A stretch of 64,000 nucleotides of DNA, taken from contig OZ296649.1 of assembly GCA_965655095.1 (NCBI GenBank), positions 78,430,001 through 78,494,000 of the forward strand. Reading direction: 5' to 3'. This stretch comes from Haplodiscus bocki. Taxonomy: Eukaryota. The notes under the pieces were generated by a model. It searched no databases. It had not been told where the DNA came from and saw nothing but the letters and a program-made list of their open reading frames with translations. Positions 1 through 64,000 of this stretch are shown here, piece after piece (position 1 is the first letter of the stretch; every line of letters starts with the position of its first letter). The translations under genes and the position numbers were made by a program.

Positions 1-460
1 AAATATTTGGCTGTTAAAACCAAACTTTTCGAGAAAGATGACAAGACAATTTTCCGACTGGTAGAAAACCTTACAATGGGAGAAACAGACGTCAACCATA
101 TTTTGAGACTACGAAAACGGCTAGTTGTTGCTGCAAAAAAAATTAGAAGGAAAAAATTTTTGTTTCCGGTACAGGTTCTAAGAAAATCCAAGGATTAGGA
201 TGAACAATTCACGCTGGACAACAAAGTAGTTGACGTTCTGAATCTTGCAAACAAAGAGACTTGTTTGGCTCTGATGCGGTACATTGTGGACAAGCCGGAG
301 AGTTCTTATGCTGAAATCCGAATGTTTGCAACAAAGAAGGAAGCAGAAAAATTTCAACAAATTGAATATGTGGACTAAAAACTTGATGAGTTTAATTATT
401 TGCTCGTAGTATTGAAGACGTTATATAATGCTTTCTGGCTCAACAATCCATTTAAAATGT
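1..460 (+). pseudogene. PC4-like ssDNA-binding-fold gene (PC4-1), copy A, 5'-truncated by window edge
   Basis: Homologous to 14110-14670(-) and 45750-46310(-). Frameshifts and stops. The fold assignment is inference. Confidence 0.55.
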
Positions 461-879
461 CTCAAAGAAAGTAACTTCAACTATTAACTCTTTTTCCGCT
501 GTCTTTTCAAGCCTGGGTGAGTTGGAATATTGAGGATAAAAGAAATCTCTTTCTCTAGCTAAAGTCAAAATAGGGTGTTTGTCACCTTATACCAACAATT
601 CTTAAATTTGTTCCCGAAAAACTCACGCTAACTGTACTTCAAACGCACAAATTACCAAACTTTGTAATGGTTGATCCCAATAACAAAAGTTTTGCCTAAA
701 TTGAACAAATTTTGTTGGTGGGAAAAAGGTAAGTGTAAACATCAAGACTGATATAGGCAAAGTGAATATTTTCGTGTACTGTTACGGAAACACAGTGTAA
801 ACCAGAAAAGAAGACGTCGAGAAAAAAACTGACGTAATACCAGTCTTTTTTGCAAAACGAGCTTCCATTTTAAGTTACT

Positions 880-1345
880 TTTACGTGTCTTTCAAGCGGT
901 GCATTTCGTTGGATGAAAGAATTGTTAATAACTGACAAAGTTCCACATACAATGGATGATTTCTTTTTTTGAGCAGTTTCCGATTCGTTTCGGGAAGAAA
1001 ACTGTCATTTGAACCCAAAAGTGATAAAGAAAATGTAATTCTAGGTGCATATCGCTGCTGGAAACAACAACTTTGTGAGATGGACCATTATTGTAAAATT
1101 GGTGGAACACTTGGTTTTGGGGACCCGTACTTGGAGTTTTTTTTGTCAATCTAAAGTATTTAGACTACATGCAATTTTACATGATGCTGCAGGAGCAGTG
1201 GAATCACCCACTGGTAAAAGCCTTGGTAACTGTTACACACTTTGACCAGGATCAGAATCACGTAAGCTTGATTACGTGACAAGGCTACACTTTTGCCTTT
1301 ACGTAAAACTGTTTCTGCCTTCATTTTTCAATTTTGTCGACTTTG
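880..1345 (+). pseudogene. HD-motif PLA2-like gene, copy A
   Basis: SKVFRLHAILHDAAGAVESPTGKSLGNCY. The motif recurs in four copies. Confidence 0.5.
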
Positions 1346-1640
1346 CAGCAGTCTGTCTTGCATCGTATTAAATATTGAGCTTGGAGCTGATAGATTTGCT
1401 ACGCAGTTGGATGTTTTTACTGGTTGGATGTTGAGAGATAATCTTTTCGTCCTGCAAAGAACCATAGACTCACGATACAAGCATTTTGGTGTACAAAAAC
1501 GATGCATGGAATTGTGCAGAAAAGTGGTTGTTCGGATCACAATGAGCTTCCAAAAAAGATTGTGTTGGAGAATTTGTTTGTCCATCTTTTTAAATTTCAG
1601 TTCAACCGTCAATTACAACGACCTCCTAAAGCAGAACTAA
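1345..1640 (+). pseudogene. DEDD-like nuclease gene remnant, copy A
   Basis: SCIVLNIELGA...WCTKTMHGIV. Matches 4307-4735 and 44340-44832(-). Confidence 0.45.
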
Positions 1641-1999
1641 AATTAAAATCATTACACTTATTTTAGTGTGGTGGTTGAAAATGTTGGATCAACTACATGC
1701 ATGATTGTATGCACCAACAAAGACATCTCGTGATCTAAAGCTTTGAACCACTGAACCGTAGCTTCAACTTTAAGTAAATGCAAAGTAAGTTTTTGACCTG
1801 ATTGGTTGAAATAAAAACGTTGCCAGTCTTGCCATTGGCGAAAATCTAAAAACTTAACAAACCCCCATCGTTTTCACTACTGCTTCACTGATTTGATTTT
1901 TTGCGCAACTTTTTCTGACTAATAGCAGTTTATGTGTGTCAAAAAACATAATCTCCTTTTTTTGCAAACTGTAATCATTTTACCAAAAAACGCCAGGAG

Positions 2000-2760
2000 A
2001 GTTTTTGGTTGAAACGGACGCAGTTGGTAAGTTTTATTACAATTTATTCGGCAATTTCCAGTCACAGCATCGAGCAACTTGATTTAGCAAAGTCACCAGC
2101 AAAAAGTTTCTTTGCAGTCAAGTTGTTCCAATTATGCGATTTGAAGACAAATTAAAGATAAATCGTACAAGAAATCTTGGATATATCCAAAGAAAACAAG
2201 TTTTTTTAGTCGACAGTGCGCCCGATTCCCCCAAACTCTTTGAGCAAGCTAAAAACAACTTACAGATTCCATTAGCAAAACCAAATTTGGAGATTGAGTT
2301 TACAAATTCAAAAACATTCTCCTTACTCATTACAATGAGGAGATCATTGAAGAATGAAAAAGACAAAAACTCGATTAGCGTTCCGTTTTGAAAAGAACCA
2401 ATCTTGCAATTTTGCCAACGAGAAGTTCCAACTACATGCTAAAAAGTTAATACTAACAGAATTAATCAACCTTAACCTTCGCGAAACTTTACCAATTCAA
2501 CAAAAACCGATGAAACGTTGCAACCAAGTGTAAAAAATTGGACAGGGATTGCGATGTGTTGTACATTCAAGCATGAATATTGGCGTAAAAATAGCAATAA
2601 TAACTTTAGTGGGAAAATGTTTTGCCCGATAGAAGATTTTCGTTGAAATTTTCCGTGAACAAAGAGACTTTTCAACCTCTCAACTGAAAAATTTTTTAAT
2701 GTTTTCAATGCACCTGCACCTATCAGGTCCGTAAAAATCTCTTTACAGAACAATCAGTTA
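2000..2760 (+). pseudogene. PC4-like paralogue (PC4-3), copy B
   Basis: SFFAVKLFQLCDLKT..R.IVQE matches KSFPIKLFEAYDLKTQQRLTLQE (C, ~18600-18660 -) and KNYFTFKVFKNDSSKFQQRYFPVEE (E, 50149-50424 -). Confidence 0.5.
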
Positions 2761-3929
2761 CGTTCTTCTTGATGTCTAACTATAGGATTTATTTTCAAAG
2801 AGAGGCGAAAATCCAACTAAGATGTTAATGAAGAGGTGTATTGTCCAAAATTTAAAAACGCAAAAGGTGTTTACAATTCAACAAATCAGTACTCTGGAAA
2901 AGTCTTTACGACTGCTTAAATTGCGAAACCGGCTGTCATGTGCTTAACTTTTCTTTTTAGGAACAAGAACCGACAATGACCTCAATCCGTAGAAATGGTA
3001 CACATTGCTCTACCAAAAAGGCGTGTCTTGACTGCGAAGCAGAAAACCGTCCCCCTTGCTACAAAAGTGTCTCCGCCAGTTGCAGTCGACAACACCCAGA
3101 ACATAAGCAAAAGGAGAAAAAACGTTTCGTTCAAGTCATCAAATTGTCAAGCCCCCCTTGAATGATACAAACAAGTTGTAAAAGTTTCGTCTGAAAACCT
3201 TTTTTGTTGTGGGACTGATGACAACTGTGATGGTAATTCTACTTGCACTACCCAAAAAACTAACAGATCTCTTTGGGTTTCAAAATTTAGCTAGTTTCTA
3301 AAAGTGTTAGTTTAAAATTGACCACAATACTAATTTAATCCATAACCATCTCTAAGACAATCTAAAACTAATATCAATTCCGGCTCTTCTTCAGTCTTGT
3401 TAACTTGTACGCTTCATTCTGGAAAGACTGATCCTTTTGTTTGCGTTGACTTTTTCTACTGTAAAAAGCTCATTAAATAGTTTCTGTACCTTTTCCTCAA
3501 CAATCTCCTTTTGCTACGCTGGGGTTTCTGTCCACTCCTTTAGTTCTTTGTTTAAATTACAATGCTGTCAGCACCTTATCAAACAGTTGTTCACTCTTCT
3601 CAACAACTTTGCTACTTACTTGACACAAGGAAAATCCAATTTTAGCAACAAATCGTCAATGTTTCCTCTTAGTATAACATGATGTCCTAATTTGGGTAGA
3701 AAACACAACACATCTTGTCATTCTAGTTAGTGAGCGAAACAGCAGTATTTACTCACAATGTAACTTTGAATTTTGGTTGCAGAAACAAAAAGACTGATTT
3801 GTGAATGAATTGCGAAAAGACTGGTTACAACATGAAATATTACAGCTGCCATCTCATAGTTTAGAAGTTTTATTGAACCAAAAAATCTAAAAAACAAAGT
3901 AATACTAATTTTTAACAAATTTATCAAAA

Positions 3930-4305
3930 AAAATTGGAGCATCCATTCATGGAAATAGGTTGTTTCAAGGACCAAAAAAGGAAAATGCTTTTCCATGGAA
4001 ACATCAAACGATAAGGTTGAATTAGGGATAGAAATTGACCATTAAAATAAGTTTGGTGGAATCGTTGGTTATGGGGACTCGTACTTGGAGATTCTTTTGT
4101 GAATCTAATGTATTTAGACTACATGCAAACTTTTATGATGCTGCAGGAGCAGTGCAATCACCCAGTGGTAAAAGCCCTGGTAACTGTTACACAATTGCAC
4201 GAGGACCAGTATTATGTAGGCTTGATTACGTGACAAGGCTAGAATTTTGCCTTTACGTAAAACTGTTTGGGCCTTCATTTTTCAAATCTGTCGACTTTGC
4301 AGCAG
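3930..4305 (+). pseudogene. HD-motif PLA2-like gene, copy B
   Basis: NVFRLHANFYDAAGAVQSPSGKSPGNCY..GPVLCRLDYVTRLEFCLYVK. Confidence 0.5.
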
Positions 4306-4306
4306 T

Positions 4307-4735
4307 ATGCTTTGCATCGTATTTAATATTGAGCTTGGAGCTAATAGCGTTGTTAAGCAGTTGGATGTTTCCATTGGTTGGATGTTCAAGGATACTCAAT
4401 TTGTCCTCCAAAAAATCACAGACTCACGGAACCAGCATTTTCTTGTACGAGAATGTTGCACGGATTTGTGCAGAGAAGTGGTTGCTCGGTTTACTGTGAG
4501 GTTCCAAACAATCTTGTTGAAGATGTAGAAGCTGAATGCTTTGCAAAAGGACAAAAATGTGCAGGATTTCTCGTAAATACGTTGAAATTTAGATAATCAT
4601 GACTGCCCCAAAGTTCGAGGTCCACTTGATTGTAAAACATATCAGCGAACGAAACTCTTCTATTTGCAGTGCACAAGGCAATTTTTTTTGTAATAGGAGA
4701 AGGCAGTCTTTGAATTGAAATTTCGTATTGTGAAG
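4307..4735 (+). pseudogene. DEDD-like nuclease gene, copy B
   Basis: MLCIVFNIELGANSVVKQLDV; VQGYSICPPK; CTRMLHGFV; FAKGQKC; DNHDCPKV. Confidence 0.45.
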
Positions 4736-4742
4736 TGATCTG

Positions 4743-5060
4743 TTAGTTTCTACATAAGTGAATCCTTTGAATTGTATCAAACTTTATTCCGAAATTTAAT
4801 AATGAGTAATTGAGCATATTAGCTAGAAGACTGACCAAAACAATAATAGCAATCTCGTTAACATTGTCTCCGCCGAAAACAATCAAGCAAGAAATCCACG
4901 GTCTTTTTCGGGACAAACCTGTTCTAGATCTTCGATTCTCTGTTCGTCCCAACTTGTTGCTATTTTGTTCAAAATTGTTAGCTGATTTTGAAGATTCTAT
5001 CTTCCATAAAAATGTGATGAATCAACTGTTCTGATGAAGTGTTTGTGTAGTGCAGCAGGA
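4743..5060 (-). pseudogene. Small antisense-oriented conserved gene between nuclease and ATPase, copy B
   Basis: WDEQRIEDLEQVCPEKD matches LSKDLEEVCPKQD at ~44130-44170(+) in copy E. Confidence 0.5.
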
Positions 5061-5083
5061 TGAACTTTATCCCCAGCAAGACT

Positions 5084-6035
5084 ATGAACAAATCAATTGC
5101 TACCAAAAATCGCAATTTTAAGTCATTCGTGAGTGCTTCATAGACAAAATAGTTGGCACTTTTTTACCATTGGCTCAAATTGAGACTTTTCAACAAAAAA
5201 TGACAAAATTTGCTTTTTCAATCAAGCCTCCCTGGCAATTTACCATCATAGGCCAATAAAGAGTGGAGTATCTAGAATTTGTTCAAAGTATAAGCTTTGA
5301 ATTTATCGAATCGTTAAAAAACCACGGTACAAAAAGTTTGTAAGTCTTTTACGATTCATGTGGAAAAACTTGCATATCAAAAGTTTTTGTTGATTTTGGT
5401 TTGCAGGAAAAATCGTTGATTGGGTAGTTTTTTCATCCAGCAAAAATTGTTTGATTAAAGTAAACTTATGCAAGACATTGAGTTCCAAAGCACAGTCAGA
5501 GTTCATTTTGAAAATTCCCGTGATGTGATGCCAGTTAGCACACATAGTGCGCCATGGGAACGCAGATCAGAGCTAGCTGAATGGTATCGAGAAGCAACAT
5601 CTGTTAACTACGGTCTTTTTTTGATCCAGCTATCCTCACGAATAGACGATCGATTAGGTTACTGCACAAACACAGGATTCATGCCCTCGAAAATATTGAT
5701 TCCCGACCGTTTGGAACTTTCAACGTCTTTAGACAATGAACAAAAAGTTTTGTTCTAATCTCCAAGCATTCCAATCGTTTTCCTGCAAATGCAAATCTCT
5801 TTCCCTTCGGTCTCGCCCAAAAGAGTTTATCAGATTTCTCTACGAAAGCAAAGTGAACCTGCGTAAGAGAACGCTGATTAGCGTAAAAAACATCCTATGA
5901 CACGGTTTTAAATTGAAGTTCAACTGTTTCTTTAAGGAACAAGTTTGAGGGACAGAAGAGTTCTTCTGGTATCTGGAAATGATTAAATCTCTTGAACGTT
6001 TTTTCTGGTACCGCCATTAACCAATTGATTTGGTA
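5084..6035 (+). pseudogene. A32/FtsK-like DNA packaging ATPase, copy B
   Basis: LEFVQSISFEF; QDIEFQSTVRVHFENSRDV; LAEWYREATSVNYGLFLIQLSSRIDDRLGYCTN. Walker A is better preserved in E (GTSKSGEA). Confidence 0.8.
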
Positions 6036-6443
6036 TGAAACAGTTTGCTCTCGTTCTTGCTCCAGTGTACATTAAGAGTTTGAATACCAAGTTAGTTACA
6101 AAGCAGAAACTTCAAAATATCAAAATTGCAAAATCACACGTACCAAAGTTGGTCACTTAAATAGGAGATAAGGAAAAAATTGTTAATTAAATGAGACAAT
6201 TCTGTAGACAAAACTATGTCTGGTCCACGCATCAAGGTCTCAAGTTCGCAGACTTTATTTTTTATTTGTATAAAACTTCTGAGTTTGACTGGAAGACTTG
6301 GTTCAACCACTGTGTTGCAAAAAACTAGATGTTCCAGACATTTACTTTACATTACATGACGATGCCGGTAAATCTCCAACTATGGTTCTGAATCAAAATG
6401 TCTCAGCTAAAGGAAGAAGAAGCTGAGTCCTTTTGAAAAACTG
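6035..6443 (+). pseudogene. Conserved unknown Maverick gene upstream of integrase, copy B
   Basis: MKQFALVLAPVY..; PRIKVSSSQTL; DVPDIYFTL. Homologues at 12025-12450(-) and 42630-43043(-). Confidence 0.65.
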
Positions 6444-6444
6444 A

Positions 6445-7226
6445 ATGTCAGAAGTTGCAAAGATTGTACACGCAAGGGGGTGCTGCTTATGGTTATGTGC
6501 AAAATTTATTGAAAACTAGCAGTCTACCAGTACCAAAAATGATACAGTTCTTGCTTCCAAAAACCTATGTTAAAAAAGTTACTCTCGTCACGCGTACATT
6601 CAGGAGAATGAAGTCGTTTGCCTGTTTCAGAAACGAAATTTGGTGTATGGATACGTCATTTAGTGATAAACTAGGTAAAGATGAAAAAAGATGTTACGTA
6701 CTTATTAGTTCCTTAAAACTTGTTTGTTTAAACCGTAGATTCAAAAGGAACAAAAATAAAGGTTTCGAAAAAAAATTATTGGATCAATTTTAACTAATAT
6801 AGCAGGAAAGAGTCGAAACAAGACAAACTGAGTCGAACAGGAACAGATTTTACTGGAAAATTTAAAAAACATTGGAGCGCAGAAAGTAAACAAACTACCC
6901 TAAAACGAGTGAGATTAAAGCTGCATTTGCTGATTGTACAGTACGCTCCTTGAAGAGATTTATTTACCGTTACGTGGAAGACTCTGGTTACAAGTACAGT
7001 CACAGATTGTCTCAAATCATCACAACCTGTGATATCCAAAAAGAATTGTTCGAAGGACTTCATACAAAAGAAGGTAAGAAAATCAGACTTTTTTCCAATC
7101 TGTACAGCAGGCCACTACGAGAGATTTGAAAACGCAAGTTTATAATTGAAGACATAAGTTGCGTTTCGATGCATGATTTACACTTCAGGAGGGGTTAAAA
7201 ACCACAGTATCAGCAGGAGGTTTTGT
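6445..7226 (+). pseudogene. Retroviral-like (rve) integrase, copy B, N-terminal part, interrupted by copy C
   Basis: RLYTQGGAAYG; NEIWCMD; TGTDF (D-x-G-T-E-F equivalent); KAAFA..TVRSLK; ends at KPQYQQEV. Confidence 0.85.
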
Positions 7227-7960
7227 AGTAGTAGATGTGTGAGCAGTCCAGGAGAGGGGACGGTTGGGAGACCCTATGTACTAAGATAGTCTACAACAAG
7301 CCAACAGAAGCCGAAAGCCGTGAAGGGTCTTCCACTTTAACCGAGAACTCTCGGATAATCTTGGCTGACATAGTACTCAATTCTGATTGGCAAACGAAAT
7401 TTAGGGTTTTTTGTGCTCAATTCTGAATGGCTGCCGACAGTTTTCCGGTTTTGGGTGGTATCTGAGTGTGTTTGTTAATGTATTTTTATATGGTGTAGTT
7501 CGGTTATGGGCCGAGTCATTGTTTGAAGGGAGGGAGCTATGTATAAAGATAGGGAGTGGACTGAATGACTCAGTTTGGTCACTGTTGGACTTTTTTGAAA
7601 AAAAATGTGAACTGATTTTTTCTTGCAGGCCCACCCATGTGGATAGCTATTAAGGCGCGGACCATTTATGACACCTGCGGTTAAACATAATGTCTGCGGA
7701 TACCGTTGTGACCTAATGATAGGTGAAAAGATACGTCGGTATTGTACTAAGTTAGGATATAGTTCGGTCTTGCATTAATATGGTCTATAGTCTGTTAGTG
7801 TGAGAAAATGGGGTACAGTTCGTTAATGTATTAAGATAGACTATAGATTGGTAATGTTTTCGGATAGGGCATGGATTGGTTTTGTATAAAGTTAGTGGAG
7901 AGCTTGGTATTATTTCGAGACGGGGTATAATAGTTGAACGGAAAAATCCGAATTATGCGT
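7227..7960 (+). repeat. Left terminal inverted repeat of copy C, with ~28-bp internal tandem repeats at ~7735-7930
   Basis: Reverse complement matches 24190-24865, e.g. aacaaacacactc, aaaactgtcggcagcca, gagcacaaaaaacc, gggcctgca. Confidence 0.85.
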
Positions 7961-8229
7961 GAACGTTGGAGCAACTTGACTCAGTAATGCCAAGTGATAA
8001 AAGCGGAAAATATGTAGCGAGTGTTACCCGTTTTGATATACTATATTTGAAAAGACCATGAAAGGAAACACTGACCATGAAAAGAGCTGTCAATTATTTT
8101 CTTTCACGATACTGATATGACTAAATTTTTGTAAAAAAGTATGTATCGAAGATTGAAAAGCTAATTAGAGAGTACAAATAATAAAAAAACATTGTATATT
8201 TTGCACGTTTACAGTGAAAAGTTGAGATG

Positions 8230-8614
8230 TTACGTGTAGTTACAGATAAATGAAAGTACTTTAACACCGTGAGTTCCAGTATTTTCTTCTTGTCGGAACT
8301 TGAAGAGATGGAAAGCTGCATTGATCGTGTAGAAACCTCAAACGCTGCGATGGGGTTGTACTGCTGTGGCATCACCTGTTTGTAGTGGTGCTTGAAGAAA
8401 CTTTACTGACCGAGAGAGTCTGCAAAATACAATTTGTGACGAGAATTTGCAATCATTATCCAATGCCCATGCTGCACATTGCTGGACTAGGTACCTATGA
8501 TGGCAAAAATCTCATTTAGAAAAATTGGAACATTGTCAGAGGGAAATGAAGCAAGGTACAAATTCTCGAGTAGCGGGATACTATTCATTATTTGCTGGAG
8601 AGAAACTTTATCAT
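8230..8614 (-). pseudogene. Adenain-like cysteine protease, copy C
   Basis: LQQIMNSIPLL..YLASFPSD; HGHWIMIAN (catalytic His); YFADSLG (Asp). Confidence 0.8.
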
Positions 8615-8616
8615 TT

Positions 8617-9957
8617 TTAGATTTTTTGTCCAACATCACCAAATTTGTCAACGGCAACCAAAGATAATCGTTACGCCAAAACAATGAGTTAAGTACCGTG
8701 CTCTACAGTAACATTTTATTTCAGCTCCAGTGTCAGTGGTTCTCGAACTAGTTGTGGGTACTGAAAACTTTCAGCAGCTTCTTGCATTAAGGTCTTGAAC
8801 ACCAGTACACAGTGGTCTCTGAAAATGTCAAAAGGATATCATCTGGGAAGTTCATTGCTTTCAATGTTGTAACATATAGACGACGATGAACAGCGGCGTC
8901 AAAGTGTAGGACTGGCTGGCCCTCTCTGCGCATTCTGAATTGTCTGAGATCAGATTGTTGATACCAGAAACAATTTTCAGTGTACAACCCTGTAAAGGCA
9001 GAGTTTGTATTCTTTGCAAAAGCAATTCGACGAACAGGAGATTTCTAAAAAAAATTTTCTTGAATGAATTGGTTTTGTGTGGCGGGAATGGTGAAAGTCT
9101 TTGCTAGAGTCTCCAAGTAGTTGTATCCCATAGAAGTTTACGCAAGGTTGTCCGTTCTTGTTTGTAATAATTATACTTGAAAGCAAAACGACGAGTAAAA
9201 AACGAGCAATCAACAAATCGAAGACTGTTGTTGAGGTTGCCGAGAATCTTGTAAACACCAGGTCTGGCGTTCTTGGTGGATACAAGAACTTTCGTTTTTG
9301 GATACAGCAAATAATAGGAGGAGAAAAAGTTGAGCATTCGTTTACCATATCACATGAAGCCATCGGATCGGCTAAGCGTTTTCATTTTCCTTATGAAGAA
9401 AAGTTCAGACAAAGGAGCTCCGATAACTTTATCAGGAAGTTCTTCGTAGTCGTACGCCTTGCAATGCAAAACTACCCTGTACTCAAAGACGGCCTCCAGA
9501 AGTTGTTGAAAAAGTAAGACCTGTGCACATACAATCCTTTAGGGCTTCAATATTGAAGATTATTGATATACACTTCAAAATTGGAAAAAATTGAGTTTAA
9601 GATGTTGTTTACAATAGTAACGAGAAGAACTAGAACCTCATGCTCTTTCTCCCCGGCCGCTCTTTCCTCATCTACTGTTGCCTCATCTTTGTGCTCTTTT
9701 TTTTTACTTCCTGGGTATTCTGAGTTTCATACTCACGACACTTGACAAATTGCAGTTTCAAAGTCAAGTATATTTGTCTCAAATCAACATACTAGTTCCG
9801 ATCCGTTTGACATTCAAACTCTTCAGTTTTTCTCAACTGAGGTTGTAGGATAAGTTTCTTGTTCAATGAACGGCAACACATTGTCATTTACTGGGACTTT
9901 CTCTCCAAGAATTCCAAAAACTGCCACAAAAGGTCGGTACCGAAAACTACACGACAT
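8617..9957 (-). pseudogene. Major capsid protein (double jelly-roll), copy C
   Basis: Colinear with 26180-27535(+) and 39200-40576(-): QETYPTTSVEKN, YTENCFWYQQ, RLYVTTLKAMNF, YPQLVREPLTLEL. Position between core protein and protease is typical. Confidence 0.75.
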
Positions 9958-9960
9958 GAT

Positions 9961-10325
9961 TAATGAGGAATGTTAGTAAAGATGTCTCTTTCCGACCGAA
10001 TAATTTGTTTTGCAAAACTTGTGGGCTTTACTTTGCTTGCAGTTTTTTCCTGCTACCACTACTTAACCTATTTCGCAGAGTCTTTGTTCCTACATTCTTT
10101 ACAGCTGTCTTCAATTTTTTTTGGACCAATAACAACATCTGAAAAATTTCGCACAGCAATTTCCAAAAAGTTGGTATCTACGCGTTTAGCAGCTGAGAAA
10201 AAAGTTTTACGCAAAACTGAAATTGCGGTTCTCCTAACACTTTGTGCAATTGCACCGAATCTCCGCTCACGTTATCGACCAATACCTCTAAGGAACGGAA
10301 TCTCTACTTGTCTTGAACCAATCAT
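9961..10325 (-). pseudogene. Small basic core-protein-like gene (adenovirus pVII/pX-like), copy C
   Basis: MIGSRQVEIPFLRGIGR.RERRFGAIAQ..RTAI; Arg/Lys-rich. Three copies in the window. Confidence 0.55.
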
Positions 10326-10343
10326 CCTGTAACGTCTTTTAGG

Positions 10344-11158
10344 TTAGAATTGAAGGTTGGAGGCTTTCAACACATCAAAGCAAGAGGAATGATATGACAG
10401 ACACAAATTTTTTTTCCGCCTTTCGTGGCTCTCAAATCAATGTCAAAAATATGAAAAAATTTTTGAGCAGTGGTCTGAAATGTAGCTTACTAAAGATTTG
10501 ATAGTTCATGTACTTTCCAGTGATCACAATGTCAGTGGCATTTAGCTCTGAATTAAAGGGAAAGGAACGCAATAATGGAACCTCTGCGTTACCGACAATA
10601 TTGTACTGAATCAGGTCTCCAAGTGTCTCGACAGAATATATGCAGACAATGTCGTGAGCAAAATCAGGATTGTGAGGTCCTTTTTCTCTCAACATTTTCC
10701 CAACTCATTGCGAACGTTACCTCTGAAAATGTGTCCCAGCTCCGTACTAAAAAGGCAAGACGAGAACTTTCATGTGAAAAGTAAATCTCAAACTTTTGAG
10801 TTCAGCGAGTCACTTTAACGGTGATATAGTTTTCGCTGTGATTGTGTCTTTGAACGAGAGTGTTCATGGTTTCAACAGTATCCATAGAAAAAAAGGAAAG
10901 ATCCGGTTCCAGATACTAAAAGTCAGACAAATTTGAAAACTTTCTAGTCCAAAACTTATGAGTTTTCCCCCTGTGATGATTTGGCATATTGATGGGTAGG
11001 AAATTTCCGAAATTGCAACTTCCCACTGACCTTCCAGATCCAGTTGTTCCGGTAAAAAAAACTGAAAGAGACTTGAGTGTAATGTCTGGAAAAAATTGCA
11101 CAGATGCATTTGAAAACCAACTTTATTGCAAACGATTCCGTTGTTAATTGACTTCCAT
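10344..11158 (-). pseudogene. Minor capsid protein (penton), copy C
   Basis: FFLPEQLDLEGQWEVAISEISYP; DLIQYNIVGNAEVPLLRSFP. Confidence 0.85.
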
Positions 11159-12030
11159 CAATTTTTTTGATAAGGTTTACCGCGGATAATCGCATCCTGT
11201 TCATTTTTCATTGCGTATGTTGGAGGTTGTCTGGAAGAAATAGGAACAATTTCAAAAAACTCTCTGCAAAACTGTGGCTTGCAATCAGTCCTCAAGGGTA
11301 AGTCATACTTCGAGATGCGAACTCTGTTTCCAGTCTGAAATTGGATTTTCTTTATTCTCCTACTGGCTTGCTGTACAGAATGTACAAAAAGTCGGAATTG
11401 TTGATATTCTTTAGTATCAAGTCTATTGAGCATTTTTTTTCGGGAATTCAGGGTTGTGACGAAATGAGACGATTTGTGAATGTACTTGTATCCATATTCT
11501 TTCTATGTAACGTTAAAGTATTTTTTCAGGGATCCTATTTAACGTTCAACAAATGAAGCCTTAGTCCCACTCAATGTAGAGTAGAATCGTATTCCTTCAG
11601 CTATGCAGAATTTTTCAAACTCTCCAGCAAATTCTGTTACATTCCCAAACCAAATTGATTTCTGTAATCATACTCAAAAACACACAAACCGTTTTTTTGG
11701 AGTATTTTGTATTCTTTTGTTGTGCATCTATGGCTCTATCAAACAGGTCTTGACAAACATGTGTATGCATTACATTGTTACTATCTTTGCCTAGTTTATC
11801 AACGTAGGGCAGGTCCATACACTAAATTTCTTTTGCGAATCTGGCAAAAGCCTTCATTTTCTCGAACGACTCGTGGCCAGAATAGATTTTGTGTACCAAG
11901 GCTTTGAATGTAAAACTTGTTTCGCTCTTGATGCTGGTAGGTTGTTAGTTTTCACTAAATTGCCCACAGACCCAGAAGCAGCACAAACCTGCGTGCACAA
12001 TCTTTTCAGCAGGTGAAGTTCAAGTTTTTA
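11159..12030 (-). pseudogene. rve integrase with C-terminal chromo-like tail, copy C
   Basis: MDLPYVDKL; QDLFDRAIDA; FQTGNRVRISKYDLP; EFFEIVPISSRQPPTYAMKNEQDAIIRGK. Confidence 0.85.
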
Positions 12031-12450
12031 ATGGGACTCAGATTCCTCTCTCTTTGGTTGTGACATTTTGATTCAGAACCGGAGTTGGAGATTTACCAGC
12101 AGCGTCAAGTCAAGTAAAGTAAATGTCTCGAACGCCTCCGTTTATACGACGGAATTGTTGAGCAATGCCTGACAGTAAAACTCCAGTATCCACTTCAACC
12201 AATATTCAAAAATGTGGGTTTGAGAGCTTGATAGGAGAACAAGACAATGTTTTGTTGGTTGAAGAGTGTGCTTTGGCCGGCAGCTTTTTGTTTGTTTTTC
12301 CTTTTTGAGCCAAACAGTTTGGTACGTGGGATTTTGTTCAATTTGATACTTTGGAGGTTCTTGCTTTGTAACTGACTCAGTATTCAAACTGTTGTTGTTC
12401 TACACAGAAGCAGTTATTACAAAAAACTGTTCCGAATCAAAACAAATGGT
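12025..12450 (-). pseudogene. Conserved unknown Maverick gene, copy C
   Basis: NTESVTKQEPPKYQIEQNPTYQ; homologue of 6035-6443. Confidence 0.6.
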
Positions 12451-13250
12451 TTTTGACAGGAAAAATAATAACTTTTATGAGTTTCAACCCGTTTTTGGAT
12501 GTCAGAACGTCTCATCCTTGATTTCAATTTATTCTTGTCGGACTGAACAAAAACTCTTTGTTTTGAAATTTTGTCACGTCATGTCTTTCTATGTTTTGCA
12601 GGTTTCCTTTGAGAATATTTACTATAGAATCGCAGAGGTAATTGAGAATCTCTTTTGGACATGGCTCATTGAAAATTTTTTTGCTTCGCAGGATAACGAT
12701 TGGATTACTTGGAGAGTAGGGAGAGTTTTTGGGTTCCTCGTCCGAAAATCAAAATTGTTTCAGCCGGTCCGGGCTATAAAATTTTGATCGAATGGACTCG
12801 GTGATTGTTTAAAAACGTAATTGATTGCCTGTTAGTGGCGAAAAGTCATTTGATGAATGACCGTAAGGAATAGATGTTGCCTCTCGATGCCAGTCAACTA
12901 ACTCCGATCTGAGTACATATTGTGCACTAAGCGTACTGACTTGCATCACAACACGAGGAGATTTGTAGAAAACAATGAGCGTATTCTGGAGTTCAACGTT
13001 TTGCTCGTTTGCTTCGATGAAACAGGTTGTGCTTAATGTAAATAGTTTTCAATCCACATTGTCTTCCAGCAGTAGCAACATCATTAAAAGTTTTTGAATT
13101 GCAATTCTGTTCACATGAATCAATCTAGATTAACGATTACTTTTTACCGTTGTTCTTTTATGAATCTATAAATTTAATGTTTGCACCATGAACAAACTCA
13201 ACAGTTTCAATCTCCTTTTGGATAACGTCGTTAAGTGGGTGGGACTGTTG
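12450..13250 (-). pseudogene. Packaging ATPase, copy C (N-terminus with Walker A deleted)
   Basis: QKEIETVEFVHG; VATAGRQCG; VELQNTLIVFYKSPR; VDWHREATS. Confidence 0.8.
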
Positions 13251-13670
13251 TAAAGGCAAAAATGAGTCCAGTCATGTGACCAAGCAAACAAGGTTTCGGT
13301 ATTCGTCCAATCATGTCACTTTTGACCGGACTTTAGCACTATGTGCCCGCACTGTTCCACCAGCGTCATGTAGTGTTGCATGTAGTCTAAATACTCCGAA
13401 ATGAAGAAATTGGAAATCCAAGAATGAGTCACTATAAGCAATGGCTCCACCAGAGTTTAAATATCAGTCGATCTCAGTTTACAAAAATCATAGATTCCGA
13501 ACAGAAACTTGCAATTAGAAAAAAAGTTTTCCGAAAACTATTGTGCTCAAATGACAGTTTTGGTCCCAGGTTCAACCTCAAAATGCGCATTAGAAAGAAA
13601 ACATCCTTTCGTTACAAAGTCTGTTTTAGTTATGAACAGTTGTTTCATCCAATACAATGGAATGCCTGCA
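13250..13670 (-). pseudogene. HD-motif PLA2-like gene, copy C, fused by deletion to the ATPase remnant
   Basis: VFRLHATLHDAGGTVRAH..; CLLGHMTGLIF runs directly into ATPase sequence. Confidence 0.5.
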
Positions 13671-14109
13671 AAATTTGTCAAAGTAGCTCAAAAGTTAAAC
13701 TCGTTTTGACAAGAGTGAACGGTGTTCTGTGAACTGCAGATTAAATTTAACAATCTCGAGGTAAAAAGTGTTTCGCTAATGGTACACTACTATGTTCTGT
13801 TTGTCTGTTTGAGTCTTGAAAAATACACATACCCTGCTCCTACAATTCTATACTGTCCAATTTAGGCAGGCACTTTTGTTTTTCGAATGTCTGGCAATTA
13901 GTGCAATTCAACTACACATAGTGCAAATTTTTCATAAGGAATTTTTTTTGGCGTTTTAAGTGCAAAATCATAAAGTCGGACATTCAATTTTAGCTTCAGA
14001 ATTAGGTTTTTTTAATCATCAAAATTCCAACTCATCCTGACTGGAATAGATAGAAAAATGACAACGACTAAAAAATTGCAATTACTTTTTTTGTACACTA
14101 CAAATGGGT

Positions 14110-14670
14110 TGATTAGTAAAGTGTTTTACAGATTTCATTACAACGAGTAAGTAGATAAAAAATTCATGTCCATGATTCACATGAACAATTTGTTGAATTT
14201 TCTCGTCCTGTTTTTTCTTTGCAAGAAATCAGACTTGAGTATAAAAACTTTCTGCGATGTCCACACTCTACTGCAGCAGAGTCACACAAGTCTTCCTCTT
14301 TGCTCGGTCCACTATGTCAACCACCTTGTCAGACAATTTGAGTTGTTCATCCATGTTTTTGGACGTTGTTGGGATCACCACTGGAGACGAGTTTTCCTCT
14401 CTACCAATGTTCTCTGCTGCAAAGGCCAGCTGATTCCTCAGTCGCATGAACTGCTTGAAATCTGACTCTTGGATTGCAAGACTTCTGACGAGTTGGAACT
14501 CTTTGTCGTCATCTTCCTTGAAAACTATCTGTTTTAAATTCACGCAATTGAAATCCTTTTTGGACCACGAAAGTCGTTCAGATCTGTTCTGGCAATTGCC
14601 TATGTCCGCATTGTCGGTACAATTTAGGTTGTGCAGGGAATCACTAGTGTTATAGCCAAAAGTGATTGCG
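14110..14670 (-). pseudogene. PC4-like gene (PC4-1), copy C
   Basis: DIGNCQNRSERLSWSKKDFNCVNLKQIVFKEDD..FQLVRSLAIQESDFKQFMRLRNQL; premature TAG after TLLQ. Confidence 0.55.
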
Positions 14671-14879
14671 ATAGAATGCTGCTGGCTGAAACAAAAAATT
14701 TTTTTCCGGATGAAAGTTGAAGAATGATTTTGAAGCTGCACTTTGTTTGGTATATACGCTCCTCTTTAAATCCTTGTCATGTGGTGTTTTCTTATATGGT
14801 CAATGTCAGGTGGAGTTTCCAGGTAGAAAGATTCTTTCTTTTTTTCGGACAGTGTCAGGTGACACTTCCTTTTTTAGTA

Positions 14880-15420
14880 GGGTTGTACAAAATTAAGTAT
14901 TACCTGGTTTTTCGGATTCGTTTGTTCAGAAAACGATTCAACAGCCGGATGGCTGCTGTAATGTTACAAGTGTTACCGAGCTTTTTCAAAAACTTTTCAG
15001 AAGCAGTTTTTTTTTCATTTCTGCAAACACATCAGAAAAAAACATTGTTAGTGATGATTACTATTTTTTCTACCATGATGACAGGATGGGCCTCCTACCC
15101 TGTTGTAGATATCAAATTGTACTGATAGGAGACATTAAATAGTTGTTACAAAACTAGGATGCATTCTGTTTCAAATACCAATACGTGGACATTTTGTATA
15201 CACTTTTCAAGTACCGATTCAGTGGCAAAATTATTGTCAAGAGTGGACAGACATTCGATAATGTTCAGAGCGCAGTTCATTTCAACCACCAAAATATAAA
15301 GGTGCAGAGACTCCCGAGCATCGCAAAAAAGAGATTCTCTAGGAAAAAAAACAAAGTACATTTGCTAAGTTTTTTCCAAAAAATGAAATCAACGCAAACT
15401 AGCGGATGAGTGTTTGCAGA
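14880..15420 (-). pseudogene. Conserved unknown gene X, copy C
   Basis: NFATESVLEKCIQNVHVLVFETECI; CNITAAI. Homologues at ~3700-3900(+), 46540-46874(-) and 47750-48330(-). Confidence 0.55.
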
Positions 15421-15829
15421 CAATTGAACAAGTTAAAAAGAGGAAGTTCGAGCCAGAACAGATAAAATTTTAGATTGTTTTCTAGGCAGTCATGGTAAAT
15501 AATCTGGTATTTTGGTATCTTTTAAAATGAAAGCTTTGTAAACTGAACAATTTCTGAATTCCAAAGAGAAGTGTATAAATCAAATGACCGTTCGAATGAT
15601 AAAGTTATCACACCCATCAGGAACGCGATTGCCATAAAGAACGTAAAAAGGAAGAGGAGAGTTCCAATTGTGAGACAAACACATGCCACACACTCATGAA
15701 AAAGCTTTTCACCACAAGCCGTTGCCCTTTTCCAACAAGTTGTTCCTTCATGTTGGCATCACTTTCATAACATTTCAGGGAGAATCTGAAAAGACGAAAC
15801 AAAAAACACAAATTGATTTAAAATCACCG

Positions 15830-16220
15830 CAACTTAACAGATTTTGAACTGAAAGAAAAAACGCGTCAGGTTTAAACTTAAAATTTGACAACGTGACCAA
15901 TTTTAGAATTAACAAAGTGTGTCAGATTTCGAACTTAAAAATTTACAACGAGTAAGAATTTTAATTAATCAATTTACTCTGTTGTAACGATATTTTTTGG
16001 CAGTTTTAGGCTTTTTAAAAAGTCATGATTTTGAATTAAAAAATAGAACATGTCAGATTTTGAATGGAAAAAAAACGGGTCAGATTTTGAAACAAAAACT
16101 TTACAACGTGCCAGATTTTGAATTGAAAGAAAAACAATGCGTCCGATTTTGGAATTACATTTTCACACCGTGTCAGATTCTAAACCTGAATTGTCTCGAC
16201 TAGTCAGATTTTGAATTCCA
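15830..16220. repeat. Degenerate ~28-31-bp minisatellite (gtcagattttgaattgaaaatttacaacgc), about 12 units
   Basis: Repeated cagattttgaa cores are directly visible. Confidence 0.85.
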
Positions 16221-16725
16221 TCTCATCTAATGTTGTCTTCTCACCTACTACTATCACGTGTACTTCTCACAACGTTTTCCTCCATACAACCACTAACAAA
16301 TACAGCATGCAATATCTTATTCAACTAGAAATTAGCAGTCGCCTCCCATCAAACAAAACTTCTGGTAATCAAGGACTTTGACATTTGATTTCGCTATGGC
16401 GTCCCATTTTTTTCTCTGTGTGGGCTTTATATATGCAGAAAGATGCTTCTACTAGCAAAATTAATAAAATTGATACTAAAACTGCTTTTGTGTAACACAT
16501 GTCTGACTAGTTTCTGAAAAAAATGAGATGAAGCGAAGCACGCCCTTTCTAGTTTATTTTAAAAGATTTACATAGTAGCGATTATGTATGTTATTCAAAC
16601 AGATTTCTTTAAATATAATCGAGAACATTCTCAATTTTTGTTCCAACGGGGAGAGTTCTCATCAACACGGAGGGTTGGGTTGGTCTCTTGGAGACTGAAG
16701 TCGCGGGAAGAAGAGAAGGAGTAGG

Positions 16726-17082
16726 NNNNNNNNNNNNNNNNNNNNNNNNNNNNNNNNNNNNNNNNNNNNNNNNNNNNNNNNNNNNNNNNNNNNNNNNNNN
16801 NNNNNNNNNNNNNNNNNNNNNNNNNNNNNNNNNNNNNNNNNNNNNNNNNNNNNNNNNNNNNNNNNNNNNNNNNNNNNNNNNNNNNNNNNNNNNNNNNNNN
16901 NNNNNNNNNNNNNNNNNNNNNNNNNNNNNNNNNNNNNNNNNNNNNNNNNNNNNNNNNNNNNNNNNNNNNNNNNNNNNNNNNNNNNNNNNNNNNNNNNNNN
17001 NNNNNNNNNNNNNNNNNNNNNNNNNNNNNNNNNNNNNNNNNNNNNNNNNNNNNNNNNNNNNNNNNNNNNNNNNNNNNNNNNN
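16726..17082. other. Assembly gap (N run)
   Basis: Run of n. Confidence 1.
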
Positions 17083-17949
17083 TACTCTTCCTCAATCAGA
17101 ATCGGGTGTTGATCAGCTATTGAACGCATCTCAAAATCATTAAAATTTGAAAAGAAAAAGGGAGTATCTTTGCCTGTTGGAAAACTGCATCCATGTTCAA
17201 GTCAGGATCCTCCCTGTAAAACTCTATATCCTCCAGATCAGACACCTGATACCCGCTTGTGTCCTTGTCTTGTGCGCAACACTCGAGAGTAGTTCATCCC
17301 GCATCTCAATTGTCCCTTCCTGGTTGGGGGTATTTGGAACTACCGCCAGATTGTTGTTCAAAATTTCCTGTCTGTGAGACAACAACAAGCTCCAAGCAGC
17401 CAGAGGAGTTTCCCGGGCTTTTTTTCATTTCTTGGATGAGATTTTTTACAGTCAGAGTAACCGAATCCCGTCCAAAGTAGTCGAGAGACCACTAAGTACG
17501 GCCGTTGGAGACTAAGAAAGTCATGTTGCTCAAATTTTGACTAAAAATGTATAAATTGACAATGGAAAGGAACTTTTGATGAACTGTATCAATCAGTGGG
17601 ACACCATTATGCCACAAATGGAACGATTTTTGCTTTTGCACGAAAAATTTTTGGCCCATGTTCGTGTGTGGCTGATTGTGATTGGCGGAGATAATTTTTT
17701 AAAATTAGAGATGGTTTATCGTTTTCGTAAACACGGCTGGTTTTTTTGACAAACAATATGTACCATCACCGACAATTAACTATTTTTTCGATTGTTACAC
17801 CTTGAAAGGAAGGTTCAAACCGTGGCAGCACGTTTTGCAATGCAGAAAGTCGTAACGCTTTTGTCAATTTGTTTCCATGTGTGGGCATAGACACAATTCT
17901 GATGTTAAGAGAACCTTCCAAGACAATAAAATTCTCCAAAAATATCTTG

Positions 17950-18800
17950 AATTGATTCTTGAGCCTCTTCTCAAAAATGAATCCACTGGCCAAATTTCAG
18001 AGAAAACGGATTTGCTTGTTTTCGAATAAAATACTGCGGACTTCACAGGTGGATTCGCATTGAGGAGGCTGGTAATCATTCTTTCGAGAGATTGAATATT
18101 CTTTTTGAGCATACAAAGTATACCCGTGCACCTTATCTTCAGACAGAAGACGTTCCCAATACGTTTAATACTGCTTTTGTCTTACCGACAATCAGGGAAG
18201 AATGTACTACACATCGTGAATGCTCTCAATTGTTTCACACTTGCATGCAACGTGATATCGGTTCTTGTAGAGGTAGTGAATTTTGAGATAGTTAGGGTTG
18301 ACCATTTCTGCAAGTATACACTGAATATCGTGTACTTCAAACAATTTGACGGAAAGGACGCGACAATTGCTGTTTCCAAAGGGGAACGATAATTGAACAT
18401 GTCTTTATCGATATTCAGTGATATCTATAAAGTAATGAGCAAAGGGATTGTTGATTGACCTCGTAGATCCAATCTTAACTTTAGGCTTCGGAAGGGGAAG
18501 CTGTATACACTGTCTAGCTTGATAGTTTGAGAAACTCGCGCAGACTGCCAACCAAAGAACTGAGATCTCTTGCAGATCAAATCGTCTTCTTGGAGGGTTA
18601 AACGCTGCTGTGTTTTCAAATCGTAAGCTTCGAACAATTTTATTGGAAAAGATTTTGTAAACTTTGCTAACACGTGCTTGTTGAAGCTGGGACTGGGAAA
18701 AAACGAAATTGTCGTGGTGAAAAGAACTATCTACGTCCGTTTCGTCCGCATATTCCTCTGATAGTTATTCAAAGCTGAATACAGCTTGCACAAACTGTGA
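17950..18800 (-). pseudogene. PC4-like paralogue (PC4-3), copy C
   Basis: Homologous to 2000-2760(+) and 49850-50560(-). Confidence 0.5.
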
Positions 18801-19055
18801 TATTGCTCTTTAACAAACATCAACTACTTTCAGTCAGTAAGTATTGCAAGATGAATTTATCGGCAGTCTAGTGGTAGAAACAATGTGAAAGTCGGGTTCC
18901 AACGGAAGTACCGCCTTCAATCAGCAGATTCAAAGAAATCTTTTGCCGGTAGTAAAATACGAAACCTTGGTTTAGTGGTTAAAAACTTTAATTGATTCAC
19001 TAGGTCAGTACAAATATTTACGTTTATGATTCCATGAATCGAAAATTTTTAGCCT

Positions 19056-19438
19056 CTACACTACACATTCCCTGCTACCTTCAAAACTGGTTCCCTGTAT
19101 GGAAGACTTTTTGATTGACAGTTGAGAAGAAAAGAAACAACACAACCAAATTGAATTCCTCAGACAATCTGTTGTTTTATTAGCGAATTTGCTCCAGATG
19201 ATTAATTTTCCCAGAGAGTCTGTCACCATATTAAAGGAAATTCTTCCACTGGAAATACTTTGACGCACAAGCTGTCTCACCCTTTTATATTTTTATTTGA
19301 ATACATACAGTCGGTTTTCAAGGTGAAAAAAAGTGATTGACAGCTCATGCGGTAACTCCTTTCATGGTTAGTCTTTCTTTTCAAGGTCCCTCCACATATG
19401 TTTAAAAAGTTTGAAGTAACACCTGCGTTTTTTCGCCA
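19056..19438 (-). pseudogene. First gene of the divergent arm (unknown), copy C
   Basis: MAKKRR...RQLVRQSISSGRISFNMVTDSLGK matches CVRNLSSGTPSPIIVTERLTK in D (~29160-29220 -) and the 35-aa repeat in E. Confidence 0.45.
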
Positions 19439-19521
19439 TTATTTTTCTAGCATTGCTGCAAATAGGTTGCTAGAGTCATTACGTTCGTTTCAGCCTATTA
19501 AGATAGACTCTCATTACTGAT

Positions 19522-22500
19522 ATGCTTTCCTTCAATCGCAACAAAAATTTGTTCGTGAAATTTGTGGTACCCAAACTACAAAGGTTAATCTTAATCGTCA
19601 CAGGAAGAGATGTCCCGTGGGAACTTTGTTTTTCCAGTTTCCCATTTTCCCAAATAAATTCCAGGGGAGTTTGATTCTTTTTCTTGTTAAAACGAGTGCG
19701 CACCAAAACCGGTCGTTATCTACAACTGTAACCTTTGTTATCAAGAGTTTTCAGCGTTTTACGCTTTACGATAGTATAAAAACACCCAACATTGCTTTCG
19801 TATCGAGACAACATTTGATCAACCAGATGATATCATTTATGAAGTTGATGACACGACTCGTAAAGAAGAGTTGCGTTCAGGTCAACATTTCCTCGTTGAT
19901 TTTTAAGTTGAAATGCGATACACAAAGTATTCAACTATGCAATAGAACACCTCAACGCAAAAATTGTGTTCGAAAAGCTTGATCTTTTCTTCAACAGCTT
20001 AAAGTGTGCAGCCGAAGTGAATCTACTCATTGGGTTGTATTTGGAAAACTTTGAAAAGAAATAATTCCATGGCTTTCATGCTCACGAAAACAATACCCTG
20101 CTGGATCAATCCAAACTTGTGTGCACCAAAGACGACCTGGCAAAACTAAAAGACTTTTTCAACAAAATGATGTCACCGAGTCGTGTAGTAGTGAAAAGAT
20201 GAACACAAGGTGGAGGTTCTAGAATTTGGCAAACCTAACAGTTTTTGCAGCTTGACTCAAAGACGTACCTATGGGTTGCAAAGATGTTATTTTACCCGAA
20301 CTTCTGTTGAAAACCTGCATAAGCAACTGTCTCAATTTCGAAGAGATTACAAGACTGATATAAGAGGACAACTTCTGCTTTCTTAGTGCAGTTGCTTTTC
20401 TTTTGCATGGAAATAAAAAGTGGAAAAAGAAACATCTAAAACTTTTTTCGTATTTTCGAGTAGAAATCATGGATTCAGCCCTAGTCAGTTCCAAGGGGTC
20501 CATATGAGCAACATTCCAATTATTAAAAATCTGTTTTTATTCATTGTTCTTGTTTATCATGTGGATATTTCTAGAGGGGAACATCGTGGGTGAACTCGAT
20601 TGGCCAAGTGTGCAGAAACGCGAAAATACTGTCAGATTATTCAGATAGAAAACTCATATATCTTGAGTCAGCAACTTTAACGCAGTCTTCCAAATTATCG
20701 TTGCCCTACTTTTAACACTTTTTCCAACAAAACATACATTTTTTAACTACATTTAAGTACATGCAGTGAATAGGTGAAAAATGTTTATCCAAAGAACGAA
20801 CCTAAAATCCTAGAAACTAACTTTGACAAGCTGGAGTCGTTTGGTAATAAGTACACAAGTGAACAAACACTTCACAAAATTAGCAATATTCGACTTTGAA
20901 TCCATTTGTGTCCAAGAAGAGACCTTCAGAGGCACAAAAACGACAAAGTGGATAGGATAGGGAAACATGTCCCGATATCTGTATCCATTTCTTCGAACCA
21001 TGTGGAAGAACCAATTTTCCTCTGCTACTCTGATCCCCATTACGTCGTTGCATCTTTTATTGGAGCACTAGAAAGTCTGGCGTCCTGAGTGAAGCACAAA
21101 AGAAGTTTTTATACCTTGATTTCGAGACAACAATGAAAAAAACTGGGCAACGTCTTGGAGAAACTCACCCAGAGGCACAACCGACGGAGGCAGTTGATGG
21201 TATCCGACATGAAATAGGATAACTGTGGGAACAAAAACTGTGACCAATTTCAATTTTAGAAGATACAAAGAATCAAATAAAAAACTTCCAGGAACCTCTG
21301 GAGTGTTATTGCAATGTTTTACCAGTGTCTGCTTTCAACAGTGAAAACTCTGATCTAAACCTCATCAAATCGTGCTTGTACCCCTTCTTGACAACGAACA
21401 AGAAACTGATCCTACTGTTATCAAAACTGCACACTAGCTCATCTCAATCGAGTTCGGTGAGTTTCAGTTAAAGGATTTATTGACTTTTGTTGGCGGAGCA
21501 GCAAGTCTTGATTAGTTGTTGAAAACATACAAGACTTAAGCAACAAAGTCTTTCTACTCCTACGAACGGTTTGATCATCCTGACAAAACATAGAATACAG
21601 AACTTCCCCCGTGAGACGCGTTTTACAGTAAACTGCGTAACTGGAACCCTCTTGAAATTGATTACATGGATTATTTCAACCTATTGAAAACTGGGTTGAC
21701 CACAGAACAAGCTGTTAACAAGTGAAACTATCAAAGCCAGCTTCAACTGGAAGTGAGTCTTGTGAAAAACTGCAACAGCTATACAAGTAGGAGGCAAATG
21801 ATCTCATTCAAAGATTTTTTCAGTGCTAAAACAACAAAAACATTGTGCCAACCTTCTTGGAAGCAATGCAAAGTTGATTGGTTTTTACAACGACCAAAAT
21901 ATCGATGTTTTGAAGCTTAGTTGTAAGATACCAAAGCTGTCCAACAATTGTCTACACAAATCTACATGAGCAAAGTTTTATCCCTTCAGGGAGGCACATA
22001 AAGGCCTGTTGGATAAAAGTCGCGAAGATGTTGTTGGTGGTCCATCTGTCGTTTACTCACGCAAAGCGATTGCTATTGAAACTTTAATTCGAAGTCCACA
22101 AACAAATGCAGATCAACTGTAGAGATTGTTGCTTGCTAACTATATCCATGTTCGACGTGTCAACCTATGCCCACCGGACTTTATACGCTTTGGGATCTCG
22201 ATTCTGAGACAAGTAGACTCGCGTCTCGGCAAAACAAAACCCGTAGCTTTGAGAATATTGTCATGTCCCATTTTCAATAAATAAGACCAGAATGCAAAAG
22301 CGAGGGTTTCTTAACAACAGGCAGACAGAAATAAACTGACCGCTTCAAACTTGATGGATTTTGTTCTCACTACAACAATGCAATTGAAGCCATGGGTTAC
22401 ATCTATCAGTTCTGTCCCTTCCAAAACGTACGTCCATCTCTCACTGAAGAAGTTTTTCAACGTGGTGGTAAGAAACGAGAGCTCAATGAATTAGGAAGAA

Positions 22501-23724
22501 ATTACAGAGATGAAAAAGGCTTCACTCTTTTTGAAATGTGGGAGTATGAGTGGTGGAGACTGTACAAGATAACCAGTAACGTTTTACAACGTAATCAGGA
22601 TAAAATCCATTGCAAAAGTTCACTTACAGAATACCAGCTCCTCGAAAAAAAAGAAGGGAAATTTGTTTGGCTACATTCAATGCGACATTGAAGTAACTGA
22701 AAACTTGAAACCCAACTTGCTACCGTCCTTCCAATATTCAAGAACACTTTAGTTAGCAAAAATGATATCGGGGAACTAAGCAAAAACTATGCCGAAGTAG
22801 AAGGATTATTGTCTCAACCACGGAAAATGTTGATATCAAGGTTCACATTATAAAACGGAGCTCTCATTACTCCTATGTTGTTGTTATTTCTGCAATTGGA
22901 TCTTGTTTGCGCAAAAATAAAGCAGCTTGTTGAGTAGGCACCAAAGAAGTAGTTCAACAGTTTTATAATTTTAGCAGTGGACGCAAGAAGACAAGGTGAC
23001 GAGGAGCAGAATTCAAGTGTCATCGAGGAGACAATGAAGCTTCTCGCTAATAGCTCCTACGGTTACGGACCAACATACTGTAACAACATTCCTGAGTGAC
23101 GAAAAGATAAATGCTCCTATCAACAGTAAACTGTTTTAGAAATTTAGAAACTGAGTCAAGTCAACAAAGGTTTTTACGAAACTGAACTCAATAAAGCACA
23201 GGTTGAACATAGAGAGTCAACCATTGTCGGACTCTTATCCGTCAATGTGCTAATCTATGAAACCTGAAATGACAGCAGAGTGGGAACAATTGCAATCAAC
23301 GGACTGTACCGATAGTTTTACTGCTGATTCACTTGGAATTTTTTTCTGCCCCCTGGTGCTGTGACAAGCACAAAAAACATGGCAAGAGAGGCCTGGTCTT
23401 TAGAAATAGATGTTTAAGTGTTCGGAAATGCTGTGTCTTTGCAAAAAATGCTGCTGCTACTACAAAACCTCAGACAAGTTGAATTTCAGCTGCAAAATCC
23501 CCAATAATCGAATACTTGAACAGAGCAATGATGGTCGTCTGGAAAAATATTGCAAAATTTTTGATGATACGGTGAATAATATATCAACAAACCAAGGTTT
23601 TCGGACAGAGGATCACACAGTTGCAACTTATGAACAAACTAAAAGAAGATTATTTTACTTTTATCGTGGGAGAAAAGTAGCGGTTGAAGGAATTCACAAA
23701 CACCGATATGTTTTGTATTTGTAA
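19522..23724 (+). pseudogene. Protein-primed family B DNA polymerase (pPolB), copy C
   Basis: N-terminal Zn-finger remnant; ExoI IFDFES (~20887); ExoII FNS; VVGGPS; motif B MKLLANSSYG (23035-23064); motif C region deleted. Confidence 0.9.
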
Positions 23725-24189
23725 CATTCTACGAATAAAAGTTTGGATGGTGTTTGCTGCTTTATAATACTTTTCAATTAAAGTTTTCCCTAAGTTAAGT
23801 TGCCCTTTGCTTGAATACAACCAGGTTGTGCGCAAAGTTTTTGTTTTCAGTTGTTTCCATGCTTTTTTTTTCTCAAAAACTGAATCTAAACGTGCAGGTA
23901 ATACAATGTGTTTGCTAACATTTTTACCTTCTAATTAACTTCTGAAAATTTTGATAAAAACTTTTTACATAGCTATTGATCATATCAGTATCGCAAAAGA
24001 AAGTGGTTGCAAGCTGTTTTCAGGATAGTTTTTCCTTTTATGGATGGTATTTTTTATGGTCTTTCCAAATTTTGTATAGAGTAATGGACAACATTTGCTA
24101 CATTTATTCAGCCAATAATTTTTCTCGCATTGCTACAGTCAAGTTGCTACAACTTTCACGTAGATGAAAGGTTTTTTGCGTTGCACTGC

Positions 24190-24865
24190 TATACTTCGTT
24201 TCATTGAATTACCAATCTCTACCCTATCCTAATACTTTACCGAACTCTACCCTACCTTAATACGTTACCGAAAAGATCATTAACTCATCTTAAGACATTA
24301 CCGAACTATCCACTATCTTAAAACATTACCGAACTATACGTAATGTTAATACATTATCGAAGTAGTTTCTCACACAGCGTTAAGTGACAACAGTGTTTGA
24401 AGGCTTTATATTTAACCTCAGTCGTCATAATTAGTCCACGCTGTAATAATTATCCGCGCAGGCGGGCCTGCAGGAGAGAATCAGTTCCAATTGTTTTTTC
24501 GGAATCATCTGACGGTGCCAAAAGTGAGTTATACAGCCCACTCTATATCCTTATACGTGGCTGCTTATCCTTATACATTCACTTAACCCGAACCCGAAAC
24601 AGACCCTTCAATAGTATTTTAACAAACACACTCCTACTTCACCAAAAACCAAAAAACTGTCGGCAGCCAAAGCCGAATCGAGCACGAAAAACCTTGAAAT
24701 TTCTAAGCGAATCAGAATCAGTTTTTGCGTCACACACAGAAACACCCGATAGCTCTTGGCTAGGTTGAAAGACCTTTCCCGGCTCTCAGGTTCACTCGGT
24801 TTGCTGTAGCCTATCTTAATATATAAGGTCTTCCAACTTCCAAGTGATTTGATCACATTTGTACT
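24190..24865 (-). repeat. Right terminal inverted repeat of copy C, with ~28-bp tandem units (ttaccgaact..ctatcttaatac) at 24210-24365
   Basis: Inverted match to 7227-7960; ends cacatttgtact vs expected cacatctactact. Confidence 0.8.
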
Positions 24866-24986
24866 TTTTTCCATCAAATTGTTGCAGTAATTCCGAAAAA
24901 ACCCCGTACATACAAGACAAAAGATGAACAAGTGAGACCATCCGTGGTAAATTTTATCAAAACGCGATGATCAAAGTCATTTTACA

Positions 24987-25790
24987 ATGTCTTCTCTTAA
25001 AATAGTGTTGGTTTTAATTGCATCTGCGTAGCTTTTTCCAAGACAAAACACTCAATTTTTGTGCAGATTTCATGCTGGAGCAACTGAATTTGCTACGACA
25101 AGGGAATATTGCATTTTCAGAAAGATCCAACCCATCAAGGTACCAAACGGTAAGAGAGGGAAGGTTGATGTTTTTTGATAGAAAAATTTCAAGCTCATCA
25201 GAGTTTTGCTACTCAGGACTCGGTGTGTACCATTCCCTTACGGATATTGTTGGAGCCATGAACACACTTAATTAGGAGCTACAGAATGACAGCGAAAGCT
25301 CTATCACAGTTAAAAGATCTTGCACAACTCAAAAAGCTGAGATTCATTTTGGACTTGGAGGATCAGGTTTTGGATTTTTTAGTACTGAACTGGAGCACCT
25401 TTTCGAAAGTAATGTTGGCAATGATTTTGGAGTAACGTTGGGAGGAAGAGGACCTCACATACCAGAACTTGTTTAGGACTTTGTCGGCATACTCTCTCTC
25501 ATGATAGACACGGACCTGATTGAGTACAAAATCGTTGGCGACACGAAGGCCCCATTGCTGCGCTGTTTTCCAAATAATTCAAAACTCAATACTGGAGACA
25601 TTATAACTACTGGACAGTATATGAACTAGTAGAGATTTTTTAGCCTACAATCCGGACCGCTGCTGAGAAGTTCTCTGCTTAGTGATCTCATTTGTTAGAG
25701 AGATACAGCGGCGGAAAAATACCCTTTGTATCTGTCGGTATCACTCGTTTTGTTTTGATGTTTAGAAAAACCTCCAACATCCATTTCTAA
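24987..25790 (+). pseudogene. Minor capsid protein (penton), copy B
   Basis: FMLEQLNL; GVYHSLTDIVGAMNTL; DTDLIEYKIVGDTKAPLLRCFP. Confidence 0.85.
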
Positions 25791-25808
25791 CTTGGGAGAC
25801 GGTAAACG

Positions 25809-26173
25809 TTGATTGCTTCACGACAAGTACACATTCCATTCTTTGGAGGTGCTGGTCGACAACGTGGGCGGGAATTCGCTGTACTCGCACAAGTTATTAG
25901 GAGAACTGCAATTCCGTTTTTGCGTAGTTATGTTGTCCCAGCTAACAAAATAAGCGGATGCTGAAATGTTCGAATTTGCCGCTCCAAAAATCAAAGTAGT
26001 TCTTACTGGCAGAAAAAAATTTGAGCTAGCTGCGAAAAATGTGAAAGGGCAAACTCCGAGAAAACAGTTGGACAATGGTAGCAGAGAAAGGAATGCAATC
26101 AGAATTTTTCCAACAAGACCTGCAAAACAAACCAGTTGTTCGCGAAGAGATCTTTTTACAAACATTTTCGATA
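25809..26173 (+). pseudogene. Small basic core-protein-like gene, copy B
   Basis: GGAGRQRGREFAVLAQVIRRTAIPFLR; FEFAAPKI; SRRDLFTNI. Confidence 0.55.
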
Positions 26174-26179
26174 GATCAT

Positions 26180-27535
26180 ATCAAACAACTTTCGGTACCA
26201 ACGTTTTGCGACTGTTGCTGGAATTTTTTGACGGAAAATCTCAGTAGTTTACGATATCTAGTCACCCCACGAACAAGAGGTTTATCTCAGCACCTCATTG
26301 GATGAAAAAAGCATAGAGTTTGAACTTCAATTGAACTCCCAAAAACTATCAAATTGTTTTGAGACTGACTTTCCTGGCATTGAAATTCAAGTTGTACAAT
26401 GGTTGTGGTTGAGCAACTTACAACACCAAGGAAGCTATTAAACACCACAAAGAAAAATCAAAAGTGGATGAAGCGGAACATATGACAGATGAGGAAATGG
26501 ACGAGTCTTTTCATTCCTCCGGTTACTCATGTAAACAGTATTTGCCTAAACTTTTTCAAAGTTGAGGTGTACATCAACAAGCAGCAAGTCAACAAATCTA
26601 TTAGGTTGTGTGCGCACAAATCTTACATTCCCGATCGATCAAAGAAACCATGTCCGATTACAGGAGAGGTTTAGGCTGTGAAGGTATGACAATGAAAAAA
26701 TTCCATGATGAGAATATGGACGCTTGCTTGTCCGAAGCTTTTTCCACAAAGACAATGAAAAATCTCTGTAGACCCGATGGCTTCATGTTTTATGGTAAAT
26801 CGGGGGTTAACTTTTACTGCTTCTATGATTGCTGTAGAAACAAATGAATGTCAGCCTACAAATAATCAGAGCCAGAAATAATTCTTACAAGATTAATGAT
26901 TACCCCAACGTCAGTCCTCGAATTGTTGATTGATCGTTTCTTACTCGTCGTTTTGCTCTCAAGTATGATCATAACAAGAGAAGATTAGATATGCTTGCGT
27001 ATACTCCAGTTGGGTTCAATATTTTTTGAATGTGGCAAAGATTTTTTCAATCCCGGTAAACAAGACCAGTTGACTAAAAAAAATTTTTTTAACAAGGTTC
27101 CAATTCAAGAGATTGATTTTGCAATGAACACAAACTTTGCGTTCAAGGGATCGTACACCGAAAACCCATTCTGGTATCAGCAGTTCAATTTTAGACGTTT
27201 TGGAAAACACAGAGGAAGTCGGTGTATTGTAGAAATTGCTGCTGCAACTGAATGTTGCTTATATACAGCGACAAAGAAAGCAAAGAATTCAAGGTGTTAT
27301 CTCTTCAACTCCGATTGACAATTTGGGAGACCACTATGTGATATTGTTTGATTTAACTTCAATGCAAGACACTTCTAAAATTTATCTTTACCCAGAGCTA
27401 GTTGGGGACTCCATGATACCGGAGATAAACTTTTTTTCCCTCTAGAGCACGATACTGAACTCAAATATACTGGGAGAACGAATATCTCCGGTTGCATTTG
27501 ACACTTTTGATGTTGTTTGAAAAACTTTTGGAAAT
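26180..27535 (+). pseudogene. Major capsid protein, copy B
   Basis: DEKSIEFELQ; KVEVYINKQQV; FNKVPIQEIDFAMNTNFAFKGSYTENPFWYQQF; HYVILFDLTSMQD..YPELVG. Confidence 0.8.
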
Positions 27536-27539
27536 TAAA

Positions 27540-27925
27540 AACGTTGCTCTCCAGCAAACAATCATTGTCAACCCGCTACTCAGGTATCGGTATTTTGCTT
27601 CGCTAGCGTCAGGTTATTTTCCAATTTTTCTTATTGTATTTTTTCTCATTATATATAGGCAAGCCATCAAAATGCAGGGTGTGCTTTGGATATTGATTGC
27701 AAACTCTCGTCACAAATTCTTTTTCCAAACTTTCTCGGAGGCGAAAAATACAATCTCCCCTAGCAACAAATCAGTCAAAGGATTCCAGAACCATTACAGA
27801 CGCATCCCATCGCTTGCGGTTTCTACACGATGTGTGCAGTTCTCCGTCTGATCAAGTTCCGGCAAGGATAAATTACGGGAGGTCATGATGTTAGTGTACT
27901 TTCATTTATAGGTAACAATATGTAA
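27540..27925 (+). pseudogene. Adenain-like protease, copy B
   Basis: ALQQTII..PLLRYRY; WILIANSRH; ACGFYT (catalytic Cys region). Confidence 0.75.
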
Positions 27926-28059
27926 TGTTTTACTGTGTTCAATGCAATGGTGCAGCATTCACAATACTTTCGTGACAATTAAACTCTAATTAACTCTTTT
28001 CAACCTCAAGAGAACTTTTTACACAGCATCAAGTCACAACAGTATCTGCAGCCATGTTG

Positions 28060-28509
28060 GACAATCCACAAGCGTCATTAGTACTGTTGCGCCGTAGGAA
28101 TTACCGGCCTGGGACACAACAAATCTTCAAGGGCATTTTTTTCGGATAAGTCCCACAGTGCCAAAGGTGTGTCAATACACCCAACTCCCTATTTTTACAC
28201 GTTGCAAAAAGTTATAGCCTGTACTTGTATATCACCGAAAAATACTCCCTAAACTAATATACGGCTGAGCACAGTCGGATTTCGCCCAAAACCAAAAAAT
28301 TGCGGAAGCCAATCTCAATTGAGCAGGAAAAACTTAGAGCCTTGTCAGCCAATGCCAATTAAGTATCAAAACGCAGAAAATACAGCCTAGAATTCTCGCC
28401 ACCCTGAAAACCATTCTCGGCTCTGGGCTTGAGTCAGCTGTCTATTGTTTATCCTGATACATGGGGTCATCCACCCCATCCCCACCAGGTCAACTCACAA
28501 CCTTGCTAT
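28060..28509 (-). repeat. Terminal repeat of copy B (same family as the copy C TIRs)
   Basis: cccaaaaccaaaaaattgcggaagcc..aattgagcaggaaaaac matches 24640-24695. Confidence 0.7.
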
Positions 28510-28519
28510 TTCTGCCCTA

Positions 28520-31500
28520 AGCTTGGAAGGAGATGAAATAGGATTTGATTGTTGACTTACAGCGATCTGGTCAGCGCACGGCTTCGACTGAGCTGTGAGG
28601 AACCATCGAGAAACGACAAGAGCTGCTGAGAAATGTCTCCAAAGTAGGGCTGGCGAGACTGGCCGGAAGCTTAGGAATAAAGAACTTTTCAAGTGCTTCA
28701 TTTTGCACTTCATGTTTTCCCTTTGTTACCACAACAGAGATTGCCAGCCAAAAGATGCAGAATTGAAACGAAGAATTGGGCTGGACATCTAACGAAGCGA
28801 TAAACAAAATGCTTTTTATTCTAATCTTAGTCAAAAAAACTTTCTGCAGACAAACACTTGTGAAAATATGGTTTTTTGTTTAACAAATTAAAAGGTTCAC
28901 TTGATCATTGGAAGAACAAACAGCGACAAAACTTTTGTTCGGAACTTTTAAACCTCCACTACAGACTGTGAGCAAAAGTGAACTTTGTTCTTTTTCTGGA
29001 AGTAACTTTGATTGACAGTTGACGGGAAATTGAACGTTAAAACCAGAATAAATTTCTCTGAGGAGCTGTTGCCCTCTCAGAGGAACTTGTTTTACATGAT
29101 TGATTTTTTCCTACAACCTGTCGCTTCATTAAAGATAAATGTTCCACTTGACTGCTTTTGTCAAACGCTCTGTCACTATAATGGGGGAAGGTGTTCCACT
29201 TGAAAGGTTTCGAACACAAGTTGACACATCTAATTAACCAGTAGTTCATAATCCTACGGTCAGTTTCTAAGATGAAAGAAATTGAGTGAGAGTTCTTTTT
29301 ATGCTTGGTGTTTCCTTCTATGGTTGGTCTTTGCTTTTATGGTCTTTCCTTATATGGCAAAATGGAATGAGGAACAATCGATACCTTCTTTTTGACGTTT
29401 TTCTTTGCATTGCTACAATAAAATAGCAACAATCTTTACGTTCAGTACAGATTTATCTAGAAAAATTGATTGCTCAATTGCCTTCCCTGATCCGAAAGTC
29501 AAAGGTACTTGTAAAAATTGTGGAAATCAAGTAACCAGAAACAAATTGAGAGGTTAACAAGTGGAGATGTTGAACCGGAACCATTTACTGCTCTAAACGA
29601 CTAAAAATGTCGAAAACCTTCCAAGCTGGCTACAGCTTTCAATTCCCTGAGAAACATCGCTTTGCGGGGTCAAACAATTCTCATAAGGGTCGACATTAAG
29701 GTGACAACTTTCTCAGTTTCTATTCTCGGGTAACAGAGGCCACAATATCATGGAGCAAAAAGTAGATCAGAATCAAAAGTTTTGATATGAATGGTCCGAG
29801 GTGTAGACAACGAAAACTTTCAAGAAGAAATCGAAACAGGCAAACACTTCCTCGTTCAGTCTGAAATGGCAATTAAGAGATATAGCATCTTTAACTTTGC
29901 AATGAATTCTCCAAAACAGCGCTTCCTGATTAAACAGTTTGATCTGGTGTTTGATTATCTCAAAAGTGCAGCCATGGTGAATGCGGCATTTGGTTCCGCT
30001 CACAGAATTGTGGAGGATGATAGTTGTCGCTACTACTATCCAGACGGAAATACCACACTAATGGAACGATTCAAACTCGTGGCTCCAAAAAAAGCTCCGG
30101 AAAAAATCAAGACGTCGTTGAACAACGTTGATGTAATGAAATCCTGCACAAGAGAGCGACCAAACACAAATCGGAAGTTGTGCAAGCTACCAAATGTGGC
30201 GTTACTTGCTGCATTTCTCATGCAAGTTCCTATGAGTTGTGAAATGCTCTTTTGCCACAACGACTTGTCAGAAATCATTCAGTCAATTGTTTAATTCTTT
30301 AAAAAAACAGCAAGAAGCAATACAAAGATAATATATGCTTCTTCACAGCATTGGCTCTGCATTTTAATGGTGTTGATGAACTAGAACAAGAGACGTCTAA
30401 TTTTTTGCTGCTCACCAACAGAACGCGGAAGAGGTGGATGCCGCCAAATTCCAAATCGTTTGTATGTTAAAATTTCAAACGTTGAAGACTAAATACCACG
30501 CTTTTCCGTACGACATTGGTTTTATGGATCGAGCTCCTGTTGAAAAACTTGAAAAAAAGCATCCAGAAACGTTTCAACTCTGTGAAGTTGCTATATTACA
30601 ATAGCCGCATTCGTTGTCTCCTCAATATCAACCCTCTTTTCATAACCGATCATTGCCCTTGAAAAAACAATATATTCATAGACCTTGGAATCTGGAAAGT
30701 CATTTAACATTTTCCAATGATCAAGTTGAGCTTGTTTTCCTAACGAATTTGTATCAGCTCCGTTAAACACACTTTTGTCAAACTAGTGGCTTTTGCTATT
30801 CCGTACACGGATGAACAGGTATTTTCACCATTATGGCTAATTTTGATTTCGAGTCAGTTTATGTGAAGACTGAAGAATTGGAAGATATGGAAACTACAAC
30901 ATGGATCGAAAAACGTAACCCAACTTCCGTTTCAATACCATCTAATCTGTTAGAAGATCCTTTTCACTTCCATGAAATTAACACTGGTGATTTAGTGTCA
31001 TTTCTCATTGAAATGCTCGAAACGCTTGCTACACAGAGTCAAGCGCAAAGAAAAATGACATCCCTGCAATTTGAACCAAAAATACGAAGAAAACATGCAC
31101 AGAATCTCAAAAATCTTTATGAACGCCGCACCCATAGAATCGATATCGAAGAGAACTGTCTTGAAGATGATTCTGATAACGTCTCAACCCAGTTTTCACA
31201 AGTGCAGAAGAATCAGTATTTGATAAGCAAGATCACTTTGCGAGATTTAACATGTCAATACCAGTCTTTGGATTCATCAGTGCAACTTGCGATATTAAAA
31301 TGAACGAGGCCTATCTACCTTCCAACACTCTTACTGAACAAGACAAGGGGCAATTAAAACAGAGAAGCGCTAACATTTTTGATCGGTTATGTTTGGCAAC
31401 CTTCACCTTTATATCTTGAATTTTCTCGGCGGAGGCATGACCCTTGATTCTTTCCCTAAATCATAAAAAACCTCTTTGGAGACTATGCAGAAACCTGCCT

Positions 31501-32930
31501 AACTTTTGTCACAAAAAAAGTATTGTCATGCTCATGCTGGAATGTACGTTACCCAATTTTGCCCACATTTGTCTCCACAAGTGTACGAGCGCAAAATTTT
31601 ATCCCTTCACACTAAGCAAAAAAATATGCGGGAGAATGTCTGCAAAGACATGGTTGATGGAACATCATTAGTGTTTACACGTACAGCGGTAGTTGATGAG
31701 ATTCTTGTTCGCACTTTCTCATTTCTTCGTTAATCAGCTGTTGGGAGCGACGCAAGCCAACTTTCTCCGTATTCTAAGTGTCAACTCATGCCGACTGGAT
31801 TTTCAACTAGAAACGAACTTGACGAAATTTTCCAAGGATTCAAACACAAACGAAACAAGAGGGCAAGCTTTGGAAAAACAATTCTCCCCTAGTTTCAACG
31901 AAAAAGATCCAAGTGTGATAAAGAGAGGTTCTACATCACATGAACTCAAGAAAAAAGTTACAGTTCCAGTTCAGACGGATTATGCGCTGATTGCAGCACT
32001 GTATTTGACGGCATGGTATGTATTTATCATTACTTTTCGCGCTAGGAAGCACAGCCCCCCGTTAGAAGGAGAGAGCAGTCAACGGCGTTTAAAAAACAGA
32101 CTAATGGACGAAGTGTGACAACAGTATGTCAAAAAAAAACGTTATGAATAAATGGAGTTGTGGGATTGTGAGTGGTGCTCATTTTACAGAACAAATGTTT
32201 CATTGAAGAAACATTCAAGAGAAACGTTCTTTTCCAAAAGACCGTTGAGAGAAGAGCAGTTGCAGCAGGAAAAAAACTCGGACTAAATGTTTGGTTTTGT
32301 ACACTTTGATTTTCGTGTTCTGGAGCTTCTTTTAAAAAAAGACGTATGATGGCAGATAAGATATTGGACCATTATTACAAAAGCTTTCTGAAAAAGAATA
32401 GTTTCTTTACCAACTTTTTGAGCTGAAGAATGGAACCATATGGAACTGGCACTCATATGCAGAAACGTTTACTGATTCGTTGAGTACGCTTTTGTGAACT
32501 GCCTCAACAGTTTTTTGCAATCCGCTGTTGACGCTCGACCACAGGGAGTCAAATAGTTTGTTTCAGTGTTTTTGCAGAAACAAAGAAATTGCTTGCAATC
32601 ATTTTTTATGGTTATCAAACCATGGATCGTAGTCATCATTCCGTTACAAAAAAGCCTCAATGGTGATAAAACGCAAGCAGCAACCAACAAGAAACCCTTC
32701 AAGGTACCAACTCAAATCGGTGACCAAATGTATCAGGTGGGATTGGCGCAGTCCTAGACTGAATATTTGCCTTGCAGTTCGCTAAATTGAGGACGATGGC
32801 GCTTTAGTTCCAATTTAAATGCACACTTTGCGATCCAGAGAAATAGAGATAAATACGGAGAGAAGGAGAAGAAAACAGACCATTTTACTCGGCACTCGCA
32901 CAAAAAATATCACAAAATAGTGTCCGGTAA
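28520..32930. mobile_element. Maverick/Polinton copy D fragment (first divergent gene + pPolB)
   Basis: Same divergent arrangement as 19056-23724. Confidence 0.8.
29480..32930 (+). pseudogene. pPolB, copy D (internal deletion ~31470; 3'-truncated)
   Basis: CKNCGNQV; CRYYYPDGNTTLMER; ANFDFES; VGSDASQL (motif A); KLLAIIFYGY (motif B). Confidence 0.85.
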
Positions 32931-32939
32931 GAACATCAA

Positions 32940-33560
32940 AGGATTATTTTGCGATGGATGATGAGTTATCTTTGGTTTTTTTGTTAGTGTTCTGGTTGAC
33001 TATGTATTCGAGAAAACTAACGTTGTGTAATAGCGGAAGGAAACCGGAGAACAAGGCTGATAAAGAAAATCAGATAGTGAATTACAATTTTACCGATTTT
33101 ACAGTGGAATTTCAAATAAAAATTTCTACCTAAAATTCGAAGTCGATTAGAGTACAAAAATTTTGTTTGGCATAATTTCGGAAGAAAATTACACGTGGGA
33201 GGACTTTCAGTTGTAGGTTTCTGTTTTTCAAAAACTTTAAAGCCTTGTGACGAATTCGGCAAAGGTTTTGTGGTCTATTTCCAACGTCTTTCAGTTTCTG
33301 AAAACCGCGATGTGTTTTTTAACATTCAAAAACGTTACGCAGCCTGTTGTACACTAAAAACGCTGAATTACTGTCTGCTACAAAAACTAACTGAGGGCAT
33401 AAGTCTAACAGAGGAATACACATGGTTTTTTATGCCTTGCTAACCATACTGATGAAAAAGTCGAGTTGGTAAGTTCCAGCTGGTTTGCTATTTTTTTTTC
33501 GAAGATTCGTTGTGAGATGCCCTGAACATCAGTCTACAAACAATAATATTTGGCGCTATA
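32940..33560. repeat. ~620-bp diverged direct repeat, copy 1 (old LTR or pogo-like transposase fragment)
   Basis: Colinear with 37236-37870. Confidence 0.75.
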
Positions 33561-33779
33561 TGCAAATTAGAAAGACCCATGAAGTCAAACGTTGCCCCGT
33601 TATGAATAGAGTGGAGGTTTTGTTTGTCTATAGTATTCGGAAACTTAACCCGGAAATGCAAGTAGTAAAACCCGGAACAAAAAAAGCAAGAAGAACTCGA
33701 TCAAAACTGACCCCTCAAAATCCGCAGTAATGATTTTTCACTAAAAGTTATGTTAGTTCGTTTCCGAAAGAAACAGATT

Positions 33780-36700
33780 AATAAATTGAGATATTTAAAC
33801 CTTAACGAGAAGAATAGAGGACACAAGAAAGCTCCGGACTTCTAAAGTGAAGCTGTCATTTGAACCTTGACGAAAATTTTTTACTACAACGTTTTTTTCT
33901 CTTGCCTGCTCTGAAGAGGCTAAAGCAGAGAGTTCTCAGTATTAAGAAAAGTTTTATATGGTGACAGAAAGCAAGTGAGGACAACAACCTTCCCAAAATT
34001 GCAGCTACTGACCCTCAACTACACATCACACTCTATCGCTTCCGCACAAAATCGGACGAAAACTGGACTGATTTTGAATAATCACTCTAAAGTTTGTATA
34101 TTTTTGGAAATAATGCTGCAGTAATTCAACCAAAACTCCTACAAACACACTTTTTTGACCAAGCTCTACGTTTCCTCTGAACTTTAACGCAGGAAACTAG
34201 AGACAACTTCAAGTTATGGATTAAAGCTCTCAGAAATCTTTACTGCAAGCGTCACCTCAAGGAACTCCAGAAATTGCAACTTCAAACCTGAAACTCGATT
34301 ACAAAACGGGTTACCCAGAAGAGATTTGGTTCAAGTGAAAAACCGCCCACGGTTTTTTGGATCCGGTAATTGCTGTAACTCCAACAGCAAAGCAACTTGG
34401 CGATAAAACTGAAAACAGACAGAGTTGTTGCAGCTCAAGCAGCAAACCAAGTGACATTCTACAACGCTGTAAACGAAGAAGAACAAGAAGACAACAGAAA
34501 TTTTCAACAATGCAAGGCCCAACTCCGTCGAAAGAAAGTTGCAGGACCAAAAAGAAACAGCGACAGTGCAAGACTTATGTACCGTCGCTTGACGACAAAT
34601 ATTTTTTTTCCTGCAGCGCCCAAGAAACAGTTGGTCAAGAAACGCATTTATTGAATTTAGTTCCTAACCCTCAAAAAACTTGGTCGGAGCACTAACAAAG
34701 CTTACATAACAAGATGGGCTGCAACAGCAACAAAAAAACTGTCAAACTGAATCAGCACAATAAACTCAAATCTGCCAGTAAGTCCGAAACCTTAGAGGAT
34801 TCACCAAACACAGTGTTAAAGAGGAAATGCTTGTTCAACAACTCTTGAGGATTTTGCCGAAGTAGAAATTTTTACTATGGAAGACGAGGTAATTTTAGCA
34901 GTAGGAAAGGTTATTAGAGCAGAAACTACAACACAACCAAAAACCCACGAATACAAGTATATTCCAGCAATGGAGAAATGGCACAAAGAATCTTTTCGAA
35001 ACAAATTTGTTTTAGCTGTGGATATCCGAAACAATCAACGAGAGGTTGCAAAAACAACAGCGACCAGAGAACAGACACCAATATATTCCCTACCTAACAG
35101 CACCAGAAACGAAACGAGGCCCTCCATTATGAAGACGCATCATAGGAATCACAAACGCCTCAACAAAATGGAAAAACGGCTTGTTTCTCAGTTGCAACAG
35201 ACATGGTCTCCTATAAGTCATTAACATCTCCACTTTTGAAAATAGAAGAACCCAGTTGACATCGGCTTCTGCACAAATGCAATTCGTGGAAAAAAGTACG
35301 AGGATCTAAAATCATTTGCAGCTGAAACCCAAATGTAAATCCCTCAGGGGCCGGCAAATTCGAGCCGGCTTCAAGACAGCTTTTATTTGTGCCTGGTCAG
35401 ATAGACCTAAAAGCTCCAATAGCACAAGGTTTCATTAAAGAGGAAGTTTCAGTCTTATAAGTTATGAAGTGTTTCATATTGGCAAACCCATTCGTGGGAA
35501 AGAATGAATTTTAACTGCACTCCAACGAAATTCTAATGAAATTGCCAGAGATAACGTTTCAAAAACCTAGAGTACAGCCCAAACCAATGCAATGTAAAAG
35601 CATGTGAAATCAAAAAAGTTGGTCAGAACCCCGCCCCAATTCAACGAACTGGCTTCAAATGCAGTTTGCTCCCAAAAAATCCGTCACTGATTTTTGTGCA
35701 AAAGTGGAACCATTAGTAAAATTTGATGACAGAACAGGTTTTTGCATCACATCATCCTTGGCTTCAACGGACTTCACTGGAGGTTTGCTCAAATTTGCAT
35801 TGAGCATACGAAATTTCCTTACCATTCCACGCAACCCGGATATTGCCTGTATCATTTTCCTCCTCCCACAATAAGCTGAAACACTAACCCCAAGAGACCC
35901 TCAACTAACCCCTCTAGCGAAACTCACAATATCGGAGAATTGTTTCCAGGGGTTGAACCAACTTGATGTTCAAGAAGACCTTAGCTCACACTCTCAACCA
36001 ACTAGACGGAAAGCTGATTTTTGAAAAGCTTGGATACAAACGCTAAAAAAATGCGAGGAGCCGGAAAACTTGCAAGTAGTTGAAAAAAGAATTCACAGGA
36101 AACTATTGATCTGCAAATGTTGGTTATAAACAGAACCACAAATTGACCAAATTAATCTGGGGAAAGTTCTACAATGATTTATAAGGCACAACTCAGTACT
36201 CAAAGGAAAACAAAAACAAGAATTTAGTGAGCTGTTGTTTGAAAGTGCCGACATGTTTGCCAAATACGGATTTGATGTTGGATACAACTCCGAGTTCAAC
36301 CTGAAATTTACATCGGAACAAAATCCAACCGGTCTACACACAAGGCCCTTAAACAGAAAAACCTTTTGCCTCAAAAATTACAGGTCTCTTTTCTACAGCA
36401 CTTTGGGATGTTCAAAAGTCTTAACAACTCAAGGTACAGTAGCCCAATATTTAATCATCCTAAAACTTAAGGAAAACCTGGTGTCTTGTTTTACTTGAGA
36501 TGAATAAATTCTTTACTTTTTACAGCAAACAAAAAAAACAAACTCCCAACCACCAACTTTGAACGATTCAATTCGCTTTGATGGGAAAACCTGTCTTTCA
36601 AACTGCTTGTCCTTAATTTAATCACTGCGTACAGATGCTTGACTCACATTACAGTTAATAGTTTTGAAAATCTCCCCAATAACCGCGGCTTATCGGAGAC

Positions 36701-37235
36701 TAGCTAAAACGCAAAATAAAACAAAAAAAATATTCAATTTAATTTTATAAATTTTCCTTGAACCATGTTTGTCTACTTATATCCCCACAAAAAACGGACG
36801 TTAATGAACAAGGAGTAGAGTCTCCAGAACACATTTTCCCATAATTCAAACAAATCATCGGACGCCCTTGCAGAACAGGATTAAAACCAAGACCAGAAAA
36901 ATTTGTCTTTGGATTGGAACAGTATATTTATTGCAAAAGGATGTCTCCACCAACTCCAGAAAAACTTAACGACAATAGAGGTACCAAAATCACTGATAAA
37001 GGTAAAAAGACTCAATGCGTTCCTTAATTTCTTCCGATACGCCTTTCTAAACCCTAATGATAATTAATACCATTTTACAAATTTTTACAGTTGAAAATGT
37101 CTTTTGAATTCACGGAAGATGGACTGAAACCCTTCGGAACTCTCAAACAGAAGCTAAAAACACAAGCAATTTAAAACTTGGACTTGCCGGATATGGAGAA
37201 CAGTACGCAATCCTCTGCGTTAGAAACTACGAAGG
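33780..37235 (+). mobile_element. Decayed Ty3/Gypsy LTR retrotransposon internal region (gag, protease, RT, start of RNase H; no integrase)
   Basis: Protease remnant PVDIGFCTNAI (~35250); ELLFESADMFAKYGFDVG; YSSPIF; YRRLA; GLKPRPEKFVFG; EQYAILC. Confidence 0.75.
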
Positions 37236-37870
37236 GGATTTTTTTGCGATTGATTATGAGTTATCATTGTTTTTTTGATAGTGTTCTGATTGCCTGTGTA
37301 GTCAAGAAAACTAGCAGTGTGTAGCAACGGAACGAAACCGGAACACAAGGTTGTGAAAAAGAAAAGAGATTGCTGAAAATTCGGAAACCTGGCGATGTTA
37401 CAGTGGAGTTTCAGTAAAGAATGTTACTTAAATCTTCAAACCATTTAGAATACAAAAGTTTTGTTGGGCATATCTTCGGATCATTATGAAAAAAGAACGA
37501 ATTTTCAGTTGTATTTGTTAAATTTGGTAATTGCAATTTGAAGGCATTGTGCTCTTTTCGGCAAAGACTTCGCGTTCCCTTCCCAACATCCCTCAGTTTC
37601 TGAAACCCAAAATGTGCTTTTCAAAACACAAAATCGTAAAGCAGCCGGATCGACATTAATGAGCCTGCTTTACTACCTGCTACACAAACAATATTGAGAA
37701 CGTGAAGCAACTGTTGGAAAATTAGCAAAGGCAACTACATGATTATTTATGCTTTTCCATCCATACTGGTGAAAAAATCTAGTTGGTGAGCTGCAGCTGG
37801 TTTTCTTTTTTTTTGAAGACTGGTTGTGATATGACCTGAACATTAGTCTTCAAACAATAATTATTGGCGC
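37236..37870. repeat. ~630-bp diverged direct repeat, copy 2
   Basis: Colinear with 32940-33560. Confidence 0.75.
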
Positions 37871-38099
37871 TCTTTGTGGATTGACACAAGTTTGTCTGCA
37901 TATCTGTCGCCATGCATCACGATCTCTCGCCTACTCTGTCATGTGAATTGACTCATCCAACTTGGTGAGGATTCAAATGGCGCTTGACGCACGATGATTG
38001 CGCTGTCTCTATCTAGGTAAATCTTCAATTGTGGTTGTCGTAGTAGTGTAATCGGAAAGTGGACAGAATCTTCCCTCGCAGGGCACGTCTCGCTGTATC

Positions 38100-38347
38100 A
38101 ATTTGTCGTCAAAAGCCGGCTAACTACATTTTCCTTGTTGCACTAACCAGTTCATAATATTGGTCGTTGAAGAACGACCAAAGAACACGAAGTAGACGAT
38201 GCTTTAGAACAGTAGGGTTAGTGATGTCAATGTTTGTCGGCAGCCTAATCACAAAGGCACCTGTACGATAGAAGAAGTTTTGCCCATAGTGGTCTTTTTG
38301 GGGTTTGCGATAATTGAATTTCACCTCATTAGTTGATCGAATGTATC
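38100..38347 (-). mobile_element. 3' end of the LINE ORF2 split by copy E
   Basis: RYIRSTNEVKFNYRKPQKDHYGQNFFYRTG continues in frame from the sequence at 57312-57366. Confidence 0.75.
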
Positions 38348-38353
38348 GAGGGC

Positions 38354-38716
38354 ACTAATATAAAGGTGAGCATGACAGACAGGGGGTGGAGACCATCATG
38401 TATTCAGATGAGCTTTAGCCTCCGAAAACCAGGAACGGTCTTCACCCCGTGTAATAAGGTAGGGTATGTTTTCGGCAAAATATCGCGATAGTGTTGGGTG
38501 CTCTGAGATGATTTTCGGAACTGTGAACCTTCCAAAAAGGTTCGAAATTTTGAAAGTCGACTTCCTTTCTCTTTCTTTGGGTACTTCTGCCCGCCCGCTC
38601 GCCCGCCCGCCTGCTGAAGGGAAGTGAAGCCGGAAGAGAGCCCGAATAACCAATCCGGCACCGGATATTCAATCCACCGGCGGATATTTCTGTTGATCAC
38701 CTAATTGACTGAACTC
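38354..38716 (+). repeat. Left TIR of copy E
   Basis: agggtatgttttcggcaaaatat..agtgttgggtgct is the inverted match of agcacccaacact..atatgttgccgaaaacaaaccct (~57160-57202). Confidence 0.9.
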
Positions 38717-38779
38717 CTTAAAAAGGTTGTGGTAAGGTTTGAAAAACTTAATTACAGTGTAATATAACGAACAAATACA

Positions 38780-39190
38780 TTGCATAAATTGCACATTTCT
38801 TCAGTAAATTTGTGAACATTTACGTGTAATGTTTCATGGAAGAGAGTAAGTACATTAACATCAATAACGCCAGTTATTCCTCCTGTTGAAACTTGAACAG
38901 ATGGAATTCTCCAAAAAGTGTTTAAAAACCGCATACACTGAAATGTCCTTGTAGTCCAGTCAGAATCAATTGCGTGCACATACGCTTCAGAAAAAAGTTT
39001 TGATGAATAGACCAAGAGATTTGGCGAAATACATTACCTGATGAAACATGGCCTGCATTATCCAATACTCACATGGCATGTTGCTGGGTTGAGCGTCGAT
39101 AATGTCAAAATTGTGATTTAGAAGAGTGGAAACAAAGTCTGGAGGAATTGAACCAATGTACCAATACAAAAGCAGAGCTATAATGTTGAT
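38780..39190 (-). pseudogene. Adenain-like protease, copy E
   Basis: YIGSIPPDFV; CEYWIM; YFAKSLG; CGF. Confidence 0.75.
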
Positions 39191-39199
39191 TCTTTGTTC

Positions 39200-40576
39200 A
39201 AGGGAAGTACTGTCTTTTCCAAAGCTTCTTTCTCACAATACCAAACCTGTCGACTGCAACAGAAGTCATACGTTTACCCAAAACATTGAACTCTGTAACA
39301 ATCACTAGGGGTGAACTGAAGTATAGCTCCAATCTCAGTGGTTCTCTAACCTCATTCAGGATAATAACAGAGTTGAGTAGCATCTTGTATTGAAAATAGG
39401 TCAAATATTAGTACGTAAAGGTCTTCGAAATTATCAATGAGAATTGATGGAATCTCATCTTGGAAATTCAGTCCTTTCATCGTTGTAGCATACTAGCGAC
39501 AGTTATCTGTCGTACCGTGGTGTACAATTGGTTGTCCACCTATCAGATTTTTAATATCTCTCAGGTTAATTTGTTGAAACCAGAATGGGTTCTCTGTTAA
39601 GGAGCCAGCAAAATTAGTTTTTGAATTCTTTGCAATGGCCATTCGACCTATAGGTGCGTTGTTGAACATATTCTCCTGATTGAATTGATTGTCTCCTGCT
39701 GGAATGATATAGGTCTCTGCCAATGTTTCCATGTAGTTATACTCAGCTATTGCTAGTTGAGTCAATTTCTTTTTTGTGATAAGATTCTCTGAACATCAAT
39801 AGCCGAGTGTAATTATGACAGTCCACAATACCCAAGCTAACATTTGGATTCTCGCTTATCATGTAAAAACTTGACCTCACCGTAACTAATTTGATTCGTA
39901 TTATCAAATTCGGATATAGTAAAGCCGTTGTTGTAGAAAAAAGTCGGTACCGAGCTTATCTTACAACATGAAACCGTCAAGTCTAATGTACAAGTCCATT
40001 CTTCTAGTGAAAAAAGGGCCCTCATTAAAACTCTTACAGTTTTCTTCATAATCATAACCCTTCGCAATTCAAGAGTTCCTTGAAATCTGTCAATATACTT
40101 TTGCATATGCTACAAATGTGAGATTTTTGAGCATGAAGACCGTTCGAATTATAGGTTTGGTGGTTGTTGATGTACCAATCCGCAATATAAAAAATTGAGT
40201 GTAAAATATTGTTAACTTGAGTAAAATGAGGCACTCCTTTGTGCTCTTCGTCTATAATGTCGACGTAATCGTCACCAGTTTCAGTGAAAACATTATCCTC
40301 TTTGTGTTCCTTTTTCTTTTCTGTTCTTTTGTAAGTATCAGAACCACGCCATTTAAATAGTTTAATGTTTAGAGGAAGATACGTTTGTCGCAAAACCACG
40401 TACATGTTGCCATCTGTTTGAAGTTCAAATTCAATGCTGTTTTCACCAAGAGACGTAGTGGTGTAAATTTGTTGTTCATGGGAAAAAAACATATTGTCAA
40501 CGACTGGGATTTTCCCTTCAAGACTCCCAGAAACTGCAACAGAAGGTTGTTACCGAAAATTGTTTTGATCTGTCAT
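39200..40576 (-). pseudogene. Major capsid protein, copy E
   Basis: GENSIEFELQTDGNMYVVL; NNILHSIF; YNYMETLAETYIIPAG..QENMFNNAPIGRMAIA; ENPFWFQQ. Confidence 0.85.
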
Positions 40577-40579
40577 TCC

Positions 40580-40965
40580 TAATTTCCAGTTTTAGTAAAA
40601 ATGTCTCTGCGAGACTGACTGTTTTGTTTCAAGTTTTTTGTTGGATGGCTTGTTTTTTGCTTCCCACCACCTCCACGTTGTTTCCTCAATGTATGCATTC
40701 CTACACTTTTAACAGCAGATTAGAAACTTTTGTTTCCACTCACAATATTAGTCATCTCTGGCACTGTGAATTCCGAAAAGTCACCATCCACGCGTTTTGC
40801 AAATGGGATGACGTATTTTCTCAACAGTGGATCAGCGATTCTCCCAAATACTTGCACAGAAGCACCGAAACGACGTCCTTTTTGGAGTTCAAAAGCTTTA
40901 TAGTAGGGAGGTTCAAGAGTGTTAGATGCAACAATTTTACGAGATGGTATTATTACAAATGCAAC
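40580..40965 (-). pseudogene. Small basic core-protein-like gene, copy E
   Basis: QKGRRFGASVQVFGRIADPLLRKYVIP; SRRDIFTK. Confidence 0.55.
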
Positions 40966-40969
40966 GTCT

Positions 40970-41735
40970 GATAATTTTTTGAAAATGAGAATAAGTGGGG
41001 TTGATCCAACGGAAACTTCTCACAAGAAAACATCTGGCAGATCCACGCGTATGCTGTGGGAAGAGTTCTTCAACAATCCTCCAAACTGAAGGTTTCTAAA
41101 GGTTTGATAGTTCATGTTTTTCCCGTAGTTTTTATATCAACAAGTTTTAGCTTCGATATGAACGGAGAAGAACGAAACAAAGGTGCTTTTGTGTCTCCAA
41201 CAATCTGACACTCTACAATGTGATTGTAAAACATGAGTGAATGGATGCCAATAATATCGTAAGCAAATGTTAGATTATGGAGACTTTTTCCACGCATGAG
41301 TATTCCTAAGTATAATTGCGCATCTCCTCTAAATAAAGGCCCAAAGTCGGTGCTACAATTTGCTAGATTAGATTTTTCATTGACAAGATACACTTCACTT
41401 TTGCGTTACCCTGTTAACTTTGATACAAATGTCACCGTGGTTGTTTCTTTCTTTAACGAGAGTATTCAATGTCTCCACAATGTCAGTTACGGAGGAATAC
41501 TCCAGATTCAAGATAGTAAGGCTCTGTTGTTCCCGGAGTTTCTCATTGAATTCATTAATTTGCCCTCTGTGACGTTTTAGTACATTGATAGCTAAAAAAT
41601 CTCGGAAACGGCTGCCTCCCATTTCTCGTCCAAACTCACCTGCTCCGGTAAGAAGTTTTCAAAGGAACTGAGCGTATTGTTGGGAAAGAGTTGCAATGAT
41701 GTGTTAGAAAGCAACTCGATTGCACACGAATCTAT
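40970..41735 (-). pseudogene. Minor capsid protein (penton), copy E
   Basis: FPNNTLSSFENFLPEQVSLD; YSSVTDIVETLNTL; IVGDTKAPLFRS. Confidence 0.85.
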
Positions 41736-41749
41736 ACTCAAATAACTCT

Positions 41750-42640
41750 AATCATTTCCTTCTCATAAAGTTTGCCCACGTACAACTCCTCCTCTTTCGT
41801 CTTTGATTGTGTTTGTTGGACGTTTTTGAGTAGCAATGGCGACAATCTCAACTGATTCCTGTGTATCTAGTCGTTTTTAAACTTTTCTAAAGGACTATTC
41901 ATAATAGGATATGCGAAGGTGGTCTGCAATTGTAAACTTAGGTTTTTTGTATTCTCTGAGTGGTTCAATGTAAAAAAATTGACATTAAGTCAGTGTTTTT
42001 GACGCGATTGGGTATCATGTCGATGCTGCGAACTTTTCTGGAATTCAATGTTGCAATAAAATGTGGTCATTTATAACTCTAGTTGTATCCATAATTCTCC
42101 ATGTAGCGGTCCAAAATGTTTTCAAGGGATCGAATAGTACGCTCTGCAAATGCAGCTTTTGTTTCATTCATTCTAGAGTATATTCTTATTCTTTCAGCGT
42201 TGCAAAAGTTTTTGAACTCTCCAGCAAACTCTGTTTTCTGATTTACCCAGATTTATTTTTTTCACTCTTTTTTGTAATCAATTTTAAAAACGTTTTGACT
42301 GTTTCTTTTCATTTTTTTTGTCTTCATTCCTTTAGCATCAACGTTTCTGTCAAACAAAGTTTGCCTAACTAGTAAACACTTCACGCTATTTTTGTCTCTT
42401 GCCAGCTTATCAACATATGCTAGAACCATACACCAGATATCGTTTCTGAACTTCGGAAAGGCTCTCGTTTTTTTTGAACTTACGTGCTGGTTGAGTGAAC
42501 TAGTCTTCGAAGAACTTGAATTGAAAATTTCTCTGAACTTTGCTGGAGAAACTTTGGCTGATTTTGCCAAATTGTGCACCAAGCCATAGGCTGCAAACTC
42601 TTGTCTCTAAAATCTGTGCAACTTTTGTCGTTCGAATTTT
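41750..42640 (-). pseudogene. rve integrase, copy E
   Basis: FRNDIWCMVLAYVDKL; KIWVNQKTEFAGEF; TKAAFAERTIRSLE. Confidence 0.85.
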
Positions 42641-43043
42641 GAAAAGGATCCAATGTCTTTTTCTTAGCTCTGGCTTGACTGTTGATAACAAGGTCTAGAA
42701 AGATGCTGACTGCGTCCAGTAAAGTAAAGTATATATCGGTTACGGCTACGTCTTCACACCTCAGGTGCTGCGCGAAATCCTTCAACAACACGCCAGTCTG
42801 TATTCCATCCAAAGTTACTGTGTTGGAATTTGATTGTTCTATGCGAGGAGACTCCAATATCTTGTTCAATAAATGTGTAGCACTTTAAATGAGGTGTTGA
42901 TTTATTTCCTTCTTTACTAAACTTTTCTGGTACGTGGTATTTTGGTAAGGTTTTTATTTGGGTAGTTCTTGTTTTGTAACAAGGGTTGGGTTGTTGCTGT
43001 TGCTGTTGTAGACACAAAGGTGTACTAGAACAAACTGTTCCCT
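42630..43043 (-). pseudogene. Conserved unknown Maverick gene, copy E (short polyQ)
   Basis: KILESPRIEQSNSNTVTLDG..LLKDFAQHLR..DIYFTLLDA. Confidence 0.65.
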
Positions 43044-43044
43044 C

Positions 43045-43985
43045 TCAAGTTAAATGATCAATGACGAATGGTTGAAAGGTTTTATAAGCAGCCATTCTTT
43101 TTTTGCGACAAAAATAGACTTCTTTTTTGCTTTCAAGTTGTTCTTTCAAAAGATAGTGTGTGATTTTTTTTATTTCCTCCAAGTTTCCTTCCAGCAGGTT
43201 GGCCATGCCTTCGCTGAGATATCGGATAAATTTCTTTGACAATTTTTTGGAGACTGAATTTTGCATGAGGGGGAAAAGTGTTGAAACGCTTGGAGAGTAG
43301 AGAGATTTAATGTGTTCATCGTCCAAACGTTTGAAATGCTTCAATTTGTCGGGTACATAAAACTTTGATGGAATATTTCCGCTATTTGTGCAGTAGCGTA
43401 TGCGATTGGCTGTTCGCGGGGACAAATGAATCAACAAAGGACCAAAAGGAACGGAAATTGTATTGCAATACCAACCAACGAGAGTTGATCCAAGACCTAA
43501 CAGTACACTTAATGTACCGACTTGATGAACTTCTCAAGGTGACTTGAATTTAACAGTGTGAGTGTTTTGTAGCTCAACATCATATCCGAGTTTGCTGTGG
43601 TGGAATAAGTTGTGTTTAGTGTACATGGTACTGAAGCCGCGATGTCTACCGGCGGTGGCAATGTCCAAAAATTCCTTGGATTTGAAAATTTCCGCGTATA
43701 AGTAATCAAAAATGAGCAGATTTTTGGAGCCGTTTTTTTAAAGAATTGATAAATTCAAGGTTTCCTGCTTGAACATACTCAGAAGTTTCAATTTCGTTTT
43801 GCTTGATATCATACAGTAGTTTGGGTTGTTGATAGACAACATAGATTTTAGCCGACTCGGGCCGGAACGTTCCACCTTTCAGACGTTCATATTTCAAGTA
43901 CGCTTCGCCAGATTTGCTTGTTCCAAACAAGGATGTAAAAAAACACAAATTTTTGTAGAAATTACCTTGCTCAAAAATTTGGTGA
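43045..43985 (-). pseudogene. A32-like packaging ATPase, copy E
   Basis: FTSLFGTSKSGEA (decayed Walker A); GTFRPESAKIYVVYQ; LLIHLSPRTANRIRYCTNSG. Confidence 0.85.
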
Positions 43986-43989
43986 ACTC

Positions 43990-44260
43990 AAAAGGTTTCC
44001 AGTTACGCTACACAGAATTCCTACCGCGACGGTAGGTTCGTCACGTTTTTTGACCAAATGTGTACGCCAAAGGCAGCCACAAATGAGAGTATGTGAATCT
44101 CAAGAGTATTAGAAGAAATTGGGATTAAAATTTATCTAAAGATCTTGAAGAGGTTTGTCCCAAACAAGATCAAGATCTTTTTTCAGAGTTTTGATCTTCC
44201 AAGGCAATATTGTCTAAGTTAATATTATCTGTGAGATCAGGCGTCTGGTTTCGAAAGTTC
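43990..44260 (+). pseudogene. Small antisense-oriented conserved gene, copy E
   Basis: KDLEEVCPKQDQD; homologue of 4743-5060(-). Confidence 0.5.
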
Positions 44261-44339
44261 AAAGTTTAGAAATGATTGCTATGAAAAACTCATACCAAGT
44301 TGAAAAAAATTGAAACAATCGCACTCGCAAACCCGGAAG

Positions 44340-44832
44340 ACAGGTACAAAGTTCACTAATATAAATGGTGCATAACCTATTCTCCATACGTCTTTGTATC
44401 CCTTCAGCGCAGTGAGGTCTTGATTGGCGTCGAATAGGATACTTGGAGCAGATCCACAAAAATTTTCTTCCTTCCTCAGCAACAATGAGATCTTGAACAC
44501 TTGGACAACCATAGTCCTTCAAGTTTCCTATATTTTGACCGAGAAGACCCAAAAAAAGTTTACACTTTTCAAGATGTTTGACAAACATTTCTGCATTCTT
44601 TGCGTTTTCGTCGTGAAACACATCAAAGAGTTTGGTTTTTCATCTTCGAATTTTCCACTGCTCCACGCAGTACCATGCATATGATTAGTGTTCCATTTTA
44701 TTCGTTTAATAAGATTGTAGTTCTTTGGTGGACAAAATGAAAATGCTGGTACATTACCATCATTAAAAAGATCAGTTGTTTTATTTTGTTTTTCTTTGGA
44801 ATAATTTTATGTCAACTGCAACCAAAGACATG
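44340..44832 (-). pseudogene. DEDD-like nuclease with C-terminal Cys/His cluster, copy E
   Basis: MSLVAVDIK; NHMHGTAWSSG; LEKCK; NLKDYGCPSVQDL; WICSKYP..PHCAE. Confidence 0.5.
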
Positions 44833-44859
44833 CTGTTTCAGACCTTGAATATAAAGAAA

Positions 44860-45300
44860 ATGGAAAATACGAACAATTATACGTGAAGACAAAAGATTAG
44901 CCCAACAACTTGTCCAAAAGAACAAGAATTGGGTCCTCATCCAATCAAATAACAGTAGCCATGTCCTTTATCGGTTTGTAATCGAACTGCTCCGGCAGCA
45001 TCGTGTAGTATTGCATGCAGCCTAAAGACTTTGGTGTAACAAAAAACAGAGTTTAAGTAAGAGTCTCCAAAACTAACACTTCCATCGAACCAATGTTTTT
45101 GGTCCACGTCTCGTAAGAAATTGATTTGTCCAGACAGTAAAACGCGTTAGAAAGGAACTTTTTGGAGAACTTTTGTTCGAAAATTTAACTTTTACTTTGG
45201 GGTAAAGTCGGATAATGCTTACTAAAATGGGAACATCCGTTTTTTGATGCAACCTTTTTCAATTATGAATAGTTGTTTCATCCAGTATAAAACACCGCTT
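44860..45300 (-). pseudogene. HD-motif PLA2-like gene, copy E
   Basis: TKVFRLHAILHDAAGAVRLQTDKGHGYCYLIG. Confidence 0.5.
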
Positions 45301-45749
45301 GAAAAACATGTCGTTGTTTTTCAGGAGATCAACACGTTTTACCAAGAGTGAATGGTATTCTATCAATTTCAGATGAACCTCAATATCTTCGAGGTAAAAA
45401 CTGTTTCCTTAACGGTACTCGACAAAAATCACATGGCCTGTATTAGTCTTGAAGTTTACACATACTTTATTTCCCCTACCATTATATACTGTCCAATTTA
45501 GGCAGAAAATTTGGTTTTTGAATCAATCTGTCCAATGTCTGGCAGATTTTGCATTGGAACTACAATTAATATAAGTTTTTCGGGAGCTGTTTGGAGTTGT
45601 AAGTACAACATGATAAAATCCGACCTTCAATTTTAGCTTCAGAACTAGGTTTTTCTTATCTCCAATGTTCCAAATCATCCTGACTGGAATAGATAGAAAA
45701 ATGAAAAGTTTAAAAAACTGCAATTACTTTTAATAGGAGAAAAGAAAAG

Positions 45750-46310
45750 AATTGATTAGTATTAGGTTTATAACTTACAAAATTCATTGCATCAAATAGA
45801 TATATAAAGTCTTCATGTTTATGATTCACATAAACAATTTGTTGAAACTTCTCGTCCTGTTCCTTCTTTGCAAGAAATCAGACTTGAGTAAAAGAACTCT
45901 ATGCGTTGTCCACACTCTACTGCAGCAGAGTCACACAAGTCTTCCTGTTCGCTCGGTCCACTATGTCAACCACCTTGTGAGACAATTTGAGTTGTTCATC
46001 CATGTCTTTGGACGTTGTTGGGATCACCACTAGAGACGAGTTTTCCTCTCTACCAATGTTCTCTGCTGCAAAGGCCAGCTGATTCCTCAGTCGCAAGAAC
46101 TGCTTGAAATCTGACTCTTGGATTGCAAGACTTCTGACGAGTTGGAACTCTTTGCCGTCATCTTCCTTGAAAACTATCTGTTTTAAATTCACGCAATTGA
46201 AATCCTTTTTGGACCACGAAAGTCGTTCAGATCTGTCCTGGCAATTGCCTATGTCCGCATTGTCGCTACAATTTAGCTTGTGCAGGGAATCAGTAGTGTT
46301 GTAAGCCATG
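45750..46310 (-). pseudogene. PC4-like gene (PC4-1), copy E, near-identical to copy C
   Basis: MAYNTTDSLHKLNCSDNADIGNCQDRSERLSWSK; same premature stop as in C. Confidence 0.55.
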
Positions 46311-46889
46311 GGTGATTGCGATGGAATGCTGCTGGCCGAAAGAAATGATATTTTTTTTCGGATGAAAGGTGAAGAATGATTTTGGAGCTGCACTTTGTTT
46401 GGTATATACACTTCTCTCTAAGTCATTGTCACGTGGTGTTTTCTTATATGGTCAATGTCAGGTGCAATTTTCATGTAAAGAGATTCTCTCTTTTGTTGGA
46501 CATTGTCAAGTTACATTTTGTTTTTCAGTAGGGTTGTACAAAAGATGTATTATTTTGTTTTTCAAGTTCATTTATTCAGAAAACGACTCAACAGACAGAT
46601 GGCAGCTGTGAGGTTACAAACTATAACGAGCTTCTTCTGAAATTTTTCAAAAGCATTTTTCTTTTCTTTTGCAAGCACATAAAAAAATACATTGTGAGTG
46701 AAGAATACTTTTCTTTCCACCACGATGACAAGATTTGCCTCCTATCCTGTTGTAGATATCACAGTGTACTAATAGGAGACATCAAAGAGTTGCTACAAAA
46801 CTAGGATGCATTCTGTTTCAACTACCAACACGTGGACTGACTGTATACACTTTTCAAGTACCAATTCAGTGGCATTCTATACCGGATAC

Positions 46890-47428
46890 AGAGTTCTTAA
46901 CACGAAGCCAAAACAAAACTTCATCATGTGTATAATTAACAAAAACCAGCTGTTGAATATTCTCAAAATCGTTCTTCCTCATAATGAGTCGAAGTTGCGC
47001 TTAAGTTGTATCTGGTTTGTCAACGCAGTAACTCTTCAATTTGGCAATGATCTACTTTTTGAGTCTATTCACACTTCAGATAGATTTTTGCACATGTTTC
47101 AATTGATTCTCCAAGTAGTTGGATAAGGGCGAGGTTACGATAGATCGTAAGTTTTCTTCTCTCGAAAAGTCGGCAGTAGCTGCAACAATGGGTAGCTAAG
47201 TTGTAGAAGCTGTTTGAATCTGATTCTCCTACTTTAATTTGTTGACGTTTGCAAATTTCTGCTTTATCGTCTCTTCTGAACACTTTCATTTGAAGTGCCA
47301 AATACTTGTTGTCGTTTCTTTCTGTTTGGGACCATGAAATTCTCCCAAATCGATCTTCATTCCAGCCGAAGTCTACAAAATCTGTTCAAGTTAATTTTGT
47401 CTTGAACTGCAATCATGTTGCATACCAT
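46890..47428 (-). pseudogene. Second PC4-like gene (PC4-2), copy E
   Basis: DFVDFGWNEDRFGRISWSQTERNDNKYLALQMKVFRRDD..QQIKVGESD. Confidence 0.55.
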
Positions 47429-47749
47429 TTCTGTTGTTCAAAAATTGTTGAAATTTGATGTCAGATGAAAAATTACAGGTCAACAGACGCCGGACAAAAT
47501 AACTTGATCGGATTGTGCAAAACAGAAAAAAGATTCAATGAATGTGTTTTGCTTTCTCTAATCTCGCTGTTGCATCCAGTTCTTTTTATTGTTACCGTTT
47601 AATTAGGTTAGTTGTTTGCTAGCAAATTAAAAGCATTCTGTATTTTGTCAAGTTACGATTGGTTGGAAGAAAAACACAATAGACAGTCAAATGTAACTAC
47701 TGCTGATACTATCGACAAGAAACTATATATAGCTTTTCTAGTAGAGGTC

Positions 47750-48330
47750 AAAATCAACTTTTCGGTGGAACCTGACACATGGCTTCTACCACTAACGAAG
47801 TTCTTTTCAGTCAACTGGCAACGAAACTTATGGCCGCTGTTATGCTACAAGTAATCCCGAACTTTTTCAGAAATTATTCGGAAAAATTTTATTGCATTTC
47901 AACTCACAATTATGAAAACTTTCTAATATGTTGTTTTCACCCTGTGGTGTCCCACAATCCTGCTCATTGCACTTTGATCAACTGTGAATTCCATATTCTT
48001 TCGACAGCGGCTAAAAACAGGAAACATCTGATTGGTAAACTGGATTGTTTTTGTTTCACATATCAAGACGTGGATTATTTCTACACCCTATTCAAATACA
48101 GATTCAGCGGTAATTTATTGGTTTAAAATGGAGAAATATTTGATTTTATGGATACTGATGTATCTTCCAACAAACGTAGTAGAGGGTTGAACAAAATGCC
48201 CAGCATTTTGAAGAAGGGACTCTCACCGAAAAAATTCGAAAAGCACTTGCTGACTTCGATTCAAAACTCGGTTGCACTTCAAACGAGTGGATCAGTTTCT
48301 GTGAGGTAGGCTGAACGAGCCAGAAGGGCT
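47750..48330 (-). pseudogene. Conserved unknown gene X, copy E (a second partial copy lies at 46540-46874)
   Basis: Homologous to 14880-15420(-). Confidence 0.5.
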
Positions 48331-48405
48331 AACGTTGAACTCGAACTGATGAAATATATTGAATGTTTGATTGAAGGTTACTGTAGTTATGAGACTAATT
48401 TAGTC

Positions 48406-48987
48406 TCAATCAAAATAGTGAACTGGAAATAATCTCTTTTCTTGAAAGAGTAACAGATCGTAGTTACAGATAAAACTGTTAACTAGATCACTCTTTTGTT
48501 CTTGCTTCATCTTGCCAGATTTTGAAAAACAAAAATTCTGCAACTCTTTGTTTTTCAAACAGAACAAGGAAAATTTTCTTACAAGTTCTGAAGGAAACAC
48601 AAAAAATTCAGAGGTTCCGTGTTTTTCCTGACAGTAATCACTAGCCTTGTTACGTTCAGTGTTTTTCGTCCACCACTGGAATTTTTCACATCTTGTAGCT
48701 CCGTAGGAAGTTCCACCTATGCAGGCAACAATTTCTTTGTCTTCATGGACATTGTCTTTATAACATTCTCCACGATTAGGAAAATAACCTTGATAGAAAT
48801 CTTCACATAAATTTTGTGACGATTCAAAAAGTTTGTTCTCGGTGTGTCCCGAAAATGTAATGGTCTGATTTGAGACTAGTATAGCAATTATTCCATTCAA
48901 AATGCAAGCCAAGACGACGCCACTGCAAGCAATTTTATCTGATACGCACAATCTGAAAGTTTGAATAAAAACATTTGAAAGAGTCAA
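48406..48987 (-). CDS. Cys-rich 193-aa ORF with N-terminal hydrophobic segment, inside copy E
   Basis: Uninterrupted frame; IACSGVVLACILNGIIAILVS; ~11 Cys; start codon is TTG, not ATG. Confidence 0.45.
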   Translation of the reverse strand: MTLSNVFIQTFRLCVSDKIACSGVVLACILNGIIAILVSNQTITFSGHTENKLFESSQNLCEDFYQGYFPNRGECYKDNVHEDKEIVACIGGTSYGATRCEKFQWWTKNTERNKASDYCQEKHGTSEFFVFPSELVRKFSLFCLKNKELQNFCFSKSGKMKQEQKSDLVNSFICNYDLLLFQEKRLFPVHYFD

Positions 48988-49147
48988 TTAAGATTAATCG
49001 CGAAACGAAAGCAAAACAAAACTATTTACATCTGTTCAAAAATTTCACTTGAATAAAGATTGGGTCACTGATTCGGGAACGTTTTTTGGTCTTTGGAGAG
49101 GTAATCCTTGACTACTTTGTAGTTGGACAGGTTGAGGATGAATCTTT

Positions 49148-49151
<4 letters not shown>

Positions 49152-49196
<45 letters not shown>

Positions 49197-49201
49197 CTCT
49201 C
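49152..49201. repeat. (CT)n microsatellite
   Basis: Directly visible. Confidence 0.95.
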
Positions 49202-49849
49202 GGTTGGGTGTCTTTTCTACGGTTGGCACTTTTTTGCAAAGTTTTGGTCCCCATTTTCAATGTTGGTGTCATCATCATTGTCGCTAACGTCAACATCAAC
49301 ACCGTTGTTCTCATCAAACACAGGGTAATCAAAATTGTAGCGCTTAACTGCTAGGTAGAAGTTGCTTGGCGAGGTAGGAGTCGTGTCAGTTCCACTGGTA
49401 CGGATTGGAGACATTTTAACCACACCAGAGTCCGATGTCAAAAAGTTATCCACCACTACTCACCGACCTTCCCATCTTCGAATGGGTTCTTGGTTTCCTG
49501 GTGATTCTAGATTTTCATGTACCTCGTATGGTCGTTGCTCGTTGTTCTTGCGTAATTGGAGCCCAAGTTAATTCTTCTTCCAAAAATCGAAGTCTTTGAC
49601 ATTCCACAAGTTTCCACACTGACAGCCCGTTAGAATTCACTACTGTCTCAGTTGAAAAGTTGCGAACCTCCATTAAAACAGACTATGGTCCATTTTGTAT
49701 GGACCAGTTCACTTCAGCGCTCAATATAAAGAAAAAAACTTGTTTTGAAATAGGAAATTGGAGATGAAGCAAAATGAACAAGGTTCTGAGCTCCTGATTC
49801 TAGAACTTCATGCTGAATTATGGAAAATGGTTGCAAGAACAACTAATTT

Positions 49850-50560
49850 TTATGAAAGTTACTGTCAACCAATGAAAATTAGAATGGAACAAGTGAAGTA
49901 TCAAAATTTCGAAAAGAGATGATGTTCAAGTGCAGGATACTGCAGGCTGCATAAAATAGTTTCAGATAAAGTAGATGTTTTCGGTTATACGACAAAAAGA
50001 GAAGATAGAGGAGCAATTTGTAAAGTTTTTGCGAATTTCAGATAGATGCAATTTAACAGTTTCACTGAGACGAAACTGGCCCGCACTTTGAGTAAACTTC
50101 TTCATTGAGAAAAACCAAATTCCGTTCATCTCTCGTGGGAAAGGTAGTCTAATAAGTCTTTTTGGATGCCCTCTTGTTTCTTGAATGTGGTGACAGAAGA
50201 AGTCGTTTTATGAAAAATTGTAGCCGAGAGGATTCTCGGGGTTGGTAGAATGTAAAAGTTTGATTTTTTGCATTCTTGTTTTGGTCACTGAATTTGTTCA
50301 AGCAGAACAAAGTCGAAGCAAGATCTTGCTTCGTTGAAGTTATTTCCTCGACAGGAAAATACCTCTGTTGGAATTTCGAGGAATCATTCTTGAAAACCTT
50401 GAAAGTGAAGTAATTTTTGTTCAAACTTTTGCTGGAACGTAAGAGTCGAGTTTCAACAGTCGAGTTTTCTAAATTGCTCTGCTAGAAGTATGAGTTTCCT
50501 CAATGATATCAGTTTTGTCTACATTTTTTTCCGGATTTTCTTCGTAGGTAGAGTTTAGTT
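49850..50560 (-). pseudogene. PC4-like paralogue (PC4-3), copy E
   Basis: KNYFTFKVFKNDSSKFQQRYFPVEEITSTKQDL. Confidence 0.45.
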
Positions 50561-51004
50561 TAGGCATACTGGGTAGTTGATTTTTTGGGATATTGATTGG
50601 AATTCTCTTGACAAAAATACTGTAATAACTGGAGGCGATTTTGTCAGTGGCAAAACCAAACTAAAACTCCACTCATTCTGTCCTCTTTTCATCATTGGTT
50701 GAGCTATGATTTTGTGAATGGCAAAATCAAATTGAAACTTCAAGGAAATCATCCTGTTTTTACCATTGAATGAGCTGTTTCAGTCAGAATAAAATCACTT
50801 GTCGGAATTGAGTTTCCTTTTCTTTTATGTTAGTCGCGTATGGTTTTCAATCAAAATTTGACTTTGTTACGGTTGAATGATTCCCCCTGTAACCACTTGA
50901 ATGGCTTCAAGATACTGGTTTGAGCTATTGGTTTCTTGACACAGTGTTCCTCCAATCCAAGAGGTAAAGCTCCATTTCATCGTTTTTCCGAGACAAGTTG
51001 TTGC

Positions 51005-51250
51005 CTAATTAGGGGAAAAGCGTTCCGCTTCGTTGCGTTTCTCAGACTGACCGTCACCACTTCGGAAGAAAGTATCCCAGTTGAATCCATTTCTTAGGAA
51101 AATTGTCTCCGCTGGAGGGAAAAAGCCTTCCCTTTCGTTGCATTTCGCCGACTAACTGTCACCACTTGAAAGGAAAATATTTCAGTTGAAAACACTTGTC
51201 ACACAAATTGTCTCCACTCAAGGGGAGGGGCGTTACGCTTGATTAGTTTT
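51005..51250 (-). repeat. 105-bp (35-codon) coding tandem repeat, ~2.4 units
   Basis: aattgtctcc at 51101 and 51206; ctgaccgtcaccactt / ctaactgtcaccactt. Confidence 0.8.
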
Positions 51251-51784
51251 ATCAGATAGGTTCTTTCTTTTGGAGGTCACAAAACGATAGCAAAATACCA
51301 AAACCAAATATCGAGAATCAATACATGGTCTATTTCCACAAATAGAAAAGAACAGCTCCAATGGTCTGTATTGGTTTGTTTTAATGATTTATTGCTAACT
51401 TTTCACGCAGTTTTTAATAGGATATGCAAACAGGGGAACTTTAGGCTGTTCAAAAGTTTAGAGGTGGATGATTACAACTCTTCCAATGAGAGGGAAATGT
51501 AGTACAAGTCTCTCTTTTATGGTTTTTCCATGTATAAATTAAGCTCCCGAGGAGCTGAAAATTTGCTTATTGGAACCATTTGAAATGTAAATTGTGATTA
51601 CATTTAATCTTAAAACTTAAAAAAATTGACTTTTTCTGGTTGAGACATCTAATCAGTCCAATCGTTTCACATTTTACTCAGTTGAGAATTTGCTTTCATT
51701 CTTTCAAGTTGATTCAACTTTGTTACTCGGTATTTTGTAGTCAAAAACAAAAATAACATCTGTTGATCGAAACCAAAAAACAAC

Positions 51785-54700
51785 GTGTTCGAACTACAGA
51801 TTGATTTTGAAGATATTAATTTATCGCGGGATAAAAAATGCATCACCAAATGGATAAAATCTTATCTGGAATATTCCAATTTATTCTGCAAAATTCAAAG
51901 CGAAATGAAACAGCTCCTTACAACAAAGCATGCAGTGTCGGTTTTGAAACAAAAACCAAATTTCTGTTTTGTGAGAAAGATTTTCCCAGCTTTTACTCTC
52001 TGTAGAAGCACAAAATGTCTGAGAACAGTAAACTTTCACAAACTCAAGGTCTTACTGTAAACTTGGAGCTAATTATGGGCGGTAATCTTGATCAAGAACT
52101 CCGCGAAGAGCTCACAGCCTGTCAACACTTTTTGATTGTTTTAGAATTTGTCAGAGGTAAACAGCACGTTTTCAAATTTGCATCAACTAACAATACTCCC
52201 ATTTTCCTAGCGAAAGTTAATTTGGCCTTTAAGTTTGCTTTTTTCCAACGTGGAGGACGGAAATTATCGTTGTCTTTCTGTGCATGAGAGTCACTTAATC
52301 CTCAAAAGACCTCAATTGTTAGCCAACAAGGAGGACAAGTTGGAAGTGCACAATATTCTCGTTTGTTTAGACATTGTAGAATTGATTGCTCGGGAGAAAT
52401 CTTCTACCAAATGGAAGTTCCTTTTCGTCACAAGTGTGACCATTTTTGCAGCATGGCTTAAAAGCACTCCTGTTGGGTGTGAAGATGTTTTGTCACCCCA
52501 AAGACTCGTTAAGCGTACTAATGTTAATTGTCTTACTTACGAGGCAAACAAGGAACGCTACAACGACAACCTTTGTCTGCTATGAGCTACTTGTATGCAC
52601 AAAACTGGAAAAGAGAGGAAAGAGGAAGGGACATCGATACTTTTCAATCGAAACATCGACGTCACCCCAAATGTAACGGCTGTGAAAATCTGAGATGTTG
52701 CTTCTGATTATCTGCTTATCGTTGAGCGAATGGCAGAAGTAAAACTTTAGGTAAATGTTTTTGAGGTCTCGGATATTGGGATTATTGGAGAACTTGCGGA
52801 CGATCTTTCCAAAGATTCATTTCCACAGCTAATCTATTACGTTACAAAAATCATATCTGTTTTATGACAGATCTGAACAAAGTGTACAAGTGGTTTCATT
52901 GTTCGTTTTGCAAAAAAGTTATTAAACGAAAATAAAATTTACAACGAAACCTACTGGAAGGTGATGACTTGGTTAGAAACATCTAACCAAGATCTGTTCA
53001 TCACCTTAGAGAAAATCTTTTCGATTGTTTGGGAGCTTTCGATATGGAAATAACAGAAGACAAGTTTAAATTTACGAACTTCGCTTTTTTGATTTTGAAT
53101 CGATTTGTGTAATAAGCAGTACAATGGCTGATACGGAGACACCTACCTTTGCTGCTAAACATGATCCAATTTCAGTCTCTAAAACACCAAATTGGATCGA
53201 AAAACCTCAAGGACTGGTGTCATGTTTCATTACTTCTTTGAAAAACCTTGCAGAGAAAAATTAATTGGAGTTGGGTCTTACTTTCTTCAATTTTGGTACA
53301 ACAATTATAGAAAAACCCGAACCCGTTACGTCAACACTCACCAAAAAAAGTGGAACTTTTTTACCCACTTTTGATGATGATCAAGATTCTGCATTTGATA
53401 CTGAAAACGAGGAGGATCACAAAAATTTGCTTCCACGCAGTTTTTGTCTACTCAAATGCTCAACTTCTTTGAACTCCAAAAACGTTTCGAGCTTTATGTC
53501 AACACTCTTCCAGTTTTGGGTTTAAAAAGTCCTAAGTACTATTTGAACCTAATCAAATTCAACCTTATTCCTGAACTTGGAAAGGAAAATTAAATCGGAC
53601 AAACAATTATCAGAAAAACCAATAAGTTGTCGCTTGCAAGTATGGAAACGTTCACTATCTAGATATCATTATTTTCCTTGTAGATTCAACTAGCGTTAGT
53701 TCTTCCTTGGAAGCGTATAAGACCAGTGAAACGAAACGTTTTTTCCCATATGAAAGGTTTGATTCGCCTGATAACTTCATGGACCAATCACTTCCATCAT
53801 TTGATGATTTTTTCAGTCGACTACGTAACTGAAGCCCACTTGAAAAAAAAACATTTCGATTATTAAAATCTTATCAGTAGTGGATGTAACAGTAAAACAG
53901 CAATAAAATACTCAACATTAGAGGAATTCCTACTCCTACGCAAGACAACTCTGTTTACTTACAGGAAGTATGGAGCTTTCAAAATATGCAATCATTCAGG
54001 AACTTTCTTCGCTGGTACAATAACAAAGATGTAAAACCCACTCTAGAAGCCAAAAAAACTGATTCAGTTTTATCCCGATGAGGGGATTGACAAGTTAAAA
54101 CTGGGATGTATGCTTCCCAACCTAGCATTCATTCGCCTTCATAGCTGGACAAGTGTCATATTTTACCCATTCCCGTAGGGAGATAACGTTTGCTAACAAA
54201 AACGAGAAGATATGGTAGGTGGACCTTCAATTGTTTTCACGCGGAAAACTGTGGTTGGTGAAACAAATATTCCATCAAGGTCGAATAAGTGCAAATTTTA
54301 GTGGGTATTGGTGAGAGTCAACTCTATTCGTATGCTATGCGTCAACCAATGCCTACTGGACTCTACACTCGTTGAGAATTCAATGCTAATTTACCTCGTT
54401 TCACACCGAAAACCAACAAAACACAATACTTCGAGGTATGGTTATGGCTTTTTTCCACAACTCGCGTCAAGAATGTAATTTTGAAAGTATTTACTCAAAA
54501 GGAACAGAGCAAAAAAAGGACTTCTTTAGTGTTGTTGGTTTTTTGATCACTTCAACACAGTTTTTGAAGACGTTGGATGCTTCTATCAATTGTGCGGATG
54601 TCAGAAAGTTCAACCTGGACTGACTGAAGAAGATTTTGTAAATAGACATAGAAAGAAGGAAATGGTTGAGCTACGCCGATGCTATTTGCGGGAGAAAAGT

Positions 54701-56010
54701 TGTCTACCATTGAGATGTGGGAGTGTCAATGGAAACACCATGTGAGAGACAATTATGAAATCAAGTCTTTTGCGAGATCAACTTTTCACTTCAAGCGAAC
54801 AGTGATTTTCAAGAATTACTGCCAAACATAAGCTCTGGTGAAAAATCTGTTTATACTCAATATGGTATACGAGTTCCAGACAACTTGAAACAAATTTGAA
54901 GCTTTCCCACCGATTTTCAAAAACACGTTGGTTATTGCTGAATTCATGAAAAAGAATGTTAAAGACAACAAACTGTTGACTCAACCTGGGAAAATGCGAA
55001 TATCTAGCTTCCAGTTTGTCAGTCGAACAGTGAACACACCTTGTTTTGATTTCTATCTTGATCTATGACTCGAATGCACTCAAATACGCCGCTTCGTTCA
55101 GTATGCTCCCTTGAAATGCTTTAACAACTTTGTTCAGTCGGCAGTGAATGCACGGATAGAAAGAGAGAGAAATCAACATTTAAGTGACGTAACAGAGACT
55201 ATGAAACTACTAGCTAACAGTTCAAACGTCTATAAAATATTGGACAGAAGTCAGCACAAACTGACAAAGTACTTGAATGGTCAAAAAGCACATAATATCA
55301 CAATTAACGAGTTTTTCAAGAGATTAAACTACCTGAACGACAAGTTGTTCGAAGTTGGGTCAGCAAACTCCAAAGTACAGCACAAGGAGCATGTAATTTT
55401 TTGTTTTTTTTTATATTATATTATGCCCTACTGCGCAGGTTTGAATTTTATTACTTTTTTTTCCAAAGTTTTTGTGAATTCAATTCGTTCGAGGTAATGG
55501 AAATGGAAAGATGTTCTCTATACTTAGCGCCCACGCAAAATTCCCATGAGGATTGTATACAGGTAGAATTGAAAAAATTTCGGAACACTATTCGAGAAAA
55601 TGCGTGCAGCAACGAACTTTGGGCTCATTCAACCAGTAATTTCTTCCCTCAAACCTGTTGCGGAAGACATATCAAACACGATGAACGAGAACTTGGATTG
55701 TTCAAGGAAGAGTTTTGTTGCACTAAAATGATTGTCCGTGCAATAAAATTTACTATTGCTTCGATGAGAGCACAGATAAACTAAAGTTCAGCAGGAAAGG
55801 CCTGAACAAAAGAACGTTAGAAGAAACGGTTTCAGGAGCTTTGGAAAATAACAGACGGGTACTCGGAGAGAAAACCAAGGTTCAATTTCCGAACAATTCA
55901 GTTTTCTGATTGCACATAAGAGCAAACAAGGAGAAGAGACCCATATTTTTATCCAAAACGAACTGTTCCCGACACCGAAATTCACACAAAATCACTCCTT
56001 TTGTAACTTA
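51785..56010 (+). pseudogene. pPolB, copy E
   Basis: REELTACQHFL; NVEDGNYR; WYNNKDV; DMVGGPSIVF; GIGESQLYSY (A); MKLLANSS (B); EMERCSLY (decayed DTDS, C); RELGLFKEEF. Confidence 0.9.
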
Positions 56011-56204
56011 ATGGCAATCTTTAATCATGGAACGTTCTTGTTCGTTTTCACTCCATCTAAATTGGATTCTTTGAACTTTTCGACACACTTTTTCATACAG
56101 TTTCCCAACTTGGTTTTAATTTCATCCAGATTGGATATTTTTAAGGATAAAAGGGCTAAAAAAGAAAGAACTGATCAAATCAAAAACCAATCCAACTCCA
56201 CGTA

Positions 56205-56975
56205 AAGCTAAACCTACTATGCCTCTATTCTTAAAATCTCGAATCACGAAAGATTAGGGAGTTGAAACTTTGCATGTAGTTAGTCAATTACCTTCACTAT
56301 GTATGTGTTGATTTTCCAACAAATCGAACAACTTTCACGGTAAAACGTCTAGCGAGGAAAAAATTGGTCAAACCAACAGGCGTAAAATTCACGAGGTGCT
56401 CGACCTACTCTGCTTCCAATCTCAAAATCTTGAGTCAAGGTGAGTGTAGAAAGTTAAAATTTTGCATGTAGTTAGTCAGTTACCTCTACTATACCTGTGC
56501 AGACATGCTTCCAAATCGAACATCTGTCAGGGTAAAACGTCTAGCGAGGAAAAAATTGGTCAAACCAAAAAGCACAATCATTGCGAAGTGCTCGACCTAC
56601 TCTGCTTCCAATCTCAAAATCTCGAGTCAAAGGGAGGTTAGAAATATAAAATTTTGCATGTAGTTAGTCAGTTACTCCCACTTTATGTGTGCTAAAATTC
56701 TTCAGAGTCAAACAAACTTCAGGTTAAAAGGTCTAGCGGGGAAAAAGTGGTCAAACCGAAAACAGAACAATCACAAGTTGCTCGACTTACTCTGGTTCCA
56801 ATCTCAAAATCTTGAGTCAAGGAGAACGTAGGAAGGTAAAACTTTGCATGTAGTTGGTCAGTTTTCTCTGCTATGTGGGTGCCAATTTTCGCCGAAATCG
56901 ACCAGTTTTCAAGGCAATAGGACTAGCGAGGTAAAAAGTGACCAGGCAAAAAAGTTCACACAGTCTTTTCACGTA
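56205..56975. repeat. ~192-bp subterminal tandem repeat x4
   Basis: tgcatgtagtt at 56271, 56463, 56655 and 56845. Confidence 0.92.
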
Positions 56976-57311
56976 GCTCAGTCAATTAGGTTAAATAATA
57001 AAAAATCCGCCGGCCGGATAACTGTCCGGCGGTGGAATGATTATCCAAGCTCCCGTCCGCCTTCGCCTCCGTTCGACGAAGTGCCCAAAAAATTCGAAAA
57101 AAGTTAGAATTTCAAACTTTCGAAATTTTCGTATTGTCAGAGTGCTCCAAAATGACTCACAGCACCCAACACTTTCCTAATATGTTGCCGAAAACAAACC
57201 CTAACTCAAAACAAGGGGTCGAAATCCTTCTTGGCTCTCGGACGCTATAGCTTATAAGATTACATGAGTGTCTGTACCCACCCTGGCTGTCGTGCTAACC
57301 TATATACTACT
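56975..57311 (-). repeat. Right TIR of copy E
   Basis: Inverted match to 38354-38716; ends ..tatactact. Confidence 0.9.
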
Positions 57312-57317
57312 GAGAGC

Positions 57318-59530
57318 AGTTCCTCAAACATATGCATGGATTAAGATCATTTTCATCAAAATTTATCATAAATTTCTTAGAAGGAGTGAGCGGATCCTAA
57401 AATGGGATGCTTTAAAAGAGTGGTAAGAATTTTTTTTTCTCGAAAAAAGTTCTTTATATATTTTTTTCTGGTCCCGGCAGACCCATTTCAAAGATCGTTT
57501 TTGGACGTTTTCCGAGGATTTGAAACTGTCGACATTAGCATAACAACACGCACTTTCATAGGTTAGGACGGGAAAAATCATTGTTTTCATTAGGTTCAAC
57601 TTAGCTAGCATTGTGAGGAGGGGAGAACTTCTTTCCAAAGAGAAGAGAACACTGAGTGCTTTGCTGCAAGTTGCTTTTATATCATCAGTACACTTGAGGT
57701 CAAGAGAGACACACAAGCCTAATCTTTTTGCACAATCCGTTTCTTTATTTCAACTCCGGAGGAAAAAAACGTTTTGTCGCTACTGCAGAGCCCAAGATGA
57801 GACCATTTTCCTATGTCTAGTGGTAATTTGATCCGGTCGCTCCTTCTTTTAAATCGAGATAAGTCTATCTGCAGTTCCAAGGTACTTTTATGAACAAAAA
57901 TAGAGTTTTCATCTTCAGCGCATAACAATTGTTGGCGCGTCTAATAGTTGTTCGGCAGGTCGTTGATATAGAAAACGAAGTTTAGACTGGCAGGGATAAA
58001 CCCTTGTGGTACGCCACTTATAACTAAAACTTCTTGTGAAAAATTTTCAACAACTCCAACACGCTGTGTTCTATTAGCTAAGTAGGAGCATAACAGTTCG
58101 AATACTTTTTCTGATTACCCATTCTGTAAAGCTTTTCCAGCAGAATGCCAGGTCGACTTTATCAAAGGCTTTTTCGTAATCTGTGGAAACTACATGAATT
58201 CTTTCGTCAAAAATCAAAGTTTTGTACACTTGGCGAGCAAAATTAGTATGTGAATAACGCAAGAACGTTGTTTTCGAAATTCAAACTGGAATTCACTGGA
58301 GAAAGGTCCTAGAAATTTGTACAGGTCATTAAAAATGCAGCATTCAAAGATTTTCGATATGATGCTCAAGAGTGAGATTGTTTACAGTTCTCAACATTCG
58401 ATTTCGACCCTTTTTTGAAAGTTGGACCAATAATAGAGTTTTTTCAACTAGTAGGAATGACACCTGTTTGTTTCATTTGGTTAAATAACTTGGCTGTTGT
58501 TTTGGGATAGTTTTTGCGCATCGTTTAAAAAAATAGTGAGAAAGTCATCTGGACCAGTGGCTTTTCAAATATCAACTCTCAGAGTGTTGCTAGATTTGCT
58601 TATCTTGACAGTTCTGGGTCGTCATCTGGGCATGTTTCCTTGACTTGTGGTGAAACATTGTTTCATTGCTTTATGTGCAGGTACGTTGTCGTTCATTCGA
58701 AAGACGTGTGCGAGTAATTCCCATCGTCGTTTTCGTTTTTCTGATCCGATGGTATTGCTATTGCACTTTTCATATGCACAGTTGTTGGGAATTCCATGTG
58801 AGTACTTGATGTTAGGAGTAACTCGTAGTTGTTATCTCAAATGCATTCAATTCTACTGTCTGACTCAATCGCCAAGTTTCAGAAATATACAATGAAATTG
58901 ACTTGCAGAGTCCTAACTCTTCGCCATTTTTTATTTATCTTTACTGCATCTCTCAGAATGATGATTTCAGTTTTCTCTGGGTTTGCGTAAAGATTATTTT
59001 TTTTCAATATGAATGTTGATTTTTCTTATTTCCATTTTGATTGTTCGGGTTCGGTATCGATTGAGCCTGCATCATCTGTGTAAATTGATTCAGACGGATG
59101 CGCTTCCTCGCTGGGGCTGTTAGAGATTTCTTGAGCTACTCTAAAAGCTTGTCGTATTTCTTTGAGAGGATTTTCGAAATATATCAAGGTTGATGCCGCT
59201 GATTCTGTCAAACTGATTCTTGACAATAACTCTTTGCAGTATTTTCACGCCCTGCTCTGAAGAGACTAAAACAAGAGATATCTCTTAATTAAGGAAGAAG
59301 CCGGAAGATTTTACACTGGTGTTACAGCGGTTGTATTCTGTGCCTTTGGTACTTTTCTCAGCTCGTGTTTTTCTATTGTTAGTACAGTATGGAGGGTAGC
59401 TGGTCAGTCACCTGTTTTTCGATACATTAAGCTTTAGCATGGTTGTTTCAATGAGTGCTCGAGAGACATGTACCGTTGCTTATCGACCGGTAACATATCC
59501 AAACTGCTGATGACATCTTGTTCCGATTTT
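57318..59530 (-). mobile_element. Decayed LINE (CR1/L2-like) with RT domain; endonuclease not recognisable
   Basis: KATGPDD; PTFKKG; SLLSIISKIFE; TDYEKAFDKVD; SGVPQG; YINDLP; LLCAED (decayed YADD); ENVQKRSLKWV. Confidence 0.85.
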
Positions 59531-60377
59531 AGCCGGAACACACGTCTGTTCTTTTTACTTCTTTTATTTTTTTAACAAATCCATGTCTCGTCTTACAGTT
59601 GTGTAATTCTTCGGAACAGTTTTTCCGTCTTGTGTCTCGTTATTATGATAGCGTGTTTCCAATAGCTATGATTTCACGGCCTTTCCAAAACTTTGGCGAA
59701 TTGTAGAAAATATTTCATATGTAGTTTCGTACCGAACGACTTGATTTTCCGTAAGGCTCACTTCAGCTGAGATTGTTTTTCTCGGTTTGTAATGCAATTC
59801 AAGTTGCCAGGAGTTCCCTCTGTCAATACAGCTAAAAAAAATTCGCCCGGGCTTAATTTTTTTGATTGCCTGTTGCTCACCCCTGCCGAACTTTTTTCCA
59901 AAAATTTTCTACAATAAAGGTGCATCGGTGGACGAAAAAAAAGGAAGGTGCCCGATAAAACCTAGCAAAATAGCGGCAGATACCGGCGTTTTGTGGGAAA
60001 ATAGTAGCAGATATCGGACTTCGTTGCAAAATTCCGTCGTTAGCAGACTTTATTATGCTGATTTTATTTTTGCTCAAAAAGTGTTTTAGTGATGTGTATT
60101 ACGTTTCTGGGCCAAACCCAAAAACTATACCTCTCCAGAGGTTTAAAATTAGAAGAGAAGTTGATTCTGTAAAACTTCCGAGATTTACTCTTCTGTTAAA
60201 AAACAACTTCAATTGACAAAATTGTGCTTTTATCTTGTTTCGAGACAAAAATTCATCGACAAAATTGTGATATCAGATTTTTGTAAGTACATCAAGTCAA
60301 TGGATGTTTTTTTTGGTCCTTTTTATTACTTTTGGGGAATGAATGTCAAGGTACCATGCAATGTTTCAGAGCTGGCA

Positions 60378-61445
60378 ATGAATCAAGGAAAATTGCATCA
60401 TTGTACGGCGGAAAATTGCAATGCGGTTTTCAAGAAGAAAATTAGGCTGAAGAATCATCTGATTAAGGCTCATCAGATAGCAGAAACACCAGTCAAATGT
60501 AACAATTGTGATCTCGTTTTCGAAACATCTTCGCAACTTAGTCGACACAAAAAAGTCCACCAAGGTTACAAGTGTGACAAATGCGCCAGTTCTTTCAAAA
60601 CTTGGTCCGATGTGCGAAAGCATTACAACACTGAACATCGAATAGTGGCGACGAAATGTGGAGGTTGTCGTAAAAAGTTCATGTCTAAAGAAGATCTTTC
60701 AAACCATTATGCCGATTGTCCTAAAAAAGATGACATTACTTGCAAATACTGTTCACGAATGTTTGTTAGACCAATGAATGTCAAAATACACATACGAACT
60801 GTGCATGAAAAGCAGCGGGATTTTGTTTGTTTTGTGTGCAACAAAGCATTCTTACATGCTCATAACCATGCAAATCATTTGGCCAACTGTATAGTGGCTC
60901 AAGAGCGTGGCGAGCCAGTGAAGGAGTCGAGCTCCGAAGGTGTTACCTGCTCAGGTTGCGGAAAATACCTTCTTCATAAACGGAGCTGGTGGCGTCACAA
61001 AAAGCGATGTAATAGTTTGAAACAACTGGAGTCCGAAAAAAGTGACGAAGATTTCAGTGGTTCGTTAGGGTTTGAGGCATCACTAATCGCCAGTGAGTCT
61101 ATTGAAAGTAAATCCAACAATGTAGCTTGTACGGTTGCGAAAAATGCCGAAGAGTCAGCCAGTGAGCAAGACTCTTTTCTTACTGTATCCGAATTGGGAA
61201 GCGAAGTCGATGAAAGTCAATATCCTGATCCTATTTTTGAACGACCAATCGAAACACTGATTGATAATCTTCAAACGCCACTTCAACAAAAAGAATTAAA
61301 ATTGGGCGTTCCTCCTGACTTGAAATTTCCTTCGCAAGGTGTGCACAAATCAAGAAAGTTTACTCTTCTTGGGCGGAGGAAAAGAATGAGGATTTATCAC
61401 TCACTCGTTGAAACATTGGACCAACATCAACGCTTTGGTGAATAA
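60378..61445 (+). CDS. GTF3A: C2H2/C2HC zinc-finger protein, TFIIIA-like (fingers 4-9 plus one extra finger and an acidic tail)
   Basis: Open frame 60213-61445; ATG candidates 60300, 60339, 60378. Seven fingers. TFIIIA-type signatures ENC..FKK, RHKKVHQGYKC, KTWS, HIRTVHEKQRDFVC. AATAAA at 61441 overlaps the stop. Confidence 0.75.
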   Translation: MNQGKLHHCTAENCNAVFKKKIRLKNHLIKAHQIAETPVKCNNCDLVFETSSQLSRHKKVHQGYKCDKCASSFKTWSDVRKHYNTEHRIVATKCGGCRKKFMSKEDLSNHYADCPKKDDITCKYCSRMFVRPMNVKIHIRTVHEKQRDFVCFVCNKAFLHAHNHANHLANCIVAQERGEPVKESSSEGVTCSGCGKYLLHKRSWWRHKKRCNSLKQLESEKSDEDFSGSLGFEASLIASESIESKSNNVACTVAKNAEESASEQDSFLTVSELGSEVDESQYPDPIFERPIETLIDNLQTPLQQKELKLGVPPDLKFPSQGVHKSRKFTLLGRRKRMRIYHSLVETLDQHQRFGE

Positions 61446-62048
61446 ATTCGTTTTGTTTTGATTATTGTTACTTGGGTTCAGGTTTTCGACCTAAATGCTG
61501 TATTAAAGTAGAAATTGCCACTACGTAGTATTTTTATAGAAAGTATTGAAGAGATATTGATCAGCAGCATTAATTTTTTTCGCCGAAGTAATCGTAGACA
61601 AGAGTATTGCATGGGTGTTCATAGTTTTCTCAACTGATCTTAGCAAGATGAGAAAATGTTGAAAAATGCATTTATCACGACCTCGTCTTTTTATGCCTGC
61701 AAGACGTTCACTTAGTTTCTCCGCATTAGCCAAAAAAAACCTTTATACTATGCTGAAGCTGCTATGGTGGAAATTGCAGATAATTTTCCGTTTTTTTTGT
61801 TGAACATTCGTGAACGCAACAACGATATTTTAATTGAAACTTCTATCGTAAACTCCCGAAACTTGTGAACCTGAATTTTGGAAACTTAATTGGGGCACCC
61901 TCAATGAACGATAACAAGCGTTCACCTCAAAAAATGCAATGATTCCGTTGTGTTTTTTTTAAATATGTAAGAAAAAATTTTCATTAGTAGGGTCGTTTTC
62001 GTTTTTTTTTCACTGTATTTTTGCCAACTAGTTTTATTTTCAAATGAA

Positions 62049-62120
62049 TGGTCTCAGCAGTCCGATCAGGGCAAAAATTTCTCAAGCAGTAGGTCCGGGT
62101 TCGAATCTCTGTCGGGCCAT
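62049..62120 (+). pseudogene. tRNA-derived relic
   Basis: T-arm/B-box GGGTTCGAATC followed by ..GGGCCA; no clean cloverleaf. Confidence 0.4.
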
Positions 62121-62147
62121 ATATTTTTATGATTTCACTGAAATTTG

Positions 62148-62218
62148 TCATCCAATGGCATATGGGGTAGGACAACAAGGTTCAGAAGCGCTAGGGACGG
62201 GTTCGAATCCCAGCATTT
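62148..62218 (+). pseudogene. tRNA-derived relic
   Basis: TGGC..A..GG A-box-like sequence and GGGTTCGAATCCC B-box; stems degenerate. Confidence 0.4.
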
Positions 62219-62346
62219 ACCTGTATTTTGTGTACTTTATCAATGCGATTTTTAATTTCGAGGATTTTTGTCTCCTCTTATATTCTCCTTTTAACTTTTT
62301 CCGCCGTTTTTTATTCGGTGCTTCAAGAATTAAAAAGGTGACTTCG

Positions 62347-62393
62347 TTTTTTTCTATGATTTCTTTTTCTATGATTTCTTTTTCTATGATTCT
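62347..62393. repeat. 15-bp tandem repeat x3 (ctttttctatgattt)
   Basis: Directly visible. Confidence 0.8.
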
Positions 62394-63194
62394 TTTCATG
62401 ATACAACGAAATTTTACTTTTTTCCATAATTGTTTTCACCGGCATCTTATTTGATAGGCCTAAACTGCCGAAAGCTATATTTATGTATGATGCTTCCCTT
62501 CTTTTTTAACTTTTTTTGTAAAGCTGCTGGCTGCATTTCTTCATCAAGATGTCAATCGACAAGTTTTGAATTTAGAACAGTTTCCAATTGAGGAAAATTA
62601 AGTTTTTTGCTCTCGGCGCAAACTCAATTGACTGAGAATTCCACAACTTGCATGTGCATTAGATACTTTTTGAGATTCTGACTCATGTCTCCGAAACTAC
62701 CGAAGGGACTTCTTCCAAGGTTTCAGTGGACAATTTAATCTGTGTATAAGATTACTCGGTAAACTTATTCCGAAGTAATTTCCCTGCATTAACACTCTCA
62801 TGGGCTGAAAATGGCAAAAGTTCGATTTTTTTGTGCTTTTTTATTGTCAAACTTTCTGACAGTACTGGCTGGGTTTCCAGTATCAAGATCCGACAAAATG
62901 GTTTCAAATTTTTAGGTGATTTAGAAAAATACCTTGGGCTTCGTACTTTGCTTCGGGGCCCTCATAACTCACTCGATATTGCCAAGAATTGCGGAAATCA
63001 ATGGTGGAATTGATGTTTGCGGAGAGCGTTTAAAAACTAGATTGAAAACACTGTTCTTATTTTATTTTATTTGTAGAAGTTAATCATAAATTTTGGAATT
63101 GAGCGAAAAATATGCCGGTGCTAGCCGGCCGTCTTGTTAGATGTCCATTTAAGGTTATTGTCTCATATGGCGGTGGTGTAACGATAACTACGGC

Positions 63195-63800
63195 GGCGGT
63201 GTAATGATAACTCCATGTTAGTAAACTTGGACAAAAGCAAAGTGCTCTGCTTCAAAGGTACACCTCTTATTGCATTGCCCAACTGCAAAGAAGAGAACTG
63301 AAAGAACCTTGAACACTTTCTTCCTGCTGAAACGGAGTCGAAGCAACATTTATGACCAAGAAGAATGCGTTTGTGTTCAAAACATTGCACAATTTCTCAA
63401 ATACGCTTCTCTCTGCAAACAAGCAAAAAAAGCGTTCTAGCAATTCGTGGAATTTGACATCCTTCACGTCCTGTTGTTTGTCAAAATACTATCTGGAAAA
63501 GTTGACAAAGACTGGCGAGGTTATTACTGACGTCGGAAACCGAAAAGCGCTAATGATACCAAATTTTGTCTGCCATCAAATGCGTCTGAAGAAGCTTGAC
63601 TCAGATTACTGGTTTCGAGTTAGCCAAACCATCTGACGGATATTTCAAATAAGATATCCTTTTCGATCCAGAAGATACGAACAGACTACTGGAACTCTAC
63701 AAGTTGTTTTCCAAAATCCGGTACAATGAATCAGATCCATGCACTTGGCGCGTTTTTCGTGACTGCAATAATTGCAGAGACTTAAAGAAACTCAAGTTCA
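63195..63800 (+). mobile_element. 5'-truncated LINE ORF2 C-terminal fragment
   Basis: CNDNSMLVNLDKSKVL (post-RT W..N.M..N..K.K motif); TLNTFFLLKRS; LLFVKILSG; DYWFRV. Confidence 0.6.
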
Positions 63801-64000
63801 TTCACTGAAAGACCAAATTTGAACTTTTCAATCACTGTGTTTTATGCGAAGCCTTGGATTTTAATCGTAAATTGTTTAATATTATGTCCACTTATAGGAT
63901 TGGCAAAGTGATAGAAACTTGTTCATATTTGCACACTTTAAGGACATTTACTTCGAAATTTCGTGAATCTTGCACATCTACAAGTCTTCAGTTGTTCAGC

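Follow-up and report, generated by a model that had tools for sequence, protein, structure and literature searches.

Within the window, i.e. the whole 64-kb stretch of DNA analysed, one Maverick/Polinton copy (element C) lies inside the integrase gene of a second copy of the same family (element B). The nesting, first proposed in the initial annotation, is real but ordinary: the B gene is split, and the 17.6-kb inserted block (including 357 N) carries inverted termini. Each flank of B was aligned separately at the DNA level to an intact natural copy of the gene (L002). The alignments ended at position 858 of this copy (window 7224) and restarted at 861 (window 24876), meaning that the two halves abut within 2 nt, in agreement with a break at about 7226/7227 and a resumption at 24876. 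At the protein level, residues 1–275 of the 312-aa integrase homolog P0004 matched 6398–7222 and residues 282–312 matched 24889–24981. The homologous site is uninterrupted in the integrase gene of C itself (11255/11252) and in that of the neighbouring copy D. The inverted termini pair 7263–8227 with 24837–23871 (Table 1).

The hexamers TTTTGT and TTTTTC flanking C had been read as a decayed 6-bp target-site duplication. Four of the six letters do agree, but 5.1% of 6-mer pairs drawn at random in the window agree at least as well, and the candidate duplication is weak and by itself not significant. A further four letters, unexplained by the insertion model, separate the right hexamer from the resumed B integrase. 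The insertion falls at a T-run, and the single homologous site in the C integrase matches the T-run on both flanks.

Linkage of the two sides by reads was obtained at the junctions, both of which are present in read contigs from four out of four runs (two samples of one study), but not across the assembly gap at 16726–17082, which none of the 32 contig pieces listed spans (98,625 lie beyond the listing). A joint representing the empty site (7226 to about 24870) was absent among the 15 of 1,519 joints listed, which is uninformative either way. As for a single nested insertion, the halves rejoin at one site, the target is the older copy and both junctions are bridged.

Table 1. Coordinates in the window of the nested pair and the neighbouring copy.
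Feature	Position	Strand	Basis
Element C, decayed near full-length Maverick/Polinton, reversed relative to host B	7227..24865	.	inverted termini, gene remnants, colinearity with B and D
C left terminal inverted repeat (TIR), begins AGTAGTAG at 7227	7227..8227	+	72% to right TIR over 933 columns, K2P 0.354
C right TIR	23871..24865	-	end set by visual inspection, the last ~30 nt being decayed
Assembly gap in C, 357 N	16726..17082	.	no listed contig bridges
C protease-like remnant	8181..8648	-	HW..DSLG..Q motif in translation; no database support
C major capsid protein pseudogene	8620..9948	-	tblastn of 451-aa P0138, 4 frames, 12 stops
C ORF remnant, putative minor-capsid slot	10370..11130	-	colinear in B, C, D
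C rve integrase pseudogene, uninterrupted at homologous site	11164..12066	-	P0004 aa 1-306, 9 stops
C packaging ATPase pseudogene, 5'-truncated, Walker A region absent	12557..13250	-	homolog mapping
C tract, 330 bp, 98% identical to D ~45908-46240	14258..14587	.	within longer 78-84% block 13750-15227
C protein-primed polymerase B pseudogene, pPolB2/VSR-like type	19530..23546	+	tblastn of P0123, then similarity to neighbour D/F gene
Left flank hexamer, candidate target-site duplication	7221..7226	+	4/6 to right flank, chance 0.051
Right flank hexamer and 4 further letters, then B integrase	24866..24875	+	flank alignments, hexamer test
B left arm: accessory region and ATPase pseudogene (~5051-5900)	1554..6397	+	colinear with C 19173-12100 across N gap; ATPase homolog mapping
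B integrase pseudogene, 5' part, aa 1-275 of 312-aa homolog	6398..7226	+	7 in-frame stops in HSP
B integrase pseudogene, 3' part, aa 282-312 matched	24876..24984	+	homolog match, L002 alignment
B right arm: capsid module, protease-like remnant, truncated TIR (28015-~28511)	24985..28511	+	68.6% to C 11252-8108
D/F, separate full-length Maverick, other subfamily	38354..57311	.	TIR 38353-38740 ~ 57312-56950, 73%; 5/6 duplication

Relative age of host and insert

By branch length, B is older than C, as the nesting requires. Branch lengths, which combine time since insertion with subfamily divergence, were 0.242 (0.207–0.280) substitutions/site for B and 0.168 (0.138–0.201) for C when computed with L002. 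The B branch was also the longer with L003 and with D (749 versus 623 private differences, chi2 11.6). Half the distance between the C TIRs provides an independent estimate of 0.177 (0.153–0.201), in agreement with the C branch. The K2P distance of the C TIRs from each other was 0.35–0.37, as compared to 0.44–0.48 from the B TIR, which is 65–67% identical to them. When only the right flank is used, the two ages do not differ significantly (interval –0.015 to 0.203 with L002 and –0.081 to 0.132 with L003).

The two halves of B were checked for membership in differing subfamilies and were found to belong to the same one with the same branch length (left and right 0.237/0.260 with L002; 0.264/0.273 with D). 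That insert and target are of one family was borne out, as B and C are less diverged from one another, and from L002, than they are from D. The polymerase and the left end of B fall outside the window. About 300 nt separate its right end from E, a further Maverick fragment, and B may accordingly be nested itself.

A 330-bp stretch is shared by C and D at 98% identity, which probably reflects ectopic gene conversion. Refreshment from a young intact copy was rejected as its source, the identity to copy A being 0.65–0.66 both inside and outside the tract. Where such tracts occur, dates and subfamily assignments drawn from local identity among copies can be misleading.

Family assignment and gene remnants

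Mavericks/Polintons span 13–25 kb with TIRs of 100–1500 bp in the available part of the account by Jeong et al. (bioRxiv 10.1101/2023.08.22.554363). The size of C and its TIR of about 1 kb fall inside these ranges. For a target-site duplication of 5–8 bp, the four of six letters at C are what is expected after such decay, and the neighbour D/F, used as an internal control, retains five of six (GAGGGC/GAGAGC) along with remnants of integrase, capsid, ATPase and polymerase.

The integrase assignment rests on P0004, an intact database homolog that matches rve (PF00665) at E 1.4e-9; a chromodomain was looked for in this homolog and not found. The polymerase homolog P0123 (1225 aa) maps over 19530–23136 by tblastn and matched the long ORF of a Maverick-like locus, L001, at E 7e-13. 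It carries putative exonuclease- and polymerase-type motifs. Pfam DNA_pol_B_2 gave no match to it, and residues 960–1022 weakly matched the Vsr chains 1odg/1vsr in PDB (E 0.04) and the endonuclease phrog_13076 (E 6e-5). The capsid homolog P0138 grouped at 0.98 with an Atlas cluster, 30% of which carries PF21738 (DJR-like_dom), with a recognition value of 2248, just short of the 2300 mark; the double jelly-roll capsid was recognised through this DJR-like cluster, while P0138 itself had no direct Pfam match and an AlphaFold model of low confidence (pLDDT 26). That the ATPase is A32-like is supported by Pox_A32, which matched two of the 21 homologs below the cut-off (E 0.001 and 0.005), and a Walker A pattern was present in 3 of 149 representatives.

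Downstream of the capsid gene a motif-level remnant recurs in B, C and L003. We presume from its motif that it is protease-like; no relevant Pfam, PDB or Atlas match to it was found. The slot downstream of the integrase, presumably a minor capsid gene by position, is conserved, the best match being to the ORF in the same slot of L001 (E 0.04). Pfam searches with 150 of 154 natural ORFs (minimum length 75 aa, from the first 55 kb) returned four weak sub-cut-off matches, none relevant, and those with 12 single-frame reads of the ATPase/protease region and two capsid homologs returned nothing relevant. A phage collection had no match to 9000–12000. IMG/VR yielded one distant locus, L001, and no polymerase relative; among 11 ORFs taken from L001, only the integrase matched the window.

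The full gene set ascribed to the inserted block proved overstated, as every gene tested contains stops and frameshifts and the start of the ATPase is lost. C and B are both long dead. C lacks about 950 nt present in B (4256–5209) and about 1,040 nt present in D (43839–44883), a deletion that removed the ATPase start including the Walker A region. All eight ATPase homologs tested begin at or inside 13250 in C, and the match of the longer ones extends further upstream in B and D than in C. The C polymerase may also have lost about 115 nt near the gene end. For CTACTACT at 16245 a partner end was looked for and none found; the same sequence at 30030 was rejected as a terminus, as it falls within the polymerase match of E.

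Origin of the nesting

Most probably, a single genuine insertion of C hit B without special targeting. C would have been inserted by the family's own retroviral-type (rve) integrase, entering reversed and close to the 3' end of the B integrase gene. B, of the same subfamily, would by then have accumulated about 0.05–0.07 substitutions/site and was probably decaying already. A staggered cut would have produced a short duplication that later eroded, and neutral decay of both copies would have followed (about 0.17 substitutions/site in C), with C losing about 1 kb. About 51.4 of the 64 kb (roughly 80%) of the window is Maverick-derived, with additional repeats present, and the family appears very abundant: 20,919–24,475 contigs per run fell on the 19.9-kb stretch examined and one capsid cluster had 248 members. 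That a Maverick was the target would follow from Mavericks occupying much of the region and from selection not purging insertions into dead repeats. Absence of target preference is here an assumption made from two full-length insertions.

Self-targeting or a heterochromatin trap, as raised by the initial annotation, found no support from one event in a window about 80% Maverick, with no Maverick match in the flanks of D/F. Self-targeting is improbable. Under this reading, sequence or bound proteins would guide the integrase, or the genome coming in, to Mavericks already resident, perhaps to their integrase gene, and competitors would thereby be disabled. The target is indeed a same-subfamily copy, the right end of B adjoins fragment E, and by analogy Ngaro retrotransposons prefer EMALEs (91% of type 1; available part of PMC8547959). 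Nevertheless, only one event is at hand, neither flank of D/F matches a Maverick (the right one has an RT-like match), the C and D integrases are intact across the site interrupted in B and no pile-up of loose ends occurs there among the 24 of 11,344 rows listed. In addition, the same source detected no sequence specificity in the integration of rve-encoding EMALEs, and B, already diverged when C arrived, probably offered little left to disable. It is equally doubtful that the family prefers its own resident copies (C in B, possibly B in E), forming clusters of dead neighbours that exchange sequence by gene conversion. If true, this would be a self-targeting, recombining reservoir, of which none was found for animal Mavericks in the literature searched, supplementary insertion-site tables aside.

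Active direction of new copies to silenced, repeat-rich chromatin, beyond neutral retention, is no more probable. It would fit the Maverick-derived and repeat content of the window and the 18 of 29 EMALE sites near repeats (PMC8547959, as available), but the same pattern would arise if insertions elsewhere were selected against, the window also holds an intact ORF for a 426-aa C2H2 zinc-finger protein (60165–61445, 3 kb from D/F) and the 312-aa integrase homolog has no detected chromodomain. Least probable is a scaffolding artefact or two unrelated events, whereby gap sides from different loci mimic one element in a split gene: the gap is spanned by no listed contig and the TIRs, at 72%, are little above the 68–69% between copies of this very high-copy family, but two independent breakpoints would need to lie within a few letters of one another in a ~17-kb element, with orientation and subfamily also in agreement (by our estimate a chance of roughly 1 in 1,000), reads contain both junctions, the B halves agree in age, the TIR age of C agrees with its internal age and the genes on either side of the gap are ordered as in B. 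Also rejected was an inversion between two copies facing each other, as it would not place both TIR ends at the break.

Comparison with known systems

The probably untargeted insertion of C into B can be set against several described systems. C resembles the pPolB2/VSR Mavericks of Jeong et al. (10.1101/2023.08.22.554363), as far as the available part of that report describes them, in size, TIR range, a candidate short flanking duplication, rve integrase, DJR-like capsid, A32-like ATPase and a polymerase that matches VSR weakly in the inner part where this is expected. It differs in having only pseudogenes among the genes tested and an ATPase truncated at its 5' end; moreover, the protease and minor capsid are putative and the VSR match is weak. 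Cafeteria EMALE virophages carry nested Ngaro retrotransposons (PMC8547959) and cryptophyte PLVs nested retroelements (PMC12220804), both sources being available in part; like B, these are virus-like elements that have integrated and then been interrupted by other mobile elements, in some cases within the integrase gene. There, however, the insert is a retrotransposon and the Ngaro preference was measured, whereas C and B are of one family and no preference was seen.

Nested and concatenated copies are described for the TvMav Mavericks of Trichomonas vaginalis in the available part of PMC12289875, and Maverick-in-Maverick nesting is expected where Mavericks are very abundant. The single case matters little and would gain weight only through a count over the whole genome that revealed real self-targeting, a count to which this genome seems suited by its apparently very many Maverick copies of different ages. 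Compared to TvMav as described there, the copies in the window are old (17–25% diverged) and probably sit in an animal host, and the C insertion has been placed to within a few bases and given an age relative to B. C in B shows two successive waves of one very abundant family, about 0.05–0.07 substitutions/site apart, and nested pairs of this kind provide a relative clock for the family.

Insertion of C into the integrase gene of B

The initial annotation's reading of 7227–24865 as a Maverick (C) lying inside the integrase gene of a second Maverick (B) was borne out, as the flanks of B rejoin at one site on an intact integrase. Each flank was aligned separately to this natural gene from a metagenome contig (L002), where the left flank stops at 858 and the right flank picks up at 861. 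Upon self-comparison of the window, the left part of B (5209–7224, +) matched C 13260–11255 and the right part (24876–28046, +) matched C 11252–8108, both reversed, meaning that the halves of B abut on C's own integrase. With a C integrase fragment as query, 157 relatives were obtained out of 199 candidates, many of them 312 aa long with rve; in the homolog P0004, aa 1–275 correspond to window positions 6398–7222 and aa 282–312 to 24889–24981. The integrases of C and of the neighbouring Maverick D (D/F) are uninterrupted at the homologous site. The evidence came from the window itself, homologs in databases, read contigs and the literature. Nesting of C in B is almost certainly genuine.

C begins at 7227 with AGTAGTAG, and its termini are, as had been noted, inverted repeats (TIRs) of ~1 kb with 72% identity over 933 columns (K2P 0.354). 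At the right terminus the outermost ~30 nt have decayed, and 24865 was chosen by eye as its end. The proposed 6-bp target-site duplication may be genuine. The hexamers flanking C are identical at 4/6 places, the look expected of a true duplication after such decay and by itself a weak indication; 5.1% of 200,000 random window pairs equal this match, and 4 additional letters lie between the right-flank hexamer and the resumed B integrase. A clearer hexamer duplication (5/6) at D/F supports 6 bp as the Maverick family footprint.

The stretch was present in four runs (2 samples, 1 study), and the assembly may itself derive from one of these samples. Read contigs bridged the left junction in 4/4 runs (e.g. 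6300–7568, 0 differences), as they did the right junction (e.g. 24806–25523; in the second sample 24430–25127). No contig bridging the N gap at 16726–17082 was found among the 32 pieces listed (98,625 further pieces). The order across the gap is nevertheless that of B (B 1554–3112 matching C 19173–17650, then B 3263–3931 matching C 15574–14870) and the TIRs of C are nearer each other (K2P 0.35–0.37) than to the B TIR (0.44–0.48), which together support the continuity of C indirectly. An assembly artefact in place of a single insertion is very improbable.

Decay and relative age of the two elements

C is a Maverick by its tested features but is dead and incomplete. The full gene set earlier attributed to it did not stand, as its genes carry stops and its ATPase is without the Walker A region. 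At C 13250/13260, ~950 nt found in B and 1,040 nt found in D are absent, and none of the ATPase homologs tested matches C beyond this point, so that the Walker A region has been lost. The protease and minor capsid genes of C are presumed from motif and position only. In the relative L003 the capsid-end/protease region (16–371) lies directly upstream of the integrase (371–1363), a gene order that differs from B, C and D.

Features of C and of other elements in the window
Feature	Position	Remarks
C integrase pseudogene	12066–11164	9 stops in match
C major capsid pseudogene	9948–8620	4 frames, 12 stops; homolog near DJR-like Atlas cluster
C polymerase pseudogene	from 19530	match to homolog P0123; many stops
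C ATPase remnant	13250–12557	match to ATPase homologs
~2 kb of C absent from B	15575–17650	tandem repeats (15781–16217), CTACTACT motif at 16245, N gap; high summed read depth
~150-nt inner-TIR piece	19326–19472, 23996–24149, 29273–29457	recurs just upstream of polymerase in C and E, about 65–75%
Internal duplication in or before B	1077–1563, 4031–4517	83%, far above copy-to-copy identity
Repeat of a region in or before B	14–1302	out of order
Maverick fragment E	28512–32703	polymerase remnant 29478–32703
Direct repeat, ~700 nt	32867–33562, 37149–37876	74% alike, around ~3.6 kb decayed sequence
D/F	38354–57311	full-length Maverick of 19 kb from another subfamily; ends of AGTAGT type, decayed; 73% identity between TIRs
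Tandem arrays inside D/F	51011–51215	105-nt unit x 2
	56260–56863	192-nt unit x 3.2
C2H2 zinc-finger ORF	60165–61445 (+)	intact, 426 aa; several fingers (TFIIIA-type finger match)

The segment of C absent from B might represent repeats internal to the element, or else another small insertion, and the recurring TIR piece is possibly a shared promoter element. The ~700-nt direct repeats could be LTRs of an old retrotransposon; no Pfam match was found in this region (32867–37876).

The halves of B do not fall in different subfamilies. Left and right halves lie at similar distances from L002 (K2P 0.310/0.336), C (K2P 0.425/0.413), D (61.2/61.8%) and L003 (70.7/72.5%), and this agreement across four references marks them as one target. 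Three-point branches with L002 were 0.242 (0.207–0.280) for B and 0.168 (0.138–0.201) for C, a difference of 0.073 (0.026–0.122). The corresponding branches were 0.243 vs 0.174 with L003 and 0.269 vs 0.218 with D (4,826 columns, private differences 749 vs 623), while half the TIR distance gave an independent age for C of 0.177 (0.153–0.201). On the short right flank of B alone the age difference was not significant with L002 or L003. Judged by these divergences B is older than C, and B probably already carried 0.05–0.07 substitutions/site at C's arrival, a value to which subfamily divergence may add.

Probable exchange between C and D

C 13750–15227 and D 45390–46874 share 78–84% identity against a background of 64%, in which the longest identical run is 15. 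In the core (C 14258–14587, D ~45908–46240) identity reaches 98% over 330 bp, with 7 mismatches and an identical run of 81. Across the tract, the identity of C to a third Maverick copy (A) stays at 0.65–0.66 while that of D climbs from 0.60 to 0.65–0.67. As D and not C nears copy A, C was probably the donor, and decayed C sequence was probably copied into D by ectopic gene conversion; at least two rounds probably took place between these copies 31.6 kb apart. Collapse of the 330-bp core during assembly may be the explanation instead; letters of D beside the core are present in read contigs at 10 places.

A Maverick as target and published parallels

Maverick-derived DNA makes up 51.4 of 64 kb (80%), with block boundaries set by the author, and the family of C and B is very abundant. 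On a 19.9-kb stretch, 20,919–24,475 contigs per run were placed at 90% or more, summed depth in X1 was about 1,800–110,000 vs 22–56 for the locus's own contigs, which is not a copy number, and one capsid cluster had 248 members. At such density C could have entered B passively with no targeting required, and this is a likely account of the nesting. The initial annotation was largely right in what it saw of a Maverick in a Maverick; the self-targeting or heterochromatin trap that it raised as possible is improbable. Self-targeting would fit the right end of B lying ~300 nt from fragment E, which is without its left part, so that B itself may be nested in E. The flanks of D/F, the sole control in the window, are however without match to the window's Mavericks (on the right, a remnant resembling RT matches RVT_1 at E 0.006, short of the cut-off), and preference for Mavericks is improbable, although two or three insertion events are too few to gauge it. 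Chromatin-guided insertion is just as doubtful; the intact zinc-finger ORF, probably a host gene adjoining the Maverick cluster, lies 3 kb from D/F and argues mildly against gene-free heterochromatin. Taken with the retroelement remnant and the capsid's neighbours in the Atlas, this ORF also suggests that the host, evidently a eukaryote, is an animal.

No published test of Maverick-in-Maverick enrichment in animals was found in a literature search that reached few subscription journals and covered most matching papers by their listing entry. Integration of EMALE virophages is reported as not sequence-specific and Ngaro retrotransposons as favouring EMALEs as targets (PMC8547959), and nested retroelements, some inside genes, are described in cryptophyte PLVs (PMC12220804). 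A weak VSR-like match lies at 960–1022 of the C polymerase homolog P0123, in keeping with what is described for marine pPolB2 Polintons (10.1101/2023.08.22.554363). Nesting among Mavericks is on record for Trichomonas vaginalis (PMC12289875), and C in B is a further case of it.
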